Virus genome (UHGV): UHGV-2031204
Origin: a virus
Length of the DNA stretch: 64,000 bases
Direction: 5' to 3' (one strand)
Shown here: positions 1 through 64,000 of the stretch, piece by piece
Position numbering within the stretch: position 1 is the stretch's first letter
Layout of the letters: each line of letters begins with the position of its first letter
The notes under the pieces: model-generated
Seen by the model: the letters and a program-made list of their open reading frames with translations, nothing else
Told to the model about the DNA's origin: nothing
Database searches by the model: none
Program-made: the position numbers and the translations under genes

Positions 1-2
1 CC

Positions 3-1997
3 ATTGAACAACACCAAATAACGGTTATTGTCAGAACCCAGACAAATAATCGCTTCCTGACCACCGATCAATATAGCTTTTAAGGTCACTCCAGGATATT
101 TACTCATCCCAACAGGATGGTATTTCACCGAAGTTTGCTGAGGGTTCACAAACACATTCGACGTATTGATATCAGCATAACCGTAGTAAATCGCCTCTGT
201 ACCAGGTACACCATTAGAAGCATTACGTAACGAATAAACTTTACCTTGTTGGAATCCTACGACACCTTTCTGATAAGACTGATTCTTTGTAAAACCTGAA
301 TAATTACCGAGTGCCGGGATGGGTAAGAAGTTTTTGTTACCGAACTTCGCCCCACCGACAGTCCACGCAGGTAAGATGGTATTCAGTTTATCGGAAACCT
401 TCTTGATCTCTTTTGCGAACAACCACCCTTGACGCGACGTGACAGCTTTGTCGTTCGTGGCATCAATCGCATCCCACAGCTGTAAAATACCATCTACAGT
501 CGCACTACCAATCGGGACATTATCCAAATCGGCGGTAGTGTGCGTGTGCTCCTTCACACTTTTATTTTTCAGCACGTTCGCTAACGCTTTTGTTACCGGT
601 TTAGCGATCGGCATGGTGTTATCCATCTTATCGATACCGAAATCGGTTTTCGTTAAGGTTAACACCATTTTATCGCCCGTCTTAACAAACCCTTTACCGT
701 TAACCGTGTAGTCATCGTCAACGTACAAGTCTAACCGGTCTTTTAATTCGGTCACCGCCTTTTGGGAAATAGCAGTGCCTAGTGCTACGGAGGTTGCGAT
801 ATTCGTAATCGAAAACACCCCATAAACCGACTCGGTTGCTGTGGGAATATTCGCGTTCAACGTTAGCGGGTTAGACTGCTTCGCTGTACCGTATGGTTTT
901 ACGGTGTCTGATGGTTTGAAATAGGCATTTGCTTCAAGTAACGTTACAGACGTCAGGTACATGTTCACCATTTCTGGTGTAACCAAATACACGGAGTTGT
1001 AAACCGGGGCTAATACATCTTGTTCTGTCCCAGAGTGTACCCAAAGCGTATTCAGGCCCGCACTAAATTCAACCGCCAAACCCGATTCGTTGTTGTCCTG
1101 GTCCGCTTTAATCACTAACGGTTGTGGTGAGGTAATTAACCACTTATCACCACGGATACTGATAATGTGCCCGCCTGCGGTTTTAAACGTCAGTTCGTTA
1201 CCATTCGTGCTCCCCCATCGACCGTAAACAGTACCGAGGGCTTCACCCATTAACTGATCGACGTCTGACTGCTCAATGCCCGCCGAACCCATCAGCGTAG
1301 CCAATTCGTCAATCGTCAGTCCAAACGCTTTTGTCGCGTCAACAGCACGTCCTAAGACTGGAAGGGCACCAACGTCAGTGGTCGTATACTGGTGTGCGTT
1401 AGGATTAAGGTGGTGTTGGTATAACCCCTCGTCGAAAACCTTTTTACCGTTCTCGTAAATCAGGTTAGTGACTTCGGTAAACGCTGCATCTAACTCTGTT
1501 GAACGTTGAACGATTTTCTTACGGATGTCGTTTAACGCTTTAACAACCTCATCCCTCAGAATAGCTTCTTCTAAGTTAGCAGGAGGATCGATGGGTTGAA
1601 TAACTGGCGCATACGCCATTAACTCTGACCAGTCCACGTTACGTGGGTCTTTCAGGTCAGTACGAACTAAGAACTTTCCGATTTCAGATTGTGGTACACG
1701 ATACTGGCGTGCTACCCCTAAAATCTCATATTCGATTTCTGTTGCGGTCAGCAACATGAACCCGCCGTAGATCTGATCTTGCTCAGCTTCTGCGAGTTCT
1801 TTAAAGTAATAGCCTAAATAGTAGTCCAACCCCTCAATCAGAGTACGACGTCCGTTAGGCGCGGTATCGTCGGCTACTGTGAGTTTTAATCCGATACGAT
1901 AAAAAGGTCCTTCAGGCGGAATGACCACATTAAATCGGTTAGGGTACGTCGCTGTGCTTAACGTACCGTTAAACTGCGCCGCGTCTTCTCTCGGCAT
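3..1997 (-). CDS. tail fiber-like protein, partial (N-terminal ~665 aa; C-terminus beyond window start)
   Basis: Minus-strand ATG at 1997..1995 with AGGAG RBS (rev-comp of 2006..2010); frame stays open to position 1 by hand translation (absent from ORF track because no stop in window); begins MPREDAAQFNGTLS; contains fiber-type motif ATESVYGVFSITNIATSVALGTAISQKAVT; same strand as two following fiber genes. Confidence 0.55.
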   Translation of the reverse strand, partial: MPREDAAQFNGTLSTATYPNRFNVVIPPEGPFYRIGLKLTVADDTAPNGRRTLIEGLDYYLGYYFKELAEAEQDQIYGGFMLLTATEIEYEILGVARQYRVPQSEIGKFLVRTDLKDPRNVDWSELMAYAPVIQPIDPPANLEEAILRDEVVKALNDIRKKIVQRSTELDAAFTEVTNLIYENGKKVFDEGLYQHHLNPNAHQYTTTDVGALPVLGRAVDATKAFGLTIDELATLMGSAGIEQSDVDQLMGEALGTVYGRWGSTNGNELTFKTAGGHIISIRGDKWLITSPQPLVIKADQDNNESGLAVEFSAGLNTLWVHSGTEQDVLAPVYNSVYLVTPEMVNMYLTSVTLLEANAYFKPSDTVKPYGTAKQSNPLTLNANIPTATESVYGVFSITNIATSVALGTAISQKAVTELKDRLDLYVDDDYTVNGKGFVKTGDKMVLTLTKTDFGIDKMDNTMPIAKPVTKALANVLKNKSVKEHTHTTADLDNVPIGSATVDGILQLWDAIDATNDKAVTSRQGWLFAKEIKKVSDKLNTILPAWTVGGAKFGNKNFLPIPALGNYSGFTKNQSYQKGVVGFQQGKVYSLRNASNGVPGTEAIYYGYADINTSNVFVNPQQTSVKYHPVGMSKYPGVTLKAILIGGQEAIICLGSDNNRYLVLFN

Positions 1998-2091
1998 CGT
2001 AAAGACTCCTACTTTTAAATAAAATGGATACCCCTCCCCATTACAGGGAGGGGTTACCTACGGACACACAACTGCCCGCAGGCAGCCTGTC

Positions 2092-5000
2092 CTAAGTACG
2101 ATCCCCTAACTGCTTCCCGTTAAGTTCTCGTTTCAGTACAGCCAAAATCCACTTCCACGCTTTACTCGTGATGTGGTACGGATTGCGTTTCTCCATTAAG
2201 AACTGACTTTCGCCGCTACGGAGTTCGAAGCTCTGCGCATTGAGTTGGTCTTGACGAACACCGTTCTCGTCAGTGACATCTAACGAACAGGTAAAGTTAA
2301 GCTCGTAGCCTTCAGGATTATTACCCGGTGGTTCTAAGACAATATAAATGTCCTGCCCTACACGTTGGTCCTTTGGCGTAAGGGTAACTGCTTTACCTGT
2401 GTCCGCGTTGGTCGAAAGCGCAAACGGTACGCTATCGATAGCTGATACATACGCGTCCTTCCCAGCATCACCGATAATCACCTTACCCGGCCAGTTACAC
2501 TTCACCGTTCCTGTCACTTTTGCAACACGGTACTGCTGTTTATCAGCACCTTGTGCAAAGCGTAAAATGAGTTTATGCCGATACCGGTTTGCGGCAACTT
2601 TGGATGTACTCCACTCATTGTTCCAGGAGGCATGAAGTTCACCTTTCTTGGCCATCAAAGCACCACGAGACAGCTTACGTGGGAAGAATTGTGCCGGAAG
2701 TTGCCCTTCGTGGGAAATCGCTACACTCCCTTGTCCGGTTGGAAGTGCTATTGTTTCCGTAGGGCAATAATTTAACTCGTACACGTGTGTTGTAGGATCG
2801 ATCAATTTCTGATAGTAATCACCGTCCTTACTGTCCGCTAACCAACCAACGGAAGAATCCGTATACGATTCAAACAGTGAACGTAAATAGTGATACTTAT
2901 CGATATCGATGTTGCCCGTTTTTGGATCGATCAGTGCATGGTTAATAGTGAGGAAACACTTCTCACTCAAACCATTAAACGCCAGCCCCACACCGTCACC
3001 GGTAAAATAGTCTACCAGGTCAAATGGAAGCGTCATTTCTATTTGTCGCAGGTTGATAGTCGTTGAACCAAACTGCGAAAAAGATAGCGCTAAACGAAGT
3101 ACACGAGTATTAACATTATAACGATAACGAATCATCCCACGCGGCGCATGGTTCGCGGAGATCTTATCACCGTTTGCACCCCACCCAATTAAATCGAGTA
3201 TTTCGGCGTTTGCTACTTCACCATTAAACAAAACGTCTTTAGTCGTGACTTCAACTGACGTTTCCCTTCCGGCATCCATCAACATCGAACCGTTATTCAA
3301 CTCGAAGCTCTTGTGCCAAACTTCAGAAGTCGAACCAGCACCTACACCCACCTTACAAGTTTTACTAGTAAGGTTAATACGCACATAACGGCGTCCCACT
3401 GTACCGCCCTGCGAGCTTGCACACAAAATAAGATCAGGTGCCGCAGACAGTGCCTTGGTCCCTCCAATGTCATCAACATCGAAAACGAATGAACCTTCGA
3501 ACGTTGGTGCGTTATTTTCCTTCGGGTTAAATGGCGTAAACCAACAATAAGGCGTCGCGCCCTCGGTTGAGAAAATCAACTCTAAGTCAGATTTAACATT
3601 TAATCCGTGGGAATAAGAAAAAAGACCGCGACTTAAGGTACAGAGCGTTCCACCGCTTCCGCTACCTAACGTTTTTCGATATATTAAAGCGCGGGGTTCT
3701 GGGATAGCACGGTTTAATAACGGCAACCGTGGGTTATCCGTTAACGCCCAGTCTACAGAACTGAGTCCGTGCGCTTTGCGTGTGTCAATATGTTCACTAA
3801 CCTCGGTACTTTTCCCGAAATCAAACGTGGTTTCAAAACTCACGGTTTTATTCGAGTAAGATTCACCGGCAACAATATCAACGTAGCCAATATATCCGCG
3901 CTCAGGGTCAACTGCAATACTCTGAATTGGCTCAGTACGCGAATACAGAGAGCCTGTGAGCATGTTAACGTACAGATAATGACGAATGCCTACGTGTGTT
4001 GTAACGAACTCTTGGAGAAGCTCTACGTGCGTTTCAGGACCACTGAAATAAACGGGGTAGTCACCGTCGTAAATTTCGAATTGCACCGCTGCGGATTTAG
4101 CCGTGTCGCTACACTCAGCTTTAACCGCTACGGTGTAGTTTTCAACGTCTGCTGATGTTTCATACACTGCAACAAGCGGAGACTGGCCTGTGGCTGCCTG
4201 GATACCGTTAATGTAAACTGTAACCGGGCCACCCCCTGCGGCATAAACCCAAAGCTTCGGCTGGCGTGCTCTTACCCGCGTTTTTGCCAACACAGTAACA
4301 ACTGACTGGTCACCCATCTGTGAGGCAGTTTTACCTACCGGAACAGATTGGAAACCCATTAGTGGTGGTTCTTCAATACCTGTCCAGCTAATGCCCTTAC
4401 CAGCACTCACTTTCCCCGTAGGCCAAGTCGTCTCAATTTGGTTGTTCGGTGAGAACCAGTTAAACATCGGTGTAGTTTGCAGGTCAATCGAACCTGTAAC
4501 GGCGCTATCAGCTTTCGCGCCGTTCAGCAAATAGAAATATTTCAAATCTTGAACGGAGATTGCCGTACCCTGGCTATTAAAGCGCCAGTCTGCGCCTTTT
4601 ACCGCAGCGAAATCCGTTACCGACCCTTCTTTCGCGTTTGCAATCGCCGCAGCAACCACATCTAAACGCGCCGAAAGTTCTTTTAAAATGTTCGGCACCA
4701 CTGCACGGTTTTCAACCAAACCGTTCTGGTTAGTTGCGTAACGACCGATACCGTAAACGGATTGCGAGGCTTTATAAATGCCTAGTTCCGACCAATCGTG
4801 GTGGTGGCCTGCATCCGCTAAGCCGCTAAGTGCCGCATTTAACTCGGTAGACAACGGCTTGTCAACGTCTGCGGTGTTATCCGCTTGCCCTAACCCCAGA
4901 TCAGCTTTCGTGATTGTCCTGGAGCCGTCGTTCATCGGCTTACCGTTAATCATGGTCGTTTTAGCCACATACCCCGATAGGTCGGTCGAGTATGGTGCTA

Positions 5001-6294
5001 ACGAAGCCGGAGTTGCAGCAACCCCAGTCGTTTCTGTACCTTTACCTGTTTTAAGTTTAGCGACGCCTTTTTCGGCGGTTGTCGCTTTTGTTGGGTCGAT
5101 AGTCCCCACGATAGGGTCGGCGCGAGAACCTTTACCGGTAAAGCTAATCCCATTACGGCCTTCAATGTACACCTTCGAGTCATCAGGGTCGCCACCGCCA
5201 CCAGAACCCGCATCTGGATCTTGTTGGTATTCCATCAATGTCGTGGTAGTCAGTAACGGGTTACCGTTCAGGGTGAGTTTGTTCATCCCTAAAGCATCGC
5301 CTGTTGACTCGATGCGTAATGTGTTTTTACCGGCACGCCAATTAATGTAACGTCCTGCACCTGTGCCTTCCAGATGTCCTACCGCTAATACCACAGAACC
5401 GTTGGATTTTAACGTAAAACCATCGTTGGCAAAAATGATTTCTGACTCACCGTTTTTCGAACGGAACTGTGCGCGGTTTCCTGACACCGTACAGTTAAAC
5501 ACGCCCCGTACTTCCGAAGAAATCCAGTGAGAGATATACGTGTCGATAACCGACTGCGGTAAACGAAACGCTTTCAGCTCATCCGTCAGTGCTTTCAACT
5601 TTAACCCGTACGCCATAAAGGTGTCGGGGGTTTTCAAGTTAACAGGATGCGCGTTAATCTGCGCGGATGTGGTTTCGTGCGGGTTCTTCGCTGCGATGTG
5701 TGCCGGGTAGTTAAATGCTTCGATTTCTTTACCCAACGCAGTCACTAACGCTTTAACTTCAGCTAATTTGTCTTTAATTAACTGGTTAGCGTCGTCGGTT
5801 TTCAATTCAATATCGTGAACTGCCGACGCTAAATATTTTTTGTTCAGCAAATCCGCCCAGGACGTTGCTGCTGGCGTCGCTGGATATAACGATGGTCTAC
5901 CGTCTAATAACAACCAGTCAGCACTGACTGGGTTATTCAAATATTTCACCAGTTCATCAAGAATATCAACGAACGGGTCGTAGAACGTACCACCGAGCAT
6001 TTGTCCTTCAAAGGTTACGATGCCTTTGATGGATGGGTTGATAAGGTGTACCCCACAATACACGTTGGCTGCTACCGAGTCATCCAGTTCCGTCAGCTGA
6101 TATTGCAGTTCGTAGTCCACCCCACGACTCAGTGGGGTGGTTGAACCTGGTTGTCTGACGACCAAATCTTCAAAGAACGGGCGGTGGTCTAAAATCACCA
6201 CCCGATCGTTGTTGTTCTCTGACCCGATGATACGCTCCTCTAAGAAGTGATTCTCGGCTTTCGTCCCCCGAGGATCGTAAGGATACGCTTTCAT
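2092..6294 (-). CDS. tail fiber protein (~1400 aa)
   Basis: Long ORF in track (2092..6297); likely ATG at 6294 with AAGGAG RBS 9 nt upstream; Gly-rich linkers (SGGGGDPDD), AATPASL fiber motif, beta-rich Thr/Ser/Gly/Asn composition. Confidence 0.7.
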   Translation of the reverse strand: MKAYPYDPRGTKAENHFLEERIIGSENNNDRVVILDHRPFFEDLVVRQPGSTTPLSRGVDYELQYQLTELDDSVAANVYCGVHLINPSIKGIVTFEGQMLGGTFYDPFVDILDELVKYLNNPVSADWLLLDGRPSLYPATPAATSWADLLNKKYLASAVHDIELKTDDANQLIKDKLAEVKALVTALGKEIEAFNYPAHIAAKNPHETTSAQINAHPVNLKTPDTFMAYGLKLKALTDELKAFRLPQSVIDTYISHWISSEVRGVFNCTVSGNRAQFRSKNGESEIIFANDGFTLKSNGSVVLAVGHLEGTGAGRYINWRAGKNTLRIESTGDALGMNKLTLNGNPLLTTTTLMEYQQDPDAGSGGGGDPDDSKVYIEGRNGISFTGKGSRADPIVGTIDPTKATTAEKGVAKLKTGKGTETTGVAATPASLAPYSTDLSGYVAKTTMINGKPMNDGSRTITKADLGLGQADNTADVDKPLSTELNAALSGLADAGHHHDWSELGIYKASQSVYGIGRYATNQNGLVENRAVVPNILKELSARLDVVAAAIANAKEGSVTDFAAVKGADWRFNSQGTAISVQDLKYFYLLNGAKADSAVTGSIDLQTTPMFNWFSPNNQIETTWPTGKVSAGKGISWTGIEEPPLMGFQSVPVGKTASQMGDQSVVTVLAKTRVRARQPKLWVYAAGGGPVTVYINGIQAATGQSPLVAVYETSADVENYTVAVKAECSDTAKSAAVQFEIYDGDYPVYFSGPETHVELLQEFVTTHVGIRHYLYVNMLTGSLYSRTEPIQSIAVDPERGYIGYVDIVAGESYSNKTVSFETTFDFGKSTEVSEHIDTRKAHGLSSVDWALTDNPRLPLLNRAIPEPRALIYRKTLGSGSGGTLCTLSRGLFSYSHGLNVKSDLELIFSTEGATPYCWFTPFNPKENNAPTFEGSFVFDVDDIGGTKALSAAPDLILCASSQGGTVGRRYVRINLTSKTCKVGVGAGSTSEVWHKSFELNNGSMLMDAGRETSVEVTTKDVLFNGEVANAEILDLIGWGANGDKISANHAPRGMIRYRYNVNTRVLRLALSFSQFGSTTINLRQIEMTLPFDLVDYFTGDGVGLAFNGLSEKCFLTINHALIDPKTGNIDIDKYHYLRSLFESYTDSSVGWLADSKDGDYYQKLIDPTTHVYELNYCPTETIALPTGQGSVAISHEGQLPAQFFPRKLSRGALMAKKGELHASWNNEWSTSKVAANRYRHKLILRFAQGADKQQYRVAKVTGTVKCNWPGKVIIGDAGKDAYVSAIDSVPFALSTNADTGKAVTLTPKDQRVGQDIYIVLEPPGNNPEGYELNFTCSLDVTDENGVRQDQLNAQSFELRSGESQFLMEKRNPYHITSKAWKWILAVLKRELNGKQLGDRT

Positions 6295-6307
6295 CAAAAA
6301 AATCTCC

Positions 6308-9300
6308 TTAATCGCGAATGATTACCGCCTGCACTTTATTGTTGGTGTCGATAAACGACATTACGCGCTCCTTGTTAAGATAAGGAGGTATCGGTAACGC
6401 AGCGTAATCCGCCAGGTTGTTATTAAATTCAGTTGCCACTAACGCATTAAGCGTTTCGGGGTCTGAACTGACACCGGTCAAATCCATAACGCGCACACGA
6501 TTTAATGAGGAATAGTTGCTAATATAGTCTAACAACGTACCATAGACTTTATTCGCGGTTGCGCTATCTGCCGTAGAACGGATGTTGGCACGAACCTCAT
6601 CCTCATAAAGTCCCCCTAAACCGTAGTAAATAGGGGTATACGGATCGTTAACGATAGGTGCGATATTGAACCCTGTTAAACGGTCAGTTAGAGGGATTTT
6701 CTGCGTAGCTCCCCCTGCTGCCGTGCAGCTTACGTATTTATCTGTCGCAGATAAAAACACCACGATGGTATACGTAGTGCCCGCTAAGGTCAATGTTGCG
6801 TTAAACGTTATTGCGTTATTTGCAGCACGGGTGTGGGTAAACGTTACGTCAGGTTGTAACGTATTCCACGGCGCAGGCGTAACACGCTTCGTTGGTGTGA
6901 AACCTAACACTACCGATTTCCCGCTACCGAAGTTCAAACCGAACCCTGCGTAACAATATTCACCGTTGCTGTCAGTTAAACGATAACCACGAGTGATAAG
7001 TAACGACAACCGCATAAACTCGCCGTCGGTGTTTTTCCAACAACCTAAAACAGTTTCTAACACCGTGCCAGTTTTTGCGTTGCTTTCTGTTTCCCAACTT
7101 ACCCGCATTCCTGCGTTCTTAAAAGCTGGGAACGTGTTGTGGATAAACCCGTGTAGGTTATCGCTTACTCCTTTCGCGTCAAAAATCCACTTGGATGCAA
7201 GCTGGTCGTATTTCACCCCGTCTAAAGCTTTATACTGCCCCCCGGCAACATAACGCCAATCTGCTTCACCGCGTACTACTGCCTGGAGTCCAGAAGCCCA
7301 GCAAGGCGCGCCTACCGTTAAGTTAGCTAACCCAAGCGCTGCACGTGACGCGGTGCGTTGAATGTGTGCGTTGTCATCGGCCTTATGATCTTTCAGTTCA
7401 CGGAAATCACCCAACCGTGTGACATTACGCATCTCCGTAACGAACACCTCAGAAATGTCGTTAACACCAATCAACCCTACACGCGTCATGGTATCCGTTT
7501 CAGCCTGACTGTAGCTGTCGTGGACAATATACTTCGCTTTGTTGTCAACAATATCAACAAAAATCCCTGCGTAGATTTCTGTATTCAATTTCGGAAAACG
7601 TTCACTGACGTTAATCGTCATCAACGGAACGTCGTATGTTTCACCACCGATAAAATACGTTGAAGCTGGAAGCGTGACCAGAATTTTGTCTTTGACCGTA
7701 AGGTCTATTAAGTCGTTACCAGACTCACCAAAACGTATAATGTCAAGACGTGCCTCCGAGTCAACACCGCTGACAGCGCGCTCCAATTTTTCAATCTGAG
7801 AAGTCTGCGCCATTACCACACTCCCATCGAGTGCTAAAGTCGCATCATCCACATCCAGACCAAATTTAATCAGACCACGTTTCGCGGTGGTTGCGTTTCC
7901 AGTACCAAAAGCGGTAAACGGGTGTTGGTGAACTTTAGGCGAGTATTTATCTAACTCCGCACGTTGTGCTGTAGAAATCGGTAAATCGACATCGGGCGTA
8001 TTCGCAACATTACCTAAACCAAAGGTAATCTTATCGATAGTAACCGAGCTGGTAAGTTGCATGTCGTTAATGTACGATTTAACTGCAACTAACTTACCGG
8101 TGAACTCCGCATCGAGTTTTTCAATCAGTGCTGGCGTTGCTGCAAGGTTTTCAGCGGTACCGAACTCATCGGTCAACTGCCAAGCTGCCAGAGTTGTTGT
8201 ATCGGTCGCGGTAGGAAGAATAAAGGTCGCTACGAACGGCGAGGCTTTTATCCCGCTACCGGTGATCGTAACCGTTGTTGTCGAGTTTGCGTAGAATAAA
8301 CCTGTACCACCTGCGGTATTGCCTGGCAGATACGGGGCTACGGTGGTGGGGTCTAAGAGTTTTTTACCACGCCACAACAATCCTCGGTCATCGGGGTATA
8401 GCACAAGCTGGTTAGTACCTGCTTGGAACGTTACGGGGTTGTTACCCACGTTAACATCAGTTGAACCTTGGCCAATAAACTTAATGGATTTCGGATCAAC
8501 AACAAACTGAGCGCCTAAACGTGTCTCGTCAACAACATCCGGTGCTTTCTTAATGGTAACCGTGTTACCTTTGTTTTGCGAACTAATGGTAACGGCGTCG
8601 GCAACATTATTGATCAGCGATTTAAAGTGGTGCTGATTCTCTAATGCTTCTAACGCAGCGTCCATGTTATTGAAGTTGATCCGACCGCTATACGTTTTAC
8701 TGTTTACGGTAATAACGACGTCAAACACATTCCCTGTACGCTTCAGTTGAAAACGTAGCGTAAAATCCCCATCCGGTATTGCCGGGTTAGGAGCTTGTGA
8801 AATATACCGAACTGCCGGTACCGGACTACCGTAACCGTGCAACGCCAGTTCGATAGTAAGAGTACCGGACCAGACTTCACCGGTAATCTCTACGTACTTA
8901 CCGGAGTTACTACCAGGATTTTCGTAGAAACGTAAACCAACCCTACCGACCGCTTCATTACCAGACGCTGTTTTACGTCCAGTAACAATAAAGTCAATAT
9001 CTTGCAGGTTGGCAGGCACCGCATTAAAGTTAGCACTGAAACCGCTTTTCGCTCCTGTATAACGAAGCGCACCGTGATATCTGTGACCACTACTAACATA
9101 GCTTTCGCTAAAATAAGGACTCACGTATTTCGACATCGAGACCGGATCAACTTCCGTCGTGAACGAAGTAAAACCCGGAAGTGTGGTAATCGTGCCGTTA
9201 ACGTTCTTGCTCGCCGATTCACGAAGCAGTTTTTTCTGTGCGGTTAACGTTGCTTGTGTTGGGTACTTAGCATTAACGTAATCCGTTAACTGCTGTTTCG

Positions 9301-10630
9301 TTTTCCCGTAAGCTAACGCGGCATCCGACGCAATACCATTCAGCTCTAACGCACGGATCGGACCCCACGTATCGGTGTGCGGGTTGTCCTTACGTGTAAC
9401 GTGTTCGTGTGCAGGCGCGTTACGATACAGCTGCTCAACTAACTGATGGTATTTAACTATTAACTGGTAAACATCGTTATCGACGTCAGGTTCTGGTGCG
9501 CCGGGTAAAGAACGAATTTGAATATAATCATTTTCGGCCGCATACCAGTTTAGATTAATGTTCGTTTTAAACTTCAACCATTTAGCAACATCCGTTTTCG
9601 AATACCCTGCCGAGAACTCATCAGGCGGCGTATCGACGTTGAATGTGTAATCCATGGTCTGTTTATTTGTTTTTACTACGATGACGTAAACACCGTTTCC
9701 GGGTTGACGGGTTACACTAAAATCGATATCGTTTTTTAACTCATCGTCAGTTAAACCGTTGATTAACGTATAATCGTAGTTTGTTGAACCGCTACCAATA
9801 GCGACCGTTAAGACCAGTGAGATTTTGCGCTGTTTTAGCTGCAGCCGTAGAATACTTGCACCGCCGTTAGCATAACAGAGCATCCAATCGATCTGTTCGT
9901 TTGGATTCAATTTCGTCATGTCTGGCAGAATAGCAGGAATTCTGTGTTTCACTGACAGGACGTAGTCGTTAAAGGTTGCAGTTTTATAACTCAAGCTATA
10001 ACGATGACGGGTAGTGTTGTAGGTGAAGCCACCTTTATTGTCGTATACGGCATACTGCTCGGAAGTGATAACCTTGCTATTAGCACGGTATTCCAAATCC
10101 AGGGTATTGCGTGCGATGGGGTTAAGCCGACTCACGACTTCCCCTAACGAATCGCCTAATCCAGCAATAGCCTGCATTAATTCCAGTTCACCTTTCCAAT
10201 TCTCCCAATCGAACTGGATATCAACCGGCGGAAAGTAAACGTCCCCGATGACGGTGTCCCACTGACACGCAGACGGGTATTTATCTTTATTGAGTTCGCG
10301 TTCTGCGGTAATCTGTTGTTGGGTAGCCTGACCGCAACCAACGGCGTGGTAATCTACCGTAAAATTCGATTTGTATTTGTCATTAACAATCCAAATCATC
10401 CCGTGAATGAGATAGGCTGTGCGCAACATACCGGTCTCGTACGGGTGTGTAATAATGTAATCGTCGCCTAAGGTCAGTGTTTTGCCGCCGCTCTTGACCA
10501 CCAGGGATGTGGTGAAAAAAGGGGCGTGGGCAGGTACCAACATTCGGTATTTCGTACCAATGACGGCGACCGCTTCACCGGTTATTTTATTCCCCGGTTT
10601 TTTGAAGTGTGGGTCTAAGACGACAGCCAT
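6308..10630 (-). CDS. tail fiber protein (1440 aa)
   Basis: Track ORF; AGGAG RBS 6 nt upstream of ATG (rev-comp of 10637..10641); LAATPALIEKL fiber motif; Thr/Gly/Ser/Asn-rich; stop overlaps RBS of next fiber gene. Confidence 0.7.
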   Translation of the reverse strand: MAVVLDPHFKKPGNKITGEAVAVIGTKYRMLVPAHAPFFTTSLVVKSGGKTLTLGDDYIITHPYETGMLRTAYLIHGMIWIVNDKYKSNFTVDYHAVGCGQATQQQITAERELNKDKYPSACQWDTVIGDVYFPPVDIQFDWENWKGELELMQAIAGLGDSLGEVVSRLNPIARNTLDLEYRANSKVITSEQYAVYDNKGGFTYNTTRHRYSLSYKTATFNDYVLSVKHRIPAILPDMTKLNPNEQIDWMLCYANGGASILRLQLKQRKISLVLTVAIGSGSTNYDYTLINGLTDDELKNDIDFSVTRQPGNGVYVIVVKTNKQTMDYTFNVDTPPDEFSAGYSKTDVAKWLKFKTNINLNWYAAENDYIQIRSLPGAPEPDVDNDVYQLIVKYHQLVEQLYRNAPAHEHVTRKDNPHTDTWGPIRALELNGIASDAALAYGKTKQQLTDYVNAKYPTQATLTAQKKLLRESASKNVNGTITTLPGFTSFTTEVDPVSMSKYVSPYFSESYVSSGHRYHGALRYTGAKSGFSANFNAVPANLQDIDFIVTGRKTASGNEAVGRVGLRFYENPGSNSGKYVEITGEVWSGTLTIELALHGYGSPVPAVRYISQAPNPAIPDGDFTLRFQLKRTGNVFDVVITVNSKTYSGRINFNNMDAALEALENQHHFKSLINNVADAVTISSQNKGNTVTIKKAPDVVDETRLGAQFVVDPKSIKFIGQGSTDVNVGNNPVTFQAGTNQLVLYPDDRGLLWRGKKLLDPTTVAPYLPGNTAGGTGLFYANSTTTVTITGSGIKASPFVATFILPTATDTTTLAAWQLTDEFGTAENLAATPALIEKLDAEFTGKLVAVKSYINDMQLTSSVTIDKITFGLGNVANTPDVDLPISTAQRAELDKYSPKVHQHPFTAFGTGNATTAKRGLIKFGLDVDDATLALDGSVVMAQTSQIEKLERAVSGVDSEARLDIIRFGESGNDLIDLTVKDKILVTLPASTYFIGGETYDVPLMTINVSERFPKLNTEIYAGIFVDIVDNKAKYIVHDSYSQAETDTMTRVGLIGVNDISEVFVTEMRNVTRLGDFRELKDHKADDNAHIQRTASRAALGLANLTVGAPCWASGLQAVVRGEADWRYVAGGQYKALDGVKYDQLASKWIFDAKGVSDNLHGFIHNTFPAFKNAGMRVSWETESNAKTGTVLETVLGCWKNTDGEFMRLSLLITRGYRLTDSNGEYCYAGFGLNFGSGKSVVLGFTPTKRVTPAPWNTLQPDVTFTHTRAANNAITFNATLTLAGTTYTIVVFLSATDKYVSCTAAGGATQKIPLTDRLTGFNIAPIVNDPYTPIYYGLGGLYEDEVRANIRSTADSATANKVYGTLLDYISNYSSLNRVRVMDLTGVSSDPETLNALVATEFNNNLADYAALPIPPYLNKERVMSFIDTNNKVQAVIIRD

Positions 10631-10698
10631 TCTCTACTCCTATAATCCGTGGGCGTCGAAGTTCATACTATGACTTGAATCTATAGAGGAAAAGAGCT

Positions 10699-11961
10699 GT
10701 GACTACTGCTTATCAAGTGCGGCCCGACAGCGCTTTTGGCTTCTCTCGAGAGTCCCGTACCTGGGGAGCCATCGATGTCACGCAACCCTTAAATACGTTG
10801 TGTTCAGACTACCACACCTTTGAGATCGGTTTAAGTGCACTTGGTAAAGACTATACGTTAGTCAGCCAATACCATCTTGCCGAACTACAAAACCGAACAG
10901 ACACTTTACAAGATTGGTTAAATGAAAAAGCCGGAAACGTCATCCCCACTCTAAAAGCCGGATTGCCGAAACTGGAATTCAGTTGGGCGCATTACCAATC
11001 AATTAATGCCGATGTACCTGTCGAAACGTACCTGTGTCCGCCGGGGTACCACCACAGTCAAGATTTCAGCTTAGACGATGCTGATGACGTTGTCGTCGTT
11101 TGTGAGGACAAGTGGAAGGACAAATACCGTAATAGTGTACTGTACAACATTAACGGTCAATGGGTACCGCATCAGACAGATACCGTAGGTGTCCGATTAC
11201 CCGGGGCCGGTAAAATCGTACGGAGAGCCTGTACGCCTGATATCGGCTGTATGGTTTTTGGTCAGTTAGGGAATGTTAAAACTTACCCCATTGCCAACCT
11301 TACCCTAAACAAGCTCGACACTACACGTGACTATTACTCCACGTTAATGATTTCGCTGCCCGAATCTATTACGGGAAAAACGGTGGGTTTCGTCATCGGT
11401 GGACTGTTACGTTGGTTGCCTCCGGGCGGTTATTTCTCCGACCGTGCGATCATGATTTCTTTGCCGAATTTTGATCTTGCTCGGACCGTTCTAGAAACCC
11501 GTCGCTATTACGACTGGGATGCCATCGGTGTGGGGGATTTATCAACGCCTACTAATGTCCAACGCATTCGCAACCCCGAAACATTAAAGGCGCTTTTACT
11601 CCACGAGTCTTCGTTTATCTTTACGGTAGATAACCCGTATTTAGAAGAAGAGGTTGTGGGTGTATCGCATAACGCAGTTTGGGGACGTTGTTATCTCAAG
11701 GACCCTAGCGATCCTGATTCTGAAAAACCATTAGGGTACTTAAATAATCGCTTCGGGAAGACGGTGGGCTATTGGCCTACATGGGAGGAGGGTGAGTGGG
11801 TATTTAACACCACCGAATTCGACAGTCAAAACTACGTCTTTCGTGAAGCCCGGTGGTATAATCAGAAGAAGATTAACGACGCGCAAGCAATCGTCGGTCC
11901 ATTCGGTCCCTGGGAAAAAGTGTATTTAGAAATGCATCGCTTTAGAGCACGAAAAAAATAA
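10699..11961 (+). CDS. hypothetical protein (420 aa)
   Basis: Track ORF, GTG start with AGAGGA RBS; divergent from fiber gene; followed by hairpin terminator. Confidence 0.55.
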   Translation: MTTAYQVRPDSAFGFSRESRTWGAIDVTQPLNTLCSDYHTFEIGLSALGKDYTLVSQYHLAELQNRTDTLQDWLNEKAGNVIPTLKAGLPKLEFSWAHYQSINADVPVETYLCPPGYHHSQDFSLDDADDVVVVCEDKWKDKYRNSVLYNINGQWVPHQTDTVGVRLPGAGKIVRRACTPDIGCMVFGQLGNVKTYPIANLTLNKLDTTRDYYSTLMISLPESITGKTVGFVIGGLLRWLPPGGYFSDRAIMISLPNFDLARTVLETRRYYDWDAIGVGDLSTPTNVQRIRNPETLKALLLHESSFIFTVDNPYLEEEVVGVSHNAVWGRCYLKDPSDPDSEKPLGYLNNRFGKTVGYWPTWEEGEWVFNTTEFDSQNYVFREARWYNQKKINDAQAIVGPFGPWEKVYLEMHRFRARKK

Positions 11962-11967
11962 AGTAAC

Positions 11968-12009
11968 CTCCTACCCTCTAAGAGGGTAGGAGTAGCACGT
12001 TTTTTTTTC
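11968..12009. terminator. bidirectional intrinsic terminator
   Basis: 10-bp stem CTCCTACCCT/AGGGTAGGAG (11968-11992) with T-runs on both sides, between convergent stops at 11961 and 12012. Confidence 0.6.
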
Positions 12010-12011
12010 GC

Positions 12012-12221
12012 TTAGTCTTTTTTGTAGACAATTGCGTTACCGTGCAGTTTGTTGTTGCCGGAAATACCGATAACTTTGAATGCGTCGCCGCCAATTTTTT
12101 CAGCTTCAGCAGCCAGCTTACCCGTTACATGATCAACGGTGTCGCCGAAAGCGCTAACGTTACCGATTTTCTTAAACTCTTCTGGAATATGCTCAGCAGA
12201 AGAGAACTCTTTAATAGACAT
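12012..12221 (-). CDS. small hypothetical protein (69 aa, Gly/Ala/Lys-rich)
   Basis: Track ORF 12012..12239; internal ATG at 12221 has GGAGAG RBS; terminator downstream, GC hairpin upstream. Confidence 0.5.
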   Translation of the reverse strand: MSIKEFSSAEHIPEEFKKIGNVSAFGDTVDHVTGKLAAEAEKIGGDAFKVIGISGNNKLHGNAIVYKKD

Positions 12222-12427
12222 AACAGCTCTCCATTTCAAAAGGAAGGTGGTCTAAGACCGACGTGTGTTACAACCGAAGCATAAGATAGCTCCTCCCCGT
12301 AGGGAGGAGTAGAGTGCGCGAAAAAAGTGGCCTGCTTAACTAAACGATGGGTTTAAGAAAAGTGTTGATAAAAAGCTTTACCAACGTCAGGTCACAATAT
12401 ATAAACACAACGTAAGAAAAAGGGGAA

Positions 12428-13393
12428 TTATTGCGGAGGTGATGTCGGACCATGTTTACCTTGGTGAATGTGAACGCTAAAGGTAATACCGGAAATAATG
12501 GCATCTTTAACCGTAAAGACACCCACGCCTTCACCCGTACCACCGTATTTGAAGTTCTTAGCGACTTCCAGATTACCGGTGAACATCGCTTCCTTCCCTT
12601 CTTGTTTAAAGTTCGGCGTTTTGAACGTTGTCGAACTGCCCGCTTCTGTTAACCAGGTTTGTGTTTTAAACGTAACGGAATTCGCTGCTTCCGTATTGCG
12701 GACTTCACATTTTTCATTAATCGTTTTCGTTTCCAGGTTAATAGAACGCTTTGAATAAATGAACGCATCTTCTTTGTTGATGTTCACTTTTGAAAGCATC
12801 GCATTCTCAAACCCGAGATCATCTTCAACCGAGTTAATGTAATACTTGTTTCCTTTATGGTCAACGCACTGCCACGTACCGTTTGCATTATCAAACTGAA
12901 ACAACCACGCCGCTTTCTCGCCATTCACCATACTCGTTCTTAGCGTGATATGTTTGTCAATCGTCGAAACGTTCAACACATACGCATTGGACAAGTCATC
13001 CGCCATTTGGTTTTCAGGGTCAGCCGACCACGCATAAACCGCATCTTCTAATCGCTTAACGTTAGCGAAGTTCAGATCAATCCAAAAATAAATATCGGTT
13101 TTCCCCAAACGTAACAAGATAACGTAGTCTTCTCGTTTAACGTCAGGGGAATTAATTCGGTTGGAGTTAAACTTCCACCACTTTGCTGTTATCGTGTTAC
13201 CCGTCTTAATGGTTAGGTTATCTGTTGCACCAGACGTTTCATGCGTCTTTTCAGTTGCTGAAGAAACAGATTGTACCACGGTAGGGTTAGCAAAGTTAGT
13301 TTCAATTGGTATCACTTTTACCCGATCTGTACCACGGGGTTTGTCTTCCGCGACGATACCAATTGAGAAAAAATCAACACTGGATTTCTCCAT
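12428..13393 (-). CDS. hypothetical protein (321 aa), possibly virion-associated
   Basis: Track ORF; beta-rich Thr/Asn/Lys composition; no motif recognised. Confidence 0.5.
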   Translation of the reverse strand: MEKSSVDFFSIGIVAEDKPRGTDRVKVIPIETNFANPTVVQSVSSATEKTHETSGATDNLTIKTGNTITAKWWKFNSNRINSPDVKREDYVILLRLGKTDIYFWIDLNFANVKRLEDAVYAWSADPENQMADDLSNAYVLNVSTIDKHITLRTSMVNGEKAAWLFQFDNANGTWQCVDHKGNKYYINSVEDDLGFENAMLSKVNINKEDAFIYSKRSINLETKTINEKCEVRNTEAANSVTFKTQTWLTEAGSSTTFKTPNFKQEGKEAMFTGNLEVAKNFKYGGTGEGVGVFTVKDAIISGITFSVHIHQGKHGPTSPPQ

Positions 13394-13421
13394 CGGGACG
13401 TTCCTTAGATCGGAATTGATT

Positions 13422-13447
13422 TCAGATATATTTTACTTAAGTGAATA
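13422..13447 (+). promoter_or_regulatory. candidate phage promoter motif (copy 1 of CAGATATAT[T/A]TTACTTAAGTGA)
   Basis: Near-identical to motif at 17706-17731; followed by a 9-bp-stem hairpin (13448-13473); sits in a 320-bp ORF-free region upstream of the first plus-block gene. Confidence 0.4.
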
Positions 13448-13580
13448 GGGACTGAAGTACCAGTTCAGTCCCTACGGACACGTTACCCTTTTAGTACCTT
13501 TCGTTAAAGGTTACTAAAAAATTACATTATGTCCCTTTATTCTGCTACTCGGGATACCGGTAGGGGATAGGGGGCATTAT

Positions 13581-13619
13581 GTATACGGATATAAATAGCG
13601 GAGGTATACGGAGTATACC
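13581..13619. promoter_or_regulatory. candidate operator: GTATACGGA direct repeat plus GGTATAC-GGA-GTATACC palindrome
   Basis: Direct repeats at 13581-13589 and 13605-13613; perfect 7-bp inverted repeat at 13603-13619; ~100 bp upstream of 13715. Confidence 0.3.
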
Positions 13620-13714
13620 GACATACTCTTCCCAGAGGAACGTAGTGACTTCCTTATACCTCTTTTACAATCCATAATAATAGCCTTCCCTTCATTGGGA
13701 TTAGCGAGTAAATC

Positions 13715-14449
13715 ATGAAAGAATTATTAGACGATATCTTTACCAATACCAGTTTAGAACTTTCTTCTACGGTGGTTAACGAACTAATAAAACAATCGCA
13801 ACCTGCTAAGTTAGGCGCTGCCAGGGTAGTTAACCCTAAAGATTATCTAGGCTGCGATATCATAGGTGGTACGATCGATGAGTACGCAATTGGTATTTAC
13901 CCCAACTGGGTCTTCTTTGTTCTTAATACCGAAACCGGTGTCATGTTAACCTACACGATGAGTAGTGATGCCGAACACGAAGTTGTAGCGGAACATATTC
14001 GCCACATCGCCAGCACGCCTATCTTTTCCGACGTTACGTTTATTGGGGGAAGCACTATGCTGACGTTATTCTCTTACTTCCCACTGTTTAGACATGGGGT
14101 AGGGTTAATCAAGCATGTAGAAAACCTTCCCGATAACGTAGAGTTATCACTGCTTGGCCCCGGCATCGATCTTTATCCATTAAAAGATAACGGTAAGTTA
14201 TACGGTTTACGTATCTATGTTTCTTGGTTAAAGGGATACCGCGTTATTGAACTGATTGCATCAGACTTAACAAAACAGATCCCAGAAGTAGAAACGATTT
14301 CTAAAGCCACCCACCTGGTTGAGATTAACCCAGACGATCCGTTTTTACAGTACCACAAAGAAATTGCCCTTCGTGGTATCGCGGCCGTAAAAGGGTGGGG
14401 CTGTGCTGAGATTACGAAGGGCTATCTGCTTCTAATTAAAACCGCGTAA
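13715..14449 (+). CDS. hypothetical protein, tandem paralog family member 1 (244 aa)
   Basis: Track ORF; N-terminus MKELLDDIF matches MKVHLDDIF of 16282 ORF; C-terminus KGWG..EI.KGYLLLI resembles GW..V..G.QLLF tail of neighbours. Confidence 0.6.
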   Translation: MKELLDDIFTNTSLELSSTVVNELIKQSQPAKLGAARVVNPKDYLGCDIIGGTIDEYAIGIYPNWVFFVLNTETGVMLTYTMSSDAEHEVVAEHIRHIASTPIFSDVTFIGGSTMLTLFSYFPLFRHGVGLIKHVENLPDNVELSLLGPGIDLYPLKDNGKLYGLRIYVSWLKGYRVIELIASDLTKQIPEVETISKATHLVEINPDDPFLQYHKEIALRGIAAVKGWGCAEITKGYLLLIKTA

Positions 14450-14478
14450 TTAAGAAAACCGAAAAAGGAGAATATACC

Positions 14479-15033
14479 ATGTTTCAAACTGAACTGAAAA
14501 ATGAAATTATCCAAACCCTTGAAAAGGGCGTAGGCGAACATTTCTTTGTCCGTCCTTATACCGTACTGACCAATACCATTATTCAGCCAGGTGCGATGAT
14601 AGTAGGGGTGAGTGTACAAGCTGTGGAGGAAACCCCACTGCGTCGCAACATCACACGTAAAACCCATATCCCGTTTAGAACAGGTTTTACAGATTACTTT
14701 CAGAGCTTACTGAAAGATAGCGTTTGGAAAACAGGTAGCTTCTTCCACGAAGGGAAGACTTCCACGCTGGTTTATAAAGAGAACACCAAGTATCTGGTCG
14801 ATTTTCTCTTAGCGCGTCAGTATGCTTTCTTTCCAACCCCTACTGACTGCACCACAGACAACCCAGGTAAGTTATTAAACCAAAGCGAAGCCGAGGCACT
14901 CTTTACAAGACTTCGGAATGAGCAGTGCGATGTTGACGACTGGGAAACATTGATCGCGGTCGCTAAAGCCCACGGTTGGTATACCGTACGTAAACTCGGT
15001 CAGCAGTTGTTGTTCTTAGCTTACCCTGCTTAA
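14479..15033 (+). CDS. hypothetical protein, tandem paralog family member 2 (184 aa)
   Basis: Track ORF with AAGGAG RBS; C-terminal block YAFFPTPTD...EAEALFTRL...HGWYTVRKLGQQLLFLA shared with 15063 and 16282 ORFs. Confidence 0.65.
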   Translation: MFQTELKNEIIQTLEKGVGEHFFVRPYTVLTNTIIQPGAMIVGVSVQAVEETPLRRNITRKTHIPFRTGFTDYFQSLLKDSVWKTGSFFHEGKTSTLVYKENTKYLVDFLLARQYAFFPTPTDCTTDNPGKLLNQSEAEALFTRLRNEQCDVDDWETLIAVAKAHGWYTVRKLGQQLLFLAYPA

Positions 15034-15062
15034 GTAACGAAAAAACCTAAAGGAGAGTAAAA

Positions 15063-16214
15063 ATGCGAAATATTATTTCTAAACCAGGACATGTCAAAAT
15101 CCTAAAAGAACTGATGGACAGATGCTATAATCGGACTTGGTCACTACCAAGCTTAACCATCGAGTCTTCATTACAACGTGAGTTGTTTGGTTATAACTTG
15201 GGCTGTTGTGTACTTACTGAATACAATGAGATTATCGCGCCTGTCGATGTCTGTACTTACGATGAAGAAATTGAAGGTTACAAGTTCGCGGTTTACACAA
15301 ATTGTGGACTAAATTACCGTAAACTCGTTGTTAGGGAAAAGAGTAGCAGCCGGAAGATTATGTTTAAGGTCTTCCCAAGTGGTAAAGTCAGTAATTTATG
15401 TTTTCAGCTTGAGAAAGTGCCCTTTCACGGTGCGGACATTTTAACTAAACCGGAGCTCGCGTTATTAAGCGGGTTAATTGGCTTTGAAGCAAAAACCATC
15501 AAAGTTGAGCAGGAACTTACACGAAACGATTTCGGGTCAACTTGGTACGAAAGTTTCTTCCGCTACGAAATGTTAAGTGATAAAGCTATCAAACTCACTT
15601 ACCGTTCTACCGACGACATCGTTTACCACATTTTAATTAGCGGCGAACCCCACCAGATTATTGAAGTCGAAGGAGAAAAATCCGTGCGTACCTTAAAAGA
15701 TGAATTAACTGATTTTGTTAACAAAATTGATAACGTGGGTATCAGTGAATTATTATTCCCGATTCAACATCCAGAGTTGCTTGACGAGAAATGTGAAAAC
15801 ATGATTATGGCGGTGCATTTACTTCCTGACCATCTTGCTATCTACCGTACACTTTCTAAGAACCAACTTAAAGTGTGGTGTCTGTTAAAAGGTCTTTTAA
15901 CAGAGGCGGGGTGGTCGTGTAGTGTAGATGTTAACTGTGAAGGAGTTGCGTTCTTCATCACAATAGGCAATCGTAGTTTTTCTGTCGATTTACCTACTCG
16001 CAGCTATTACGATTTCTTCCCGACCGCAGAAGGACGTACTGAAAAAGAACCCGCATTACTGCTCAGTGCTGAGGAGTCCAATGCGTTAATGGCGAAACTG
16101 AAGGCGAAAGACGAGAAGCTGGATGCTTTACATCTACCTATAATCGGGAAAGACTACGGTTGGGCTGACGTGCAAAAATACGGCAGTCAGCTGTTGTTTG
16201 TTGCTGACCTCTAA
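15063..16214 (+). CDS. hypothetical protein, tandem paralog family member 3 (383 aa)
   Basis: Track ORF with AAAGGAGAG RBS; C-terminal YDFFPTAEG...SNALMAKL...YGWADVQKYGSQLLFVA. Confidence 0.65.
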   Translation: MRNIISKPGHVKILKELMDRCYNRTWSLPSLTIESSLQRELFGYNLGCCVLTEYNEIIAPVDVCTYDEEIEGYKFAVYTNCGLNYRKLVVREKSSSRKIMFKVFPSGKVSNLCFQLEKVPFHGADILTKPELALLSGLIGFEAKTIKVEQELTRNDFGSTWYESFFRYEMLSDKAIKLTYRSTDDIVYHILISGEPHQIIEVEGEKSVRTLKDELTDFVNKIDNVGISELLFPIQHPELLDEKCENMIMAVHLLPDHLAIYRTLSKNQLKVWCLLKGLLTEAGWSCSVDVNCEGVAFFITIGNRSFSVDLPTRSYYDFFPTAEGRTEKEPALLLSAEESNALMAKLKAKDEKLDALHLPIIGKDYGWADVQKYGSQLLFVADL

Positions 16215-16240
16215 TAAGTGAAAATACACTTTCTCTAACT

Positions 16241-16267
16241 GCCGCGCTTTAGTCGCGGCTTTTGTTA
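16241..16267 (+). terminator. intrinsic terminator
   Basis: Stem GCCGCG/CGCGGC then TTTTGTT. Confidence 0.5.
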
Positions 16268-16281
16268 AGAAGGAAATAGAA

Positions 16282-17055
16282 ATGAAAGTCCATTTAGACG
16301 ACATCTTTAAAACCGAACCGTATATGATCGAAGGCCCGCTATCATCACTACTATTTGCCGATAGATTAGATCGTACGCTGCAATTACAATCGGTCGAAAC
16401 TGCACCCGTTGACGATGTAGAGCGTTACGAGCGCATCAACTATACGCGTGGTGAGTATCGTCGCTATAAGCCAAATTCACTAAGCATCAAGCTTTGGAAT
16501 GTGAGCACAGGTAAAGTATTAACTTATCGCGCTGTTGGTAGTTATTACATTCAACAAGCCAAAGAGTGGTTAGAAAAAGTTAAAGAACTGAACTTCGATC
16601 TACTGAGCAAAAAACTGCGCGATCATAACGCCAGTTTGCCGATACGTAATTATTTCTCCACGATTGAAAATAGTCGTTGTTTCGTTTCACGTGAAACCAC
16701 GATATTACCTGGGGATGATGTTCAGACAACACTAAAAGATGTGGTTGTGAAGAAAATCTTTCATGAATCTGAACACGTTGGATTTCGTATCTATTTAACG
16801 CATAAGAGACCATTTACCGTGATTCACGTTGTTACCGCACCCGAAGGCTCAGCGATTATTCGTGAACTTCCTGATGCTCGAGACCGTTGCCCTAATGAGC
16901 CGCTTTATTTAATGTCAGGAACAAAATCAACCGCGTTGATGTCCCGTTACAGCATGTTAGATGTTGTTGACGCTGCTATGAAACTAGGTTGGAAAGAAGT
17001 GCAGCAACATGGTAAACAATTGCTGTTTATTGCCGATGTAAAACTTAATCAATAG
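16282..17055 (+). CDS. hypothetical protein, tandem paralog family member 4 (257 aa)
   Basis: Track ORF; C-terminal STALMSRY...KLGWKEVQQHGKQLLFIA; N-terminal MKVHLDDIF. Confidence 0.65.
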   Translation: MKVHLDDIFKTEPYMIEGPLSSLLFADRLDRTLQLQSVETAPVDDVERYERINYTRGEYRRYKPNSLSIKLWNVSTGKVLTYRAVGSYYIQQAKEWLEKVKELNFDLLSKKLRDHNASLPIRNYFSTIENSRCFVSRETTILPGDDVQTTLKDVVVKKIFHESEHVGFRIYLTHKRPFTVIHVVTAPEGSAIIRELPDARDRCPNEPLYLMSGTKSTALMSRYSMLDVVDAAMKLGWKEVQQHGKQLLFIADVKLNQ

Positions 17056-17067
17056 TGAGGTGGTACC

Positions 17068-17646
17068 GTGTACCGATTAATAGAAATGCGAAAAGACGTT
17101 TGGTTGGAAAACCTCGTCGATGGGGAGCTTGAGGGAATAGAGCTTTCCTTACCAGAAAGAGCGGACACGGTATTGGTCTTTCTGATAAAACAGGCAGCGA
17201 AGGAACCGGTAGGAATCTTCAGCGTGGACTATAAAGACCCACGAGGGATTCATTTACGGAACATTTGCAGTGGTTTAGAAAGCTTACCGGCTAATCCGTT
17301 CTTAAACTACGCAAAACGTAAACTCCAGCCAGGGCAACATCTCTGGGTAGTTCTAGCGCCTGATACACGCATTATACGTGACGACCAGACTGCGTTTGTC
17401 CAAGCAACGAAAGTCAGTTTGTACAATCCTAATGCGGATCGTACCGATATGCCGTTTACAATCACCTTAGAAGACGATGGAACGCAAGAGGGTATTGAGG
17501 CAATTACGGAATTAGTAAACTCTTATCCGGTAGCATCTATTGAGTTAGAAAACCCAAACCGATTACCGTTGGGTGATTTACTCGAATGGATTGAGCTGAA
17601 TACCGAGTTCCTCATTAACTCCCGGCAGTACCGGTTCGATGTATAA
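17068..17646 (+). CDS. hypothetical protein (192 aa)
   Basis: Track ORF, GTG start with GAGGTGG RBS; followed by strong terminator. Confidence 0.55.
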   Translation: MYRLIEMRKDVWLENLVDGELEGIELSLPERADTVLVFLIKQAAKEPVGIFSVDYKDPRGIHLRNICSGLESLPANPFLNYAKRKLQPGQHLWVVLAPDTRIIRDDQTAFVQATKVSLYNPNADRTDMPFTITLEDDGTQEGIEAITELVNSYPVASIELENPNRLPLGDLLEWIELNTEFLINSRQYRFDV

Positions 17647-17650
17647 CATC

Positions 17651-17683
17651 GGTGGGGGTAAACCCCCACCTTTTATTTTTTTG
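17651..17683 (+). terminator. intrinsic terminator
   Basis: Stem GGTGGGGG/CCCCCACC followed by TTTTATTTTTTTG. Confidence 0.7.
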
Positions 17684-17705
17684 TTCGTTAATATTAAAAA
17701 TAATT

Positions 17706-17731
17706 TCAGATATATATTACTTAAGTGAGAG
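17706..17731 (+). promoter_or_regulatory. candidate phage promoter motif (copy 2; contains TATATTAC)
   Basis: CAGATATATATTACTTAAGTGAGAG matches 13422-13447; directly after a terminator and ~45 bp upstream of 17777; overlaps hairpin TTAAGTGAG...CTCACTTAA. Confidence 0.45.
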
Positions 17732-17776
17732 TACAAAAGCACTCACTTAACGAAAACCATTTTAGGAGAACTAAAG

Positions 17777-18148
17777 ATGAAAAACGAATTATTCAAAGAC
17801 CCGTTTGTTGTATTAATGATCGTTACTCGCGCTGCCACTAACCCAGAAAACCTGAAACGTTTACTTACTAACGAAGCATACCTTATCGAACAGCGTGACG
17901 CGCAGTTAGCCAAACCACACGCTGAAGGCCAGGCGAAAGACCTTATCTCTATTTTCCGTAACGAAGAATGGCGTAAAAACAACGAGCTGTCCGACAACCT
18001 GACGGTTGCAATTGCAAAACTCTTGACACTGTTCAATCTTGACAAAGACATTAACCAAAGCCTTTCTACAGAAGAGCGTCTGGAAATGATAAGAGGTATC
18101 GGAGATAGTTATACACAGATTAAAGCATTACCCAACACAGTTATTTAA
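17777..18148 (+). CDS. hypothetical protein (123 aa)
   Basis: Track ORF with AGGAGAA RBS. Confidence 0.55.
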   Translation: MKNELFKDPFVVLMIVTRAATNPENLKRLLTNEAYLIEQRDAQLAKPHAEGQAKDLISIFRNEEWRKNNELSDNLTVAIAKLLTLFNLDKDINQSLSTEERLEMIRGIGDSYTQIKALPNTVI

Positions 18149-18194
18149 TTTCATAATTTGTGGGAACTTCCCCATAACCCGAAGGAGCATTTCA

Positions 18195-18656
18195 ATGAAA
18201 ACCTTTATCACTTTCTTAATAACTATTTTAACTTTCGGCCTCAATACTGCACACGCCGCTATCAACAGCTGGGAACAAATACAAAACCCTGGCCAGGCAG
18301 TTTACGAAATTGAAGACACCGCCGGAAACGGACTGTCTATCAACTGTGACACTGAAACTGCGAATCGCAAATTTTACGGTCGCATGGTTTGGTATTACGG
18401 GGAACCCGTAGGTGCAACTAACGCTGAAGATAACACGATGGATATTGTCGTAAACGGCAAGACCTATAACATCCCTACCGTGGACGGTAGTGACAAAGCA
18501 GAACACGCTTGGGTTGCTTTCGTTAATGCTATCGGTAATGCCAAAACTTTCAGTGTGAGTATCAATGGTAACGATGCCGCTAACTTTACCGTAGAAGGCG
18601 AACGTCTGTCTGAAACTTTCTTCCAGAACTGTGGACACACCCGTCCTAACAAATAA
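18195..18656 (+). CDS. small secreted protein 1 (153 aa, predicted signal peptide)
   Basis: AAGGAG RBS; N-terminus MKTFITFLITILTFGLNTAHA is a classic Sec signal with AxA site; mature part has 2 Cys. Confidence 0.6.
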   Translation: MKTFITFLITILTFGLNTAHAAINSWEQIQNPGQAVYEIEDTAGNGLSINCDTETANRKFYGRMVWYYGEPVGATNAEDNTMDIVVNGKTYNIPTVDGSDKAEHAWVAFVNAIGNAKTFSVSINGNDAANFTVEGERLSETFFQNCGHTRPNK

Positions 18657-18684
18657 GTATTAATCTTTTTTAGAGTGCGTGAAA

Positions 18685-19071
18685 ATGAATATCAGAACTA
18701 TACTTTATACTATCATTATTTTCTGTGCGGTCGGAATTACTGGCACTTATGCTTTCGGTGATTCAGATGTCCGTTATTACGAACCGGCTCCTGACTCACC
18801 GATTATCAACCCGGATGAGACGCCTACGTTAATGCGCAGTTTCGGTAAACTGCAAGTTTATCGTTTAGTGCGTGGTGAAACCTGTACGGGTTTACTCATT
18901 GCTGACACCCGTGCACAAGTCTACCAACGTCTAACCGATATCGCCTGCGAACAACCAAAAGTAATGTCAGTTAGTATCCATCCGCTATCAGTTGGTAACT
19001 ATACCGCTGTGGACTTCTTTCACAACGCCGAATTAATCGGACGCGTTACCTTAAATCGTCCTGCCGAATAA
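18685..19071 (+). CDS. small secreted protein 2 (~128 aa, predicted signal peptide)
   Basis: Track ORF from GTG 18679; ATG at 18685; hydrophobic N-terminus IRTILYTIIIFCAVGITGTYA; Cys in mature part. Confidence 0.5.
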   Translation: MNIRTILYTIIIFCAVGITGTYAFGDSDVRYYEPAPDSPIINPDETPTLMRSFGKLQVYRLVRGETCTGLLIADTRAQVYQRLTDIACEQPKVMSVSIHPLSVGNYTAVDFFHNAELIGRVTLNRPAE

Positions 19072-19089
19072 TCTAAAGGAGTAGTTACA

Positions 19090-19575
19090 ATGAAACGTTT
19101 ACATACACTGATGTTCTTTCTGGTTTTCTTGTTTATCGGTGCCACGCCAACTGTAGATGCGGCCTCCGTAGACGAATTGCTTACCTGCGATGGAAACGCT
19201 TGGGAAGGTCAGCCAAATGCGTGCCCAAACATCAACGACTTGTACGATACCGATAAGTCGTTTAAAGCCGTTGTTGATAAAACACTAGACCCCGTAGGGC
19301 TGGATGGTATGTTCGGCTCTAAAGGTTACATGGATGGCCCTGGCGGTAACATGTATCCGGTAAACATCAACAACAAAATCTGGATTGAAAGCGGCGGTTG
19401 TAAAGCTAACGCTTGTGGTTGGGAATACATCGTAACGCTATACAACCCACACACTAAGAAACTCGTCGGCTATTACTACAACATCGACCCCGGTTACCTG
19501 ATTTGGTTCGGTGATATCGGTGTTGCCGAATTCGCTTACCTGGTTAAGAAATACGTAGAACAATCTAAATACTAA
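19090..19575 (+). CDS. small secreted protein 3 (161 aa, Cys-rich, predicted signal peptide)
   Basis: AAGGAG RBS; MKRLHTLMFFLVFLFIGATPTVDA signal; several Cys in mature part. Confidence 0.6.
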   Translation: MKRLHTLMFFLVFLFIGATPTVDAASVDELLTCDGNAWEGQPNACPNINDLYDTDKSFKAVVDKTLDPVGLDGMFGSKGYMDGPGGNMYPVNINNKIWIESGGCKANACGWEYIVTLYNPHTKKLVGYYYNIDPGYLIWFGDIGVAEFAYLVKKYVEQSKY

Positions 19576-19586
19576 GGACTTTTATC

Positions 19587-19997
19587 ATGAAAACTATCAT
19601 TAATACTCTTCTCATTGCAATGGCTGTTCTGTTCTCTGTCAACGCTACAGCAAAAACAATACAGTTGCCAGACAATATTAAGTACGTCAATAGCACCGAT
19701 GATTTCTATTGTACGGAAATTGACGGCTTGTACTGTCAGGCAAAGAGCCTGTTTAAATACAAAGGTAGCAGATACGTATTCATCGTTGAGCAAGGTGGTG
19801 CCTGGTGCTACGACAGCCCAATGTCCGTACTCAACCTCGAAACGTGGAAGGCTCAGCGTCTCGAATACAACGACAAACGTCTGTGCTCTGGTAATAACAA
19901 ACCATTCTTCGAAGTCGTAGATGGTGTGCCAATGGTAGGGATATTAGACACTTCGGAAAAACCTATCGTTGTAGCTATGGATAAACTTAAAATTTAA
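19587..19997 (+). CDS. small secreted protein 4 (136 aa, predicted signal peptide)
   Basis: MKTIINTLLIAMAVLFSVNATA signal; Cys pairs in mature part. Confidence 0.55.
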   Translation: MKTIINTLLIAMAVLFSVNATAKTIQLPDNIKYVNSTDDFYCTEIDGLYCQAKSLFKYKGSRYVFIVEQGGAWCYDSPMSVLNLETWKAQRLEYNDKRLCSGNNKPFFEVVDGVPMVGILDTSEKPIVVAMDKLKI

Positions 19998-20007
19998 GGA
20001 GTAACTC

Positions 20008-20397
20008 ATGCGTCTCGTCTGCGTTTTAGCATTCTTCTTCTCCCTGAGTGTAGCAGCATCTACCCAAGTTAACGATTTACTGCTAACCCCAAACAACAAT
20101 ACCGATTATCAGTACAATCCTCCGGGGTTTGAAGTTTGCGAAGTCGGTGAAACAATCTGCCAAGAAGTCGGCGCAGACGGGCGCTATATTCTGGTAAAAG
20201 CTGACGGTGGCACAATGTGTCCCGCAGGTTATTACTTTCTGCTCGATTCCGTCGCAAGAGAGGTTCTTCCTATCACCACGAAAACGTGCGACCCTACCGT
20301 TGTCTTAACTCTCGCTAAAAGTAAATCTCGCGACCGTTATCTGATCGTTATCGAAGAACGGGGCAAGATGGCGGGTGCTATTGAATTAGATCATTGA
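20008..20397 (+). CDS. small secreted protein 5 (129 aa, predicted signal peptide)
   Basis: AAGGAG RBS; MRLVCVLAFFFSLSVAAS signal; 5 Cys in mature part. Confidence 0.55.
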   Translation: MRLVCVLAFFFSLSVAASTQVNDLLLTPNNNTDYQYNPPGFEVCEVGETICQEVGADGRYILVKADGGTMCPAGYYFLLDSVAREVLPITTKTCDPTVVLTLAKSKSRDRYLIVIEERGKMAGAIELDH

Positions 20398-20407
20398 GTG
20401 TAGTCTT

Positions 20408-20436
20408 GACCCCGGTACGTCCGGGGTCCTTTTTAC
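20408..20436 (+). terminator. intrinsic terminator
   Basis: Stem GACCCCGG/CCGGGGTC followed by CTTTTTAC. Confidence 0.6.
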
Positions 20437-20463
20437 GACATGTTTACCTAAAGGAGTATTAAA

Positions 20464-20940
20464 ATGCAATTATCTAACGTTTACCAAGCTGCGCAATTTC
20501 ATCATGACCTGTCGGCTAAACCTGAACAAATTCGCCACAACTTAACGGTGGCCTGGAAACTGCTACGTATCGCCGAAGCCTCGCGCCTTAACGATCAGTC
20601 GACGATTATCGAAACGGTGCGCACACTACATCCAGTCGACCTGGAAACAATCTGGACCTTTGATTTAACCCGAATTTATCACCGTCGTTTTAATGCGGCA
20701 GTTGATGCAATCCGTCCTTACTTTCACCACCTGCGAACAACACGCGAAAATGATACCGCACTTGAGTGGGTGTTGGTACAAAGCGTATGGAGCGACTACA
20801 TTTATCTCCTTTCTTTAGAGACGGGTGAATGTATCGTTGCTAACGAAGTTTTTTCAAGTAACGCAGAAATGTATCGTTCCTACGCGACGATTAAAGGTGA
20901 AACACAACCTATTTTATCACTCACGCACTTAGGGCTGTAA
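20464..20940 (+). CDS. hypothetical protein (158 aa)
   Basis: Track ORF with AAAGGAG RBS; terminator after stop. Confidence 0.55.
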   Translation: MQLSNVYQAAQFHHDLSAKPEQIRHNLTVAWKLLRIAEASRLNDQSTIIETVRTLHPVDLETIWTFDLTRIYHRRFNAAVDAIRPYFHHLRTTRENDTALEWVLVQSVWSDYIYLLSLETGECIVANEVFSSNAEMYRSYATIKGETQPILSLTHLGL

Positions 20941-20948
20941 TTAGCCCG

Positions 20949-20977
20949 GCCCCGTTTACTCGGGGCTTCTTTTTTTG
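20949..20977 (+). terminator. intrinsic terminator
   Basis: Stem GCCCCG/CGGGGC followed by TTCTTTTTTTG. Confidence 0.6.
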
Positions 20978-20996
20978 ATCTAAAAGGAAAGACCAG

Positions 20997-21605
20997 ATGA
21001 ACGAAATTACATTAGTTCGTTTTCTTGAAGCGATGCAAAATGCAGAGCGCTTTTCGCACGCGCCTTTATTCATTGACTTAATGGAAGAAGAAGTAGAGGG
21101 CTTCCTGGCATACCCTCGCTTACGGGAGTATTTTAAACGTAAAACACCGACTGCTTACGAAAAGTTGGTTTACGCGCTTGAGAACAGTACAACATTGTTA
21201 ACGTCGCCTTTTAAGGCGTTGGAGGCTTTAGACCCGGCTGGTACCACAAGTATCCCACAACGTGTTGTGTTCTACTATATCGACCACGATCGAATTAAAG
21301 CCGATGTTGTTAACTGGATCTCTGAAAACGCAGTTCCTGAAACACGCACTTTTAATCTCTGTCCTGTAGAAGAAGGATGGAAGGTCGGTAGCCACTATTC
21401 TTACCCGTACCAATCCATTAAATCGCCGTTTTTATACCCGGTTTATCTGGATGATGTTACACCTGGAAATTGTATCCCGGTAACAAATCTGATCTGTACA
21501 TTGACGATGGAAGTCTTAGCCACAAAGGCGGGACAGGTTTGGGTAGAAAACACGAAGAACGTCGATTATTGGACTTCAATGGGTTATCACCTGTACACCA
21601 AATAA
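20997..21605 (+). CDS. hypothetical protein (202 aa)
   Basis: Track ORF with AAAGGAAAG RBS; terminator after stop. Confidence 0.55.
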   Translation: MNEITLVRFLEAMQNAERFSHAPLFIDLMEEEVEGFLAYPRLREYFKRKTPTAYEKLVYALENSTTLLTSPFKALEALDPAGTTSIPQRVVFYYIDHDRIKADVVNWISENAVPETRTFNLCPVEEGWKVGSHYSYPYQSIKSPFLYPVYLDDVTPGNCIPVTNLICTLTMEVLATKAGQVWVENTKNVDYWTSMGYHLYTK

Positions 21606-21610
21606 CGTTT

Positions 21611-21653
21611 GGGAGAACCTTCGGGTTCTCCCTTTCTTTATTTTTTTCTTTTT
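21611..21653 (+). terminator. intrinsic terminator
   Basis: Stem GGGAGAACC/GGTTCTCCC followed by long T-tract. Confidence 0.7.
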
Positions 21654-21683
21654 ACACCACACTCCGTCTTTATGGAGGTGGGT

Positions 21684-24188
21684 ATGCTAAAAGTTGAACG
21701 CATTATACTCAAAGGTTTTACGGGGATGGGATTACATGAAATTGAAACTTTCGATTTCACTATCCAGTCTCCAACAACAATTATCCTAGGTGGGAACGGT
21801 TGCGGGAAAACCAGTCTACTGTCTGTATTCTTACCCTTAGCACCGGCTAAAACTGAATTCAGAGACGGCGGTTCTTACACGAACTACTGTTTAGTTGGCG
21901 ATCAACGCTATCGTTTCAAAGTTGCCCGTAAAGGCAACTCTTTGGTTTGCGATATTGAGAACCTGACCACGGGGACAAAGATCGTCGAACAAGGCAATGC
22001 GAAAGTCTACAACTCCCGTGTTGAAGAAATCACGGGTATTACGAAAGAGATTAAAGAATTATTAAATGGTGAGGTGTTGTTAACTGATGCGGGAACCGAA
22101 CTACGTCGCAAGTGGTTTTACCGTTTAAGTACCTCTGACCTCACTTACGCGTTAGGGTTTTATCAACGTTTACGTAAAAACCTTACTGCCTTAAATGGGG
22201 GGATTGAAATCACCAGCCGTAAGATCGCCGAATTACGGACGCGTGTTATTGAGAACGAGGAAGAACGTCAGCAATTAGCGACGAGATTAAAAGGTTTGGA
22301 ATCGGATTTACGTGAACTGAACCGAGAAATCGAACAGTTGCCAGGATTAAATCGCGGCGTCACCATCGAAACAATCCAAGCGTCATTAAACAGCTTGGGT
22401 CCAACCATCGACGCAATATTACAACATCGTGGTGGTCTGCCTACTGATGAACAGATACAGGTCGCACGACAAAACGAGGCGACCGCCCGCGAAGCCGTCG
22501 TGTCTACTGAAACAGAGGTATCGATGTTGAATAAAGACTTGTCGCTATTGATGGATGAGTCGACACGACAAGACTACCTGATGCGGAATCACGAAGGTCT
22601 CAAGAATACACTGGCACGTTTACGTGAGTTACTTACCAAATGGGACACCGAGCATCTCTTTCCGGGTTTATTTAACGACAACGTCAATTTAGACCAACTT
22701 CGTGCGGCTACCGATGCGCGTGTCTGGGGGCAACGGTTAGGAACAACACTGGACGCAATTCATTCAACCGAAAAACTCAATGTTTTGGAAGAACGGCTTC
22801 TGGTGATGGATCAAAAAACCGCAGGGTTGCGGGATAGACTCCAGCGAGTGGAGAACGTTTTACAGAATTTAAATCACGAACGTAATCACTACTTAGAAAC
22901 AGCGGAAGTGGATTGCCCGCAGTGTCGGTTTAAGTTCCGTCCTGGTGTTACGCGTTCTTTACCTGAACTTGAGTCTTCGATTCGCGGACAACAACAGCAG
23001 CGCACGGAACTGCAAACGCAGTTAGAGACCTTATTACGCGATCGTGTTGAATTAGAATCTGATGTAACTTATATGCGGCAGGTTCGTGAGATTGTACTGA
23101 CGTATTCAAAGGACCCGGTATTGAGCATGTTCTTTAAGCGTTTGCAAGAACGTAACGTTTTCACAGAATCACGCGAGCAGTTCGGGAGTCTATGCGCAGC
23201 GTTTGACAGCGAGTTGTACTCTGCTATTGAGTACCATGAAACCCGTCAACGGTTAGTGAAGGCGGAAAAAGAATGGCAGGATGCCGTGGCGGCCGTTGGT
23301 AACGTCGATGGTGCTTTACAACAAAAAATCGCTTTCCAACAGTCACGATTAGGTAAAGCCACAGAGATGCTCTCAATGCGTCGTAGAGAGCACGAACTGG
23401 CTAACACGACACTTACCTATCTGGTGAATGTTAAACGTGCTGTAGATGATTTCAGTGCGTTATTCGAACGGTTAGAGAGTGATGTTAAGGTTACGTTGAC
23501 AAATACAGTCGTCGAGGAACTCTTACGTACACGAGAAGGGAAGCTGGATGCTTTTACAACCGCACGCGAACGTTATCGTCAAATGGAAAATGAATTGAAC
23601 CAGCTCAACAGTTTGGAACGCGAACTTGCTGACTTACAAGCCCAGCAGTTCAATAACAAACTGATGATTCAAGCCTTCTCGCCAGAAAAGGGTGTACTTA
23701 GAAAGTATTTTTACAACGCTATCGTTAGAATCACAGAGTTAATGACGCGTTATATCGAACAGGTCTGGACGTACCCCATGCGTGTTATGCCTTGTGATCT
23801 CACTGACGGCGATTTGGATTATACTTTTCCTGTCCAGCTAAAAACGCATCCTGAGCCTGTTCCTGACGTGCGTAAAGGGTCAAAGGCGCAGCGTGCGATA
23901 TTTAATCTGATGTTCAGACTGACTGCGTACAAAGCGCTGAAGTTGCATCAGTTTCCGTTGCTTTTGGACGAGCCTTCGGAGGGTATGGATGAGGAGCACC
24001 GTAACAACCTGGTCGGCTTTATTAAAACGTTAGCAAACTCAGGAGATTTTTCACAACTGTTGGTAGTCTCCCACGAAGCTGAGGTTCATTCTAAACTTAA
24101 TGAAGCATCGTACTGTGTCATCGAACCGGAAGGGGTGACATTACCTGCGGTGTATAACGAAGGAGTAAAAATTGTTTATGCAAACTGA
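21684..24188 (+). CDS. Rad50/SbcC-like ATPase (~834 aa from ATG 21684)
   Basis: N-terminal Walker A GGNGCGKTS; long coiled-coil-type middle; central CPQC zinc-hook-like motif; C-terminal Walker B LLLDEP and H-loop VVSHEA; track ORF starts at 21609 but GGAGGTGG RBS precedes ATG 21684. Confidence 0.7.
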   Translation: MLKVERIILKGFTGMGLHEIETFDFTIQSPTTIILGGNGCGKTSLLSVFLPLAPAKTEFRDGGSYTNYCLVGDQRYRFKVARKGNSLVCDIENLTTGTKIVEQGNAKVYNSRVEEITGITKEIKELLNGEVLLTDAGTELRRKWFYRLSTSDLTYALGFYQRLRKNLTALNGGIEITSRKIAELRTRVIENEEERQQLATRLKGLESDLRELNREIEQLPGLNRGVTIETIQASLNSLGPTIDAILQHRGGLPTDEQIQVARQNEATAREAVVSTETEVSMLNKDLSLLMDESTRQDYLMRNHEGLKNTLARLRELLTKWDTEHLFPGLFNDNVNLDQLRAATDARVWGQRLGTTLDAIHSTEKLNVLEERLLVMDQKTAGLRDRLQRVENVLQNLNHERNHYLETAEVDCPQCRFKFRPGVTRSLPELESSIRGQQQQRTELQTQLETLLRDRVELESDVTYMRQVREIVLTYSKDPVLSMFFKRLQERNVFTESREQFGSLCAAFDSELYSAIEYHETRQRLVKAEKEWQDAVAAVGNVDGALQQKIAFQQSRLGKATEMLSMRRREHELANTTLTYLVNVKRAVDDFSALFERLESDVKVTLTNTVVEELLRTREGKLDAFTTARERYRQMENELNQLNSLERELADLQAQQFNNKLMIQAFSPEKGVLRKYFYNAIVRITELMTRYIEQVWTYPMRVMPCDLTDGDLDYTFPVQLKTHPEPVPDVRKGSKAQRAIFNLMFRLTAYKALKLHQFPLLLDEPSEGMDEEHRNNLVGFIKTLANSGDFSQLLVVSHEAEVHSKLNEASYCVIEPEGVTLPAVYNEGVKIVYAN

Positions 24189-24357
24189 TTGGTTCCGTCG
24201 TTTTATGGACGCGGCGGGGTTTGGTTTCATGTCCATTCTAGCGGTTCTTTATGTCATGTTTTGCGTGGTGATGATTTTATGGGTAGTTTCATCTTATCTG
24301 ATTAAACTATCGTGGGGTTCAATTTGGCGTCAACGCGAATGCGAATGGCGGAATTAG
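24178..24357 (+). CDS. small membrane protein (~60 aa)
   Basis: Track ORF 24172..24357 overlapping SbcC stop; strongly hydrophobic core FGFMSILAVLYVMFCVVMILWVVSSYLI. Confidence 0.4.
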   Translation: MQTDWFRRFMDAAGFGFMSILAVLYVMFCVVMILWVVSSYLIKLSWGSIWRQRECEWRN

Positions 24358-24523
24358 GAGAGGGAATATGGTTGTAGGGGTTCTGTTAACACTTGGCTCG
24401 TTGTGGTTAATTGGTAAAGGTTTAAACTGGCTGATTAAACGTCACCGTTGGGCATTCGAAGATTAACCACCCAAATAATCCAGAAGATACCCTCCGGTGT
24501 GAGGGTATTGATAGGAGCAGAAA

Positions 24524-24652
24524 ATGACCACGATAAACGCTACGAATGTAGCGATATCCGCACTATACGACGCGGAACTTTCATGGGGTGGGTTAATAAT
24601 CACCACAGCCATATTAGCCGCTGCGGCTTTCGTCATCGCGCGTTGGTTTTAA
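24524..24652 (+). CDS. small membrane peptide (42 aa)
   Basis: Not in track (<60 aa); AGGAG RBS 6 nt upstream of ATG; hand translation MTTINATNVAISALYDAELSWGGLIITTAILAAAAFVIARWF has one TM helix; the 84-aa track ORF 24448..24702 is in another frame. Confidence 0.35.
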   Translation: MTTINATNVAISALYDAELSWGGLIITTAILAAAAFVIARWF

Positions 24653-24677
24653 TTTTACTTTTTTGCGTCTCTAAGGT

Positions 24678-25127
24678 TTGCAAATGGAAATTTATTTGTT
24701 GAACGCATCTTCTAAAGTCGGCGAACGACAAGCTGCCGATTTACTCAAACTGCACTACCGTTACTTAGACCACCAGGCCACGTTACTGAAAATCAAAATG
24801 TCGGTGCCGAAGTTAAATGCGCGACAGCTGATCGAAGGTAACTGCATAGTTCTGGTGTATCAGGATGATGTCGCGGTAGGATACTGTAGTTATCGGAATC
24901 GTAACGGTTCACTTAAGATACGTTCGGTATACGTGCTCCCAGACTATCGTCAACGGGGTGTAATGAAAGAGATTTTCAAAGCAATTGCAGCTGATGAGGT
25001 TTTCGGCGAGATTGTTACTGGCATGTATGCGAAATGTAAAGAAGCAAAAGAGTATTTCATCCGACGCGGCTATCAAGCGGTTTACTCACGCGATCGTGAG
25101 TGGGTCGATTTTAGCAAAACATTCTAA
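24678..25127 (+). CDS. GNAT-family N-acetyltransferase (149 aa), putative
   Basis: Size and motif VYVLPDYRQRGVMKEIF fit the GNAT acetyl-CoA-binding motif A region. Confidence 0.5.
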   Translation: MQMEIYLLNASSKVGERQAADLLKLHYRYLDHQATLLKIKMSVPKLNARQLIEGNCIVLVYQDDVAVGYCSYRNRNGSLKIRSVYVLPDYRQRGVMKEIFKAIAADEVFGEIVTGMYAKCKEAKEYFIRRGYQAVYSRDREWVDFSKTF

Positions 25128-25193
25128 AAACAATAAAGCTCTCTTGGCGTACCTCACTATGAGTGTGAGAAATTTACGTCAGGAGAGCTAATT

Positions 25194-25439
25194 ATGTTAA
25201 AATCGTACGGAGTGGGTGGTTTGGATACGAGTATTTGTTGGAAGGAATACGAACGTGCGAAAGCGTTCTTACAGCATCCCAATGTAGGGACAATAGGTAA
25301 GGTCTGTTTCGGCAAACCTTCACTGACGGCTTGTATCCAAGGGGCTTTAGGGACGTTGCCACCCGAATCACATTTCGAGCCTGAGGAGAATATGAATGTT
25401 CACAGAGAACCCATCAATTTACGGTATACCGTTGAATGA
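25194..25439 (+). CDS. hypothetical protein (81 aa)
   Basis: Track ORF with AGGAGAG RBS; overlaps next ORF by 44 nt. Confidence 0.4.
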   Translation: MLKSYGVGGLDTSICWKEYERAKAFLQHPNVGTIGKVCFGKPSLTACIQGALGTLPPESHFEPEENMNVHREPINLRYTVE

Positions 25440-25764
25440 AATTGATATTCTACAAATTTGTTATCAGTGTGGTGACTTCGGTAAGACGCAGGTAACGCCG
25501 TTAGTTAAGCTTTTAGGTTACTTGCCTGAAATCGAGTTGCCTTTTGTTAAACCTAGCTTAGTTCGTCGTGCATCGTGTCGTGAAGCTTATTTGCTCTGGA
25601 AACACAATATTGCGGTAGAGAAGGTCTGGGATCGTATGAACGATCATCAGTTCCGTGAGCAGGTCGTACATACGCTTAACTTGGCACTGACTATGCAGCG
25701 CCTGGGCTTACAACACGAAGGTTTAGAAGCGGCGGTCAAGCAATGGATTACGAAAAATCGATAA
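25396..25764 (+). CDS. hypothetical protein (122 aa)
   Basis: Track ORF; GAGGAG RBS 7 nt upstream of ATG. Confidence 0.5.
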   Translation: MFTENPSIYGIPLNEIDILQICYQCGDFGKTQVTPLVKLLGYLPEIELPFVKPSLVRRASCREAYLLWKHNIAVEKVWDRMNDHQFREQVVHTLNLALTMQRLGLQHEGLEAAVKQWITKNR

Positions 25765-25788
25765 TGGGTAAAACATATATCGCTATAC

Positions 25789-26349
25789 TTGTCGAGCTAT
25801 CAATCGGCGGTACACGTTTTAATGCTACACATCAGCTCCGGGCGTTTCGTTATGTTAACGGTACGTAAAGAATCTGAAATTGGTAACGATCTTTTTAATG
25901 CACCCGAAGACTATAAAGTCGTTACCATTAACTGCGTAGGAGCGATGGGTCGCGGTATTGCACTCGCGTGTCGTGAACGCTACCCCAACCTTTACCAGGA
26001 TTATCGTAAGCGGTGTCGTGAAGACGAAATTAAGATTGGTAGCGTTTACGTTTACTCTGACGAAAAGTGTATCTTGCTCCCCACGAAAACCCATTGGCGC
26101 TTAAAGTCCCAGGTTTCTTATGTTACTGCGGGCATTACCGCACTAGCAGACTGTGCTGAGGATCTAGATACCAGCGTTGCTATCCCTCCACTGGGAATGG
26201 CAAATGGGTGGTTAGATTCCTGGGAAAGACAAGAAATCTTTTTGTGGCTTTACAAAAAACTTGAACCGAGGAGACAACACTACACGTTATACTTACCCGA
26301 TAGTTTGTACCGAGAAGCAGAGTCATTAATTCCAAACTCTTTTAAATAG
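25789..26349 (+). CDS. macrodomain protein, TARG1/DarG-like (start uncertain: TTG 25789, ATG 25822 or ATG 25852)
   Basis: NCVGAMGRGIALACRERY matches the C..MGAGIA motif of TARG1/DarG-type macrodomains; SVAIPPLGMANGWLDSWERQEIF matches the second conserved block (IGCGLDRLQWENV). Confidence 0.55.
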   Translation: MSSYQSAVHVLMLHISSGRFVMLTVRKESEIGNDLFNAPEDYKVVTINCVGAMGRGIALACRERYPNLYQDYRKRCREDEIKIGSVYVYSDEKCILLPTKTHWRLKSQVSYVTAGITALADCAEDLDTSVAIPPLGMANGWLDSWERQEIFLWLYKKLEPRRQHYTLYLPDSLYREAESLIPNSFK

Positions 26350-26357
26350 ATATTATC
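26348..26357 (+). promoter_or_regulatory. AGATATTATC promoter-like motif (copy 1)
   Basis: Overlaps TAG stop of upstream gene; identical 10-mer at 35838 and 44957; contains -10-like TATTAT. Confidence 0.35.
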
Positions 26358-26422
26358 ATTAGGGCACACAACAAAGGAGTATTAGCTGTCCGCGCCGTCA
26401 TTTCGTCTTACGGAATACGGAA

Positions 26423-27148
26423 ATGTATAAATCCAACTGGAGAAACAAAATGTTTCGTATCTTCTTTCTTTTACTGGTAACACTTTTCGCGTTTAACGCA
26501 CAGGCGTCAACGTCAACGCCACATTCTAAACATCAGCGTGAGTTTACACAAATCCAACATCGGTTCGAAAAAGTCAGTCCGTTAATTGTGGAAATCTCAC
26601 GAAAGCAAGGCGTTGATCCTAAGCTGATGATTACGCTGATTTATCGTGAATCGCGTTTTGATCCCAAGGCTTACAACAAAAGCTCACGAGCACACAGCCT
26701 GGTACAGATGCTTCCAAGTACCAAGCGTAATCTGCTAAGGCTTTATGGAAAAGAATTAGGTCTTAGTCAGAACGCCGATTTGTATAATCCGCGTAATGCT
26801 GTTTTGCTGGCTGCCGCGTATGTTAAACATCTTGAAAAGGGGTTAACCAAACGACTCAAACGCAAGCCCACCATGGCTGAAGTTGCGTTAGCTTACCACT
26901 GGGGTGAAAGTGGCGCTCACACGCGAATCAAAAGCAAATCTCGAGCAGCACAACGAGAAATGGCAGGCTTTATGAAAGACGCCTCGTTCTATAGCGCGAA
27001 AATCGATGTGCCTGTTGTTGTGGGCTCGGCCCCACGTCAGCTTGCGTTTGCGAAGAAAACACCACGTCAGATTCAATTGGCGGAAGTTAGTAAAATTTGG
27101 GATACGATAAACACGAGTTTTCCAATCAATAGAGGAGTTACCCTTTGA
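26423..27148 (+). CDS. secreted lytic transglycosylase, GH23/SLT domain (start 26423 or 26450)
   Basis: Signal peptide MFRIFFLLLVTLFAFNAQA; SLT motifs YRESRFDP, SLVQMLPST, AAAYVKHL. Confidence 0.7.
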   Translation: MYKSNWRNKMFRIFFLLLVTLFAFNAQASTSTPHSKHQREFTQIQHRFEKVSPLIVEISRKQGVDPKLMITLIYRESRFDPKAYNKSSRAHSLVQMLPSTKRNLLRLYGKELGLSQNADLYNPRNAVLLAAAYVKHLEKGLTKRLKRKPTMAEVALAYHWGESGAHTRIKSKSRAAQREMAGFMKDASFYSAKIDVPVVVGSAPRQLAFAKKTPRQIQLAEVSKIWDTINTSFPINRGVTL

Positions 27149-27654
27149 GCATCGTAGTAACCGATTGGTATAAAGGCATTACAAAAGCCGCACAATTGAC
27201 CGCGAAAGACGTTTACAGTATCGTCCGAAGCAGCATCGAAGACGAGATTAAGTCGGATGAAGAATTCGCAGAGAAACACGAATTTTACGATGCTTTACCC
27301 ACAGCATTCGGTGATGACGAAGAAGAAGGTTTAGAGTTTGACTGGAACGTCAACCTTGCCTTGTTGTGGATTTGTGGTTTACGACCAACGGTAAAAGAAA
27401 CCGAAGAAGGGAAAGTCTTGCTTTGGAATTTTACCGGACAGTATAATCGTAGTTTAGTCTTTAAACAGGCGTATATGGACGCTACTGTAGAACTTCAAAA
27501 TCTACTGCTTGGTGAAAACACATACTGCCAGCGTAGTTTTTTAACGATTCTGGAAAAACTTGTGACGACGCACAAAGTCTGGCGTAAAGAAGACGCCCCA
27601 GAACACATGTTCATTTTAGAGTACGCTGTCATTCCAAATCAGCCGTTCTTCTAA
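27145..27654 (+). CDS. hypothetical protein (169 aa)
   Basis: Track ORF, TTG start with AGAGGAG RBS 7 nt upstream; terminator after stop. Confidence 0.5.
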   Translation: MSIVVTDWYKGITKAAQLTAKDVYSIVRSSIEDEIKSDEEFAEKHEFYDALPTAFGDDEEEGLEFDWNVNLALLWICGLRPTVKETEEGKVLLWNFTGQYNRSLVFKQAYMDATVELQNLLLGENTYCQRSFLTILEKLVTTHKVWRKEDAPEHMFILEYAVIPNQPFF

Positions 27655-27660
27655 CCTCTA

Positions 27661-27700
27661 CCCCTTACCCTATACGGAGTAAGGGGTACTTTTATTTTCA
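27661..27700 (+). terminator. intrinsic terminator
   Basis: Stem CCCCTTAC/GTAAGGGG followed by TACTTTTATTTT. Confidence 0.6.
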
Positions 27701-27720
27701 TTCCCTAAAGGAGCAGAGTT

Positions 27721-28200
27721 ATGATAAAATTCATTTGGCGTTATCCAACGCGTTTTTGGTTTGTGGTACTTGAACTGTGTATGGTTCTTGTAGCAGTTAC
27801 TTTTGTCGATGCACCTGCCTCACAGTTGACCATTTTCTGTCTATTCGTGACTGTTCCTGTATGGGTTATTGCGAAGGCTATTAAGTTCCTCATGGTGAGT
27901 TGGGCGAATTATACGTGTCCGTATAAGCCCAGACAAATCATGAACTGGCTAATGTATATTGAAGAACGTTTACCGGCGCAACGTAAATTACTGGGCTGGT
28001 CGTCAATGTTGGATATTGCGCTAGAAACCAATGCAAAGTTCCCCGGTGCGAAAAATCCGTATTTGTTGATGGCGGTAATTGTTGCACAACAAAAACTGGT
28101 AGGCGATCGTTGGTTGCCAGAAGAAGCGAAAGCGTATATCCGTAAACATCCAAAAGCTTTTTACTCGGTAGGGCAATGGCGTAACTTGCCATTATTTTAA
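27721..28200 (+). CDS. membrane protein (159 aa, two N-terminal TM helices)
   Basis: AAAGGAG RBS; hydrophobic segments FWFVVLELCMVLVAVTF and LTIFCLFVTVPVWVIAKAI. Confidence 0.55.
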   Translation: MIKFIWRYPTRFWFVVLELCMVLVAVTFVDAPASQLTIFCLFVTVPVWVIAKAIKFLMVSWANYTCPYKPRQIMNWLMYIEERLPAQRKLLGWSSMLDIALETNAKFPGAKNPYLLMAVIVAQQKLVGDRWLPEEAKAYIRKHPKAFYSVGQWRNLPLF

Positions 28201-28253
28201 CTTTTTACATAACCCTTAGTTGATTTGAACAAACCTAAAAGAGGACTATTAAA

Positions 28254-29189
28254 ATGACTTTTCCATCTGAAGTAATTCACGAACTGGCTAACACGCTACG
28301 TCGTTACCATAGCAGCAAGACGATGCAAACCAATGTGGGCGCGACCGCCGACTTTTTACGTGGTTATTTCCTAGGCAGAAATCCAACGTCGATTACACAG
28401 GAAACGGTTTTCTCTATCGAACGTACCTCCTTAATCCTTCCAATTGATAATTTCACTGCGTTTCAAGAAAGGAATACGTTCAACTTCTCTATGGGAATGC
28501 TGTATTCGACCATCGCCATTAATCCCATCATGAGAGATGACCCATCTTTCGTGCCTTACCAACATACAACGGATCACGGTAATTGGTTCGTTGTGGTAGA
28601 ACAAGGTGCGAATCAGTATGATGTTGTTGCGGCTCGTGACGAAGCTTTCTTTGATTTAGGACAGATTTATCGCCGTCAAGAAATTGCGTTTGACCTACGT
28701 CAAGGTAATATCGGATTAAGTGGGTCTGCTGTCTATTTCATCCTGAGCAGTTGGTCACATGTAGGTTTTGTGTTGATGAAAAAAGGACCGTTGTTCAACT
28801 CACCGTTGGTAAAATACCATAACCCTGAGGAAGGAGATCATGACGAAAAAGAAACGGTACCTGGCACAGAAGTCGCCGTTTGTGAAAACTACGATGATCT
28901 GAAATCTGTGCTCGTTAAACGTGATGTTTTCGAATCGTTAAACCTGGATTTCCCTGGTGACGAAAAAGAAATATCCGTAGCTGACCTGGTAGAAGCATTG
29001 TGTCAGAAAGACCAAGCTAATGAGATCAGTGACGAAGAAGCGGAACTCTTCCAAGTTCAACAACTCGTCAGCAAGGTTATCGGCGGCCAGGAAATCGTTG
29101 ACACCCTTATGGCTTTACCACCGAAGAAACGTACTCAAAAGTACATTCGTGAACTGGTTCTTAAAAACCTGGGTCAAGTCAAAAAGTAA
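28254..29189 (+). CDS. hypothetical protein (311 aa, acidic C-terminal region)
   Basis: Track ORF with AGAGGA RBS; terminator after stop. Confidence 0.55.
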   Translation: MTFPSEVIHELANTLRRYHSSKTMQTNVGATADFLRGYFLGRNPTSITQETVFSIERTSLILPIDNFTAFQERNTFNFSMGMLYSTIAINPIMRDDPSFVPYQHTTDHGNWFVVVEQGANQYDVVAARDEAFFDLGQIYRRQEIAFDLRQGNIGLSGSAVYFILSSWSHVGFVLMKKGPLFNSPLVKYHNPEEGDHDEKETVPGTEVAVCENYDDLKSVLVKRDVFESLNLDFPGDEKEISVADLVEALCQKDQANEISDEEAELFQVQQLVSKVIGGQEIVDTLMALPPKKRTQKYIRELVLKNLGQVKK

Positions 29190-29197
29190 TTTAAGTC

Positions 29198-29233
29198 CCC
29201 TACTCCTCCGGGAGTAGGGTTAATTCTTTCTCC
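29198..29233 (+). terminator. intrinsic terminator (CCCTACTCC family)
   Basis: Stem CCCTACTCC/GGAGTAGGG, loop TCCG, then T-rich run. Confidence 0.55.
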
Positions 29234-29250
29234 ATCTTAGGAATATTAAA

Positions 29251-29799
29251 ATGTTTCCATCGTCTGAATATTTAACTCATCTGGCTTACGGTATTCGCCG
29301 TGGTTCTGTTTTCCGCTCACGTTTAAAGGATATAAATTTCCTGGCTAATTTCTTATATAACCATTTTGGAGATGGCAATAGCGTTTACAAAAAGATCACC
29401 ACAACACAACTTTATTCCCTTATAGCAGCGTCTGAAATTGTACCTACAGATATTTGCCGATTCAAACGGTATTGCGAGGAAATTACGATCATTTTTCTTG
29501 ATCATTCTACGATTACCGTTGAAATCGTCGATCGCGTTGATATTAATAGTGAAGTATCAGGTTGGAAGATTCTGTTCGATTGTGGCAATCGTTACGCGGT
29601 ACTCGGTTCCTCTGATGAACGTGACTTCCCATTCGACAAACCCTACTACTACCTTAGCGAGGATGATTTCCCGGATAAAGAATCCAATATCTATTTAAAC
29701 GGGGATACCGTTTACTTCATTTTTCGTACTTGGAACGATGTTGCTGCTATGATTGCTCAAGGCGTCATCGATTACCGTAAACTAGAAGTCGACATTTAA
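29251..29799 (+). CDS. hypothetical protein (182 aa)
   Basis: Track ORF with AGGAATATTAAA-ATG initiation region. Confidence 0.55.
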   Translation: MFPSSEYLTHLAYGIRRGSVFRSRLKDINFLANFLYNHFGDGNSVYKKITTTQLYSLIAASEIVPTDICRFKRYCEEITIIFLDHSTITVEIVDRVDINSEVSGWKILFDCGNRYAVLGSSDERDFPFDKPYYYLSEDDFPDKESNIYLNGDTVYFIFRTWNDVAAMIAQGVIDYRKLEVDI

Positions 29800-29810
29800 A
29801 ATAAAAGCTA

Positions 29811-29845
29811 CCCTACTCCTTCGGGAGTAGGGTAATCTTTTTTAG
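29811..29845. terminator. bidirectional intrinsic terminator (CCCTACTCC family)
   Basis: Same stem as 29198 with loop TTCG; T-rich both sides; between convergent stops 29799 and 29842. Confidence 0.6.
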
Positions 29846-30465
29846 TTAACTAACCCGTTAGCTTTAAGAATCTCTAACATTTGGTTGTTTAACTCTTTTA
29901 ATTTTTTGTTTTCTTCTGTCAACGCAGCAACTTTCTCACCCAACGGAATAGACTCACGAATTTTATTTTTTCGTGCCGCTTCCATCTGCAAGTGTTGTTC
30001 CTCCGTTACCTTCCCCTCATACTCGAGTGTTGTAATCTCAACTTTCGGCTCAATCCCCAGTGTATGCGTGAGAATATCTGAAACGTCTTTTGTTATAGAC
30101 GACACTTTCACGTAATCTGGTACCAGTGCCAAATCTACCACTAACACATTTCGTTGATACGTGATACCGGATAAACCCGGGTACGATTCCAGGTAGGTGT
30201 CGGGTATGTATACAACCTGACCATCGCGTGATTTAAATGTCAGTATCGACGCACTAACATTCGCATCTGCTAAATATTCTTCACGTCCTAGCCCTACTGG
30301 CTGGTAATACGAGTTATAAACATCGATATTCTGACGTACTAAATCTGGGAAGGTGCGCGATGCCTCTACCGTATAAATGACGGTCTCGGCTAAAGTAAAA
30401 GGCGTTTTTACTCTAAACAGACCCGTGGTGTTGACTGGTACCTGAAGTGGTAAACGCGTAGCCAT
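29842..30465 (-). CDS. hypothetical protein (207 aa, coiled-coil C-terminus)
   Basis: Track ORF; part of a two-gene inverted island. Confidence 0.55.
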   Translation of the reverse strand: MATRLPLQVPVNTTGLFRVKTPFTLAETVIYTVEASRTFPDLVRQNIDVYNSYYQPVGLGREEYLADANVSASILTFKSRDGQVVYIPDTYLESYPGLSGITYQRNVLVVDLALVPDYVKVSSITKDVSDILTHTLGIEPKVEITTLEYEGKVTEEQHLQMEAARKNKIRESIPLGEKVAALTEENKKLKELNNQMLEILKANGLVN

Positions 30466-30468
30466 TCA

Positions 30469-31842
30469 TTACTCCTCGTCTAACTCGGTGTACCATTTCG
30501 CTTTCCGAGACAGGATTCGATATTCTACGTTGTCGTATTCGAACACCCAGAAGTAGTTGTCAGGGTCAGCCTCGTCGACCAGTTTTACAACATCTAAACT
30601 GGTTTGATACGGGTGGTATTCTTCCGCAGCAATAAGTGCCTGGAAGAATAACGCCAACCATTCGGTTGTTGATTTCGACATACGCGCAATATCAGGGTTA
30701 GTCGTCGCAATTAACGCATAATCCGGGATAGTTTCGTGTAAGGTCGCTTTCCGTGTATCGTTTTCCGGCCCACTGATTACAACACAGTTTAATGATTTAT
30801 AAACTGTTGGTAAGTCAGTTACGTCTGTTGTAGGTTTACTGATCGTTTTAGTATTTCTTTCTGCTACCGTCTGGTCTGCCCATTCTCCAAACCGACTGAT
30901 AGCTTTGACCCAGAAATCATATGGAAGGATGGGGGAATAAAGCGCCGCCACATCTTCCTCATTGGGTATCCCACGAATTTTCCATCCAGGGACAATTGTA
31001 AATTTCGTGGTAGTGAAAATTTCGGGAAATACTTTTACCCCGATAGGGACAGTAAAGCTAGAATTAGCGAGAATGTGTTCTCGCAACGCTTGCTTTATTT
31101 TCGTTGGGTTTTTTCCCGCACGTCCGTAGATAATAACCGACATTGGGACAACTAGGGTAGACTCGTAGTTTTCTTGATCGTGCCAAGTATAGTAGTTGGT
31201 TTGGATAGCGGTATAAGGAAACCCTGCCATTAACTCATTGATTTTCTTATGGTGTTCGGTAAGGTTAAACCCTTCCATCGCCTTTTCAACGACTGACTTG
31301 GTCGACAAAAATGTGTCGATTGGTGAAATCGGCATCTGTACTTCGATTTCGTACCCTGTGTAATCTTGATCGAAGTCTTCATCCGAGAACCAAACAATGA
31401 TCTGATTATCTACATCAGTGTCATCTTGTACTTGATCTGCCGTTACTTCATATTTCCAGCTCACCCAACGTGGGAACCAGTTACTGTTCGTCTGGATCAT
31501 CGCACCGGACTGAACGCCAGAAATGGTTGATTGGAATTGGCCTAGTAATAGGCGCTGGAATTCAAGTTCGTCATTTCTCAGATTACCCAAGATGGCTTGC
31601 TGGTAAATCCATTGAGAAACGGTTAGAATATGATCAGAAAATTCGGCTGGTACAACAACCGTCTGTTTTTCTCGTTTAGACGTAAAAGTCACCAATTGAA
31701 CTTGCAAATTGGTTTTAGTAAACGTCTGTTTACTCTTCGCGTACGAGAGTGTCAAATCCGACAGCTCGCCCACCGGAGCGGTGACGCCGTCCTGATTGTC
31801 AAACAGTGCCGGTATCTGAATAAAACCTTGTAAGTCTAACAT
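30469..31842 (-). CDS. hypothetical protein (457 aa)
   Basis: Track ORF; tightly followed by 29842..30465 on same strand. Confidence 0.6.
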   Translation of the reverse strand: MLDLQGFIQIPALFDNQDGVTAPVGELSDLTLSYAKSKQTFTKTNLQVQLVTFTSKREKQTVVVPAEFSDHILTVSQWIYQQAILGNLRNDELEFQRLLLGQFQSTISGVQSGAMIQTNSNWFPRWVSWKYEVTADQVQDDTDVDNQIIVWFSDEDFDQDYTGYEIEVQMPISPIDTFLSTKSVVEKAMEGFNLTEHHKKINELMAGFPYTAIQTNYYTWHDQENYESTLVVPMSVIIYGRAGKNPTKIKQALREHILANSSFTVPIGVKVFPEIFTTTKFTIVPGWKIRGIPNEEDVAALYSPILPYDFWVKAISRFGEWADQTVAERNTKTISKPTTDVTDLPTVYKSLNCVVISGPENDTRKATLHETIPDYALIATTNPDIARMSKSTTEWLALFFQALIAAEEYHPYQTSLDVVKLVDEADPDNYFWVFEYDNVEYRILSRKAKWYTELDEE

Positions 31843-31867
31843 AATTAAAAATACTCCGAGGTGAGCA

Positions 31868-32371
31868 ATGGGTTCATTTTTTAAAGTGCTTCCGTTCTTC
31901 CTTCAGATGTTAATGGAAGCATTTAAACCAGGAGAAGGAGAAAACGTATCAAGAGCAAGCAAGATAATGACTTTAATCATCACGATCTTGTTGTCGTATT
32001 CTGGCTTTGTCTCCTACGCCTATGTACAACAGTTTCACGCGCTCGTTGCGGTGCAGTCTCATGACACGTATATGTCGCAGTCTTACCAAGAGATGAAACA
32101 AGATCGAGATAAACTAAAAGAAGATAATGGGAAGTTATACGACAGACTCTTCGTTTGCCTCGGCCAGAAACCGCCATATGAAAGCACGTTTAATTCATCG
32201 AAAGTGAGCGGTACAACGAAGGATCTGTCCTCGACAAAACCAGAAACTCCTGTTAATCCAGCTTCAACACCAGAACAACGTAAAGAGGCTTCGGCGAGAC
32301 CTGTTGGTAATTTAAACGCGAACAGTTTTCGACAGGAGATCATAAAGACGCTATCGTCTTCTAAGGAGTGA
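31868..32371 (+). CDS. membrane protein with coiled-coil and Pro-rich tail (167 aa); i-spanin-like architecture
   Basis: TM helix IMTLIITILLSYSGFVSYAYV, then charged coiled-coil segment and Pro/Ser/Thr-rich C-terminus. Confidence 0.45.
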   Translation: MGSFFKVLPFFLQMLMEAFKPGEGENVSRASKIMTLIITILLSYSGFVSYAYVQQFHALVAVQSHDTYMSQSYQEMKQDRDKLKEDNGKLYDRLFVCLGQKPPYESTFNSSKVSGTTKDLSSTKPETPVNPASTPEQRKEASARPVGNLNANSFRQEIIKTLSSSKE

Positions 32372-32830
32372 TTGATGAAAATGCTATTATTCATCATGGT
32401 AGTGTTCGTGGGGTTGGTGAGTAATAGCTACGGTGACGAAGTTAAACGTCCAGCTTATAGACCACTGGAACTTCCTCCTGAACCGCCAATAATGGTGAAT
32501 TGGAAAATTGACAAAAATGCAATGCGTGAGTATGTTGCAGATGTCAACACCTATGCTTATTACGTTTATGTCTACACTCGAAATTTAAACCAGCAAGCCG
32601 TTAAACGTGGCTGGAGTCCACCGATGTTGGCTCCGCTTTGTGAACGCTATGAGTTACCGAAATTACACGTTGTGCCTGAGCGCATGTCTCTTGATGAGGG
32701 TTCTTTAACAGCCCAAGAGATTAGCCGTGATTTATCGCGTAAACTCAATAATTTGTTATGGAATTACCGTTCCGACCGTCAGGCACTGCTCGATTCGTAT
32801 AACCAATACTTGACATCGTGTTTGTACTGA
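32372..32830 (+). CDS. secreted protein (152 aa, predicted signal peptide)
   Basis: MMKMLLFIMVVFVGLVSNSYG signal; start overlaps upstream stop (TGATG). Confidence 0.55.
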   Translation: MMKMLLFIMVVFVGLVSNSYGDEVKRPAYRPLELPPEPPIMVNWKIDKNAMREYVADVNTYAYYVYVYTRNLNQQAVKRGWSPPMLAPLCERYELPKLHVVPERMSLDEGSLTAQEISRDLSRKLNNLLWNYRSDRQALLDSYNQYLTSCLY

Positions 32831-32834
32831 CACT

Positions 32835-32877
32835 CCCTCCTGTACCCTTCGAGGTACAGGAGGGCCTTTCTTTTTAA
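32835..32877 (+). terminator. intrinsic terminator
   Basis: 12-bp stem CCCTCCTGTACC/GGTACAGGAGGG followed by CCTTTCTTTTT. Confidence 0.7.
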
Positions 32878-32919
32878 CGTTTACGACTATTTTAATGTAG
32901 ACTAACAGGAGAATTCAAC

Positions 32920-33654
32920 ATGACCTACCCAAAAATTATCACCCCGTACACACCGACGTTGGTTATTGGTGCCGATGCAGAAACCAAATCGTTACGCCCC
33001 GATGCTTATCTGTTGAGTGCAGGTTTAGTGGCTTTTGACGTTCCTACATTGAAAATGGTTGGTTCCTCATACATCCGTATCGACCCTAACGATCCTAAAG
33101 CAAAAGCTATTTTCCACGAAGACCCACAAACCGTTGGTTGGTGGGAAGGTAAAGGCGAGCCTGAATACGCACCATCTCGTGAAGCGTATGAAGAAGCCTG
33201 GGGTGGAACAACAGCATTGCCTGATGCTCTGTGGGCGATGCAAAAATGGCTCGGGGAGATTACCGCAAAACATGAGTTTGTTATTACCATGCGTGGTCCT
33301 GACTTCGATGCGCCGATTTTCATGAACGCTTTCGCACAGTGCGATATTCCGCCCGGGAAGTTCCGTAAATTTAGTGCGTTGGATAGCGATCGTACCGCAG
33401 AGCGTTTAGCCTTTGCGTTTGGTTTCGAACCTGACTTAACTGTAGAGCAAATTTACTGGACGCGCGGTAAGCCCGCGTTTGAGCACCACGCTATGTGGGA
33501 TGCAGCAAAAGAAGCCTACACTACGGCACGTATCTATCATCTCGCTTTGGTCACTCGCCAATACGGGTTTGAACGCGCCAAAGCCTGTCACGAAGAACTG
33601 AAAACTGGCGAGTATGTTGCGCCGCAGATTCGTGATCAATTAACCAGGGATTAA
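32920..33654 (+). CDS. DEDDh-type 3'-5' exonuclease (DnaQ-like), 244 aa
   Basis: Exo I motif VIGADAET near N-terminus; Exo III-type HHAMWDA near C-terminus. Confidence 0.55.
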   Translation: MTYPKIITPYTPTLVIGADAETKSLRPDAYLLSAGLVAFDVPTLKMVGSSYIRIDPNDPKAKAIFHEDPQTVGWWEGKGEPEYAPSREAYEEAWGGTTALPDALWAMQKWLGEITAKHEFVITMRGPDFDAPIFMNAFAQCDIPPGKFRKFSALDSDRTAERLAFAFGFEPDLTVEQIYWTRGKPAFEHHAMWDAAKEAYTTARIYHLALVTRQYGFERAKACHEELKTGEYVAPQIRDQLTRD

Positions 33655-33656
33655 GA

Positions 33657-35177
33657 ATGAAGAACGTTGATGTTGCAGTAATTTACACGGATGGTAGCCA
33701 TTTGACCTCCCCGCTCGGTACAGGAGCGGGGATTCATGGATACTTATTTAATCGTGAAACGATTGAGGATGGTCGGGTTTACCGCCATCCTTCTATTCCT
33801 GAGGGGATTACGACGTCAGGATACCGCCAGATAAACAAGGATGAAAAACTTCCACCTTTACCAGAAACCGTGGAATTTATCGACGGTGTTGTTCCTGTAC
33901 CAAAAATGTCACACTCTGATGTTGCAGAACTCGTGGCTTTCCTGACCGTCTTCGAACACGCCCCCTTCGTTGCTAAAAACTATGTTATCTATATCGACGC
34001 ATCTTACGTTGTCAACACGTATAACGATTGGATTGATGGTTGGGCAGCACGCGGCTGGCGTCGTGCGGACGGTACACCCATTGCGAATTTGGAATTAATC
34101 CAACGGATGTGGGAGGTTAAACAGCGGTTAAAGAAAGAAGGGAAAGGTGTTCGTGTCCTTAAAATTAAAGGTCACTCTGGACGTTATGGAAACGAGCGTG
34201 CTGACGAGTTAGCACGGAAAGGTTCAAGTATTTCGGCTCGAGGTGAGGGGCTAGACTATACACCGTATTGGTCAAAAGACGAGATGCCTGAGGAAGATCA
34301 GCAACCAGAAGTTGTTGGTGAAGGTCTCAATTTGTCCGCTTTTCCCGATATCTGTGTTACGAAGTTCTGTTACCCGATGGTGAACGAACCCCACCCCACC
34401 GTTACGGTTAACGGTAATAAACTTTATTACATGTTCGGTGGGAACCATGCAAAACAGAAGGACGATATTGTCTTCGTTGGTAAGTACATTCCAGACGCAC
34501 AATTCTGCGTAATGTTTACCAAAGAACCATGGGATAACGTATACGAGTTGGTAAATACCCACTCTGCGAAAGCGTGGGAAGGGGTGCCCCGTTTACGTCA
34601 ATTTGATCCCATCGCCGTTGTTTTTAACTTATTCGTAAAGCGTAAAAAGTTCGCAGAAGCCGCAGCTAATGGCATTCCTATCGATCGGATGCATTTTAGC
34701 GAAGACAAAAACCTGTGGATGTTTGAAGATCTTTCGATTACACGAATTCTTCGTCCTGCACTATTGTCTTATCGATGCATTACGATTCGTGATGAGCTTG
34801 CGGGTTGGTTACGCGATGCCATGGAGGGGAAAAACTCAGTAGTGATGAACGACATTACTGACATGCTTTACGATGAGAAAGGTAAGCCGAAGAAAGATTT
34901 TTATCGTAACGTAGATAAAGGTTTTGACGTAACCATCCAGATCCCTGGTAGCAAAAACAAGGTTAAAACTATCCTTACTCGAGGTATCGACATACCGACG
35001 CGTACGGAAATCAACCGTATGAAAGAACCAGAAGGGCGATTCTACGTGGCGGTACGGCGTCCAGAACGGCAGTATATCGAATATGCGTTGGTTTATATCG
35101 GGGAAAAATATCATGGGTTGTGGTGCGGCTATTATTCAAACAAACGAATACTGACGGATAAGGAGCTTGAATGCTGA
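33657..35177 (+). CDS. RNase HI-domain protein with ~300-aa C-terminal extension (506 aa)
   Basis: RNase HI catalytic motifs VAVIYTDGS, VIYIDASYV, KIKGHSGRYGNERADELA; ~50-aa insertion within the domain; unassigned C-terminal region. Confidence 0.65.
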   Translation: MKNVDVAVIYTDGSHLTSPLGTGAGIHGYLFNRETIEDGRVYRHPSIPEGITTSGYRQINKDEKLPPLPETVEFIDGVVPVPKMSHSDVAELVAFLTVFEHAPFVAKNYVIYIDASYVVNTYNDWIDGWAARGWRRADGTPIANLELIQRMWEVKQRLKKEGKGVRVLKIKGHSGRYGNERADELARKGSSISARGEGLDYTPYWSKDEMPEEDQQPEVVGEGLNLSAFPDICVTKFCYPMVNEPHPTVTVNGNKLYYMFGGNHAKQKDDIVFVGKYIPDAQFCVMFTKEPWDNVYELVNTHSAKAWEGVPRLRQFDPIAVVFNLFVKRKKFAEAAANGIPIDRMHFSEDKNLWMFEDLSITRILRPALLSYRCITIRDELAGWLRDAMEGKNSVVMNDITDMLYDEKGKPKKDFYRNVDKGFDVTIQIPGSKNKVKTILTRGIDIPTRTEINRMKEPEGRFYVAVRRPERQYIEYALVYIGEKYHGLWCGYYSNKRILTDKELEC

Positions 35178-35839
35178 TCGTTTATAGTGAGGTCTTGTCA
35201 AAAGCCCCTCGGTTTTTACAAACTCACTTTATGTATAACGCACGACACTATTGGGGCTTTAAAGCCCCTTACTCCGAAGATTGGGAAGTTGTGGAAAAGT
35301 TAGCATTTGTGTTTTCTCTTTCGTTGTTGTGGGAGATCATTGCACTATACAACGCAGGTTGTGATATCCCGGAGAACGGCTTTTTCCAACAACACCTATT
35401 CCAAAAATTCACAGCATCGGTAGAAAATCATGAAGTACGCAAGGAGTGTCTCGGCTACGCAGAGCATTCTGAAGAGTTGAAAAAGATTTCCAAATTAGTT
35501 ATCACGCGGGCATGGGCTGAATTCGAAACTTACCCCGAAAAAATAATTTGGTTTAATCGTGAACAGTTTATTAAAGAGGCAGCCAGTCAACATCCCGTTC
35601 GATTAATCGTGTTAAAGCCATCCGATCTTGCCTTACGCCACATCTATTCCTCTCCAGAGGAAATCGTTTTTTCCTCTGGAACAACAGATTACGGTATTTT
35701 TAAACAAGGCGATTCTTGGATTCTTCCACACGATTTAGACGGGTATTTGCTCAGCAGCGATCAAATACATTCGGGTTATGACTCACAGGTGAAGGAGTTT
35801 ACACTCGATCCTTTTTTCGCTAAAAATATTCTTAGATAG
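35171..35839 (+). CDS. hypothetical protein (222 aa)
   Basis: Track ORF; start overlaps upstream stop. Confidence 0.5.
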   Translation: MLIVYSEVLSKAPRFLQTHFMYNARHYWGFKAPYSEDWEVVEKLAFVFSLSLLWEIIALYNAGCDIPENGFFQQHLFQKFTASVENHEVRKECLGYAEHSEELKKISKLVITRAWAEFETYPEKIIWFNREQFIKEAASQHPVRLIVLKPSDLALRHIYSSPEEIVFSSGTTDYGIFKQGDSWILPHDLDGYLLSSDQIHSGYDSQVKEFTLDPFFAKNILR

Positions 35840-35847
35840 ATATTATC
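35838..35847 (+). promoter_or_regulatory. AGATATTATC promoter-like motif (copy 2)
   Basis: Overlaps TAG stop of 35171..35839; 38 bp upstream of 35876. Confidence 0.35.
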
Positions 35848-35875
35848 CAGGTGTAACACCATTGGAGTTATTAAA

Positions 35876-36619
35876 ATGCTAAAAGTTTATGTCCCTCAAT
35901 TACAACGTATCAATCCCTCGTTGTTCGAGGGAATCTTTTATAAAATTTGGCCACAATACTTCAATGAACATTTGAAGGACCAGAAGTGGTCAACCGTACA
36001 AGGAGAATTCTTTTATACCGCACAGACGGCCTGCACAATCGTCTTTACTCGTCTCATCTCCGAAGTTATCGAGGCTGTCAATACCAACCGAAACTTTGAC
36101 CTTCGCGGCGTAGTCGAAATAGATCTCTCAGGGATCTTCGATAACTACGATTGTGATGACGCCGTATTCGAGCATTTCTCTTCTGAAGATGTCTGGGAAG
36201 CCGTTTATCAATGGCTAGAATACTACATGAATTTTCTATTCTCTCCAGAGATGTTAGAAAGTTTCAATAAAGCACTCTACCCCATTTATAACGACTTACT
36301 CAACGTTAAACAAACAAAGAACCTCGTTGGTTTCTGGTTTTCGATTTACGACGCCGAATGTACGTTGTGGGAAAAAGAAATGATTGCTTACGGGATAGAA
36401 CGGGGAGACTATGTTGAGCTTCATTGTGGTTTCTGGCCATTCAGTGACTACGAGAACGCACGGCTTGGTATCTCACGATTGTGGTCGTTTTACCTCTGTG
36501 AAGCTACGGGCGTTATTTACCTTGAAGACAGCGGAGCACAAATCCCTAATGGTGCTGTTGTAACTTACTGCCAGATTCGAGAAGATCGGGGTCGGGCAAT
36601 TTATCAGGAATATGCATAA
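35876..36619 (+). CDS. hypothetical protein (247 aa)
   Basis: Track ORF with GGAGTTATTAAA-ATG initiation region. Confidence 0.55.
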   Translation: MLKVYVPQLQRINPSLFEGIFYKIWPQYFNEHLKDQKWSTVQGEFFYTAQTACTIVFTRLISEVIEAVNTNRNFDLRGVVEIDLSGIFDNYDCDDAVFEHFSSEDVWEAVYQWLEYYMNFLFSPEMLESFNKALYPIYNDLLNVKQTKNLVGFWFSIYDAECTLWEKEMIAYGIERGDYVELHCGFWPFSDYENARLGISRLWSFYLCEATGVIYLEDSGAQIPNGAVVTYCQIREDRGRAIYQEYA

Positions 36620-37161
36620 TGAAAATACTTATCGATTTCTCACTCAGCGAGTCACGGGGTAAATTAAACAAACTGTTAAGTGAGATGCGTAGCCGCGTTG
36701 CGTTTGAACTGCACGACGCGATAGCAGTACATGAGAATAAGATTTCTGAAGAACACAGTGGGGCCGAAATTACTATCCTGGATTCAGAAGCGATGGTGAA
36801 TAATCTCATTGAACAGTTAGAACGAAAAATCCATTCAGCCATGACATACCCACATTTAGTGCGGGTAACTGATCCTGATACGGATATTCACCTGATTCTT
36901 GAGAAAGCCTTTCTACATGCCGCGCATTACTTACAGAATAATGCTCCAGATACCCTCGACGAAGTGTACGTCGCCATATTGCAGCGACAATCTTCAACGA
37001 CGGATATAATAGACACAACGTGTTGGAGCGATATTCTTACCAACGAAACAATGTCCCGTATCCGGGATATTTTCCTTGAGACACTCGGGTTAGTTGAGAA
37101 AATCTGCCATGCTGAGCTCATCTACCTGTCATCAAAATACGGTCAACCTAAAGGAGTATAA
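36619..37161 (+). CDS. hypothetical protein (180 aa)
   Basis: Track ORF; TAATG overlap with upstream stop. Confidence 0.5.
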   Translation: MKILIDFSLSESRGKLNKLLSEMRSRVAFELHDAIAVHENKISEEHSGAEITILDSEAMVNNLIEQLERKIHSAMTYPHLVRVTDPDTDIHLILEKAFLHAAHYLQNNAPDTLDEVYVAILQRQSSTTDIIDTTCWSDILTNETMSRIRDIFLETLGLVEKICHAELIYLSSKYGQPKGV

Positions 37162-37163
37162 TC

Positions 37164-37688
37164 GTGGATATTTTAATTCAGCTTCGTAAGAAAACAACCA
37201 TTGCCACACCGATAGCGTTAGAGGAGAAAATCTCCGGCGCAGTTGCACGCAAGCTCTGTGGTGCTCACGGCTTTAGCGACCATCAGGAGCGGGTCGTTAC
37301 TGTCGCCACATTACACAACTTACGACACACAGTTCATTACTGTTTAGTTGACAACGTCACCATCACTCTTGATGATAACGTAAATGTCGACCAACTGCGA
37401 CGCGAAATTGTCCACAAGATCGAGGCTTACAATAGACGTTTCGATCGGGCATGTACGCGTTTAACTGATGACGAGGTACTACGAAAACGTTTGAAGCTTG
37501 AAATTGAGTATGCAGCGCAACGTTACGGGATTGGCGGTACCGAACCGTGTCTGACTGAACAAGAAATCACGTTAGCAATCGAGGTTTATACCACTCTCTG
37601 CTGCGTCATCCTAAAAGAGACCAACCACGAAATTACAAAAGCGTTGTTAAACACCGCAGACAAACTCTCCCCAATTTTAGGACAGTAA
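37164..37688 (+). CDS. hypothetical protein (174 aa)
   Basis: Track ORF, GTG start with AAGGAG RBS. Confidence 0.5.
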   Translation: MDILIQLRKKTTIATPIALEEKISGAVARKLCGAHGFSDHQERVVTVATLHNLRHTVHYCLVDNVTITLDDNVNVDQLRREIVHKIEAYNRRFDRACTRLTDDEVLRKRLKLEIEYAAQRYGIGGTEPCLTEQEITLAIEVYTTLCCVILKETNHEITKALLNTADKLSPILGQ

Positions 37689-37689
37689 A

Positions 37690-38178
37690 ATGAACTTAAA
37701 TCATAACTTCGATATTCGTGACACCGATTTCGTACATGAATTTCTCAATAACGGAACGCGTGTAAGAAAAGAAATTGAAGAAAAGTTGACTCCGTTAGTT
37801 GTAGACACTCCCTGGATGGCGGACTACGCCGCGTCCTACTTTTCTTCTCAGAGCTTATTTGGATACATATTTATCATACTTGACTTCTTCGATCCATCAA
37901 GCAAGCGCATAACAGAAACAGGCGTGCGGCAACGCCTACGCCATGGTCGCAACGAGTTCTTAAAGAAAGTTTCTGATGCGTACCACATGGGACGATTCCC
38001 TACCCCGCTAGTCCCTTATACAGAACCGGAATGGGAAAAATTTTATACCCGGATTTGGGTTGAAGACTCTCTCTTGAACGAAATCGTAGAAATCATCAAG
38101 CGTAACGAAAACCAACTTGCTCTGCAACTATGGGAGTGGCTAAAAGCTAACTATCCCGATTACGTCAAAATAGATTAA
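37690..38178 (+). CDS. hypothetical protein (162 aa)
   Basis: Track ORF; terminator after stop. Confidence 0.5.
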   Translation: MNLNHNFDIRDTDFVHEFLNNGTRVRKEIEEKLTPLVVDTPWMADYAASYFSSQSLFGYIFIILDFFDPSSKRITETGVRQRLRHGRNEFLKKVSDAYHMGRFPTPLVPYTEPEWEKFYTRIWVEDSLLNEIVEIIKRNENQLALQLWEWLKANYPDYVKID

Positions 38179-38183
38179 TAGAC

Positions 38184-38216
38184 ACCCTAGCTTCGGCTAG
38201 GGTTACTTTATTTTTA
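38184..38216 (+). terminator. intrinsic terminator
   Basis: Stem ACCCTAGC/GCTAGGGT, loop TTCG, then TACTTTATTTTT. Confidence 0.6.
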
Positions 38217-38237
38217 ACCATTTTAGGAGAATAAACC

Positions 38238-39164
38238 ATGTATTTGTACAAAAGTAAAAAAGTAAAAGGTATTAAAGACTGCCTTAGACAAATGGGGTCT
38301 CAGCATCTTGAAAATGTCATGGAAGAAAACCGAATAAAGGAAAATCCTGTCTCGAAATGGATAAAAAAGAATCGTAAGCATTTAACTAATGCCTTTATAC
38401 CCTACGACGCTGAGTTAGGTCTTAAAGATCCCCGTTCCCTTCACGCTCAAACATTGGCAATTGGATGGCTATACGGTGGTGCTTCCTTAATATCCGATCG
38501 AGCACTTAGAGAACTTGTTTTCGAGACTGAGATGCCCAGTAAATTCCCTGAAGAATGGTTAGACTTTATACCAACTTGGACTGTAGCAATCGATGTAGGT
38601 AAAGAAGATGAGACTTTCTTTCTCGGTTATCGAAAAAATGGGAATAGAAGGTTTATTATAATTGCTACAAATACTGATTACGGGTTAACAGAAGGTGTTA
38701 CCACGATCGCCACCTGCTCGTTAGAGATATGTAGTGTTGGAAACGGGCTTGTTGAAATCGATTATACAACTGGCGTACGGACCGAACAAGAGAAGACGTT
38801 ATGGCTATCATTGGCCAAAACCGCCATATCGTTGATATTTCTCTGTACGCTAATCCCGCCCAATCTCAGAGGGTCTTTCAATGACATTAAGTTCAAAGAA
38901 ATCAAAAAGAATGGTAGCATAAGTCACGAAATCAAACCTCGTGAACGTGACGTTAAAATAGACATCACGCCAGGACAAGTGAAATATCTAAAGGGATTTA
39001 ACACCGACTTGAAAACCATGGAAGGTATCAAACACGCCAAGGCTGCACATATCCGTCGCGCACACTGGCGCAGATATTGGGTCGGTCCAAGAGATGGGGA
39101 AAGGAAGAGAAAACTTTACTGGATTCCGCCTACATTTGTCCGTGGCTACGTACCCCACAATTAA
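38238..39164 (+). CDS. hypothetical protein, R/W-tail paralog A (308 aa)
   Basis: AGGAGAA RBS; C-terminus AAHIRRAHWRRYWVGPRDGERKRKLYWIPPTFVRGY parallels next ORF. Confidence 0.6.
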   Translation: MYLYKSKKVKGIKDCLRQMGSQHLENVMEENRIKENPVSKWIKKNRKHLTNAFIPYDAELGLKDPRSLHAQTLAIGWLYGGASLISDRALRELVFETEMPSKFPEEWLDFIPTWTVAIDVGKEDETFFLGYRKNGNRRFIIIATNTDYGLTEGVTTIATCSLEICSVGNGLVEIDYTTGVRTEQEKTLWLSLAKTAISLIFLCTLIPPNLRGSFNDIKFKEIKKNGSISHEIKPRERDVKIDITPGQVKYLKGFNTDLKTMEGIKHAKAAHIRRAHWRRYWVGPRDGERKRKLYWIPPTFVRGYVPHN

Positions 39165-39189
39165 GCTAAAAGTGTTTAGGAGTATTAAA

Positions 39190-40089
39190 ATGACAACGAA
39201 TAATAGACTTTACGGGAAAGCGCTAAGACGCATGAGCGAACAAATAGAAAAGGCGTACCAAACAATTCACGGATTAGATCAGTGCCGTTTTATTCGGTTC
39301 ATTAACGAGCATAAACGTCAAATACCCGTAACGTTTATGCCAGTTAAAGATCCGACCTATCGTGAGTATGGCGTTACCGAACAGATTCCCAGACTGATTA
39401 AGCAGTCCCTGGGACTAGGATGGCAATACGCTGCTGTTGAAATCATCTCGGATGAAGAACTGATGGCACTCTTAGCAAAAACTGAGAGACTAAAAAATAT
39501 CCCGTACTTCTGGATAGAAACCATCCCTTCATTTACTTTCTCGGTTACCGTAAATCTCGACGAATGCCCAATCACGTTATTTATCGGAAGACGTCTTTAC
39601 GAAGGTGAAGAAGTTCTCTTTGTGATGTCATGCGAAGAACATGACGAGACGGTATACATGGAGTTTGAGATTTACACGATCGATAAAAGTAATGATGATT
39701 TCGTGGAGTTAAAGCCGCTCCTTACTTCGGTTAAGGAGAATCAACGACTACTCGACGCGGTCTACATCGGGCTATATCTTTCGTCACGAATTAAACGAAC
39801 TGAGCGCGAGAAGAAAGAATTTCGCGGAAGGTCCATTCGTTATGTTCCTGATACAGAGATTCGCCCACGTAGTGAAGCGGTCGTTTTAGACGTAAGTCCG
39901 GTACAATGGGAAGATATAGAACAACAACGCAAGGAAGGACACGAGGTTTGTTTGGCGATTTATTGCTCAGCACATATCCGTCGTGCTCATTGGAAGCGTG
40001 TATGGTGTGGTAAAATGTCAGAAATGCGTTGGCGCGAATGGCGATGGATAGCGCCGAGTTACATCTCTGGATTTTATCGTGGAAAATAA
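39190..40089 (+). CDS. hypothetical protein, R/W-tail paralog B (~299 aa)
   Basis: Track ORF 39094..40089; AGGAG RBS precedes in-frame ATG 39190; C-terminus SAHIRRAHWKRVWCGKMSEMRWREWRWIAPSYISGFY. Confidence 0.6.
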   Translation: MTTNNRLYGKALRRMSEQIEKAYQTIHGLDQCRFIRFINEHKRQIPVTFMPVKDPTYREYGVTEQIPRLIKQSLGLGWQYAAVEIISDEELMALLAKTERLKNIPYFWIETIPSFTFSVTVNLDECPITLFIGRRLYEGEEVLFVMSCEEHDETVYMEFEIYTIDKSNDDFVELKPLLTSVKENQRLLDAVYIGLYLSSRIKRTEREKKEFRGRSIRYVPDTEIRPRSEAVVLDVSPVQWEDIEQQRKEGHEVCLAIYCSAHIRRAHWKRVWCGKMSEMRWREWRWIAPSYISGFYRGK

Positions 40090-40096
40090 ATAGTTT

Positions 40097-40122
40097 ACCC
40101 CTAGACCGTGTGGTCTAGGGGT
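40097..40122. terminator. bidirectional intrinsic terminator
   Basis: Stem ACCCCTAGACC/GGTCTAGGGGT; long T-tract downstream on + strand; between convergent stops 40089 and 40135. Confidence 0.6.
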
Positions 40123-40134
40123 AACTTTACTTTT

Positions 40135-40890
40135 TTATTTTTTGTTTGCCTTAAGCGCTTTTAAGCGTTCGGCAGTAACGTTCAGGCATTCGATTAACTC
40201 GTTGACCTGTTTCATGAACAAACCGAACAGCTCCACCCAATCAGAAGCAAAATCCAACATCATCGTCAGTTCTTTTGCTACATTCGGATGAATGTTTTGT
40301 TCGGACAAGATTTCTGACGTAGTACGAATAGACTCGATTGACTTGTCGATGTTCGTCCGTAGACGTTTTGTGATTTCAACGTTCAGTGCCTTAGCACGAT
40401 TGAACGCAACATCAATTTCAGACGCACTGTGATACGTCTTCTCAATTGGACGCTGGTCAATAACGTTGTTGGTGTACGATTTCGCTAATAAGTTAACCAG
40501 GTCTTTCGGGTTAACATTACGTAACGGTAAATTAACATTTTTGTAACGGAAACCAATCGGTAATGACAGTACCCCCACATCATGTGTAAGGGCCGAAAGT
40601 TGTTTATCGACCGGCAGCAGAATACCCGTATAGATGTTTTGCAGTGAACTCCATACAGATTCTAAGCGGTTCAAGTGATCCATCACGTAGGTATTAAACC
40701 CAGGTGGAACGATAACCAACATTCCCGCAAAGTGTAGGAATTTTTCTTGTTGCATCCACTTGGAAACGTCCGACATCTCGTCATAAGTGGTTAATGCAAT
40801 CTCTTGTTGAGGGCCACTGAACCCTTTCGGTAAGATTGCAGACGCTTTAGCGGCGAAGCTAGATAACGCTGCAAGTGGATTTACATTCAT
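40135..40890 (-). CDS. hypothetical protein (251 aa)
   Basis: Track ORF; single inverted gene in plus block. Confidence 0.55.
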   Translation of the reverse strand: MNVNPLAALSSFAAKASAILPKGFSGPQQEIALTTYDEMSDVSKWMQQEKFLHFAGMLVIVPPGFNTYVMDHLNRLESVWSSLQNIYTGILLPVDKQLSALTHDVGVLSLPIGFRYKNVNLPLRNVNPKDLVNLLAKSYTNNVIDQRPIEKTYHSASEIDVAFNRAKALNVEITKRLRTNIDKSIESIRTTSEILSEQNIHPNVAKELTMMLDFASDWVELFGLFMKQVNELIECLNVTAERLKALKANKK

Positions 40891-40988
40891 TCTAAAACCT
40901 CGGATTATAAGTCAGGGTTACATAGTAAAGTCTTTTTACAGTTCACCCAAACCTTATGACCGAGACAATTCCATAAAGGTAAAGCTCG

Positions 40989-41288
40989 ATGAAAATCAAA
41001 TTACTGACTCGAAACACCACACCGCGTTTAGAACCGGAAATTTATCTGACCCCAGTTAAAAAAGGTCAGAACGGTAAACCTATTCAAGTTGGAAAAGTCT
41101 TGAGCGTAACGTCGTGCCCGAGCGGTAAACGTGTTATGGAACTGGAAATTGACGAGCGTAACAAACGCCGTTTCGAGTCTATTGAAAACCCTTATCCTGA
41201 AAATGCGGAAGAAGTTACTGAGTGGGTAGAGACCTACTTTGAATTCTGGCACAACCGCCGTCTCCTTCTTCCGACCAAGAATCGTTAA
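40989..41288 (+). CDS. hypothetical protein (99 aa)
   Basis: Track ORF. Confidence 0.45.
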   Translation: MKIKLLTRNTTPRLEPEIYLTPVKKGQNGKPIQVGKVLSVTSCPSGKRVMELEIDERNKRRFESIENPYPENAEEVTEWVETYFEFWHNRRLLLPTKNR

Positions 41289-41303
41289 TTATCGGAGCGC
41301 TAA

Positions 41304-42800
41304 ATGGCAGGCCCAACTAAGCAAGTTATCGGTGAAGTAATTCGTCCACGTTTTAACGTTTACACCATCATGGATCATGCCTTAGGTAACTACGAAAAAG
41401 GTGAAGATGGTTTGTACTACCTTAACGGTGGTTTTGCCCACATCATGGGTTTCGCAGGTCGCGGTAACACTTTTAAATCCACCTTGTTAGATTTCTGTAT
41501 TTTCCAAATCCTGCAACGTTATAAAGCAGAGTGGGGTTCTAAGTACGATACAGAAGTGTCAGCCGCCCTCGATCGTTTAGAAACTGGGTACATCTCTGCC
41601 ATGAACGCCAACGGTATCGACGACGGAACGTCCGTACTGGAGCTTATCCACGAAGGTCGTTATAACCTGGTCGGTTCTGACGTAATGCCTGGGGAACAGT
41701 ATTACAGCGATTATATTCGTGATGAAGTTGAAAAACGCTTCAAGCAGTATATGTCTGGTAAAACCCGCGTAACGCCGTTCCCCGATCCGGTTCGTCGTAA
41801 GTTAAAAGAAATCCTGGACCCCTGGCTTTATTCTATCGACTCCCTGTCAGAGTGGCATTCCAGTTCGCTGGAAGACAAACACGCAAAAACTGATATTGGG
41901 GATTCTGATCAGAACATCCTGAATGCCCACGATGCCCTGCAAAAGTCGAACATGATGAGCCGCTGGCCGTCTGCGTTTGCACGCGGTGGTTTTTACATGG
42001 GCTTCGTGGCACAGATGGCCGATGACTCTGGGAAAGCGATGGCAGGTGGCCGTCAGGCACAAAAAGCAAATGCGAAAATTCTTGACGATGCCAACGACGA
42101 TTTAAAATTCGCAGGTATTCCTCGCCGTCAGCTTAGCTTTTTAACAAACTCTTTTATCGTCGCGACGAAATCAGGGGAACTGAAGAAAGACCAGAGCTAT
42201 AACGCGCAGACCGGTGTTAACGAAGAACTTTATCCGACGTCACGCTCTAAGGCGATGAATGCTTCGGTAAACGACTTGAAGATTATCACCTTTACTCAGT
42301 ATCGTGCGAAGGGCGGTCACACTGGTGTGAAATTCCAGATGATCTTCTCTCAGGAAATGGGTCTGTTATATCACCTGAGCCTGTGGCACTATTTAAGCGA
42401 CACACTGAAGAAGTCAGACTTTGGTTTCACGTCAAGCGGTAGCGGCGGCTCCATCAAAGAACTGGACATTCTACCTGGTGTGAAATTCCAACGCACGACA
42501 ATCCGTGATATGATTTCTGATAACGCGCGCTTACGTCGCGCTTTAGAAATCACGGCGGCAATCGCGTATATGCAAAACAACTACCATCGTCTTGAAATGA
42601 AGTATCATCTCAGCATGGGTGAGATTTACAAAATGATTGACGAGAAGTGGGACTGGAATGAAATTCTGGACAACACGGTAGAATACTGGATGTTTAAAGA
42701 CCAGGAAACCAAAGGTGGTAAACGTACATTGACTGCACGTACTATTCTGGGTATGGCTGTCGATGGGCTAGAACCGAAGTTCCTGACGAAAAAGAAATAA
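41304..42800 (+). CDS. RecA-fold ATPase, UvsX/RecA-like (498 aa), tentative
   Basis: P-loop-like FAGRGNTFKST resembles UvsX Walker A (AGPSKSFKSN); downstream LYSIDSLSEW resembles RecA/UvsX Walker B (VFIDSLG); larger than canonical UvsX. Confidence 0.4.
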   Translation: MAGPTKQVIGEVIRPRFNVYTIMDHALGNYEKGEDGLYYLNGGFAHIMGFAGRGNTFKSTLLDFCIFQILQRYKAEWGSKYDTEVSAALDRLETGYISAMNANGIDDGTSVLELIHEGRYNLVGSDVMPGEQYYSDYIRDEVEKRFKQYMSGKTRVTPFPDPVRRKLKEILDPWLYSIDSLSEWHSSSLEDKHAKTDIGDSDQNILNAHDALQKSNMMSRWPSAFARGGFYMGFVAQMADDSGKAMAGGRQAQKANAKILDDANDDLKFAGIPRRQLSFLTNSFIVATKSGELKKDQSYNAQTGVNEELYPTSRSKAMNASVNDLKIITFTQYRAKGGHTGVKFQMIFSQEMGLLYHLSLWHYLSDTLKKSDFGFTSSGSGGSIKELDILPGVKFQRTTIRDMISDNARLRRALEITAAIAYMQNNYHRLEMKYHLSMGEIYKMIDEKWDWNEILDNTVEYWMFKDQETKGGKRTLTARTILGMAVDGLEPKFLTKKK

Positions 42801-42844
42801 ATAGGCTCGGGTAGGGTAATCCCTACCCGACCTAAGGAGTCATC

Positions 42845-43144
42845 ATGCGTTATCAAACGGAGATTGTGGAACGCTTAAGTGAAGGATTGGCAAGTGTTAA
42901 TTTAGAAACAGCGGCCGAATTTCGTGAAGCCTTCACTCTTCCGTTTCCCGATCTGGAATCCTTTTGTTTAAAGGTCGCTGAGTATTACTCGAATCTATTA
43001 GTACGTTACGGGTATGCGCCAGTACGTTCCGAACTTCCTGAAAACACGGAAGCTATCAGCTACTGGATTGACCTGCTTGAAGCAGAAACGTTATCCAATT
43101 TACGTAAGGCGGTAGACAATGAAACTCGAACCAGCACGGCGTAA
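42845..43144 (+). CDS. hypothetical protein (99 aa)
   Basis: Track ORF with AAGGAG RBS. Confidence 0.5.
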   Translation: MRYQTEIVERLSEGLASVNLETAAEFREAFTLPFPDLESFCLKVAEYYSNLLVRYGYAPVRSELPENTEAISYWIDLLEAETLSNLRKAVDNETRTSTA

Positions 43145-43787
43145 AAAGGCGGAAGCCTACGCCTTACAAATCTTAAAGTTGGTAGACCCTTCTGGCATTA
43201 ATGCCGAAGCCGCGAAGAAAGCCTTCGCACGAATGACCGACGAACAGTTTAACCGACTTCGTGACGGTTTACCTATTTACAACCCGGTGGGAAGTAAAGT
43301 CGAAATTGACCACCTGCGCAATATCGAGGTGTGCAAAATCCTCGGGGTAAACCTGGAGCAACGACTGTGGCTAACAGAACCAAAAACGGGCGTTTATCAT
43401 CGTACCCGTTACCCTCACTTAGTCTTACGCTTGCCTGTCCGTCGTCAGACACAGATGCAAGAAAAGAAAATGGCGGTTGCGAAAAACGACAAAGTCCGCG
43501 ATAAACTCTCCGGCCAAGTCGTCGGCCCTTCCAAAGCATCCGGGGTATCCTTCCCAGAAGCATACATCATGTATTCCGATGGTCACGACTGGACGCTGAA
43601 AGAGTTCCTGTGGGCGCGTGGTGGTAACGACGCACTACAACGTGCTTTCTATCAGTCGTTACGCCAAACCGGTAAAGGTCGTATTGATTTGCCTGGAGCG
43701 GAGCGAACGAGTTCTAAAGCAACGCGTACGTGGTCAGCGTACCTAAAAGCGATGCATATCGGTAACAACATAGGCCATCCGTCATGA
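43119..43787 (+). CDS. hypothetical protein (222 aa)
   Basis: Track ORF; overlaps upstream gene by 26 nt. Confidence 0.5.
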   Translation: MKLEPARRKKAEAYALQILKLVDPSGINAEAAKKAFARMTDEQFNRLRDGLPIYNPVGSKVEIDHLRNIEVCKILGVNLEQRLWLTEPKTGVYHRTRYPHLVLRLPVRRQTQMQEKKMAVAKNDKVRDKLSGQVVGPSKASGVSFPEAYIMYSDGHDWTLKEFLWARGGNDALQRAFYQSLRQTGKGRIDLPGAERTSSKATRTWSAYLKAMHIGNNIGHPS

Positions 43788-44506
43788 GATTATCTCGACG
43801 TTTCTTAATCGATATTGATACGTTATTTGATACGCGTTTAGGTTGGGTAAAAGCCATTAAGCCTGAAAGCTTAGCCTTGCTAGACTACGATGTTTATCGC
43901 CGTCGCTACACAGAAGCTTGGGCTGGCGTACTCGGATTTGAAAAATGGGATGAAGAGTGGCGGAAGCGGGATAAGCGCGCGTTGATTAATGCGCAGCCTA
44001 CTGAATTATTGGCAACAATGAAAAACGAATTCGAGTGTATGCTGCTTGAAATCGAAATGCATTCGCCAATTGAAAAACCCACACTGACCATCAATACGTG
44101 GCCTTATACGGATTTAACGGGCGAAGAACTTCAAGCCTTTTTGAATCTGTTTCGGATGTACTACAATAACGTACAAGTTGAATTAGTGTCTTGGTCGTTA
44201 GAAGATCTCACACCGGGGAGATTGTCATTGGCGTGGGATTGCTGGATAATGTACGATTGGTTCGAGTGGATTAAGCTTAACGCCACACACTTGAAAAAAC
44301 CGATTCCGAGCTTTACCATCACACACCCTGCCATGCTCACACCAGAATTGACCGGGAAGTTGGTTGAACAAATCAAACAAGACGGGGTTAACCCGTTTAA
44401 GGAACATATCCGGTTTATGGCGGAGTGGGTCGGTGTCGACCCACGAGATGCCGCTTTATTTAGTCTTGCTCGCCCTGCTCAGGACGTGCAAACGCCGCCG
44501 TCATAA
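43784..44506 (+). CDS. hypothetical protein (240 aa)
   Basis: Track ORF; ATGA overlap with upstream stop. Confidence 0.5.
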   Translation: MRLSRRFLIDIDTLFDTRLGWVKAIKPESLALLDYDVYRRRYTEAWAGVLGFEKWDEEWRKRDKRALINAQPTELLATMKNEFECMLLEIEMHSPIEKPTLTINTWPYTDLTGEELQAFLNLFRMYYNNVQVELVSWSLEDLTPGRLSLAWDCWIMYDWFEWIKLNATHLKKPIPSFTITHPAMLTPELTGKLVEQIKQDGVNPFKEHIRFMAEWVGVDPRDAALFSLARPAQDVQTPPS

Positions 44507-44924
44507 TGGACCTAACATCGATTTGTTCACCTACTGGTGCCAGCTCCCCTTCTGTTACCTCAACATTGGGAATAGCAGGAACGGGGGGCTGGTAGCCCTG
44601 GGTTTCGTCGATTTCCTCATCATGACGCCGTATTTTGATATTGCCACGTTGCATGAGGATGCTATTAAGTGCATTCGCCAAATCTTGGTTAGCTTCGCTG
44701 TTTTTCTGTGCAGCGGCGACGCGACGTTTGGAAATGATTTGTTTATCAACGTCGTTAAGCAAAGACCCTAACCGGTCTACCGTTTTCAAGTCTTTGTGTG
44801 CTTGTGGATCGTCTAAGATGAGATTCACAATCCGTACACGGGCTTGTTGCGTTTGGCGGAGAAGCGATTCTTCGTCGTCCACATCTCCATCAAACGCCTG
44901 ATATTTCACTTCTTCGTCAGCCAT
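44460..44924 (-). CDS. hypothetical acidic protein (154 aa)
   Basis: Track ORF; GAGGT RBS 7 nt upstream of ATG on minus strand; 3' end overlaps convergent plus gene by 47 nt. Confidence 0.45.
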   Translation of the reverse strand: MADEEVKYQAFDGDVDDEESLLRQTQQARVRIVNLILDDPQAHKDLKTVDRLGSLLNDVDKQIISKRRVAAAQKNSEANQDLANALNSILMQRGNIKIRRHDEEIDETQGYQPPVPAIPNVEVTEGELAPVGEQIDVRSIMTAAFARPEQGEQD

Positions 44925-44956
44925 TCTTACTACCTCAATTTCAAAAAGAAGTCAGA

Positions 44957-44966
44957 CAGATATTAT
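44957..44966 (+). promoter_or_regulatory. AGATATTATC promoter-like motif (copy 3)
   Basis: In divergent intergenic region, 39 bp upstream of 44996. Confidence 0.35.
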
Positions 44967-44995
44967 CTACGTGAGACATTCTTTAGGAGTGAATT

Positions 44996-45544
44996 ATGTT
45001 AACAGGAATAATAACTCGTTTTAAACAACGGTTAGAGAATAATCGTTTAAAAGCCCTCAGAGAGTCTCTGAAGCAGGAGTTCCATAAGAACACCCACAAC
45101 CCCTATGTCAGAGTCTTTACCGGCTTACAATTGCTTACGTTGCCTTTAAACATAAACGAAGAACCTTTTCGTCCCAGCCTTCGCGGTTTCCTCGAATTGC
45201 GTATTAATAACATTGATCTCGTTTATCAACGTTTGGCATTTCTCATTAATGAATACCAACGAGCAATTAACAGGAGTTCAATCGAATGGCTGCCATTACC
45301 TGACGCTTTAAATAAACGAAACGACTTGGCGGAATACCGATGGCTAGACACTTATTTTGGGACGTCCAGTCCTGAGGTTGCCGCTTATAAGCTGGGTAAA
45401 TTACTCGCGCTAATTCAACCCTATGAATCGGCGTTCCTTAAACCGGAGTCCGACGAAGACAAAGCGCTGGTAAATCAAACTGCGCATTTATTCCGGGAGT
45501 TGGAAACGTTGATTGAACACTACCTTTTAGAACGTCCTATTTAA
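44996..45544 (+). CDS. hypothetical protein (182 aa)
   Basis: Track ORF with AGGAGTG RBS. Confidence 0.55.
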   Translation: MLTGIITRFKQRLENNRLKALRESLKQEFHKNTHNPYVRVFTGLQLLTLPLNINEEPFRPSLRGFLELRINNIDLVYQRLAFLINEYQRAINRSSIEWLPLPDALNKRNDLAEYRWLDTYFGTSSPEVAAYKLGKLLALIQPYESAFLKPESDEDKALVNQTAHLFRELETLIEHYLLERPI

Positions 45545-45574
45545 TAAACCAGTAACCCCTTGTAACAAGGTGAT

Positions 45575-46420
45575 GTGATGGATAGCAAAAAAGTAAGTGT
45601 GGTCGTGGACGCTGAAGACGAACGTGCAGGCGGACCACTTCAAACGCTTTATTGGAATTATAAAGAATTGATCGGATGGAAGCCTTCGGATTACAAACTC
45701 GCCGTCGCCAAACATATTCTGTCTCCAGAATTTAAAACACGTTCAAAAGCAACGATGGACGATCGAATACAACGTATCTCCACGAAGCTGAGTTCAGGTA
45801 ACATCCCCGCACTACCTGTCGATCTTACCTGGCGAGGTTTTACAGAAGGGTTGGTGATTACCGGAGTGGAAACACTGCGGATTTGTGTGACCACTTACCG
45901 AGGACACTTCAAAACAAAAACCGTATCTGAAATTACCACACGCGTGCGTGAAGATCTCGCTCGGGATTTGTTCGAAGATAACGACGAACGACCTAAAGAG
46001 TCTGCAACTGCGCAATTGAACCGTTATTTCCAGAACTGTGGTGAGACCGCAAAGATGATGGTGCATCCGTTATCTCGGCTAACTTGGACTATCTTCGCAA
46101 ACATGAAAATGAATGCGGATTGGTGGTATCGTCTTTCCACAAACTTCGTTAACGATCCTGCTAACTGTGAGCAGACACCGTCGAAACGAAATGATTTGCG
46201 GCACAACATGCAGCACAATCTAAGGTTAAAAAAGAAGTTTTCCTGGAAATGGTTTATGAGGGTACTCAAGGCAATTGATGTTCGTAGTTTCGAAATCCTT
46301 CTGACCTTAAGGCGTCAGAAAGACAATAAAATCTACGAAGTTCAGGTCACGGTAAACCTTGACGAATACCAAATTGGAGACCAGAATGAAAATCGACCAA
46401 ATAACCAGTCAGATAAATAA
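45575..46420 (+). CDS. hypothetical protein (281 aa)
   Basis: Track ORF. Confidence 0.5.
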   Translation: MMDSKKVSVVVDAEDERAGGPLQTLYWNYKELIGWKPSDYKLAVAKHILSPEFKTRSKATMDDRIQRISTKLSSGNIPALPVDLTWRGFTEGLVITGVETLRICVTTYRGHFKTKTVSEITTRVREDLARDLFEDNDERPKESATAQLNRYFQNCGETAKMMVHPLSRLTWTIFANMKMNADWWYRLSTNFVNDPANCEQTPSKRNDLRHNMQHNLRLKKKFSWKWFMRVLKAIDVRSFEILLTLRRQKDNKIYEVQVTVNLDEYQIGDQNENRPNNQSDK

Positions 46421-47660
46421 AGGTCAGTCAGCAATCGATAATTCCGTTAATACGGCAAAGAACGCCGCAAACCGCGTACAATCGACGGTGGAGAATGCGG
46501 AGCGTGGCATTAAAAACACGGTCGATAGCGTCAACCGATTATCAGAACGTGCTGGTGAAACATTCAACAAACTGATTAGCGGCGGCAACGAACTGACCAG
46601 CAAAATTGGTAACCTTTTTGGCGGTAGCGATACCGCCAGTGTTGGAGGTAGTAAGACTGCTGGGAGTTCGGCCTCCGGTGTATCTCCGGGACAAAAGGTT
46701 CCCGGTTTTGCATCTAATACCAAAGAAACGCTTCCTGTCCTCGACCCGCAAAAGCGTGACGTTTCTGAACCCTTTAAGAAAAAGGACGAAGATGGTCTAA
46801 AGGCGTTAGACTACCTAAGTCCAGGCGGAATGGGGAAGCTGTTAGGTAAAGGGTGGGACAGCATCGGCAGCTTAACCGACTCTGTTTTATCAGGTATCGG
46901 CACTGACTTTAACTCGGTGAAAAAACGTCTCGAAGGGACGATGAACATTGCTGGGCAACTGGCTAAACTCCCCTCGGAAGTTAGCCAAGAAGTCAACGGG
47001 TTTATGTCTGAAGTCAACAGTATGCGTTATCAGATCACCTCGATCGTTGATGACGTACAACATACTTTCGACAGCTACAAAGACTTAGACGACTTCTTAG
47101 CCATCGATAACCTGATTAACAGCTTTAAAGGCAGCGACAGTTTCTCCACGTTAGACATTAATACCTCTTCAGCGCTGATTTATGGCCTATCTACCAAACT
47201 GAACAGTTATGGTTTACCGGCTAAAATTGAGCCGATGCTTCAAGCGATTACCGACACACAAGCAAAAGAGGTACTGTACGGCGAGTTGATGATTCAGGCG
47301 GCAGCGACAGGTAATCTGGATTCAACAGAATACTATCTGGATAAACTGCAACCGGGACAAGGGACCCAGATCGCAGCCACCGTTATCCAAAATCTCATGG
47401 CTAACCTACGGGTTGAACCTGGTGTCAGTTTCAAAACGTATGGTACTCGTCTATTAACGCTATTTAAAGGATTAGATGCAAAGTGGGACAAAGCGAAGAA
47501 TATCACGCCGGAAATGACTGAACTTAAACTTTACACCTATGCAGGCGTAAATGCGATTCAGGCGCTACTGACCACCGAGAAACGTAATTACGTGATTGCT
47601 GCAGGCAGTGTAAGTTACCAGTCTACCGATAAAATCGTGGAAGACTATTTTGCAATTTAA
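46386..47660 (+). CDS. hypothetical protein (~424 aa, Ser/Thr/Gly/Asn-rich)
   Basis: Track ORF 46359..47660; GGAGA RBS precedes in-frame ATG 46386. Confidence 0.5.
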   Translation: MKIDQITSQINKGQSAIDNSVNTAKNAANRVQSTVENAERGIKNTVDSVNRLSERAGETFNKLISGGNELTSKIGNLFGGSDTASVGGSKTAGSSASGVSPGQKVPGFASNTKETLPVLDPQKRDVSEPFKKKDEDGLKALDYLSPGGMGKLLGKGWDSIGSLTDSVLSGIGTDFNSVKKRLEGTMNIAGQLAKLPSEVSQEVNGFMSEVNSMRYQITSIVDDVQHTFDSYKDLDDFLAIDNLINSFKGSDSFSTLDINTSSALIYGLSTKLNSYGLPAKIEPMLQAITDTQAKEVLYGELMIQAAATGNLDSTEYYLDKLQPGQGTQIAATVIQNLMANLRVEPGVSFKTYGTRLLTLFKGLDAKWDKAKNITPEMTELKLYTYAGVNAIQALLTTEKRNYVIAAGSVSYQSTDKIVEDYFAI

Positions 47661-48492
47661 GAGGCCGGTTATGTCCGAACCACAATTACTGCGTTCCGTA
47701 TTAAAGAAGATCAAAAGTCAGGGCGAAGACAATCACGCTCTGGCATTAACGCTGGGTTATCAACCTGGGCGAAATAATCCTAATGGATACGTTAACGCGT
47801 CAAACATCGTGCTTACTCCTGATGAGCGCTTTGTTTATGTCCTATACCTTCGTCGTTTAGGCTACGTTTGTGCGTTACCCGAAAAACTCCCTTTTACCGA
47901 TGGTATCAACCATCTTAACCTTTACTCTAACGGTCGTACTACCGTAGGGAAAATGATCAGTAACTTCTACGCACAACCTAACGGTGCGAAATTCGACACA
48001 ATTCACGGTCAGTTTTTAACGCTAGAAGGCTACTATCATTATTTAAGGATCGTAGACTATCTGTTCTACAAAGGCTACGGAATAAACGCTTTGGGTCGTT
48101 TGGAAACTGAATATCCTGACATCCGTTTATTACGCACCCTGACTGGGGCTGAATGTATACAACGCGGTCGGCGATTAAAGGCGAGTATTTACGGGGGCAC
48201 GGATTATCGGCCTGGCGAGTTTAGCGATTACGCGAACGGTGCATTTCAAAACGCATTACTGCGTAAACTCCGACTCTTGAAGTTTGACGGAAGCTGCTTA
48301 GGTAATGTGTTATCGTACTGTCATTCGATGGGATTACCGTTCTTGCATTACTACGTTATGAACGGCCGGGTTATTACACCACCCCATTCGGAATGGCTTC
48401 CTAATCTGGTGGTTTCTATTGTAGAAAACATCGACTTTAACGACACAACGTTCGACATTACGAGCGTCAGTGAAAGTATGGGATTAATCTAA
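47650..48492 (+). CDS. hypothetical protein (280 aa)
   Basis: Track ORF; overlaps upstream stop. Confidence 0.5.
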   Translation: MQFKRPVMSEPQLLRSVLKKIKSQGEDNHALALTLGYQPGRNNPNGYVNASNIVLTPDERFVYVLYLRRLGYVCALPEKLPFTDGINHLNLYSNGRTTVGKMISNFYAQPNGAKFDTIHGQFLTLEGYYHYLRIVDYLFYKGYGINALGRLETEYPDIRLLRTLTGAECIQRGRRLKASIYGGTDYRPGEFSDYANGAFQNALLRKLRLLKFDGSCLGNVLSYCHSMGLPFLHYYVMNGRVITPPHSEWLPNLVVSIVENIDFNDTTFDITSVSESMGLI

Positions 48493-49151
48493 TGGGATTA
48501 TTCGATACCCTTGCGCAATTGGAAAAAGCGCAGGAAGAAGAGGTTATTCGCGTTGTGGGCGAATCCATTAAACGCGAAGTGGAAAAGGAATATTGCGTCT
48601 GGGTTAAACCTACGGAAGCGGGATGGGATTGGCTCCACGCACAGTCCGCTAAGATGTTCATGGACATTCTCATGCCGATAGAAGGCGGGCGTCGTCGTAT
48701 CCGTATTAAAGAAGACGGTACAGCACAGCTAACGCTTAAGCGTAAATTCCTGGATGGAAAAGTTGAAGAGAATTCGGATATCGGTATTAGTTCTGCACTC
48801 TCTTTTTACAAGGACGGTTATTTGGCACACCTGGTGAAACGTATTCACTTAGAACCGGGTGAATTAGCCGATAAAGGTGCTAAGCATTGGGATATTGATA
48901 TTTTCAGTATCACCACCGGACACCCCGCAATTGAAGTTTCGGGTGACTTTAACGATCTCCTCACTGAAATGCGTAGCAGTACCAGCGTCGGTGACTGGGT
49001 GAAAGTTGAACTGGAAGTCGAACGTTACGAGATTGCGGATGTTCTGTCTGTGATTCCGTTTGAGTTTGACGGCCATATTCCGGCTACGCCAAAAGATCCT
49101 GAAGACCAAGAATATCTTCGTGATTACTGGGATTCAGTTACCCGTATGTAA
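48492..49151 (+). CDS. hypothetical protein (219 aa)
   Basis: Track ORF; TAATG overlap; terminator after stop. Confidence 0.5.
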   Translation: MGLFDTLAQLEKAQEEEVIRVVGESIKREVEKEYCVWVKPTEAGWDWLHAQSAKMFMDILMPIEGGRRRIRIKEDGTAQLTLKRKFLDGKVEENSDIGISSALSFYKDGYLAHLVKRIHLEPGELADKGAKHWDIDIFSITTGHPAIEVSGDFNDLLTEMRSSTSVGDWVKVELEVERYEIADVLSVIPFEFDGHIPATPKDPEDQEYLRDYWDSVTRM

Positions 49152-49155
49152 CACC

Positions 49156-49196
49156 TACCCTACTCCTGACTAGGAGTAGGGTATTTTCATTTTTTA
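49156..49196 (+). terminator. intrinsic terminator (CCCTACTCC family)
   Basis: 12-bp stem TACCCTACTCCT/AGGAGTAGGGTA then TTTTCATTTTTT. Confidence 0.7.
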
Positions 49197-49214
49197 CCCT
49201 AAAGGAGAATTACC

Positions 49215-49583
49215 ATGCAAGCTCAGTTTTTTAGTACACCCAAAGGTTTCGGTTTTAAATTCCCTGAATTTGTTTTACCAAAACAAGTTATTGAGGTACC
49301 CTTCCCCCGTTATGTGCAATTAGGACTGCGCACTGTACTTGCCAACTTTTCGGGAAAGACTGTGGAATTTCGTGTGTGGGAAGGTTCGGGAAGTCCTGGC
49401 GGTGTTATGTTTGTTGATTACAATTGGATTAAAAGAACAGGTTTTCCGCTTGTACGAACAGTTGAGGCTGCTCGTGGATTACCCTTCCACGCTCTACTGG
49501 AAGATATAACGTTACCTGTAACTGGCGATTATTCTTCTCCTGCGGATGACGAATACCAAATTCATCTTGTTTTGTTGAAATGA
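49215..49583 (+). CDS. hypothetical protein (122 aa)
   Basis: Track ORF with AAGGAG RBS. Confidence 0.5.
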   Translation: MQAQFFSTPKGFGFKFPEFVLPKQVIEVPFPRYVQLGLRTVLANFSGKTVEFRVWEGSGSPGGVMFVDYNWIKRTGFPLVRTVEAARGLPFHALLEDITLPVTGDYSSPADDEYQIHLVLLK

Positions 49584-49643
49584 TTTTTACAGTTGGGAAC
49601 AGACTTATGTCTCCCAAGACTGCGTTTAAGTGGAGAAACAATT

Positions 49644-50108
49644 ATGCGTGGATATATTCTCGATCTTGCAATTTCTGTAGAAGAACTTGTGGAAAAACTC
49701 GGCGGTACCGGTCATGGGCTTCATGGGAAGACCAAAAGCATAGCTCATCTTCTCGAACCAAAATACGAACGGAAACTCCACATGATTGCTTCCGTTCGCA
49801 ACAAAGCCGCTCACAGGAGAGTTCTTCCCGATCGCATAGACGTCTATGAACAAGCTGTGGAAGAAACGAGGCTCTATTTAGAAGAACTGATTGGGGAAGA
49901 AGAACGGAAACGTCGTTGTGAAGAGGAAATAAATCCCAGCTGTCTGGAACGCGAAGCGATGTGGAGAGAACGGGCAGAAGAGGCCAAACGACGTAACGAA
50001 AAGAAAAGATGGGACGATATGAGTGTAATAGAAAAGATAGGTTGGGGTGCCGGGATTGCAATCGTGGGAGCTGCGGTTGCGTACCTTAAAATAAAGTCTC
50101 GTGACTAA
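49644..50108 (+). CDS. HEPN-like (Rx4H) protein with C-terminal TM helix (~154 aa)
   Basis: Track ORF from TTG 49593; GGAG RBS precedes in-frame ATG 49644; motif SVRNKAAH fits HEPN Rx4-6H; C-terminal hydrophobic IGWGAGIAIVGAAVAYL. Confidence 0.4.
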   Translation: MRGYILDLAISVEELVEKLGGTGHGLHGKTKSIAHLLEPKYERKLHMIASVRNKAAHRRVLPDRIDVYEQAVEETRLYLEELIGEEERKRRCEEEINPSCLEREAMWRERAEEAKRRNEKKRWDDMSVIEKIGWGAGIAIVGAAVAYLKIKSRD

Positions 50109-50122
50109 ATCGGGTATCGGAA

Positions 50123-50668
50123 ATGAAACAAATACAGTTAACTGATCACGTTAATGCGTTTAAACACTTTCTGGATAACGCGGGTATAAAACCTGGCGAA
50201 CAGACAGACGCATGGACTGCACGTGTTTATGGAAGTATTGGCAAAGTCTGTGAATCCACAACAACACACGATGGGTTGTTTGTTGCTAAAGCAGTAGGTA
50301 TTGCCTTGTGGGATCTTGCTGCCTTGGTTTACGTGATGAATAACGGGGATTTACGCCCCCTTGAAAAATCGTTACACAGACTACTAGCCATTAAGAAATG
50401 GAAAAACGAACATCCTGAAACAATCGCGGTGACGTTGATGCCAGAAGCGGTACTTGCCATCAAAGCGGTACGCAGTTGTACCGCACGCGCACAAATGGAG
50501 CGTCGACTACACCTCACGACGCTCTTTTATCAGTTGGCTAGAATTGTAAAGATGAACGGCCTAATCTTCGACCGGGTTCTACAAAACGGACGTATAAGTT
50601 GGACAGAAGAACTAAGCAGTTCTCCGTTCTATACAAAACTAAAGCTTAAAGACATTTTGAAGGATTAA
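50123..50668 (+). CDS. hypothetical protein (181 aa)
   Basis: Track ORF. Confidence 0.5.
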   Translation: MKQIQLTDHVNAFKHFLDNAGIKPGEQTDAWTARVYGSIGKVCESTTTHDGLFVAKAVGIALWDLAALVYVMNNGDLRPLEKSLHRLLAIKKWKNEHPETIAVTLMPEAVLAIKAVRSCTARAQMERRLHLTTLFYQLARIVKMNGLIFDRVLQNGRISWTEELSSSPFYTKLKLKDILKD

Positions 50669-50669
50669 C

Positions 50670-50978
50670 ATGGAAAACTATTCGGGTTGGGCAATTTCGC
50701 AGTGCATTGGTTATTCTTTACGTTCTTTAGTGCGTACACTTTATAACAAAAACTCAGGCGAAGCTATTACACCACAGTTACTGGGCAAATTGGAAGTCGA
50801 AGTTAACCACAAATTAAAGCAGTTACTCGACAGCCACGTAAGAACAATGCGTTGGGAGTTCTTGCTACGTGGTAAGAAGCCAACAATTACCGTTGTAGCA
50901 GAAGGCAGTGAAATCGTACTGCAATCCAACGCAGACCTATTTGAAATTTTAACTGAACTCGAAAGGGACAAAATCTGA
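50670..50978 (+). CDS. hypothetical protein (102 aa)
   Basis: Track ORF; tightly coupled to neighbours. Confidence 0.45.
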   Translation: MENYSGWAISQCIGYSLRSLVRTLYNKNSGEAITPQLLGKLEVEVNHKLKQLLDSHVRTMRWEFLLRGKKPTITVVAEGSEIVLQSNADLFEILTELERDKI

Positions 50979-51298
50979 TGGTTACGAACGACAATATCAA
51001 GAAAAAGATTGACGAAATTATAAGCGTCAGTTTAGATAGAATCGAATTAATTCCCGAAACTAAGGAGATCAAATATTACGTTCCTGCGGACGAACTATTT
51101 CCAGGTCTTCTTAGAATCTCACCAAAAAAGGTTGAAGAGGCTAAACGGCAATTCGAAGTTCGTGGCCTTAAGGTTGACATTGTTAACAAAAAACATTTCC
51201 ATGTAACGTATAGCCAGGAAAACATTATATTTAGTCCTGAACAAGCGCAACGTAATTTAGATATTTTAACGAAACGAATGGGGAATAATAACAAATGA
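50978..51298 (+). CDS. hypothetical protein (106 aa)
   Basis: Track ORF; overlaps thyA start. Confidence 0.45.
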
Positions 51299-52329
51299 AA
51301 CAGTATTTAGCGTTAATGCAAGACATTCTGGATAACGGTGTTGTCAAGAAAGACCGCACAGGTGTAGGGACACTATCTGTATTTGGTCGTCAACTACGTT
51401 TTGATCTGAAAGAAGGTTTCCCATTAGTTACTACGAAGAAGGTTCACCTGAAAAGTATCATTCATGAACTGTTGTGGTTCTTAAACGGTGACACTAACGT
51501 GAAGTACCTGCAAGAGAACGGGGTAAAAATCTGGAACGAATGGAGTGATGAAGAGGGGAACTTAGGGCCAGTTTATGGTAAACAATGGCGCGAATGGCGC
51601 GACTGTAAAGTTGTGGAGTGTCATGACGTAAGACGTACACAACAACTAATGCAACGGGGTTACAAGTATATTGGGAATATGAAGGAAGATGGTACGACGT
51701 ATTTGGTTTATGAAAAACCACATGACCAGATCAGCAAAGTTATCCAACAACTTCGTGAAGACCCTGACTCCCGCCGTATTATCGTTAGCGCCTGGAATGT
51801 AGGTGACCTGGACGATATGGCACTTAATCCATGCCACAACTATTTCCAATTCTACACAACAGAAATGACGTTGCTTGAACGACTGGATTGGTACGAAGCA
51901 AATGAACCGGAAAAATTTGCGAACGCGCCACTTATTAATCACGAAGATATTGATGATGAAGAACGACTTCATGAAACTTTAGATCGTGAAGGTATCCCTC
52001 GTCGTAAGCTTTCATGTTTTTACATGATGCGCAGCAACGATGTCGCATTAGGAAAACCGTTCAACATCGCGTCATACGCTCTGTTAACTCATATAGTTGC
52101 CCAACAAGTGAATATGGTTCCCGATGAGTTAGTTTATAGTGGGGTCGATGTGCATTTATATCTGAACCACATCGATCAAATAAAACTCCAGTTGACTCGT
52201 GAGCCGTACCCGTTACCTAAATTGGTTATTAAACGTAAACCCGAATCTATCTTCGACTACAAATACGAGGACTTTGAAGTAGTCGGTTACCAATCACACC
52301 CACACATCGCCATGCCTGTCGCGGTGTAA
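51295..52329 (+). CDS. thyA: thymidylate synthase (ThyA-type, 344 aa, with two insertions)
   Basis: Collinear with E. coli ThyA (as I recall it): [65 protein letters not shown], catalytic [28 protein letters not shown]; ~32-aa and ~46-aa extra segments. Confidence 0.9.
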
Positions 52330-52358
52330 ACTACCACTTAACTAAAAGGAATGATGAA

Positions 52359-52805
52359 ATGTCTAAAACTCATGTTAACTATAACATCGTAGTAGAAGAA
52401 TTATCAAAAGGTTTAACTGATCTGGATTCTAAAGATAATCCGTTTACCGATCGTTATGGAGCCAAAGCTTTATCTGAGTTCCGTACTATCCGCTACGGTA
52501 CAGGCAGACAGACAGGACTTACAGACTTTGCTGTCGAGTTAGCTAAGAACCATAAAGGGAAGGTATTATTCGTTAATCCAAAAGGGTTCTTAGAAGACGA
52601 TGTGCTGTTCCGTTTGGGTCTCGAAGACTTGCCGGAGAATATCACGCAAATCATCGGTTACCAAATGGGTACAGAAAAAGAAAAATACAGCCTTGTTATT
52701 GTAGATAACGCTGGGGTTTTCTTTAGCATTTTCCGTTACATGAAGTTCTTTCGCTTACTGGCAAACTCAGTAACTAAAGACGTTGTAATCCATTTAATGG
52801 GTTAA
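52359..52805 (+). CDS. hypothetical protein (148 aa)
   Basis: Track ORF with AAGGAAT RBS. Confidence 0.5.
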   Translation: MSKTHVNYNIVVEELSKGLTDLDSKDNPFTDRYGAKALSEFRTIRYGTGRQTGLTDFAVELAKNHKGKVLFVNPKGFLEDDVLFRLGLEDLPENITQIIGYQMGTEKEKYSLVIVDNAGVFFSIFRYMKFFRLLANSVTKDVVIHLMG

Positions 52806-52808
52806 TTA

Positions 52809-52976
52809 ATGATGTGGGAATTCTTTATGACGAATGATGTCATTAAAGTTACTATAAAGTATATCAATCTGAATAAGAGAATCCGTTGCAAAGTAAATCG
52901 TAAAGCTATCGCTAGTCGCTGGCGTAAAGGACCACACAAGGGTCGTAAACGCTTTCTGGCTTTTGGGGATGTCTGA
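52809..52976 (+). CDS. small basic protein (55 aa), tentative
   Basis: Not in track (<60 aa); hand translation MMWEFFMTNDVIKVTIKYINLNKRIRCKVNRKAIASRWRKGPHKGRKRFLAFGDV; stop overlaps next start (TGATG). Confidence 0.3.
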   Translation: MMWEFFMTNDVIKVTIKYINLNKRIRCKVNRKAIASRWRKGPHKGRKRFLAFGDV

Positions 52977-53338
52977 TGAAAAAACCACGATTTCACAGCC
53001 TGAGATTCTTTACAGGTGCTCTATATTTTGTTGGCTACAACCGTGTACGTAAGGGTCCTGGTAAATCGAAGATGCGCATCGTGCGATATAAAGAAACGCC
53101 ACCAGGTCTAGCACCGATGGCGAAACTTCTGTCGCCGTTCGCTAACCTTAAAATCAAAACTGTTAACCCCTTTGTAAGAAATTTGGGAACTAAAATGTCT
53201 GAAGAAGTTAAAGTAGAAACCGTTAAAGAAACTGATGAATTTGCAATCCCTGGGTTAGACCCGGAAGCTACCGTAGAGAAGGGTGCTGACCCAACTACGG
53301 AAGACGATAACTGCTCAGGCGGGGCTTGCAAAATTTAA
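52976..53338 (+). CDS. hypothetical protein (120 aa)
   Basis: Track ORF; terminator after stop. Confidence 0.45.
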   Translation: MKKPRFHSLRFFTGALYFVGYNRVRKGPGKSKMRIVRYKETPPGLAPMAKLLSPFANLKIKTVNPFVRNLGTKMSEEVKVETVKETDEFAIPGLDPEATVEKGADPTTEDDNCSGGACKI

Positions 53339-53346
53339 CAGTTCCT

Positions 53347-53388
53347 GGGGTGCTTATGTAGCACCCCTAATCCTTATTCTTTTTGTTT
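53347..53388 (+). terminator. intrinsic terminator
   Basis: Stem GGGGTGC/GCACCCC then T-rich run. Confidence 0.55.
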
Positions 53389-53407
53389 AATCTAATGGAG
53401 TTTTAAA

Positions 53408-54238
53408 ATGGGCGAACGTTTTGACATCAACACTATTTACAACATCGTAGTTAATCCTGGTCAGCACCTGGAAGAAGTTAACGCACAACTGCGCGCTCTG
53501 AATGAGAATGCAGTACAGTTCGATGCTATTTACACAATTGGTGTAAACCCTGGCACCAACCGTATTCGTGTAGAAGGTAAACGTCACACCGGTAATCAAG
53601 AACTGGACATCGAAACAATTGTAGCGCCTATTAAGCTTACCGATGCTGTTTACAACGGCACGGTAATGCATACAGAATCTGTTCCGGTCTACTCTATTGA
53701 AAACTGTGTAGAACGTGTTAAAGGTTGGTCTAAAGAACGTGGTATTCTCGACAACGGTAAACTGGAAACTCAAATCACAAAGTTCTATGAAGAATTTGGT
53801 GAGATTGCAACAGGTATCAGCAAAAACAAACCTGAACTGATCATGGACGGCATCGGCGATGCGTTGGTGGTTCTGGTAAACATCCTGGAACTGGATAAGG
53901 ACAGAGTGACTGGCGGAATGACAACCGCTGAAGTCATCGAACGCGGTTTACAATTGCAGGTAGATGATGTCGCTGACGTTGAAGAACGTTTAAACGATAC
54001 CAAATATCCACACCAGTTGTATTTAGAGGCTACCGAAATCTTCGCTACTGCGTTCTTACGTACTGAACTGGGTACTGTTACGTTAGGTTGGGCTTTACAT
54101 CGTCTTGCGCGACTCGCTCTCTATTATCGTCTTAACATTCGTCATTGTTTCTCTTTGGCCTGGCACGAAATCAAAGACCGTAAAGGTTATCTGAACGCCG
54201 ACGGTATCTTTGTAAAAGAAGCAGACCTGGCGAAATAA
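53408..54238 (+). CDS. MazG-like nucleotide pyrophosphohydrolase domain protein (276 aa)
   Basis: C-terminal half has the all-alpha NTP-PPase pattern EEFGEIATGI...ELIMDGIGDALVVLVNILELDKD; N-terminal ~100 aa has a duplicated IY.I.VNPG motif. Confidence 0.5.
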   Translation: MGERFDINTIYNIVVNPGQHLEEVNAQLRALNENAVQFDAIYTIGVNPGTNRIRVEGKRHTGNQELDIETIVAPIKLTDAVYNGTVMHTESVPVYSIENCVERVKGWSKERGILDNGKLETQITKFYEEFGEIATGISKNKPELIMDGIGDALVVLVNILELDKDRVTGGMTTAEVIERGLQLQVDDVADVEERLNDTKYPHQLYLEATEIFATAFLRTELGTVTLGWALHRLARLALYYRLNIRHCFSLAWHEIKDRKGYLNADGIFVKEADLAK

Positions 54239-54246
54239 ATAAAAGT

Positions 54247-54290
54247 ACCTACCTCCTTTCGGAGGTAGGTTAACTTTCTTATTTTTTTTC
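54247..54290. terminator. bidirectional intrinsic terminator
   Basis: Stem ACCTACCTCC/GGAGGTAGGT, loop TTTC, then ~25-nt T-rich tract; between convergent stops 54238 and 54296. Confidence 0.7.
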
Positions 54291-54295
54291 TTTTT

Positions 54296-54859
54296 TTAAG
54301 CGCCTGGAACAATCCCAGAAGAGATATACGTCAAACCGTCAAGTTCAGTGACTTTAATCAACTTCGAAATATCCTTACCGTCGGACGGCAGCTCTGTTAA
54401 GTACACCTCCAGCCGTCCTGTCCACGCCAAAGATGTCCCATTCATGGTAATGATGGTTTTATCTTTGCTGTCTGGTGCAGCTGTTGGGTTCTCAACTTCG
54501 TCGTCAGTAATCTGTAAATTGTACTTATTGCGGAAAAGCTGTAGTACCTCAGATACCGTAGCCGCATTAACACCCGCAACAGAAACTACAAAGTCACCTA
54601 AGAGGTGCTCTAAATCCAAACGACGATAAATAACGTCAATTTTACCAAACGTTTTCTGTTCAATAATTCCCTGGACGCTAAGTTGGGTATTTAATCGCGT
54701 AAATTGAGTTTCTGGTGTTTCTACCGCAGGAATATGTGACGGTGTACCAAAATTCAACTTATCGATTGTAATACCTTTCTCTACCAAACCAGGATTCTTT
54801 TTTACTAATAACTCATAAACCAGTTGTTTTCCTGATTTACCTAATAGCGTATTAGCCAT
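54296..54859 (-). CDS. hypothetical protein (187 aa), possibly virion-associated
   Basis: Track ORF; first gene of minus-strand right-hand block. Confidence 0.5.
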   Translation of the reverse strand: MANTLLGKSGKQLVYELLVKKNPGLVEKGITIDKLNFGTPSHIPAVETPETQFTRLNTQLSVQGIIEQKTFGKIDVIYRRLDLEHLLGDFVVSVAGVNAATVSEVLQLFRNKYNLQITDDEVENPTAAPDSKDKTIITMNGTSLAWTGRLEVYLTELPSDGKDISKLIKVTELDGLTYISSGIVPGA

Positions 54860-54875
54860 TATTTCCTCTCAAACA

Positions 54876-57047
54876 TTAACGTGCTTGCGGCAAGAAGATG
54901 TTCGCGATCTGGCGTGCTGGGATAACATCCAGTGCAGAGTTAATAAAACTACCCTGTGACCACGCGGATGCCCAGTTTTGTGCCCAGATGCTCGCATTAA
55001 TCTTGGCACGCGCAATGCCGTTAGTACGCTCGTACAACGTAGCACCACCTAAACACGCCATAAATTCACTAAATTTATTATCGTCATCCCACACACCTGT
55101 GTCGGTAACAATGGGCATGTACATAACGCGAGTCAAATCACGAATAGTAACAGAGATATCGCAAGACAGCGGAACGGAATCACCTGGCCGCCAACCTAAA
55201 CCACCCACACCGAATTGCAATGACATTGACGTCACCATCGCATTACGGAAAGAAAAGCGTCCTTGTGAGTAACACTCTAAATAGAACGGGTGAGTAAAAG
55301 ATTGTTTACCTGTAGCCAGCGGACAAACCGCAGCGATCCAGAATGACAGTGGAACGAGCAAGTCTTGGAAGATATCCAAATCGTTGCCAGACCAACAGCG
55401 TAACGGTATCGTTAACGTAATGTCATCACCCGACGCATCCGAACTGTCCCACACTTCTGGAAAGTCAATTACCGAAGAATTGTACAACGACATGATCCCT
55501 GTCAAATGTAAGGTGTCGGCAACGCCACGCATCGCGGACTTAATCCCGGAAACTAAAGCATCTACAGCGCTGAAACCCGTTTGACCACCGGATAAGTTGA
55601 CTTCTAACGAACGTGCTTTCGCGGTTAACGAGTTAACGGTACCAGAAATCTCTGGCTCTTTAGTAGAGTTAGAGAACGAACGAGAAACCGTGTCTTTAGC
55701 ATCGATACGCCACGATACCCATTGTGAACCATTACGGATTTCAGAAAGCGCATTTTCCTTAATACCGTCGATATAGTTTTTACCCATTTCGACGAAATCT
55801 TTAAAGAAACTACCTACATTTTCTTTAGAACCCGCATCTGCCCATTCTTGTATCTTAGCTATATCAGGGACATCCTCACCACCGATTTCGCTTTCAGCTT
55901 TTTCCGCAGCAGCCATGTTTGCTGCCATTGATTCTCGAAGTTTCTTTGTGTTCGCATCAATTTCATCTGCGGTACCGCCAGCGGTTAGTGTGCCAGTGAT
56001 CCCTTCAACCAACTTAGACTCTTGATCGTTAATATTTTCAAAAGGCGCTTTATAAGCGTTGTCTTTTTGAGCAACCGTTTCTAAGTCATGCAACGAAACT
56101 TCGAAACTACCCGCATCATTAATAACGCGTTTGGAGTACATCCCTTCGTTATAAAACGCACGTAGTTTTCTTGCAAATGCTTCTTCATCTCCACCGCTTT
56201 CAACACGCATTTGCTCTATGGCTTTGGTCTGATAATCCGCTAACGTTTGATAGCGGTTTATCATTCGATAAACGTCAAACTCCCCGTTATCTTTCCAGAT
56301 AGTAGGCAACGAAGCATACCAGTCTTGTTTATCATTGCTGTATGAATTTGTGCCATCGTCGGTATTTTCTTGTAGTTTGAAATTACCGAGCACGCCTGTG
56401 GGAACCAAACGACGATAAATAAGTTGCGTATTCAAGATGTTCTGTACAGCACGCAAATACAAATGCATCGTTGGCTTGACGTAATAGTAACGCGATGTTT
56501 GTTTGTTCAACACCGCTTTTAGAATTCGTGGTGTAATAAGAATAACCGCAAAGGCAACGGTACCTACAGTGGCCCATATTGCTGCTGCACCTAAATACGA
56601 AACCATCGTTCTCATCATACCTGGATAGTCACCAGTACGAGCCAAGTACGCTAGGTTGGAGTCGTACATGTTCGCAAAGAATGCGGCCATACCCAGATAT
56701 TTCGGTTTACCGAACCGACAGTGAACATAAAACGAATTCTGATTAATACTTTCGTAGAAATAAGTACCGAGTTTATACGAACCTGTTTCTCGGTTATTAG
56801 AGAATGTTTTGGTTTCGGCTCTCGGGTTGTCGGGTTGTGCAAATGCGCCAGTCGATGGCGGATCTGCAAACCATGTAAATTGGGGTGGTGTGTTAATCGC
56901 TTTACTGCCACCTAACGTGGTGTCCTCGAACGATAACATACCGTTGGAGTAGCGTCGCAAGGCCAGGAAACGTTCATCTCGGCCATCCAACACGCCGTTA
57001 AAGAGGCTTTTGACCCAGCTTGAGTCGTTAGCTGTTCTAGCGTCCAC
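54876..57047 (-). CDS. hypothetical protein (723 aa) with one hydrophobic segment, possibly internal virion protein
   Basis: Track ORF; GTG start with AGAGG RBS 7 nt upstream; TM-like AAAIWATVGTVAFAVILI. Confidence 0.55.
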   Translation of the reverse strand: MDARTANDSSWVKSLFNGVLDGRDERFLALRRYSNGMLSFEDTTLGGSKAINTPPQFTWFADPPSTGAFAQPDNPRAETKTFSNNRETGSYKLGTYFYESINQNSFYVHCRFGKPKYLGMAAFFANMYDSNLAYLARTGDYPGMMRTMVSYLGAAAIWATVGTVAFAVILITPRILKAVLNKQTSRYYYVKPTMHLYLRAVQNILNTQLIYRRLVPTGVLGNFKLQENTDDGTNSYSNDKQDWYASLPTIWKDNGEFDVYRMINRYQTLADYQTKAIEQMRVESGGDEEAFARKLRAFYNEGMYSKRVINDAGSFEVSLHDLETVAQKDNAYKAPFENINDQESKLVEGITGTLTAGGTADEIDANTKKLRESMAANMAAAEKAESEIGGEDVPDIAKIQEWADAGSKENVGSFFKDFVEMGKNYIDGIKENALSEIRNGSQWVSWRIDAKDTVSRSFSNSTKEPEISGTVNSLTAKARSLEVNLSGGQTGFSAVDALVSGIKSAMRGVADTLHLTGIMSLYNSSVIDFPEVWDSSDASGDDITLTIPLRCWSGNDLDIFQDLLVPLSFWIAAVCPLATGKQSFTHPFYLECYSQGRFSFRNAMVTSMSLQFGVGGLGWRPGDSVPLSCDISVTIRDLTRVMYMPIVTDTGVWDDDNKFSEFMACLGGATLYERTNGIARAKINASIWAQNWASAWSQGSFINSALDVIPARQIANIFLPQAR

Positions 57048-57054
57048 TTTATAC

Positions 57055-57087
57055 CTCTAAAAAAGTAGGGGGTAGGTAACTACCCCC
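57055..57087 (-). terminator. intrinsic terminator on minus strand
   Basis: Stem GGGGGTAG/CTACCCCC (57068-57087); minus-strand read gives hairpin then TACTTTTTTAGAG. Confidence 0.5.
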
Positions 57088-57095
57088 GATTACTG

Positions 57096-60000
57096 TTACG
57101 CCCGTTTACGACCAACGTCGAGTTGGCGGGCAGGTTGTTCAACCGCGATGTTACGTGATGCTGATCCCGGAGCAGAAGCTGCCGAGGTCGCTGGGGATGG
57201 CTGCATAGCCTGTGGTCTCTGACGAAGAATTGTTACAATCTCTCTCAGATAGCCCGCAGACTCTTTTGCAACCGCCAGCTGCTGTACGCTGATCGGATCA
57301 CCACTGTTCACTGTTGGTGTAGTCTGTGCATCAGACGTTACCGTTGGTGCAGGACGTGCGGATTTCTCCATTTGCTGTCTAGCACCTTCTTTTACTTTGG
57401 CAACTTCCTCTTCGCCCAGACCGTCAGCACGCGCATTTTGACCCACCGTTTCAACAACGACAGACGCATCACTTGGCGTGACGTCACCGCCAGGGCTCGG
57501 CACAGCCGGACCACCACCCGTTGCAGCTTTAATATCTTCAGCGCCCATCGCACCTTTGTCTGCTAAAGCGGAGTCACGATTCGCCTCGTTCGCGGCTGGC
57601 AGGTTATCTGCCGGACCAGCAATAGACGGATCGTTAGCTGCGCCAGCAGCAATTGCAGGAGACGATGGAACTGGTGATAACCCTTTCGTCATGTTTTTCG
57701 CAGACGCAGGATTTGCTGCAATCTCGTTGGTTCCAACCGCACCCATACGGCGGTTCAGTTCCTCGACAACCTCACCGATCGTACGCATCCTAACGCGTTT
57801 CTTCCCGTTCATGATATAGAAAACACCTTCATTACCGTTAAGAACGGCAGGTGTGATGTACTTCACTTTGTCGGGCGACCCGTTAGGATTGGTTTTCCAG
57901 GCTTTAAGGAACTCAGCACCACCACCTGGACCTAAGAAGTGGTACAGGTACGCTACTGCCGGAGGTGGGGCAATTCCACCCAGATCCTTTTGTGCGGTCT
58001 TGATGTTGTCTCTAATGAAGTTAACACCTAAGATTGCGTTAGCCCACGGGTCGAACTGGTCGGTTTGTGGAATACCGTATCTTCGGGCGTACTGCTTCAT
58101 AACCCCATTCCAAGTGCCATTGGTAAATTGGAACAGGCCAGCGGCAGACATCTTATTACTTCTCGGTCTACCAGAGGATGCGCCAGGATAGTTGCCATAC
58201 TGTAAGCCAGATTCTGCTTGTGCCATTGCAATCGCAACAGATGGTGGAACACCCACCATGTTTGCCGCGTCAATAATCAATGACTTGATGGCTTCAGTAT
58301 TTGACTGCATCGGTTTACCGAGCATTTCCCTTGGGTATTTAGTCACTAAGGATTTGTAATCGCCGTCTTGTAACTCACCGAGGGTGATACCAGATTGTCC
58401 AGTGGAATACTTCGCATAGTTCCCTATACCCATATCGCCAACAACTTGTGATAAGTCACCTGGCGTTCCGTAGGACTGACCACCTTTCGGTAAGTATCCG
58501 TCGTTTGAAGCTTCGCCGTAGCTGTTAATTCCCTTATAACGCTCTTTGCTATCTTCATTCGTCTGATGGACACTGGAGTTTGTCGCTGGTGATTTCCATG
58601 TCATACGCTTAGGCGTGCTCGGTGTTTCTTTGAGCATGTTCCTTACAGCCAGATCGGGTTCTTTAGACAACTCTTTCAACGTTGCTAATTCTTCCCTCAC
58701 TGAACCTGCATCGGTATTCGCATCGCCTCCTAACGGGTTAAATGCGATTTCCCACACAGACTGACGGATACCCCCTTTCATGTTGTAAGCACCACGCATC
58801 ATCAGTGCCAGCTCATAGAGGAAACCCCCTGTGAGTTTCAAATCCAACGGATCGGCATGAGGTACGTAGCGTTTTACACCATAAACGTAGGTCATGAATA
58901 CAGGTAAGAAACGATTATAGAACCAGTTCTTGTAACGCTCCTCTTTTGGACCGCCAATTGCATCAGGCGCAATCGCAGAAATTGCTTTCTTCCAATCGCC
59001 CTTATAAATGCAATTTTTGATATCCGTGTCTTTCAACACTTCTTTCTCAAGCAATCTAAAGAGGGTACGTGTTGTCTCATTGACAGATTTCACACCGTAA
59101 GATTTCCAACGGACGGATTCCATCGCGTCCAAATCTTTCTTCTCAGGTAATGCTCTCCAGTCAACTTGAATTTGAACCTGTTCAGTACCGTCTTCCCAAC
59201 CCTCAGCTTTAGCAACAGTTTCGTTACGCTCGGTATCGTTCTTCGCGAGTACCTGCGAAGATTCTGCCACAGAAGCAACCTTATGCCCTTCAGGCACAGC
59301 ACCGGCTCCAGTTGTTTCCTTACGCTTATCATCACGACGCATGTTGATCGAACGGAAAACGCGATCTTGCGCCTCAACAACTTCTTCGCCTGACAAAAAT
59401 TCTGCCGGTGTGAAGGTCACGAAATCCCACGCTTTAGAGAACCAACCTTGGTTAACTTTACGGGGATCTGTCAGCGATTTAAAAGCAGGTGCATCTTTTG
59501 TCATCTTCATTTTGTTAAAGATGGTCAGCATGTCTGCTTTTGATACCTTCGACGGATTACCAACATCAGCTAACGCGATATCGTTATCCATTGAACGTAG
59601 CGCTGTAATCCAACGTAAATAGATCGGCACAAAACGTTGTAGCATAAACGCGGTAAACGCCAGCATTTCGCCTTTGTCTTCTACGTTAGTACCAAACCCT
59701 TCGGCCAGTTTCTTCACGTCGTCACCGGACAAACCACGCAACTGTGCTTGACCATTCTCTGTATAAGAGATGTACGGTTTCAAGTTGTCTTCTAAATAAC
59801 GCGCTTTTGCGCCGTCGTCGGAAGACCATTCATCATGATCTCTAAATCCGTACTGCGCCAATCGCATGTTATCCAGATACTGGGCATTTTCACGGGTTGC
59901 AGTTTTATACGCAAACCAAGACAGCGCAGCGCCTGCAGCGACCAAGCCAATAATCGGCCAGCCAACCGCAGTTACCACTGCAGAAGCCGCTGTTGCAACA

Positions 60001-63000
60001 GCACTCACCGCAGGGACAGCCAAACGGGTCACAGCAAACTTACCAACGTTCCACAACGCTTTGCCTGCAAACCCAACCGGCTTAAAGATTCCCCATTTTG
60101 CGACTTTACCTAAGATTGAACCCACTGTGCCTAAAATACTCACAATTGGTCCTACCAACGGCAGTCCTTTAAGGAAATCCATTACCCCACGTTTACCGCC
60201 TTTCTTCTCAGCCTCTTTCTTAGCCTTTTCCTCTTCCTTAGAACGACGACGGCGTCGGAAGAACTGGAAGTAATCGCGTTTTTCATCACTGGCAGGCGGT
60301 TTATTGCGTTGGCCGAACTTACTGAACATGGTTCTTAACAAACCATCCGAAGCACCTGCTTTTTCTGCAGAATCACGCATGGTATTAAACCACGACATTT
60401 CCTGAAGATTAACCATTCGGTTCAGGCGTTCCAATAAAGCTGACCCAACGCTACGGGCTTTCTGCTTCCCTTTATTAATCACACGTCCAGCGCTATCCGT
60501 TACGGTGTCTAAGTCTTCTTTTGCCGCATCGACAATACGTGTTTTAGACACCTTACCTCTTGCGTAGATGTGCTGACGATAAAACTCAGCAACGTCGTCA
60601 TCGCGTCCTGCTAAACGACTCTCCATTCGATAACGTGTTCCAATATCGTAACGCGGATCACGGAAGGTATCGACCATATCGCTTGCACGGCCACGGAAAC
60701 GGTCAAACCAACCTCGTGCTGCACCTCCCCAACGAGAAAGATGACCACCTACCGCACTGCGGTAACGGGATATCCTGTCACGCATCCGACCACGCCAATC
60801 CCGGAACCCTTGAAAATGTTCACGGAACCCTTCGCGTATGTCCTTAGCACGCTGGAATAATCCTTTAACTGAACTGGCCCCCGTATTCCGCTCCATCTGT
60901 TCTGTCCAGGTGTCATCTTCAGCTTCACCTGGCAATCTCCGGTTAAGGAGTTTGTAGATACGGATTAAGATGTGGTTAGTTTTACGGCCGTTCGACCATG
61001 AAAACACACTAAACCCACCGCCAGAACCCCCTTCCTTACGGTTCTGCCACCAACGTGTCAACGGGTTATCAGAAGCCAACTCTTTGAGTTTCTCAAACCC
61101 GCGTTTTGCATTGTTCCACAGACGAGCTGGCATTCCCGTTACACGGGAAATCATGCTCTGTAAACGGGTTTTCTCTGCGCCCTCTGGAACCTCATTTAGC
61201 CACTCACGTGCTTTCTCGAACAGGGAAGCCGCTTTAGGTGAAATGAAACCCAGAAGTTTCTTCGGTAAGGTCACAGCTTTATTTACTGCCGTTCCTGCTT
61301 TCCCAGAAATATACTGGAATAGCGCTTGAACTTTACCGCCTTTGTAGAAGCGTAGTTTACCTGCGGCAGCCAAATCAGCAGCCGCTAAGATTAAATTACC
61401 CGCTTCGTCGACAATATCACGTCCCAGTTTAATATCGTCGAGAGTTTTAAGTTGAACCAGCTTCTCAGTTTTCGGGTCAGCCTGGTAATATTCCCCAGCT
61501 TCTAAACGGCTTCCTTGTAATACGACGTTGCCGCGTTCATCGTAAATATCACGAACGCCTAAAACGCCTTTACCGAAAGCTACGGCAGAATTCCAACCCG
61601 TCGATAAAGTACCTGTTACTAACCCTTTCAGTCGGCTAAATACACCAGGACCTTCAGAGGAACCGCCTGAGAATTTCCCACGAATAAAACCACCTAATGC
61701 TTGTAGGCGATCTTTCCCGCGCAGGAACAGATTCTTACCAAACCGCCCTACGCCTGAACCGGTATCCCAAAGCACCCCGGCCCAGCGACGTAACAAACCT
61801 GTCTCACCCAGTACAATACGTTTGCGTTTACGACGACGTTTACGACCCGAGTCACTCGAGCTTTCAGATTCGTCACCGCCATCGCGACTACCGCCTAAAC
61901 TGGCTAGGAGAATGCCTTCCTCATCCATGTTCTTAACGTGTTTGAGGATGTCTTGCACTGTACTAGATTCTGGCTGTTTGCGTACGGCATCAATCAAACG
62001 GTCGAATTGCTGCTCCAGCCCAGCGTTCGTATCTGGACGACTGCTTAAAAGTTCAACAAAGTTAGTGGATTTCTCTCCATAAAGTACCGCAGCGAGTTGA
62101 CGTGCGCTTAAACCACGACCGCGACCACCTTTTCCACCACCACGTACGTTGGACAGTTCTTTGTCTTCAAAGCTCGGCTCTGCACCTGCACCCATTCGAC
62201 GCAAGTAATCGCCCAACGCAGAACCGTTTTGCAACTTACGCTGAATCTCTTGCTCACGGGTTAACGAACGTCCAGAACGGGTCTTACCCATCGACAGGTC
62301 GTTAAATAGCGTATAGGGATCGTTAATGTCCTTATCGACTTCGAAGATATCGTTCTTCGCATCGTATTTAAAAATGCCGGAATCACGAAGTGCGTTCTCG
62401 CCGTAAATCACAGACGCAGCATCAACCGTGTCCTGACGTGCACGAATCGTTGACTGGATAGCGGCGATTTTGTTTGAAATCGCGTTGCTCAGTTCATGGT
62501 GCCCACCAACCAGTTCCGCAGAACGGGCTTCTAAAACACCCTGAATCGCTTCCACAGCGTTTGCGTTCATGTAGCGATACATGTGCATCGGGTCTTTCAA
62601 TAAAGACCCTACATCGAACGCTTTCCCTTCTGAGGCACGAGATTCGATGTAGTCCGCTAATGCTTGACGTGTTTTCCGATCGAGCGTTTTATCTTTATCG
62701 ATAAAGTCAACAGTATCGTTGATGTAAGTCTGTAAACGTTTACGCTGGTCGTCATTAGCAACGGCCTTACGTACACGGTTGCCAATAACTTTACGATCCA
62801 CCATACCGCGCGTGGTCAGGTCATAAACCTGATCGTGGTGTTCACCATATCCACGACGAATAGATTTGTTAATCTCGGACAGTAACGTCGGAATAACTTC
62901 GGTGATGCTAAGGTAAGCTTTACGATCGAATTTCGCTGCGGCAGAAAGAGATTCCGCAGAACGATCGTCTAATGCTAACGTTTCGCGACGTAGCGGGTTA

Positions 63001-63953
63001 ACTAGCCCCAAATCGTGCATTAGTCGAAACAGATCAGCTAACGGGCCGCTTGTTTCTCCTGCTATTGCCGAGTTAGAAATAGACGACAAATTACCAAAAC
63101 CATACTTCGCCAACTGTAGGCGTTTCATGACTTCTGGATTTTTCTCTAACTCGCCACGAGTCCAGTTTTGAAGACGTTCGATCTGTGGCTGTAAGAGACG
63201 TTTTGCTAACCAACCACCTGCAAAACTTGCCGCTTTATTACGCGAGTTTGTGTTACGACGGTCAGGAGACAACGATGAGCTGTCCGACATGCCAAAGTCA
63301 TCTTCCTGAGCCATCCCTAGAACTTGTTCTAGAATCCCACGGCCATCGCTAAAGACGTTCGAGATTTTCTTCTTCGCATTTTCGCGAATCTGGTCAATGA
63401 AATTATCCGCGTAGTGTAAGGGGTTCATCCACTCCGCAGCTTTACGTTTTACATTAGCCCAACGAATTTCAGAAAACTCTTCCTTCGCGTAGTCTGGCAG
63501 CGCTGTGTTCTTAACGATGGCTTCTAATGCTGGTGTATTGCGTGCAAACTCGTCTTGTTTGAGTTTCGCAATATCTTGCAAAGCAAACAGCGTTCGATAC
63601 TGCAGCTCTAACTGCTTACGCTGAACATTTAACAACACGCCACGACTTAAGCTAGTCGTTAAGTTGACGTCTTTTGCAATACCGATTACTGTCTGGAACA
63701 GTGCGTCGGACTTCATGTCCTTAATCGTGTCACGCAAGCGGTCTTCAACCATCCCTTCTTGCGTTTCGCGTTGCTGGTCCGCTGTTTGCGGTGCGCCTGA
63801 GAACACGCTGTCCAGCTCACGATCCATCATCGCTTGTTTAGGATCGTAATTCCCATAGTCGATTTGATCGTTACGTGCCCACTTGTCGATTTTCCGTGTT
63901 ACGGATTCCGGTAAATACCGTTTCAGTGTTGGACCTAACTGTCTCGCTTGCAT
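57096..63953 (-). CDS. giant virion-associated protein (>=2285 aa) with central TM cluster and C-terminal GH23 lytic transglycosylase domain; N-terminus may lie beyond window end
   Basis: Track ORF; frame stays open upstream of ATG 63953 to position 64000 and that ATG lacks a clear RBS; GH23 motifs AQAESG, GLFQFTNGTWN, AYLYHF near C-terminus; hydrophobic run ~aa 1180-1260 (LPLVGPIVSILGTVGSILG...AVPAVSAVATAASAVVTAVGWPIIGLVAAGAALSWFAY); Arg/Gly-rich repeats. Confidence 0.7.
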   Translation of the reverse strand: MQARQLGPTLKRYLPESVTRKIDKWARNDQIDYGNYDPKQAMMDRELDSVFSGAPQTADQQRETQEGMVEDRLRDTIKDMKSDALFQTVIGIAKDVNLTTSLSRGVLLNVQRKQLELQYRTLFALQDIAKLKQDEFARNTPALEAIVKNTALPDYAKEEFSEIRWANVKRKAAEWMNPLHYADNFIDQIRENAKKKISNVFSDGRGILEQVLGMAQEDDFGMSDSSSLSPDRRNTNSRNKAASFAGGWLAKRLLQPQIERLQNWTRGELEKNPEVMKRLQLAKYGFGNLSSISNSAIAGETSGPLADLFRLMHDLGLVNPLRRETLALDDRSAESLSAAAKFDRKAYLSITEVIPTLLSEINKSIRRGYGEHHDQVYDLTTRGMVDRKVIGNRVRKAVANDDQRKRLQTYINDTVDFIDKDKTLDRKTRQALADYIESRASEGKAFDVGSLLKDPMHMYRYMNANAVEAIQGVLEARSAELVGGHHELSNAISNKIAAIQSTIRARQDTVDAASVIYGENALRDSGIFKYDAKNDIFEVDKDINDPYTLFNDLSMGKTRSGRSLTREQEIQRKLQNGSALGDYLRRMGAGAEPSFEDKELSNVRGGGKGGRGRGLSARQLAAVLYGEKSTNFVELLSSRPDTNAGLEQQFDRLIDAVRKQPESSTVQDILKHVKNMDEEGILLASLGGSRDGGDESESSSDSGRKRRRKRKRIVLGETGLLRRWAGVLWDTGSGVGRFGKNLFLRGKDRLQALGGFIRGKFSGGSSEGPGVFSRLKGLVTGTLSTGWNSAVAFGKGVLGVRDIYDERGNVVLQGSRLEAGEYYQADPKTEKLVQLKTLDDIKLGRDIVDEAGNLILAAADLAAAGKLRFYKGGKVQALFQYISGKAGTAVNKAVTLPKKLLGFISPKAASLFEKAREWLNEVPEGAEKTRLQSMISRVTGMPARLWNNAKRGFEKLKELASDNPLTRWWQNRKEGGSGGGFSVFSWSNGRKTNHILIRIYKLLNRRLPGEAEDDTWTEQMERNTGASSVKGLFQRAKDIREGFREHFQGFRDWRGRMRDRISRYRSAVGGHLSRWGGAARGWFDRFRGRASDMVDTFRDPRYDIGTRYRMESRLAGRDDDVAEFYRQHIYARGKVSKTRIVDAAKEDLDTVTDSAGRVINKGKQKARSVGSALLERLNRMVNLQEMSWFNTMRDSAEKAGASDGLLRTMFSKFGQRNKPPASDEKRDYFQFFRRRRRSKEEEKAKKEAEKKGGKRGVMDFLKGLPLVGPIVSILGTVGSILGKVAKWGIFKPVGFAGKALWNVGKFAVTRLAVPAVSAVATAASAVVTAVGWPIIGLVAAGAALSWFAYKTATRENAQYLDNMRLAQYGFRDHDEWSSDDGAKARYLEDNLKPYISYTENGQAQLRGLSGDDVKKLAEGFGTNVEDKGEMLAFTAFMLQRFVPIYLRWITALRSMDNDIALADVGNPSKVSKADMLTIFNKMKMTKDAPAFKSLTDPRKVNQGWFSKAWDFVTFTPAEFLSGEEVVEAQDRVFRSINMRRDDKRKETTGAGAVPEGHKVASVAESSQVLAKNDTERNETVAKAEGWEDGTEQVQIQVDWRALPEKKDLDAMESVRWKSYGVKSVNETTRTLFRLLEKEVLKDTDIKNCIYKGDWKKAISAIAPDAIGGPKEERYKNWFYNRFLPVFMTYVYGVKRYVPHADPLDLKLTGGFLYELALMMRGAYNMKGGIRQSVWEIAFNPLGGDANTDAGSVREELATLKELSKEPDLAVRNMLKETPSTPKRMTWKSPATNSSVHQTNEDSKERYKGINSYGEASNDGYLPKGGQSYGTPGDLSQVVGDMGIGNYAKYSTGQSGITLGELQDGDYKSLVTKYPREMLGKPMQSNTEAIKSLIIDAANMVGVPPSVAIAMAQAESGLQYGNYPGASSGRPRSNKMSAAGLFQFTNGTWNGVMKQYARRYGIPQTDQFDPWANAILGVNFIRDNIKTAQKDLGGIAPPPAVAYLYHFLGPGGGAEFLKAWKTNPNGSPDKVKYITPAVLNGNEGVFYIMNGKKRVRMRTIGEVVEELNRRMGAVGTNEIAANPASAKNMTKGLSPVPSSPAIAAGAANDPSIAGPADNLPAANEANRDSALADKGAMGAEDIKAATGGGPAVPSPGGDVTPSDASVVVETVGQNARADGLGEEEVAKVKEGARQQMEKSARPAPTVTSDAQTTPTVNSGDPISVQQLAVAKESAGYLREIVTILRQRPQAMQPSPATSAASAPGSASRNIAVEQPARQLDVGRKRA

Positions 63954-64000
63954 CTTAACGACGCGAGACGTCTTTTCAATCTCGTCTTTCGTATGGGCCA

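Follow-up and report, generated by a model that had tools for sequence, protein, structure and literature searches.

In this paper we analysed a 64,000-nucleotide stretch of DNA from an uncultivated phage, which we call the window, and we consider it likely that its gene at 25852-26349 encodes an AdfM-type anti-DarT factor of a nucleus-forming jumbo phage. AdfM (anti-DarT factor macro) was characterised experimentally in 2025-2026, so the predicted protein would join a family that is already known. The genes around it are collected in Table 1.

Table 1. Genes of the window at and around the macrodomain gene; positions are those of the window.
Feature	Position	Strand	Basis
SMC/SbcC-like ATPase, 834 aa, heads the same-strand block upstream	21684..24188	+	phrog_77 3e-92, Pfam SMC_N
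GNAT-family acetyltransferase, 147 aa	24684..25127	+	Pfam, phrog_3810
Conserved protein of 81 aa, similar in one segment to EF-Tu (residues ~4-37)	25194..25439	+	NCBIfam, blastp, family profile
Conserved hypothetical protein, 122 aa; orthologs SPN3US gp072 and Asesino gp214	25396..25764	+	phrog_11720 1e-30
AdfM-like orphan DarG2-type macrodomain, 165 aa	25852..26349	+	profile, structure and ortholog matches
SLT-domain lytic transglycosylase, 232 aa, downstream	26450..27148	+	Pfam SLT 1e-14

The identity of the gene product as a macrodomain of the DarG/TARG1 class is confirmed by matches far beyond chance. A preliminary description of this DNA had proposed the class from two conserved blocks in an ORF at 25789-26349, and both of them, TINCVGAMGRGIA and PPLGMANGWLDSWERQ, are encoded in the + strand ORF that ends at 26349. 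The start of the gene probably needs to be moved. We prefer ATG 25852 because the homologs are 161-166 aa long and because independent gene calls on metagenome contigs with an identical macrodomain protein give 165 aa, and on the same grounds we dropped the longer 186-aa reading from TTG 25789. The second block was described as conserved in the class, which holds for its 'PPLG..NG.L' part and not for 'DSWERQ'. Pfam Macro (PF01661) matches residues 46-137 of the 186-aa reading with 26.6 bits against a gathering cut-off of 22, and phrog_335 is matched at 3e-36. Among proteins of solved structure (phmmer, PDB), the DarG macrodomains match best by a wide margin, with 2.5e-25 for that of M. tuberculosis (5m3i) and 2.8e-20 for that of T. 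aquaticus (5m31). The PADLOC DarG model is matched at 1.9e-36 over its positions 7-151 of 329, and NCBIfam antitoxin_DarG (NF048014) at 1.1e-35 over positions 7-155 of 338, with 123.6 bits against a cut-off of 250.

The fold agrees with this assignment. When the AlphaFold2 model of the macrodomain (pLDDT 93.1, pTM 0.89) is compared with solved structures by Foldseek, ranks 1-4 are taken by M. tuberculosis DarG (5m3i), T. aquaticus DarG in its apo and ADP-ribose-bound forms (5m31, 5m3e) and T. africanus DarTG (7omu), with E-values from 8e-14 to 3e-10 and a TM-score normalised to the target of 0.83-0.84 for three DarG macrodomain chains. TARG1 follows at ranks 5-7, SCO6735 is also found after DarG, and alphavirus nsP3 macrodomains are lower. 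The profile and structure comparisons that the preliminary description had suggested thus return DarG and TARG1 matches, and the catalytic Lys of the class is conserved. We predict N27 (in TINCVG) and K79 (in PTKTHW) to be the catalytic Asn/Lys pair; they align with the catalytic residues N22/K80 of T. aquaticus DarG and N23/K78 of PhiKZ AdfM (PMC13309987). Both are invariant across the window protein, its counterparts in Asesino, SPN3US and PhiKZ, and two DarGs, and among 29 aligned homologs K79 is invariant and N27 is found in at least 90%. The first ADP-ribose-binding loop reads G30-x-M-G-x-G35, of which G30, M32, G33 and G35 are invariant in our alignments, and the second reads P112-P-L-G-M-A-N-G-W120, with PPLG and G119 invariant. 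The class consensus for this second loop is P-P-L-G-x-x-N-G-G, and its last position is Gly in PhiKZ AdfM and the two DarGs, whereas the window protein has Trp120, a residue typical of the SPN3US/Asesino-related group in the homolog alignment. The same clade has its own C-terminal extension with a conserved Y147-L-P149, which bacterial DarG macrodomains do not have.

The preliminary description had also spoken of a phage copy without a DarT partner nearby, and our searches bear this out for the whole 64-kb window, where tblastn with P. aeruginosa DarT2 gave no match better than E 4.5, and for the neighbouring ORFs, in which PADLOC and Pfam scans gave no DarT match. The C-terminal DarT-binding half of DarG is absent as well, as the protein ends at 165 aa and the DarG profiles are matched only up to profile position 155. 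With a score below the 250-bit cut-off, no DarT-binding domain and no adjacent DarT, the protein is not a DarG antitoxin proper.

A megablast search of 24400-26500 against the phage collection gave no match; in its DNA sequence the phage has diverged too far, and therefore we used protein searches. These show that the window is collinear with Erwinia phage Asesino at 148-198 kb, with roughly 50-80% amino acid identity, and also with the chimallivirus Salmonella phage SPN3US. The genes for UvsX and the RNA polymerase beta subunit are among those collinear with Asesino. Asesino is a confirmed nucleus former (PMC11724907). From this collinearity the source phage appears to be a chimallivirus related to SPN3US and Asesino, whose chimallin gene would fall outside the window. 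The macrodomain shares 61.6% identity over 159 aa with Asesino gp217 (YP_009290835.1), which is found at the same genomic position and is listed as AdfM by Morgan et al. (Cell Rep 2026, PMC13309987). Its identity to PhiKZ gp104 is 40% (E 4e-30), and its ortholog in SPN3US is gp070. The order of SMC, GNAT, small ORFs, macrodomain and transglycosylase is kept in related phages. The SMC/SbcC-like ATPase is 70-76% identical to Asesino gp207 at the amino acid level (tblastx) and is also 834 aa long on metagenome contigs. The 122-aa protein matches its orthologs in SPN3US and Asesino by blastp at 1e-27 and 3e-25, and has no Pfam, NCBIfam or PADLOC match. In SPN3US, Asesino and ChrisDB the transglycosylase is likewise encoded next after the macrodomain, and in pEa_SNUABM_8 an 'endolysin' is annotated there.

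The preliminary description had proposed an anti-DarTG role, which the orthology to AdfM and the experiments published on that family now support. The chimallivirus members of the family are PhiKZ gp104, PhiPA3 gp108, Goslar gp83 and Asesino gp217 (PMC13309987). PhiKZ AdfM removes ADP-ribose from single-stranded oligonucleotides modified by DarT2, with reduced activity in the N23A mutant, and fully rescues DarT2 toxicity in E. coli; deletion of AdfM sensitises both PhiKZ and PhiPA3 to DarTG2 (PMC13309987). The GFP-tagged AdfM proteins of Asesino, PhiKZ and PhiPA3 localise to the phage nucleus, an import stated to be PicA-dependent in the case of PhiKZ gp104; for Asesino AdfM the data concern localisation only, and the enzymology is that of PhiKZ gp104 (PMC13309987). 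Only about half of the chimalliviruses are reported to carry the gene (PMC13309987), and because of this AdfM can be regarded as accessory.

By analogy with these proteins, we suggest the following mechanism. When a host DarTG2 system is triggered, DarT2 would attach ADP-ribose to thymidine within TNTC motifs of single-stranded phage DNA. The glycine-rich pocket of the phage macrodomain would bind the ADP-ribose, and the thymidine-ADP-ribose bond would be hydrolysed via the Asn27/Lys79 pair. The DNA would thus be returned to its unmodified state, replication and packaging could proceed, and the source phage would be protected. As in the orthologs, the macrodomain would probably be taken up by the phage nucleus, the site of the DNA. 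Signals for import into the phage nucleus are surface patches that are not recognisable from sequence. The GNAT encoded next door would play no part in these steps.

How far the window protein resembles known systems can be described on several levels. With the chimallivirus AdfM proteins it shares the architecture of a stand-alone DarG2-type macrodomain of ~160-166 aa and the Asn/Lys pair, but it differs from PhiKZ AdfM in Trp120 and in its C-terminal tail, and its phage is uncultivated. The DarG2 proteins of T. aquaticus and M. tuberculosis (5M31, 5M3E, 5M3I) agree with it in fold, in the catalytic Asn/Lys pair and in the greater part of the ADP-ribose-binding loops, and are 31-35% identical to it when aligned by structure (Foldseek) and 39-42% when aligned by sequence. 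Unlike them, the window protein lacks the DarT-binding domain and an adjacent DarT, and it is phage-encoded and proposed to act against a host toxin rather than as a cognate antitoxin. T4 Tk.4, which has also been named AdfM, is likewise an orphan phage macrodomain, with conditional essentiality on hosts that express DarTG2 (HIDEN-SEQ preprint, bioRxiv 10.1101/2025.11.20.689424), and the role proposed for it is the same. We tried Tk.4 as a close relative of the window protein and rejected it; because the match is no more than marginal (E 3e-4 over 43 aa) we regard it as a separate macrodomain lineage, and T4 does not form a nucleus. AdfN (T4 30.3; Johannesman et al., Nat Commun 2025, PMC11825919) is another orphan antitoxin enzymatic domain that erases DarT marks on DNA, but this anti-DarTG1 factor has a NADAR fold and acts on the guanine-ADP-ribose made by DarT1 instead of the thymidine-ADP-ribose made by DarT2. 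The statement that no phage anti-defence factor of this domain type had been characterised is therefore outdated, given PhiKZ AdfM (PMC13309987) and T4 Tk.4.

The specificity of the macrodomain is the point at which other explanations have to be considered. Human TARG1/OARD1 (4J5Q, 4J5R, 4J5S), a eukaryotic enzyme that acts mainly on protein-linked ADP-ribose, belongs to the same macrodomain class and is the next structural match after DarG, with a target TM-score of ~0.8, and the second loop of the window protein is unlike that of the tested PhiKZ AdfM and DarG. It is conceivable from this that the protein acts as a TARG1-like protein or RNA de-ADP-ribosylase, directed against other host ADP-ribosyltransferase defences, such as mRNA ADP-ribosylation by CmdT, or against phage transferases, with Trp120 and the C-terminal extension shifting its specificity. 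We think this improbable. DarG stands well above TARG1 in the Foldseek comparison (35% versus 19% identity, E 8e-14 versus 7e-8). Furthermore, no ADP-ribosyltransferase was found among the scanned neighbouring genes, and the phage macrodomain aligns closest to the DarG2 macrodomains, which are described as acting exclusively on DNA ADP-ribosylation (Morgan et al., PMC13309987). The substrate preference of the Trp120-bearing clade could still differ from that of PhiKZ AdfM and DarG.

GenBank labels of the orthologs ('Appr-1-p processing protein', 'phosphatase') and the 'phosphatase' label of phrog_335 would instead make the protein a housekeeping enzyme that removes the 1''-phosphate from the ADP-ribose-1''-phosphate of tRNA or RNA repair, and a subset of the Macro domains of jumbo phages has been proposed to work in NAD-dependent RNA repair (Iyer et al. 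2021, PMC7824862). These labels are legacy domain names and not tests, and we find such a function very unlikely. ADP-ribose-1''-phosphatase and Poa1p-like macrodomain structures (6lfq-6lfu) reach E-values of only 0.02-0.05 with the window protein, against 1e-25 for DarG (phmmer), and the invariant catalytic Lys of the DarG/TARG1 class also argues against a phosphatase. Pfam, PHROG, PADLOC and NCBIfam scans show neither an RNA ligase nor a KptA-type gene next to it, and the DNA substrate and phage-nucleus location of PhiKZ AdfM (PMC13309987) do not fit RNA repair.

Macrodomains also bind free ADP-ribose, and a signal-degrading role has been proposed generically for the Macro and NADAR domains of jumbo phages (Iyer et al. 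2021, PMC7824862), so that the target might be a soluble derivative of ADP-ribose (an immune signal or a toxic metabolite, such as the cyclic ADPR isomers of Thoeris or TIR systems) rather than DNA adducts. This is very unlikely for the window protein, which has no specific similarity to a known signal-degrading enzyme and whose nearest relatives, DarG, TARG1 and SCO6735, are all thymidine-ADP-ribose DNA hydrolases. Moreover, the AdfM orthologs accumulate in the phage nucleus, together with the DNA and apart from signalling in the cytoplasm (PMC13309987).

The preliminary description had placed a GNAT acetyltransferase two small ORFs upstream in the same unit, and its gene content was correct. 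The two ORFs of 81 and 122 aa lie between, and the GNAT scores above the Pfam cut-offs for Acetyltransf_7 (32.8 bits, cut-off 27), Acetyltransf_1 (32.8, cut-off 20.7) and Acetyltransf_10 (27.3, cut-off 23.6) and matches phrog_3810 at 1e-25. Its start is likely ATG 24684, and its homologs are 147 aa long. Motif A, with the consensus R/Q-x-x-G-x-G/A, reads R89-Q-R-G92-V-M94; R89 and M94 are invariant, whereas SPN3US and SPAsTU, both Seoulvirus phages, have Lys in place of G92. No subfamily or substrate could be assigned from the PDB and NCBIfam comparisons, in which the family profile finds generic or uncharacterised GNATs only (1q2y, 1e-6) and the sub-threshold matches are to ArsN2 and RimI. 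An AlphaFold2 model built from 7 near-identical sequences has a pLDDT of 47.4.

That the GNAT is a functional partner of the macrodomain, the two forming a counter-defence module of two enzymes on one substrate, does not follow from this arrangement. The genes are on the same strand ~0.7 kb apart, no strong intrinsic terminator was found between 21632 and 29198, and their order is the same in the phages SPN3US, SPAsTU and Asesino and in ChrisDB, Huxley, Caitlin and pEa_SNUABM_8, which are Machinavirus phages. But the O-acetyl-ADP-ribose that is deacetylated by some macrodomains is not a product of GNATs, which use acetyl-CoA, and this counts against a pairing. Homologs of the GNAT are found only in 49 phage records, all within one clade, in contrast to 264 records for the macrodomain, and the 70 Pseudomonas phages among the latter have no GNAT match. 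The GNAT is also far more diverged (34-39% identity, versus 58-66% for the macrodomain), the genes between the two vary from phage to phage, and its constant neighbour is the EF-Tu-like ORF and not the macrodomain. PhiKZ AdfM alone suffices against DarT2 (PMC13309987). A shared module is hence hardly credible, and the GNAT appears to be a clade-specific neighbour, not a demonstrated partner.

The 81-aa ORF has a strong AGGAG ribosome-binding site in front of it and comes right after the GNAT in all the related phages that we inspected. Its homologs were gathered by tblastn, as an indexed protein search gave two close relatives only. NCBIfam EF-Tu models match the protein at 3e-4, blastp to EF-Tu reaches 1e-6 with the window protein and 2e-8 with Asesino gp213, and the family profile finds only EF-Tu chains in the PDB (best 4e-7). 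The similarity covers strand beta1, the P-loop and helix 1, where H-x-NVG-x-IG-x-V is invariant in the family. In place of the expected P-loop GxxxxGK[ST], the protein has GKVCFGKP and its orthologs have GHVDHSRS or GRVAFDDT. Only ~35 residues are EF-Tu-like, in a family of 69-110 aa, and judged from its sequence the ORF is an EF-Tu-like fragment with no complete G domain and not a GTPase. A literature search on an EF-Tu-like phage protein found nothing relevant.

The GNAT and the 81-aa protein may form an undescribed module that acts on host EF-Tu or is a decoy for it, an idea that we hold to be doubtful. If some host enzyme or defence protein recognises the N-terminal region of EF-Tu, for instance, the peptide could serve as its bait or competitor; it could also be a substrate or adaptor of the GNAT. 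Less likely as a novelty of this locus is an AdfM clade in which Trp120 and the C-terminal tail bring about a substrate other than the DarT2 thymidine adduct. As a separate observation, RimI acetylates the N-terminus of EF-Tu (PMC9079301); this is a lead only, as the phage GNAT is not specifically RimI-like.

The AdfM-type gene of the window leaves existing knowledge unchanged, and the reading of the raw sequence reached the likely mechanism of the macrodomain independently. Two modest points may be useful for specialists, namely the Trp that the SPN3US/Asesino-related AdfM group carries in its second ADP-ribose-binding loop and the conserved pair of GNAT and EF-Tu-like peptide beside the AdfM gene. 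With the window, the anti-DarTG2 AdfM family would gain one likely member, encoded by an SPN3US/Asesino-like jumbo phage that is widely sampled and uncultivated.

The macrodomain protein encoded between 24.6 and 26.4 kb is a further member of AdfM (anti-DarT factor macro), a family of DarG2-like macrodomains that roughly half of the chimalliviruses encode (Morgan et al., Cell Rep 2026, PMC13309987). The tested member, PhiKZ gp104, removes ADP-ribose from an oligonucleotide modified by the toxin DarT2, an activity impaired in the N23A mutant, fully relieves the toxicity of DarT2 in E. coli and is imported into the phage nucleus (PMC13309987). PhiKZ and PhiPA3 lacking AdfM are sensitive to DarTG2, the pair of DarT2 and its macrodomain antitoxin DarG2; their DNA becomes modified and its packaging is blocked (PMC13309987). 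Asesino gp217 (YP_009290835.1) is also listed as an AdfM, and its nuclear localisation was demonstrated (PMC13309987). Our protein occupies the same genomic position as gp217 and is 61.6% identical to it over 159 residues; identity to PhiKZ gp104 is 40% (E 4e-30). Given the orthology with gp217 and the PhiKZ gp104 data, the anti-DarTG mechanism suggested in the preliminary description is correct and had already been demonstrated for the family. The accompanying remark that no characterised phage anti-defence factor of this domain type was known is superseded by PhiKZ AdfM and by T4 Tk.4. The latter, identified independently, is an orphan macrodomain, conditionally essential on DarTG2 hosts and likewise named AdfM (bioRxiv 10.1101/2025.11.20.689424), and is only marginally similar to the macrodomain described here.

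The interval holds four consecutive plus-strand genes. For the GNAT gene, whose ORF was listed from TTG 24678, we prefer the downstream ATG because the resulting length agrees with all close homologs and with independent gene calls. The macrodomain ORF is present as first described, and its translation contains both of the motifs noted then, but its start had to be corrected. The mechanical ORF opens at TTG 25789 (186 aa), whereas homologs are 161-166 aa long and start at the position of the ATG in the table; 165 aa are also called for the identical protein on metagenome contigs. Further upstream, a strong terminator-like hairpin at 21611-21632 (+) overlaps the mechanical TTG start (21609) of an SMC/SbcC-like ORF. 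Translation of this ORF most likely begins at 21684 instead, which yields 834 aa, the length given by the gene calls on metagenome contigs.

Genes of the interval, with likely starts
Feature	Coordinates	Strand	Remarks
GNAT acetyltransferase	24684-25127	+	likely start ATG 24684, 147 aa
small ORF	25194-25439	+	81 aa; strong AGGAG ribosome-binding site upstream
small ORF	25396-25764	+	122 aa
macrodomain	25852-26349	+	likely start ATG 25852, 165 aa

Sequence comparison and structure prediction together place the protein decisively in the DarG macrodomain class, in line with the DarG/TARG1 assignment made at the outset. The ORF passes Pfam Macro modestly (26.6 bits against 22). In a phmmer search of all PDB sequences the M. 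tuberculosis DarG macrodomain comes first (5m3i, 2.5e-25), followed by T. aquaticus DarG (5m31, 2.8e-20) and the T. africanus DarTG fusion (7omu, 2.4e-11). The PADLOC DarG model (1.9e-36) and the NCBIfam DarG equivalog (1.1e-35) also match, but only over the N-terminal ~150 of the ~330 positions in each profile and, for NCBIfam, with 123.6 bits under a 250-bit cut-off; the protein thus corresponds to the enzymatic part of DarG and lacks the part that binds DarT. AlphaFold2, given an alignment of 29 sequences, produced a confident model (pLDDT 93.1, pTM 0.89). The model's top Foldseek matches in the PDB are three DarG macrodomain entries (rmsd 2.0-2.3 Å) and DarTG, with E values of 8e-14 to 3e-10, and TARG1 and S. 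coelicolor SCO6735 rank next. As had been supposed, the macrodomain is an orphan: tblastn with a DarT2 detected no DarT gene across the window.

The active-site residues of T. aquaticus DarG (N22/K80) and PhiKZ AdfM (N23/K78; Morgan et al., PMC13309987) align with N27 and K79 of our protein. Among the 29 homologs K79, the G30-x-M32-G33-x-G35 loop, PPLG (112-115) and G119 are invariant and N27 is conserved at 90% or more; in an alignment with PhiKZ, Asesino, SPN3US and two DarGs all of these positions are invariant. We consider it likely that the protein acts by the AdfM mechanism. Host DarT2 would ADP-ribosylate thymidine in single-stranded phage DNA, and the macrodomain would use N27 and K79 to hydrolyse the adduct, a reaction that would probably take place in the phage nucleus and may protect the phage. 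The remaining probability is shared by three other readings. One is a shifted substrate, namely ADP-ribose on protein or RNA. The SPN3US/Asesino-related group does carry features of its own: loop 2 contains Trp120 instead of the Gly seen in PhiKZ AdfM and the two DarGs, and there is a C-terminal tail with a conserved Y-L-P. Another is action on soluble ADP-ribose signals or ADP-ribose-1''-phosphate (Iyer et al. 2021, PMC7824862), the latter being the legacy 'phosphatase' annotation; macrodomains of the ADP-ribose-1''-phosphatase type reach only E ~0.02 in the phmmer search. The last is a function coupled to the GNAT, and here the partnership implied by the preliminary description is not supported: we found GNAT homologs in 49 phage records, which all belong to the Salmonella/Erwinia/Escherichia/Proteus jumbo-phage group that includes SPN3US and Asesino, against 264 records for the macrodomain (70 of them Pseudomonas phages), the GNAT is far more diverged (34-39% against 58-66% identity), the genes separating the two vary between phages, and PhiKZ AdfM suffices alone.

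The GNAT itself is genuine by Pfam, although neither NCBIfam models nor a family profile searched against the PDB assigned a subfamily or substrate. Co-transcription with the macrodomain is compatible with the lack of a strong plus-strand terminator between 21632 and 29198, a weak argument as the phage uses its own RNA polymerases. At 28254-29834 (+) there is an apparent tandem duplication of a gene plus terminator. The ORFs 28254-29189 and 29251-29799 are paralogous (blastp 9e-11), and each is followed by a hairpin, CCCTACTCC-nnnn-GGAGTAGGG, at 29198 and 29811; the two hairpins have identical 9-bp stems, and their 4-nt loops differ at one base (0 matches expected by chance).

In all relatives inspected the 81-aa ORF follows the GNAT directly on its 3' side. 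It is found in 48 jumbo-phage records of the same Salmonella/Erwinia group in which the GNAT occurs, and its product is similar to ~35 residues at the N-terminus of EF-Tu (~4-37: strand beta1, P-loop and the beginning of helix 1). It is matched by NCBIfam EF-Tu models at 3e-4. By blastp against E. coli EF-Tu, it scores 1e-6 and Asesino gp213 2e-8, the latter sharing twelve consecutive identical residues with EF-Tu, HVNVGTIGHVDH. In the PDB nearly all matches to a profile of nine phage orthologs are EF-Tu chains (best 4e-7); the one exception listed is an eIF2 subunit (E 0.008). H-x-NVG-x-IG-x-V is invariant in the family, and the P-loop is degenerate, with GK[ST] not retained. Some orthologs are labelled 'putative elongation factor Tu', 'putative translation elongation factor' or 'putative GTPase' in GenBank; a literature search found no study of an EF-Tu-like phage protein. 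The EF-Tu N-terminus is acetylated in E. coli by RimI, a GNAT (PMC9079301), which is only a lead since the phage GNAT shows no specific resemblance to RimI.

At the protein level the window is collinear with 148-198 kb of Asesino, a chimallivirus whose nucleus formation is confirmed by experiment (PMC11724907). Common genes include large virion proteins, an SMC-like ATPase, UvsX and an RNA polymerase beta-subunit fragment. At 32920-35177 (+), the gene for an Rv2179c-like 3'-5' exoribonuclease-domain protein (244 aa) stands immediately before that for a 506-aa protein with an RNase H domain; their Asesino counterparts are gp225 ('putative endodeoxyribonuclease') and gp226 ('ribonuclease'). The ORFs 38238-39164 and 39094-40089 (+), neighbours with a slight overlap, are paralogous (25% identity over 305 aa, E 1.5e-19), the first with no Pfam match. 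The block of small same-strand ORFs at 13400-20000 (+) has no tblastx match of at least 80 bits to the otherwise collinear Asesino genome and no Pfam matches, and is probably a variable accessory region; within it, ORF 15063-16214 is weakly similar to both neighbours, 14479-15033 and 16282-17055.

The order SMC, small ORFs, GNAT, small ORFs, macrodomain, transglycosylase/endolysin is kept in the seven relatives inspected, from the genera Seoulvirus, Erskinevirus and Machinavirus. Structural genes of the window show only ~73-75% nucleotide identity to Erwinia phage Asesino, Salmonella phage SPN3US and relatives, and the phage collection holds no close DNA match across the 24.6-26.4 kb interval. 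An index of public metagenome assemblies lists the identical 165-aa macrodomain protein in 58 blocks; the contigs carrying it reach 222 kb and share the gene order (e.g. ENA ERZ27317085 k141_277099). Salmonella enterica assemblies contain relatives with ~89% identity, here on contigs of up to 226 kb. The phage is therefore uncultivated but common and widely sampled, its host is probably enterobacterial, and it should be possible to recover a near-complete genome.

Follow-up and report, generated by a model that had tools for sequence, protein, structure and literature searches.

What do two adjacent and mutually related genes at positions 38238-40089 of the UHGV virus genome UHGV-2031204 provide to the phage that carries them? 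A preliminary description of the window (the whole stretch of 64,000 nucleotides that was analysed) had presented their products as collinear paralogs of about 300 amino acids that share the motifs GW.Y...ISD and IP..T and end in a basic, Arg/Trp-rich tail. It had found no family assignable to them and had proposed nucleic-acid or membrane interaction for the tail. Our analysis suggests that the pair, here called copy 1 and copy 2, represents tandem co-transcribed members of the AcrVA2/FinQ family that are carried as an accessory cassette, and we consider it likely that they act as two target-specific mRNA silencers. The silencing function of both copies is put forward by analogy to characterized relatives.

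Two open reading frames were present in the interval, both on the plus strand, of which the second (39094-40089) opens inside copy 1. The true start of copy 2 is almost certainly the ATG at 39190 and not 39094, because an AGGAG is located 7 bases upstream and the same start is used in the orthologs of related contigs. The following features were located:

38184..38215, plus strand: upstream hairpin ACCCTAGCTTCGGCTAGGGT, with the T-rich tract TACTTTATTTTT behind it, from a terminator-like scan; 5' boundary of the cassette.
38225..38229, plus strand: AGGAG, ribosome binding site of copy 1, seen in the sequence itself.
38238-39164, plus strand: copy 1, predicted AcrVA2/FinQ-family protein of 308 aa.
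38454..38600, plus strand: N-proximal conserved block of copy 1 (aa 73-121) with W77, D87, P104 and P112-x-W114.
39024..39149, plus strand: predicted C-terminal beta-module of copy 1 (aa 263-304), with the core H271-I-R273-R-A-H276-W at 39048-39068.
39178..39182, plus strand: AGGAG, ribosome binding site of copy 2, seen in the sequence itself.
39190-40089, plus strand: copy 2, predicted divergent AcrVA2/FinQ-family paralog of 299 aa.
39409..39558, plus strand: N-proximal conserved block of copy 2 (aa 74-123) with W78, D88, P105 and P113.
39949..40074, plus strand: predicted C-terminal beta-module of copy 2 (aa 254-295), with the core H262-I-R264-R-A-H267-W at 39973-39993.
40095..40145, no strand assigned: downstream hairpin, placed between copy 2 and the convergent head-protein gene; its stem measures 13 bp and T-tracts are present on both strands.
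40135-40890, minus strand: head-protein gene, homologous to that of SPN3US gp214 (phiKZ gp153), an essential head protein.

Since hairpins flank the two genes, none was detected between them in the terminator-like scan and each gene is preceded by AGGAG, the pair reads as a bicistronic unit. Hairpins of the type CCTAG..CTAGG occur only twice in the window (0.17 expected), and both flank the pair. The upstream arrangement is also found in the relatives L008 and EC001, and a hairpin equivalent to the one at 40095..40145 is common to EC001, SPN3US and L008. Only ~20 nt separate the upstream hairpin from the ribosome binding site of copy 1. A scan for sigma-70 promoters performed at chance level, with 14 sites against 13 expected. 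When each copy was compared with that of the closest strain, L019 (97% DNA identity), a dN/dS of 0.08 was obtained; because this indicates purifying selection, both copies are live genes that are maintained by selection. The gene-wide dN/dS (<1) gave no direct signal of positive selection for copy 1 or copy 2.

The paralogy of the two adjacent ~300-aa proteins was borne out, as copy 1 and copy 2 aligned collinearly from end to end (BLASTP E=6e-21, 25% identity, 305 columns). The quoted motifs and the tail were also recovered in both copies. GW.Y....[LI]ISD..L extends from W77 to L90 in copy 1 and from W78 to L91 in copy 2, IP..T from I111 to T115 (IPTWT) and from I112 to T116 (IPSFT), respectively, and AHIRRAHW[RK]R.W.G...W ends both proteins, with AHIRRAHWRRYWVGPRDGERKRKLYWIPPTFVRGY as tail of copy 1 and AHIRRAHWKRVWCGKMSEMRWREWRWIAPSYISGF as tail of copy 2. 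Identity between the copies is unevenly distributed: it amounts to 41% in the tail (copy 1 residues 263-304), to 33% in the block with the GW.Y...ISD and IP..T motifs (residues 65-125) and to only 11-23% in the N-terminal helices (residues 1-64) and the central part (residues 126-262). A six-frame scan of the whole 64-kb window for H.R..H[WYF] and for matches to the family HMM detected none outside the two copies.

Can the pair be placed in a known family? By sequence comparison, both copies belong to the AcrVA2/FinQ family, Pfam PF26125, so that the earlier statement that no family was assignable no longer stands: PF26125 (AcrVA2-like) is a curated family with a solved structure (7CI1/7CI2). 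PF26125 was a precomputed domain on every database homolog, and the contig domain annotation carries the "AcrVA2-like" label on orthologs of both copies, including the 294-aa orthologs of copy 2 in the contigs L007-L010. A profile of 11 jumbo-phage homologs matched AcrVA2 (7CI1) with E=6e-9 over residues 65-317 of 323, and copy 1 alone matched it with E=1.7e-4, through the tail. AcrVA2 was not reached by a profile built from the copy 2 orthologs alone; the membership of copy 2 is transitive, being based on its relation to copy 1 as a paralog, on orthologs labelled PF26125 and on the motif. A broad-family HMM, which was built from 118 non-jumbo family members only, scored the AcrVA2 fragment with 122.8 bits, copy 1 with 54.9 bits and copy 2 with 26.3 bits, while 100 shuffled sequences reached at most 2.6 bits. 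In both copies the ~40-aa tail supplied nearly all of this score, and in copy 2 the match is carried by the C-terminal segment.

Pfam-A gave no match for copy 1, copy 2 or any ortholog, evidently because the set that was used did not contain the PF26125 model. No match to NCBIfam was found for either copy, PADLOC returned none for copy 1 and only a weak match to Csx19 for copy 2 (E=0.016), and megablast of the locus against GenBank phages detected no match. The only PHROG returned was family 6160 (E=5.5e-20 for copy 2), the function of which is not annotated. The term "PF26125" was not found in a full-text literature search. In an exhaustive search (E<=1e-3) the family comprised 5,996 representatives at 50% identity. 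FinQ was reached from the family member P0010 (E=1e-8, 78% of its length) and occurs in 547 plasmid records. The jumbo-phage homologs are annotated as "hypothetical", with one exception, the RisingSun homolog, which is called "mycothiosynthase".

The structure model of copy 1 agrees with this assignment. Copy 1 is predicted by its AlphaFold model to have the three-domain fold of AcrVA2, and its tail is modelled as four beta-strands (residues 271-273, 276-282, 290-296 and 299-302) within a block of pLDDT 90-93. The idea of a loose, floppy basic peptide at the C-terminus was rejected on the basis of this predicted, high-confidence four-stranded beta-module. For copy 2, the model as a whole had a pLDDT of 68 and a pTM of 0.63, the C-terminal block reached a pLDDT of up to 94, and the order of secondary-structure elements parallels that of copy 1. 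A Foldseek search with this low-confidence model of copy 2 (pLDDT 68) gave no match below E=0.1.

In an alignment of 129 sequences the sole invariant columns were W77, P104, H271, R273, H276 and G283 (copy 1 numbering), corresponding to W78, P105, H262, R264, H267 and G274 in copy 2. D87, P112 and W114 of copy 1 were nearly invariant, the D87/D88 column being kept in at least 90% of the sequences. Both copies thus retain all family-invariant residues, including the C-terminal H-x-R-x-x-H triad. H271, R273 and H276 of copy 1 align with H286, R288 and H291 of AcrVA2, and W77 and D87 (W78 and D88 in copy 2) align with W79 and D89.

AcrVA2, the founding member of the family, was described to destroy Cas12a mRNA in a translation-dependent manner (Marino et al., bioRxiv 10.1101/2022.11.29.518452). 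The exchanges H286A, R288A and H291A abolished the loss of Cas12a mRNA while binding to Cas12a was kept, and W79A and D89A weakened the effect on the mRNA (bioRxiv 10.1101/2022.11.29.518452). Because the conserved residues of the window proteins align to these mutated positions, the two motifs that had first been noticed correspond to the functionally tested residues of the family. The emphasis that the preliminary description had placed on the tail was therefore justified, as it is the most conserved and a functionally critical part of the protein family. Its proposed interaction with nucleic acids is compatible with the known AcrVA2 data, by analogy; nothing was found in support of an interaction with membranes. 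FinQ and ~1,800 orthologs, some of them on "megaphages", were reported to have the C-terminal H-x-R in common and to diverge in their N-termini, usually where Cas12a is missing, and FinQ was reported to lower F tra mRNA levels (bioRxiv 10.1101/2022.11.29.518452). The combination of a variable N-terminal and central part with a conserved tail, as seen between copy 1 and copy 2, matches this published comparison of AcrVA2 and FinQ. The mechanism of AcrVA2 is drawn from a preprint and meeting abstracts; a 2026 review and the 2025 meeting abstracts give the same picture and stress that the mRNA-decay step is unidentified.

Following these precedents, the reported action of AcrVA2 on Cas12a and the suggested action of FinQ on F tra transcripts, each window protein would bind a specific target polypeptide via its variable N-terminal and middle parts, probably as the polypeptide emerges from the ribosome. 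The conserved C-terminal H/R/H beta-module would then trigger loss of the mRNA under translation. As the two copies are diverged paralogs, they most likely recognize two different targets, or possibly form a heteromer. Candidate targets would be proteins of the host, with a role in defence or otherwise, or of rival mobile elements, as proposed for FinQ and F. As the phage is strictly lytic, preventing the synthesis of new target protein would be an odd strategy except against a target that is induced or short-lived. An inducible or short-lived cytoplasmic defence protein may be the target.

The UvsX-like protein of the window (41304-42800) shares 81% identity with its counterpart in Salmonella phage SPN3US, 80% with that of Erwinia phage Asesino and 27% with phiKZ gp152. 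Other genes of the window encode an RNase H-like protein, an SbcC-like protein, a split RNA-polymerase beta subunit, giant virion proteins and a tail fibre; tRNA genes were not detected in the window by ARAGORN. Judged by these proteins, the window comes from a jumbo phage that has SPN3US and Asesino as relatives and belongs to the phiKZ-like group with a split RNA polymerase. The UvsX-like identity, the split RNA-polymerase beta subunit and the virion proteins also place both copies on a mobile genetic element.

A type V-A anti-CRISPR is characterized by inhibition of Cas12a immunity and by recognition of the N-terminal LSKT peptide of Cas12a. That both copies are genuine anti-CRISPRs which silence Cas12a, like AcrVA2, is conceivable given that they have the family, the catalytic-like residues and, as predicted for copy 1, the fold in common with it, and that proteins clustering with AcrVA2 were reported from huge phages. 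However, outside the tail the identity to AcrVA2 is only ~17%, the parts that would recognize the target are the least conserved, and cultured relatives of the phage infect Salmonella, E. coli and Erwinia. These bacteria are not known to carry Cas12a. In addition, phiKZ-like phages are reported to shield their DNA from DNA-targeting CRISPR. Most family members were found where Cas12a is absent (Marino et al., bioRxiv 10.1101/2022.11.29.518452). Because of the low identity in the recognition region, the occurrence of the family mostly without Cas12a and the shielded phage DNA, Cas12a is an unlikely target, and we rate this explanation as highly improbable.

The distribution of the genes among relatives points to an accessory role. 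The tandem pair was found only in the window's own lineage (metagenomic contigs L007-L010, L014-L016 and L019; 4 of 79 IMG/VR loci), and a single homolog occupies the same slot in Erskinevirus, Machinavirus, Alexandravirus and some Seoulvirus genomes. All jumbo-phage versions formed one clade in the neighbour-joining tree (bootstrap 100/100), within which copy 1, copy 2 and the SPN3US/Asesino/Machinavirus group formed a trichotomy, with copy 1 and copy 2 as sisters in 50/100 replicates. The SPN3US reference genome is without the gene; SPN3US gp213, which had been assumed to be the homolog from synteny, was discarded as a candidate on inspection of the SPN3US record. EC001, which belongs to the same species, differs from SPN3US by a clean insertion of 987 bp made up of the upstream hairpin and the ORF, with flanks that are 97-99% identical, and the allele of SaP7, again of the same species, is only 40% identical to that of EC001. 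Of 26 records with a UvsX-like protein sharing 80-90% identity with that of the window, only 6 gave a match to a homolog.

In the closest relatives, the UvsX-like protein is 96% and the head protein 92% identical, compared with 68-90% for copy 1 and 62% for copy 2, and dN/dS is 0.08 for the copies versus 0.01-0.02 for the neighbouring core genes. At synonymous sites, copy 1 has diverged from L014 and L008 half as much as its neighbours have, which indicates recombination. Among close relatives, the locus is both dispensable and hypervariable. The indel, the allele swap and the low identity relative to core genes argue for an exchangeable conflict gene rather than a structural or core regulatory one.

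These observations bear on two further explanations. The copies might regulate the phage's own genes, e.g. by shutting off early proteins through co-translational mRNA decay, as the pair lies inside a replication and recombination block (RNase H, UvsX-like) and the gene looks vertically inherited at a syntenic site within the jumbo-phage clade. However, it is absent from SPN3US and from most records of the species group, and very different alleles are swapped. Such a pattern of presence, absence and allele exchange is not expected for a core regulatory switch, and we hold self-regulation to be very unlikely. The lowest probability of all is given to the explanation that the proteins are generic nucleic-acid- or membrane-binding proteins acting via the basic, Trp-rich tail, or structural or scaffold paralogs of the virion, for which the Arg and Trp content of the tail and the adjoining homolog of the essential head protein could be cited. 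Like self-regulation, these roles fit poorly with the presence/absence pattern, the allele swaps and the folded, invariant H/R/H module. Moreover, the routine pair of virion paralogs considered in the preliminary description found no counterpart in our searches: no match to a known virion or scaffold family was obtained, the family to which the copies were assigned is one of counter-defence or inter-element conflict, and SPN3US forms virions without the gene.

Returning to target-specific silencing of mRNA, the targets could lie in the host or in competing elements. FinQ-like weapons against co-resident mobile elements (conjugative plasmids, prophages or co-infecting phages) instead of host defence would agree with the homology to FinQ, which reduces F tra mRNA and is often carried by conjugative plasmids of E. 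coli, Salmonella and Shigella, bacteria that relatives of the phage infect. This explanation differs from the preferred one only in the class of target, the mechanism being identical; taken as a separate explanation we judge it unlikely. More specifically, and only tentatively, since we do not quite put it on an even footing with its negation, the pair may form a two-headed, nascent-chain-directed silencer of a nucleus-forming jumbo phage, with targets other than Cas12a and with N-terminal and middle specificity regions that are swapped as alleles. Candidate targets would then be defences in the cytoplasm that are directed at RNA or translation and to which such phages are still exposed, or else proteins from rival elements. 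If this is true, the SPN3US, EC001 and SaP7 variants represent a ready genetic system for the targets and for the mRNA-destruction step.

Earlier work has already described the family with its structure and signature residues and has recorded it on large phages, and no new kind of system is revealed here. New are the assignment of these jumbo-phage genes, the lineage-specific tandem pair and the indel and allele variation within one phage species. Among bacterial-virus proteins, AcrVA2 alone has so far been reported to destroy a specific mRNA upon recognition of its nascent protein. The family has ~6,000 representatives at 50% identity, most of them where Cas12a, the only known target of AcrVA2, is absent. 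In enterobacterial jumbo phages that are cultured and genetically tractable, the family is present as a swappable cassette, which provides a concrete annotation for "hypothetical" genes, and natural plus/minus and allele-swap strains offer a route to the other targets of the family and to its mechanism.

Three known systems can be compared with the window pair. AcrVA2 is an anti-CRISPR of a Moraxella bovoculi prophage (PDB 7CI1/7CI2), to which the window copies are only ~17% identical, with strong divergence in the N-terminal helices and the central sheet. Whereas AcrVA2 stems from a temperate prophage, the window genes form a diverged tandem pair in a jumbo phage that is lytic and have no AcrVA1-like neighbour, and the hosts of this phage are not expected to carry Cas12a. 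The single-copy homologs of PHROG 6160 in Seoulvirus (EC001, SaP7), Erskinevirus (Asesino), Machinavirus and Alexandravirus are found at the syntenic position of the window pair. Hairpins bracket them as well, and they are followed by the head gene on the reverse strand, a 99-aa gene and the UvsX-like gene. Each of these phages has one copy, annotated as hypothetical and 21-31% identical to the window copies, whereas the window lineage alone has two. FinQ, the fertility inhibition protein of IncI1 and related plasmids, falls into the same family by the link through P0010, occurs in the same enterobacterial host range and was reported to lower the mRNA of its target operon; unlike the window copies, it is borne on plasmids and acts on the transfer genes of the F plasmid.

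The AcrVA2-like gene was compared among EC001, SaP7 and SPN3US, which belong to one species by classification. It is absent from the SPN3US reference genome (NC_027402, site 186719-186782), and relative to that genome it forms a clean indel of about 1 kb in EC001 (4749-5735 of locus L001) and SaP7 (2805-3795 of locus L003), with flanks that are 93-99% identical. Between EC001 and SaP7, protein identity of the two alleles is only 40%.

In the window phage, copy 1 of the tandem pair (38238-39164) showed a dS of 0.47-0.55 against two relatives carrying the pair (L014 and L008), whereas the flanking head-protein and UvsX-like genes gave values of 1.06-1.18, about twice as high. Since the dS of copy 1 is roughly half that of its neighbours, the sequence comparison indicates mosaic recombination at this locus. 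A further gene lies directly 5' of the pair:

37690-38178, plus strand: ORF of 162 aa

The variability of this ORF exceeds that of the pair. It shares 39-67% identity with its counterparts in relatives having a 96% identical UvsX-like protein, and in strain L019 the counterpart is just 42.6% identical, as against 97% DNA identity across the pair. Judged from these alignments, this looks like allele replacement. No match to the ORF was found in a PHROG search.

A recurrent intergenic element was found in the window at the following positions:

11953, minus strand
27684, plus strand
38200, plus strand
40119, plus strand
49179, plus strand
54235, minus strand
54268, plus strand

It consists of a GC-rich hairpin with a GGG/AGG end, followed by TAC-TTT(T)AYTTTT; the pattern GGKTAMYTTTAYTTTT matched 10 times in the window versus 1.15 expected. 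At 27684, 38200 and 49179 the RBS and ATG of the next gene follow within about 20-25 nt, leaving scant space in which a separate promoter could fit. Terminator, processing site and promoter are all possible roles of the element.

Besides the AcrVA2-like genes, the window harbors a further paralogous pair, two adjacent virion structural protein genes of about 1,400 aa each, which reciprocally match each other's PHROG families (8078 and 7557):

2092-6297, minus strand: virion structural protein
6308-10630, minus strand: virion structural protein

Elsewhere, a member of the AcrVA2-like family in Erwinia phage RisingSun (NC_042018.1, 128272-129135; database match H34) is labelled 'putative mycothiosynthase', probably a mis-annotation. 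The database protein P0066 (556 aa, from a Bacillota MAG) combines PF26125 (AcrVA2-like) with PF00589 (phage integrase), and by its domain content may be a fusion of the AcrVA2-like family with a tyrosine recombinase.

Follow-up and report, generated by a model that had tools for sequence, protein, structure and literature searches.

CRISPR, abortive-infection and toxin-antitoxin systems all use HEPN RNases as central effectors, and most of these RNases are found on the host side. HepT toxins are soluble, and in the PICI HEPN-TM system, as modelled in DefenseFinder, the HEPN and TM components are two separate proteins. Among bacterial tail-anchored proteins, ElaB, YqjD and YgaM combine a cytoplasmic helical domain with a C-terminal anchor that is rich in G and A and has basic residues at its end.

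The closest described relatives of the protein reported here are found around the DUF4145 domain, which has been placed in the HEPN clan and for which fusions to transmembrane segments were catalogued in 2013 (Table 1 of PMC3710099). The DUF4145 domain of RAZR (PD-T7-4) is an active RNase that needs both the R and the H of its motif (PMC13017515), and the KEN domain is also classified as HEPN (PMC3710099). The PICI HEPN-TM anti-phage system (Fillol-Salom et al. 2022, as cited in PMC12948488) is likewise already known; encoded on a mobile element, it brings HEPN together with transmembrane components and is directed against competing phages. A comparative survey of jumbo phages does not mention HEPN. 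New here is a defined tail-anchored subfamily that is present in persistent Seoul-like jumbo phages, which we describe from a 64,000-nucleotide stretch of the virus genome UHGV-2031204 (the window).

The HEPN-like gene and its motif

The gene (49644..50108, + strand, stop codon included) encodes a 154-residue tail-anchored HEPN-like protein and is supported by its open reading frame, its conservation and its dN/dS. A Shine-Dalgarno sequence, GGAG, is located at 49632..49635 (+), 8 nt 5' of the ATG, and the relatives in our alignment all start with the same MR..., so that the ATG at 49644 is the start rather than the upstream TTG at 49593; the reading frame named in the original prediction is thus a real gene. 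The protein begins with MRGYILDLAISVEELVEKLGGTGHGLHGKTKSIAHLLEPKYERKLHMIASVRNKAAHRR..., continues into an E/R/K-rich stretch and closes with IGWGAGIAIVGAAVAYL-KIKSRD, and read in this way its layout is therefore the one that had been described. Purifying selection acts on the HEPN-like domain (dN/dS 0.16–0.58, in the main ~0.2–0.3). Nothing anomalous was found in the GC content of the gene, and there is consequently no compositional sign of a recent foreign origin. The antisense strand contains a 139-aa reading frame (49642-50061), which we rejected as a side effect of coding on the opposite strand.

The segment SVRNKAAH, previously proposed to carry a HEPN Rx4-6H signature, corresponds to residues 50–57, and the putative catalytic Rx4H within it, R52-N53-K-A-A-H57, spans 49797..49814 (+), with the R52 codon at 49797-99 and the H57 codon at 49812-14. 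By itself an Rx4-6H motif is not significant and proves nothing, being present in 32 of the 64 long reading frames of the window, with Rx4H in 19 of the 64 and R[NDH]x3H in three. This occurrence exceeds chance because the R, N and H are conserved, because the motif lies at the end of predicted helix 3 and because dN/dS is low over the domain. All three residues are invariant in 20 aligned clade members, and across an alignment of 146 distant relatives R is kept in 97%, N in 98% and H in 99%, within a family signature E..LL...GAxGxGLHEK..S...(.)RxIA..RNK..HE. In HEPN domains the Rx4-6H closes helix 3 or opens the loop that leads to helix 4, and its R is followed by a polar N, D or H (PMC3710099); R52-N53-K-A-A-H57 closes the predicted helix 39–57 in just this manner. 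With the R, N and H kept in distant relatives and the motif ending helix 3, the assignment of SVRNKAAH as a HEPN motif holds.

A conserved acidic residue near the active site (Ex3[KR]) has been described for helix 2 of HEPN domains. In the present family, E13 sits in the first predicted helix instead and is present in 83% of relatives, most of the remainder having a gap at this position. Within the first part of the gene (49644-49730) the window copy has GHGLHGK in place of the GRGLHEK typical of the family (R24H, E28G), and H24 also occurs in the 136-aa variants of the protein.

Predicted fold, family and membrane anchor

The N-terminal HEPN/DUF4145-like domain (residues 1–90; 49644..49913, +) is predicted by AF2, using the clade alignment, to form four helices (2–18, 25–32, 39–57 and 65–95) with pLDDT 87–97 over residues 1–90; confidence is moderate for the spacer that follows and low for the anchor. 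The prediction has the up-down four-helix core of the HEPN superfamily (Pfam clan CL0291), so that the AlphaFold check suggested with the original prediction returned a HEPN-type bundle rather than the absence of one that was to count against it. Foldseek searches against the PDB gave HepT toxins at the top (probability 0.96–0.97, although with E-values of only 0.1–0.5), and YutE, TT1696, the HEPN toxin 7ae2, MtlR, sacsin HEPN, Roquin, GlnE/DrrA, Csm6 and HepS are the structures named for the fold of the domain. Nothing significant was returned by Foldseek from the BFVD viral structures, and PDB profile searches with the clade and family alignments gave no sequence match to solved structures beyond chance hits. 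Sequence identity to the HepT/MntA-type toxins (Shewanella SO_3166, PDB 5yep; 7ae2) is 10–19%. HepT is encoded adjacent to an MNT nucleotidyltransferase antitoxin, whereas none was found in the reading frames flanking our gene, and the predicted membrane anchor is a further difference from these soluble toxins.

There are 57 close relatives of 136–191 aa, the majority on 221–226-kb contigs, and aligning 20 of these shows that residues 1–85 and the C-terminal helix are conserved. A domain profile search of 1.8 billion representative proteins identified 333 relatives at E<1e-3, and at 90% identity the family falls into 559 clusters or more, nearly all of them nameless or called 'hypothetical protein'. 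Among the best 120 matches one carries the NCBI name 'DUF4145 domain-containing protein', and the other source-given names are 'hypothetical protein' and one evident misannotation, most of the matches being nameless. The sole Pfam match of the window protein is to DUF4145 (residues 11–59 to profile positions 21–72 of 88), at 13.2 bits and E=0.094, which falls short of the gathering threshold of 23.1 bits for this family (PF13643). Pfam scanning of 102 distant relatives gave DUF4145 in 20 (E<0.01, best 5.5e-7), HEPN_Apea in six, HEPN_RiboL-PSP in four and HEPN_Swt1 in three. The window protein has no match in PADLOC (2.0), PHROG or NCBIfam; one of its relatives has a weak PADLOC match to PD-T7-4.

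The sub-threshold score of the window protein, together with the matches in 20 of the 102 relatives, therefore puts the family on the edge of DUF4145, and we place it in the HEPN superfamily as a distinct, nameless subfamily at that edge rather than as a bona fide Pfam DUF4145. The helix pattern and the R-N-x3-H are common to the window protein and the DUF4145 domain of RAZR, whereas the subfamily has a signature of its own. RAZR also contains a zinc finger, is activated by ring assembly and belongs to a host defence locus; the window protein is a tail-anchored single-domain protein with no zinc finger, encoded in the genome of a jumbo phage that is lytic or persistent. Some relatives contain tandem HEPN-like domains, each with RNxxxH (P0059, P0060/P0209 and P0058, a partial E. 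coli sequence of 167 aa that is 57% identical to the window protein), an arrangement that hints at two domains being needed to form one active site.

C-terminal to the domain is an E/R/K-rich helical spacer (residues 85–128; 49896..50027, +), recognized from the alignment and the AF2 model, which had been described as a charged coiled coil. A charged, predicted-helical stretch is indeed present, but among relatives, whose proteins range from 136 to 191 aa, it differs widely in length, and it is missing altogether from the 136-aa variants, and it is for this reason not demonstrably a coiled coil. The spacer leads to a G/A-rich hydrophobic helix (residues 132–148, IGWGAGIAIVGAAVAYL; 50037..50087, +) followed by KIKSRD, identified from the alignment and from hydropathy. 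In a Kyte-Doolittle scan this is the single hydrophobic segment of the protein (scan window 132–150) and ends six residues before the C-terminus, and it is conserved in the clade, as expected from the original proposal of one C-terminal hydrophobic helix. It is only moderately hydrophobic (KD 1.66 over 19 residues), the tail behind it is basic, and G135, A139 and A143 have small-xxx-small spacing. With no signal peptide and a lone hydrophobic helix near the C-terminus, judged by Kyte-Doolittle only, the protein has the layout of a tail-anchored protein and is predicted to insert in the membrane.

Of 146 distant relatives, 131 have the domain at the N-terminus, 114 (78%) have a hydrophobic segment outside the domain, and 53 share the tail-anchored layout of the window protein (median length 138 aa). 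Several relatives of ~30% identity also have in common a W-[SAD]-[DE] motif before the helix. A HEPN fold joined to a membrane anchor is very probable. As described, the PICI HEPN-TM system distributes over two proteins what is here combined in one polypeptide. ElaB, YqjD and YgaM resemble the window protein in layout but lack a HEPN domain; their sequences are unrelated to it, and it has no Pfam match to them.

Carrier phage and gene neighbourhood

The carrier is a Seoul-like (SPN3US-related) jumbo phage of roughly 225 kb, known only from bacterial assemblies and metagenomes. Proteins encoded near the gene share 55–60% identity with proteins of SPN3US, Asesino and further Seoul-like jumbo phages, in agreement with the earlier view that the protein is phage-encoded. 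In DNA comparisons, similarity between the window and isolate phages is limited to short segments of ~74% identity, and among 50,697 isolate phage genomes there is no match to the locus by megablast or to the protein or the family consensus by tblastn. E. coli 98232 has the same element as a circular 'plasmid' of 221,873 bp (NZ_CP173450.1; 93% identity across the 3 kb of the locus used as query), and assemblies of Salmonella, Shigella and E. coli contain the clade as 221–226-kb contigs. These occurrences agree with the 'persistent virulent' jumbo phages, Seoul-like and encoding chimallin, that have been described from bacterial assemblies (bioRxiv 10.1101/2024.12.31.630880).

Gene order around the HEPN-like gene (219/122/HEPN-like/181/102/106/thyA, the numbers denoting residues) is identical in every clade member examined, and SPN3US has the unrelated gp226 and gp227 in the corresponding slot. 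Gp227 was considered as a positional homologue of the HEPN-like protein and rejected, having no common motif by eye, as was gp226 for the 122-aa product, with no similarity by BLASTP or hhalign. The 181-aa gene immediately downstream (50123..50668, +) encodes the N-terminal half of a phrog_10269/SPN3US gp228-like protein, as judged by its PHROG match. Over 50123-50978 the 181-aa and 102-aa reading frames match the N- and C-terminal halves of phrog_10269 (profile length 299), and by position their slot is a single 289-aa gp228 gene in SPN3US; the gp228-like gene is apparently split throughout the clade.

Comparison with a locus carrying a 136-aa variant (L005, from E. coli GCA_046223585) reveals a mosaic block, 49215-50668 in the window and 4569-5953 in L005, with boundaries at gene ends. 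Over precisely the three genes of the block (122-aa, HEPN-like and 181-aa) DNA identity drops from ~95% to 23–69%, and at the next gene it is again 94–97%; the corresponding amino acid identities are 59%, 54% and 40%, and those of the flanking genes 95–97%. The HEPN domain is the best-conserved part of the block.

Further downstream, the window thyA (51295-52329) is intact and has a divergent patch at ~51525-51720 with 50–65% identity to three relatives. In one close relative (L007 6715-8839) thyA is split into 254-aa and 99-aa parts by a GIY-YIG/NUMOD3/I-TevI-like homing-endonuclease gene, for which the T4 td intron is a parallel.

Relatives of the HEPN-like gene are found in diverse contexts. 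One is in a Pseudomonas prophage, between tail genes and two genes upstream of a lipoprotein gene; in the region examined (L010 5971-7553, the same prophage as L002) a 140-aa reading frame with an LLAGCS signal lies two genes downstream, and the pair looks like an accessory, possibly exclusion, gene cluster. Another is on a phage-like contig, and a third is on a conjugative element beside TraG/TraI-like genes. In Thermoguttaceae (L016 1193-4726), a single instance, a tandem HEPN-TM gene adjoins a MoxR-type AAA ATPase gene and is two genes upstream of RtcB, a ligase that repairs 2',3'-cyclic-phosphate RNA ends. A related-locus search with a narrower family alignment returned six viral loci only. 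All-against-all BLAST of the neighbouring genes in six independent contexts left the HEPN-like gene alone in common, and with no other gene shared across contexts it is therefore a stand-alone, mobile, accessory module.

Possible functions and their significance

We favor the interpretation that the protein is a tail-anchored HEPN-superfamily RNase of a DUF4145-like nameless subfamily and that it serves as an accessory conflict gene, and give this explanation as a whole a probability of roughly 0.6. Once inserted in the inner membrane, the protein would have its HEPN domain on the cytoplasmic side, and it would dimerize as HEPN RNases do, perhaps helped by the G/A-rich anchor and the spacer. 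R52, N53 and H57 could then carry out metal-independent RNA cleavage, leaving 2',3'-cyclic phosphate ends, and the tether would limit the enzyme to membrane-near RNA, with activity possibly depending on clustering in the membrane as in Ire1. Ire1 has a HEPN-type RNase, as does RNase L (the KEN domain), and is held by a single transmembrane tether and switched on by lateral oligomerization, but the likeness is an analogy only: Ire1 has kinase and lumenal sensor domains that are missing from the window protein, its anchor is N-terminal to the RNase rather than C-terminal, and no sequence similarity between Ire1/KEN and the window protein was detected. The enzyme may act in conflict by excluding rival phages or elements, or by degrading host RNA locally, and in a nucleus-forming phage the tether would, more speculatively, hold it away from the central phage nucleus.

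Several observations speak against this explanation: the sub-threshold Pfam score of the window protein and its failure to match PADLOC, PHROG, NCBIfam or the sequence of any solved structure, the placement of E13 in the first predicted helix, the departure from GRGLHEK, and the modest hydropathy, basic tail and low AF2 confidence of the anchor. The parts of the explanation differ in strength, and the host-shutoff and decoy roles put forward originally are conjectural. RNase activity stands at somewhat better than even odds, and a role in conflict or exclusion, at a little under even odds, is the more tentative component. An accessory or conflict character is most likely in view of the SPN3US slot, the absence from isolate phages, the mosaic block and the contexts of the relatives; a core replication or virion function is unlikely.

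The upstream gene had been suggested to form a toxin/antitoxin-like pair with the HEPN-like gene. An intrinsic-terminator-like hairpin (12-bp stem with six GC pairs and a 4-nt loop, 49156-49183) followed by a T tract, TTTTCATTTT (49156..49193 in all, +), ends the 219-aa gene, and 22 nt later begins the 122-aa reading frame (49215..49583, +), which has an AAGGAG ribosome-binding site and is a real, conserved gene confined to the phage clade of the window; tblastn of the 50,697 isolate phage genomes gave no match to it. Its N-terminus (QFFSTPKGFGFKFPE ... GKTVEFRVWEGSGSPGGV), with a KGFGF RNP1-like motif, resembles a cold-shock domain (E=0.036 to CspE; hhalign probability 21%, with 58 columns collinear with CspA/CspE), and the product may be a divergent RNA-binding OB fold beside the predicted RNase. 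It has no Pfam match, a cold-shock match was obtained for only one of ten members, and the AF2 model is uninformative (pLDDT 40.7). A toxin-antitoxin-like or otherwise obligate module of these two genes, perhaps with the 181-aa gene, in which the neighbor neutralizes or directs the RNase, would account for their position on the same strand 60 nt apart, 3' of the terminator and with none found between them (nor before thyA), as well as for the invariant 219/122/HEPN-like/181 order among the clade members examined and the joint divergence of the three genes from L005. On the conjugative element, moreover, the first part of the HEPN-like gene is overlapped by a 117-aa gene that is unrelated to the 122-aa one. 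A single recombination block explains the co-divergence equally well, however, the cold-shock likeness is weak, and upstream of the Pseudomonas prophage copy there is ~1.7 kb without a called gene. The locus does not have the adjacent MNT gene that characterizes HEPN-MNT type II toxin-antitoxin systems, and no other antitoxin domain was detected in the flanking reading frames. Because the family has no conserved neighbor and the 122-aa gene is limited to one clade, the pairing is not supported, and we regard such a module as decidedly unlikely.

The HEPN-like domain could instead be a non-cutting, membrane-tethered binding or adaptor domain, for example an anti-defence decoy that heterodimerizes with a host HEPN effector and so inactivates it, or a binder of a nucleotide signal. 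In favor of this, a non-catalytic binding function is common among HEPN domains, as in MtlR and in the fusions to nucleotidyltransferases (PMC3710099); the phage gene is an accessory one that evolves fast, the window copy deviates from the GRGLHEK loop of the family, and an RNase that is constitutively active and has no partner that we could detect might be toxic to its own carrier. Loss of the Rx4-6H is, however, typical of HEPN families that are non-catalytic (PMC3710099), and here its R, N and H are nearly always kept; the same architecture is also found on bacterial chromosomes and on the conjugative element, where a decoy is less sensible. Altogether we consider a non-cutting role rather unlikely. 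It is highly improbable that the protein is a small membrane protein for lysis timing (e.g. holin/antiholin regulation), membrane remodelling or structure, with the bundle as a scaffold and the R and H non-catalytic. In favor of this reading, a small cytoplasmic helical domain with one C-terminal transmembrane segment recalls the layout of numerous membrane proteins of phages, the four-helix bundle is a widespread fold, the Foldseek E-values are not significant, and the bare motif is frequent by chance.

As a predicted membrane RNase the protein could also have a more specific role, in which it holds the niche of persistent nucleus-forming phages: transcripts of superinfecting phages would be destroyed at the envelope while the resident phage makes its own RNA inside the phage nucleus. 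Alternatively, it could be an addiction or growth-control factor that stabilizes the long-term carriage observed among bacterial isolates. We give this idea a slim chance; if it is true, the wider family would represent single-gene, membrane-gated RNase exclusion modules on mobile elements.

The HEPN-like protein described here belongs to a virus, one of a nucleus-forming jumbo phage lineage with persistence in isolates of Salmonella, Shigella and E. coli, and is predicted to be fixed to the membrane. The family signature should be useful to annotation pipelines, and the members, at ~110–190 aa, are small enough for mutational and biochemical tests. If active, the protein would represent, in compact form, the bacterial equivalent of the RNA decay carried out by membrane-tethered Ire1, and would be a candidate factor for phage-phage exclusion or persistent infection.

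Follow-up and report, generated by a model that had tools for sequence, protein, structure and literature searches.

Genome organization at the locus

The window analysed here is a stretch of 64,000 nucleotides from the virus genome UHGV-2031204, and its right-hand end carries a giant minus-strand gene that runs off the window edge and leads a block of three genes transcribed in the same direction. The block and its two candidate hairpins are organized as follows.

57096 to 64000, minus strand: giant tail protein gene, 5'-truncated; 2300 codons plus a stop codon at 57096-57098 (2388 codons in the full gene on contig L007; PHROG 3201, E = 0)
57068 to 57087, minus strand: G+C-rich hairpin followed by a T-run, within the 48 nt that separate the stop codon from the next gene; candidate terminator-like or attenuator-like element (consensus scan only)
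54876 to 57047, minus strand: downstream neighbour, 723 aa, homologous to phiKZ gp182 (baseplate spacer ring protein) and to SPN3US gp238 (phmmer, PHROG 3181)
54296 to 54859, minus strand: last of the three genes, 187 aa, DUF7941 virion structural protein (Pfam PF25613, E 3.4e-24; PHROG 2935 'virion structural protein')
54247 to 54270, no strand assigned: candidate bidirectional terminator-like hairpin closing the three-gene block (consensus scan only)

A convergent MazG-like gene faces the block across the 54247-54270 hairpin. The upstream neighbour of the giant gene is a divergently transcribed 539-aa gene 29 nt away, and the order of divergent virion RNA polymerase genes, giant gene and gp182-like gene is common to loci L007 and L008, SPN3US and SL2; within this phage lineage the neighbourhood is conserved at loci L003, L007 and L008. 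The 723-aa product of the downstream gene matches PHROG 3181 with an E-value of 1e-253, and its phmmer matches in the PDB include PHIKZ182 (9xqs_K, E 1e-53) and the 'tail tube initiator complex protein gp203' (11lx_H, E 2.5e-55). In phiKZ, gp182 acts as the baseplate spacer (PMC13250141), and SPN3US gp238 is both essential and tail-associated (SPN3US literature). Through this PHIKZ182-like gene the giant gene adjoins baseplate hub/initiator genes, as is expected of a tape measure gene. There is no pair of tail-assembly chaperone genes ahead of it, and the divergent polymerase gene occupies that place instead, as it does in SPN3US and SL2. Upstream chaperone genes with a programmed frameshift are common for tape measure genes, though not universal.

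Extent of the giant gene and its relatives

Translation of the minus strand from 57096 to 63998 yields a single stop-free frame of 2300 codons that reaches the window edge, a run that cannot have arisen by chance in DNA of 45-49% GC; the first ATG inside the window, at 63953, would give a product of 2285 aa. An ENA metagenome contig (L007) is 100.000% identical to window positions 54001-64000 (10,000 nt, 0 mismatches) and extends beyond the window. The full gene on L007 encodes 2388 aa, the final 2300 of which match the window protein exactly, and its ATG lies 262 nt past position 64000 with an in-frame TGA six codons further upstream, so that the length of the giant protein is now fixed at 2388 aa. 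The first-pass annotation of this DNA had put the protein at 2285 aa or more and had proposed extension past position 64000 to find the true start; the gene does prove longer, and the extension supplied its start codon.

The window fragment is 60.6% identical over 100% of its length to sequences of SPN3US and Proteus phage 7 in tblastn searches, in which 234 phage records match, almost exclusively those of jumbo phages, and the PHROG 3201 profile match scores 1953 bits. BLASTP comparison with the 2237-aa ortholog of gp181 in Phikzvirus SL2 shows that the two are collinear over the N-terminus, middle and C-terminus at about 22-25% identity. Judged from these alignments, the giant protein and SPN3US gp239 are orthologs over their full length, and phiKZ gp181 is a distant collinear homolog. 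The gp181/gp239 family has already been described and this is an ordinary additional member of it, with a length of 2388 aa and a predicted catalytic glutamate 372 aa from the C-terminus in a family of proteins of about 2200-2600 aa in which some 350 aa separate the muralytic domain from the C-terminus.

Domain organization

The regions of the protein are listed from N- to C-terminus, with residues numbered from the start of the 2300-residue window fragment.

60189 to 63998, minus strand: mainly alpha-helical N-terminal region, proposed length ruler, residues 1-1270 (full-length 89-1358; AF2)
63459 to 63536, minus strand: best-conserved N-terminal motif, TPALEAIVKNTALPDYAKEEFSEIRW, residues 155-180 (58-sequence alignment)
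61344 to 61583, minus strand: small beta unit, residues about 806-885, with two copies of I(Y/V)DExGNxxL...AG..Y (motif search)
60189 to 60269, minus strand: strongly basic patch directly ahead of the hydrophobic cluster, residues 1244-1270, sequence FQFFRRRRRSKEEEKAKKEAEKKGGKR
59910 to 60188, minus strand: hydrophobic helix cluster, residues 1271-1363 (Kyte-Doolittle 19-residue means up to 2.0)
58659 to 59909, minus strand: conserved alpha-helical domain between the hydrophobic cluster and the lysin, residues 1364-1780 (AF2 pLDDT mostly 80-93)
58323 to 58658, minus strand: Gly/Ser-rich, poorly conserved linker, residues 1781-1892 (composition, AF2, alignment)
57801 to 58322, minus strand: GH23/SLT lytic transglycosylase domain, residues 1893-2066 (Pfam PF01464)
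58212 to 58214, minus strand: codon of the predicted catalytic glutamate E1929 (full-length E2017), followed by S1930 (checked by translation)
57099 to 57800, minus strand: region rich in Ala and Pro at the C-terminus, predicted to form several helices, residues 2067-2300 (composition, conservation, AF2)

Residues 1-1200 are 67% helix and 4% strand in the AF2 model, with helices of up to 90 residues. The N-terminal half contains very long low-confidence helices (74-164, 173-230 and 245-312; pLDDT 58 for the half), together with a confident folded stretch at about residues 280-600, and a PDB fold search with the N-terminal model returned no match at E < 1. Within the conserved motif, N164, T165, L167, P168 and K172 are invariant across the 58-sequence alignment, in which identity falls as low as 18%. 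The beta unit is modelled with strands at 825-871 (pLDDT 73-83) and aligns with the Phikzvirus ortholog. We note that the folded sub-domains at 280-600 and 820-880 are a poor fit to a simple extended coiled coil.

The hydrophobic cluster, which is preceded by the basic stretch FFRRRRRSKEEEKAKKEAEKKGGKR, consists of a helix at 1275-1300, an amphipathic segment at 1301-1325 and a back-to-back hairpin formed by 1326-1344 and 1345-1363. The hairpin residue P1348 (in 'GWP') is invariant across the alignment, and a hydrophobic peak is present at the equivalent position in all but two of the 57 database homologs. The cluster of the true Phikzvirus ortholog is weak, being Gly/Ala-rich with Kyte-Doolittle values that never exceed 1.5, so membrane insertion may not be a universal trait of the gp181/gp239 family.

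The alpha domain that follows is alignable to the Phikzvirus ortholog and has invariant residues at R1379, Y1383, G1384, E1403, R1455, P1458, R1630 and G1635; it matches no Pfam family and no specific PDB fold. The linker has an AF2 pLDDT of about 30-45 (model residues 580-648) and the lowest conservation of the alignment. The Pfam PF01464 match spans residues 1907-2005 and, at 33.9 bits, clears the cut-off of 21.3, the domain has the lysozyme-like alpha-helical fold, and AESG (containing E1929-S1930) and GLFQF (1954-1958) are kept in all SLT-bearing homologs; by these motifs the domain is an intact GH23 lytic transglycosylase and a predicted enzyme. Residues 2067-2300 are poorly conserved save at the extreme C-terminus (R2297).

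This layout bears out the first-pass annotation in its description of about three consecutive hydrophobic helices in the middle of the protein, to which one amphipathic segment is added, and of a GH23 domain with catalytic ES and GLFQF near the C-terminus. Its description of the N-terminal part as Arg/Gly-rich holds for local tracts (14 R and 22 G in residues 701-800, and 33 R in residues 1001-1200) and not for the region as a whole.

A likely tape measure protein that also carries a tail lysin

We consider it likely that the gene encodes a tail tape measure protein that incorporates a lysin of the tail, and that it belongs to an uncultivated SPN3US-like (phiKZ-related) jumbo myovirus. Proteomics assigns SPN3US gp239 to the tail, as a virion protein that tailless particles lose, and publications on SPN3US name it as the tail tape measure (PMC5105663, PMC10052503, PMC5694885). 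A TnSeq preprint on phiKZ reports that orf181 is essential, with no transposon insertions in its 6,714 bp, and describes it as 'likely the tape measure' (PMC12676376), and a fragment of phiKZ gp181 has muralytic activity (PMC5380687). The tape-measure role of the family rests on size, tail location and analogy, and we found no report in the literature of length mutants that change tail length in the gp181/gp239 family. The initial suggestion of a tape-measure or ejection protein carrying a wall-degrading domain gains support from the 60% identity to SPN3US gp239 and the collinearity with the gp181 ortholog, and the SLT-containing jumbo myovirus protein of roughly 2200 aa mentioned at that stage can be recognized as gp181, whose 2237-aa Phikzvirus ortholog is about 25% identical.

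The same homologs bear on two other roles. A head-packaged ejection protein of the T7 gp16 or 'internal virion protein D' type would be ejected with the DNA and combine a trans-envelope channel with an SLT domain, but this is very improbable here: SPN3US gp239 is absent from tailless head particles or depleted more than 10-fold in them, the 'internal virion protein D' match is limited to residues 1880-2087 and hence to the lysin domain, and the giant gene adjoins baseplate genes. The homolog data thus favour a tape measure located in the tail. That the protein is a tail fibre, as the GenBank records and the PHROG 3201 label have it, is barely credible, its support being confined to these database labels. 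Both AF2 models have only 4% strand and lack fibre-like beta structure, there are no fibre-like PDB matches, and the protein has hydrophobic helices clustered in its interior as well as a lytic transglycosylase; moreover, the experimental literature names the homologs tape measure or tail lysin, and the phiKZ fibres are built from gp131-family proteins. The label 'tail fiber protein' is probably wrong.

The length of the protein is open to more than one interpretation. In phiKZ, taken here as the yardstick, the tail is 2000 A long and the tube lumen about 68 A wide (PMC13250141). At 1.5 A per residue, about 1350 residues would span about 200 nm, which is of the order of the phiKZ tail, whereas all 2388 aa would span about 358 nm, so that at most the N-terminal part can serve as a ruler. 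This excess over the length needed for a helical ruler of ~200 nm, along with the folded AF2 sub-domains in the N-terminal half and the lack of upstream chaperone genes, would also suit a tail-internal or baseplate-associated lysin or penetration protein, a cargo or plug delivered on contraction, with tail length set by another factor. PhiKZ gp181 was earlier viewed in this light, and a review lists it as a 'needle-like cell-puncturing device, putative trimer' (PMC5380687). We regard such a role as unlikely, however, since the phiKZ cryo-EM atlas builds the puncturing device from gp164, gp163.1, gp101 and gp182, as spike, tip, hub and spacer, and does not include gp181 among the modelled proteins (PMC13250141), and the SPN3US and phiKZ literature annotates no other giant helical protein as the tape measure. 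The pattern of length variation in the family is also that predicted for a ruler. Among 57 homologs the length varies mainly at the N-terminal side, where the segment before the invariant Pro ranges from 1239 to 1727 aa (sd 100), and the C-terminal module is nearly constant in size, with 578 +/- 35 aa from the Pro to the catalytic Glu and 353 +/- 18 aa from the Glu to the C-terminus. This fits a variable ruler joined to a fixed envelope-penetration module.

A plausible course of events for a tape measure with a built-in lysin is that a few copies of the giant protein would lie inside the lumen of the tail tube, which would polymerise around the N-terminal ~1350 residues as its scaffold or ruler, with the C-terminal ~1000 residues at the baseplate end. 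Sheath contraction would expel the protein ahead of the DNA, and the SLT domain would then make local cuts in the glycan strands of peptidoglycan. The hydrophobic helices may insert into a host membrane and help to form or anchor a conduit through which the DNA and the proteins ejected with it would pass.

In infections by phiKZ-like phages, the genome and the virion RNA polymerase enter a membrane-bound early-infection (EPI) vesicle derived from the inner membrane (PMC13250141). One could imagine that the constant C-terminal ~1000 residues are a lineage-specific inner-membrane module that is ejected and helps to create this vesicle, although we think this quite improbable. The parts of such a module would be the hydrophobic hairpin with its invariant Pro, the ~420-aa alpha domain and an exchangeable lysin, and the idea draws on how conserved and hydrophobic these parts are, on the absence of fold matches and on the inner-membrane origin of the vesicle (PMC13250141).

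Nothing here will be unexpected to specialists, and the main gain is one of annotation, as dozens of GenBank records and PHROG 3201 carry the name 'tail fiber protein'. We favour annotation as tape measure and tail lysin because published experiments on the homologs agree with the sequence, the structure predictions and the synteny. For the engineering of tail length, concrete boundaries come from the split between a ruler that varies at the N-terminal side and a C-terminal module of constant size, the exchange of lysin domains in place among relatives offers an entry point for mining virion-associated lysins, and the conserved alpha domain is a defined structural target for the study of envelope crossing by jumbo phages.

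Comparison with known systems

The closest counterpart is gp239 of Salmonella phage SPN3US (ACQ60_gp027, 2372 aa, 259 kDa), which has the same domain order and nearly equal length (2388 versus 2372 aa), and likewise lies between divergent virion RNA polymerase beta genes upstream and gp238-like and gp237-like genes downstream. The two differ in that identity is 60% for the protein and about 67% at the DNA level, with the greatest divergence in the C-terminal 200 residues and the linker ahead of the SLT domain. At these values the source phage belongs to another species than SPN3US and probably to another genus than Seoulvirus.

The resemblance to gp181 of Pseudomonas phage phiKZ (2237 aa), a structural peptidoglycan hydrolase, is more distant. 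It is collinear at residues 4-462, in the beta unit (806-871) and over the last 700 residues, in which the SLT domain lies, and a gp182 homolog lies downstream in both, but the Phikzvirus ortholog falls 150 aa short of the giant protein and has a much weaker, Gly/Ala-rich hydrophobic region. The phiKZ endolysin gp144, also the neck 'wedge' (PDB 3bkh, 9xps_S), is likewise a GH23 lytic transglycosylase; it is, however, a stand-alone enzyme of 260 aa with an N-terminal peptidoglycan-binding domain, whereas the catalytic domain here forms one part of a 2388-aa protein, close to its C-terminal end.

The proposed steps of expulsion, insertion into a membrane and digestion of the peptidoglycan are modelled on T5 pb2, which has the same order of modules, with a helical/coiled-coil part in the lumen, about two hydrophobic helices of transmembrane length and a muralytic domain (PMC10038345). 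No sequence homology was found between the two, and pb2 is a siphovirus protein of 1219 aa with a metallopeptidase rather than an SLT domain. The T5 lysin is cleaved off during assembly, and in the giant protein described here the ~420-aa conserved alpha domain separates the hydrophobic cluster from the lysin.

Recovery of the complete gene and its relatives

The minus strand between 57096 and 63998 holds 2300 codons without a stop, with translation terminating at 57096-57098, and no stop codon lies between the first ATG inside the window (63953, giving 2285 aa) and the window edge; on the plus strand, no ORF here exceeds 135 aa and none has support. The open frame of at least 2285 aa proposed by the first-pass annotation is thus real, and its suggestion that the frame runs past position 64000 is borne out by metagenome contig L007 (ENA ERZ773198 NODE_372), which matches window 54001-64000 at 10,000 of 10,000 positions and continues beyond it. 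The complete gene on this contig is 2388 codons, of which the final 2300 residues are the window protein; its ATG lies 262 nt past position 64000, and six codons before it the frame is closed by a TGA. Logan contig L003, which is 92% identical, carries the gene with an unchanged start, coding for 2388 aa at 97% protein identity. The 723-aa protein encoded downstream recurs without any difference on metagenome contigs, L007 among them.

A megablast search of 50,697 phage records with the gene gives no match, and relatives are reached by blastn (about 67% DNA identity) and tblastn only, showing that the phage is not a deposited isolate. Almost all of the 234 phage records matched by tblastn are jumbo phages, with hosts such as Pseudomonas, Erwinia, Salmonella, Serratia and Ralstonia. 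Seoulvirus genomes rank first, aligning to 100% of the fragment at 60.6% identity. The window is DNA of an SPN3US-like jumbo phage, and the giant protein is a roughly 60%-identical new member of an already described family.

The SPN3US ortholog is a 2372-aa product known as gp239 (259 kDa), which three proteomics studies detect in virions; they find it missing from tailless particles or reduced there more than 10-fold, and name it the tail tape measure protein (PMC5105663, PMC10052503, PMC5694885). A head-packaged ejection protein of the T7 gp16 type, which the lysin domain would recall, is therefore very unlikely, since the likeness is limited to that domain and heads lack the SPN3US homolog. 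The Phikzvirus SL2 ortholog has 2237 aa, the length of phiKZ orf181, and is collinear at the N-terminus, middle and C-terminus; muralytic activity is on record for phiKZ gp181 (review, PMC5380687). The window phage, SPN3US and SL2 have a common gene order, with divergent virion RNA polymerase beta genes followed by the giant gene and a gp182-like gene. The 723-aa product of the latter matches PHIKZ182 (E 1e-53), the protein that forms the spacer ring separating tube initiator from hub (phiKZ cryo-EM atlas, PMC13250141). The SPN3US and SL2 homologies support the earlier comparison with tape-measure or ejection proteins that carry a cell-wall-degrading domain and with SLT-containing virion proteins of jumbo myoviruses, and favour the tape measure of the two options.

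Domain organization

Segments of the giant protein (residues of the 2300-aa window fragment; adding 88 gives the full-length numbering)
74-164, 173-230 and 245-312: very long, low-confidence helices (AlphaFold2)
158-179: most conserved motif of the N-terminal part, ALEAIVKNTALPDYAKEEFSEI, with five invariant residues in the family alignment
About 280-600: confidently folded stretch (AlphaFold2)
About 820-880: small beta unit (AlphaFold2)
1244-1270: strongly basic patch
1271-1363: hydrophobic cluster, made up of a helix, then an amphipathic stretch, then a back-to-back hairpin of 38 residues
1364-1780: well conserved alpha domain (AlphaFold2 pLDDT 80-93)
1781-1892: Gly/Ser-rich, poorly conserved linker
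1893-2066: predicted GH23/SLT lytic transglycosylase domain (Pfam 33.9 bits, cut-off 21.3)
2067-2300: Ala/Pro-rich, poorly conserved tail

The N-terminal part (residues 1-1270), modelled by AlphaFold2 with a 50-sequence alignment, is predicted to be 67% helix and 4% strand. Arg/Gly-rich tracts occur in it, as the first-pass annotation described, but they are local rather than region-wide. Foldseek comparison of the model with the PDB gives only generic helical bundles and no match with E < 1; no DNA tandem repeats were found, and self-BLAST finds no internal protein repeats. Window 61344-61583 (residues 806-885) does encode two copies of the short sequence I(Y/V)DExGNxxL...AG..Y(Y). Many relatives, and with them the family consensus, are longer by about 100 residues that contain comparable 'DxxG...' units and are missing here, and alignment occupancy is 0.54 at residues 1051-1100; length in the family may vary at this site.

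The mid-protein hydrophobic cluster and the C-terminal GH23 domain with its ES and GLFQF signatures are both present as first described. The hairpin is built around an invariant 'GWP' proline. Of 57 database homologs, with identities as low as about 18%, 55 have a hydrophobic peak at the equivalent place; the cluster of the true Phikzvirus ortholog is weak. Conserved elements of the SLT domain are the catalytic pair E1929-S1930 and two motifs, GLFQF and YxxHFxG. Searches of Pfam with five separate segments (E <= 1) give no credible family besides SLT, NCBIfam has no match for the giant protein or its two neighbours, and a family profile searched against all PDB sequences finds no solved tape-measure homolog. 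The alpha domain has no Pfam, PDB-sequence or PDB-fold relative. Positions 1352-1480 of the profile, covering the hydrophobic region, match the T3SS translocator AopB (PDB 3wxx_B) marginally (E 0.058). Translocators are membrane-inserting hairpin proteins as well, and we considered a kinship and dropped it, as the match is not significant and probably compositional.

The family goes by 'tail fiber protein' in PHROG 3201 and in the majority of GenBank and RefSeq records, a name contradicted by the predicted structure, the motifs and the experimental literature. With no beta-rich fibre structure at all in the predicted models, a tail fibre is the most improbable of the readings, and the label looks like a propagated misannotation whose correction is a useful by-product.

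Neighbouring genes and occurrence of the lineage

Other features of the window
2092-6297 and 6308-10630, minus strand: a pair of neighbouring giant genes for paralogous virion structural proteins of 1401 and 1440 aa, PHROG 8078 and 7557
54247-54270: perfect 10-bp bidirectional hairpin between the three-gene tail block and a convergent MazG-like gene
57068-57087: G+C-rich hairpin and T-run in the 48-nt gap directly 3' of the tape-measure stop codon

The two paralogs have N-terminal and central similarity in common (PHROG 2163, 7449), and terminator-like sites are enriched in the stretch, with 11 observed and 3.5 expected in a consensus scan. For the gp182/gp238-like protein (54876-57047), the three matching PDB chains bear names that disagree. 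9xqs_K is PHIKZ182, 11lx_H is 'Tail tube initiator complex protein gp203' and 36za_rp is 'Capsid decorator gp77', a name that looks out of line with the first two.

The 90%-identity clusters of the 723-aa and 187-aa tail proteins (54296-57047) have members on contigs of about 222-228 kb in numerous bacterial isolate assemblies at NCBI, filed under Salmonella enterica, Shigella flexneri and E. coli; a single sequence accounts for up to 79 contigs. Identical sequences are present in human gut metagenomes. Relatives of about 76% DNA identity are filed as circular 'plasmids' of the complete genomes of E. coli 98232 (NZ_CP173450.1, 221,873 bp) and Enterobacter ludwigii (NZ_CP134650.1, 222,441 bp). 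A supposedly strictly lytic jumbo phage accompanying cultured isolates, whether through a carrier state, pseudolysogeny or contamination, merits a separate look.

Lysin exchange and length variation

In distant family members a GH19-type domain (PF00182, 'HETGGF' or 'VESGGF') replaces SLT at the same alignment position, and others have an added VanY-like peptidase (PF02557) and Peptidase_S74 domain (PF13884). The homologs with an altered lysin (P0041, P0042, P0081, P0113, P0094 and P0105) were aligned to window 57801-58322; in a further homolog, P0077, the catalytic Glu is lost. The alignments indicate a constant scaffold with an exchangeable lysin, and this in-place swapping is a useful by-product.

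Among the 57 homologs the segment before the hairpin varies from 1239 to 1727 aa (sd 100), and the distances from hairpin to catalytic Glu (578 +/- 35) and from Glu to C-terminus (353 +/- 18) are nearly fixed. As judged from these alignments, the pattern fits a ruler of variable length followed by a delivery module of nearly constant size, a partition that is itself a useful by-product and more telling than the comparison in nanometres. A tail-internal lysin with a role other than length ruler is an unlikely reading of the same protein.

A fully helical 2388-aa chain would extend about 358 nm, so the ruler can be part of the chain only. The pre-hairpin segment (1435 residues here, about 1340 in the Phikzvirus ortholog) corresponds at 1.5 A per residue to about 200-215 nm, of the order of the 2000 A phiKZ tail (PMC13250141). 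This is a rough consistency check rather than a test, because AlphaFold2 predicts folded sub-domains in that part, and it uses the phiKZ cryo-EM tail value only; the 116 nm tail published for the related phage pSal-SNUABM-04 was left out, as the accompanying 80 nm head is implausible for a 240-kb genome.

Probable tape measure role and comparison with phiKZ and T5

In the phiKZ atlas the puncturing device consists of gp164, gp163.1, gp101 and gp182, and gp181 is unmodelled (PMC13250141). This argues against the older assignment of gp181 as a cell-puncturing needle, which we rank low, and agrees with a protein located within the tube that is poorly ordered or does not share its symmetry. By calculation, a 259-kDa protein present in three to six copies would take up only about 13-26% of the volume of the phiKZ lumen, which is about 68 A wide (PMC13250141).

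T5 pb2 has the same succession of helical part, hydrophobic helices and lysin, and its hydrophobic stretch has been proposed to enter the membrane and its muralytic domain to digest peptidoglycan after expulsion (PMC10038345). Homology, domain content, catalytic motifs, gene neighbourhood and the length-variation pattern are shown by the analysis, whereas location and dynamics are inferred; with fairly high confidence overall, the most likely scenario is a tape measure that, as proposed for pb2, would be expelled from the tail tube on infection, whereupon the hydrophobic helices would insert into the membrane and the lysin domain would digest peptidoglycan.
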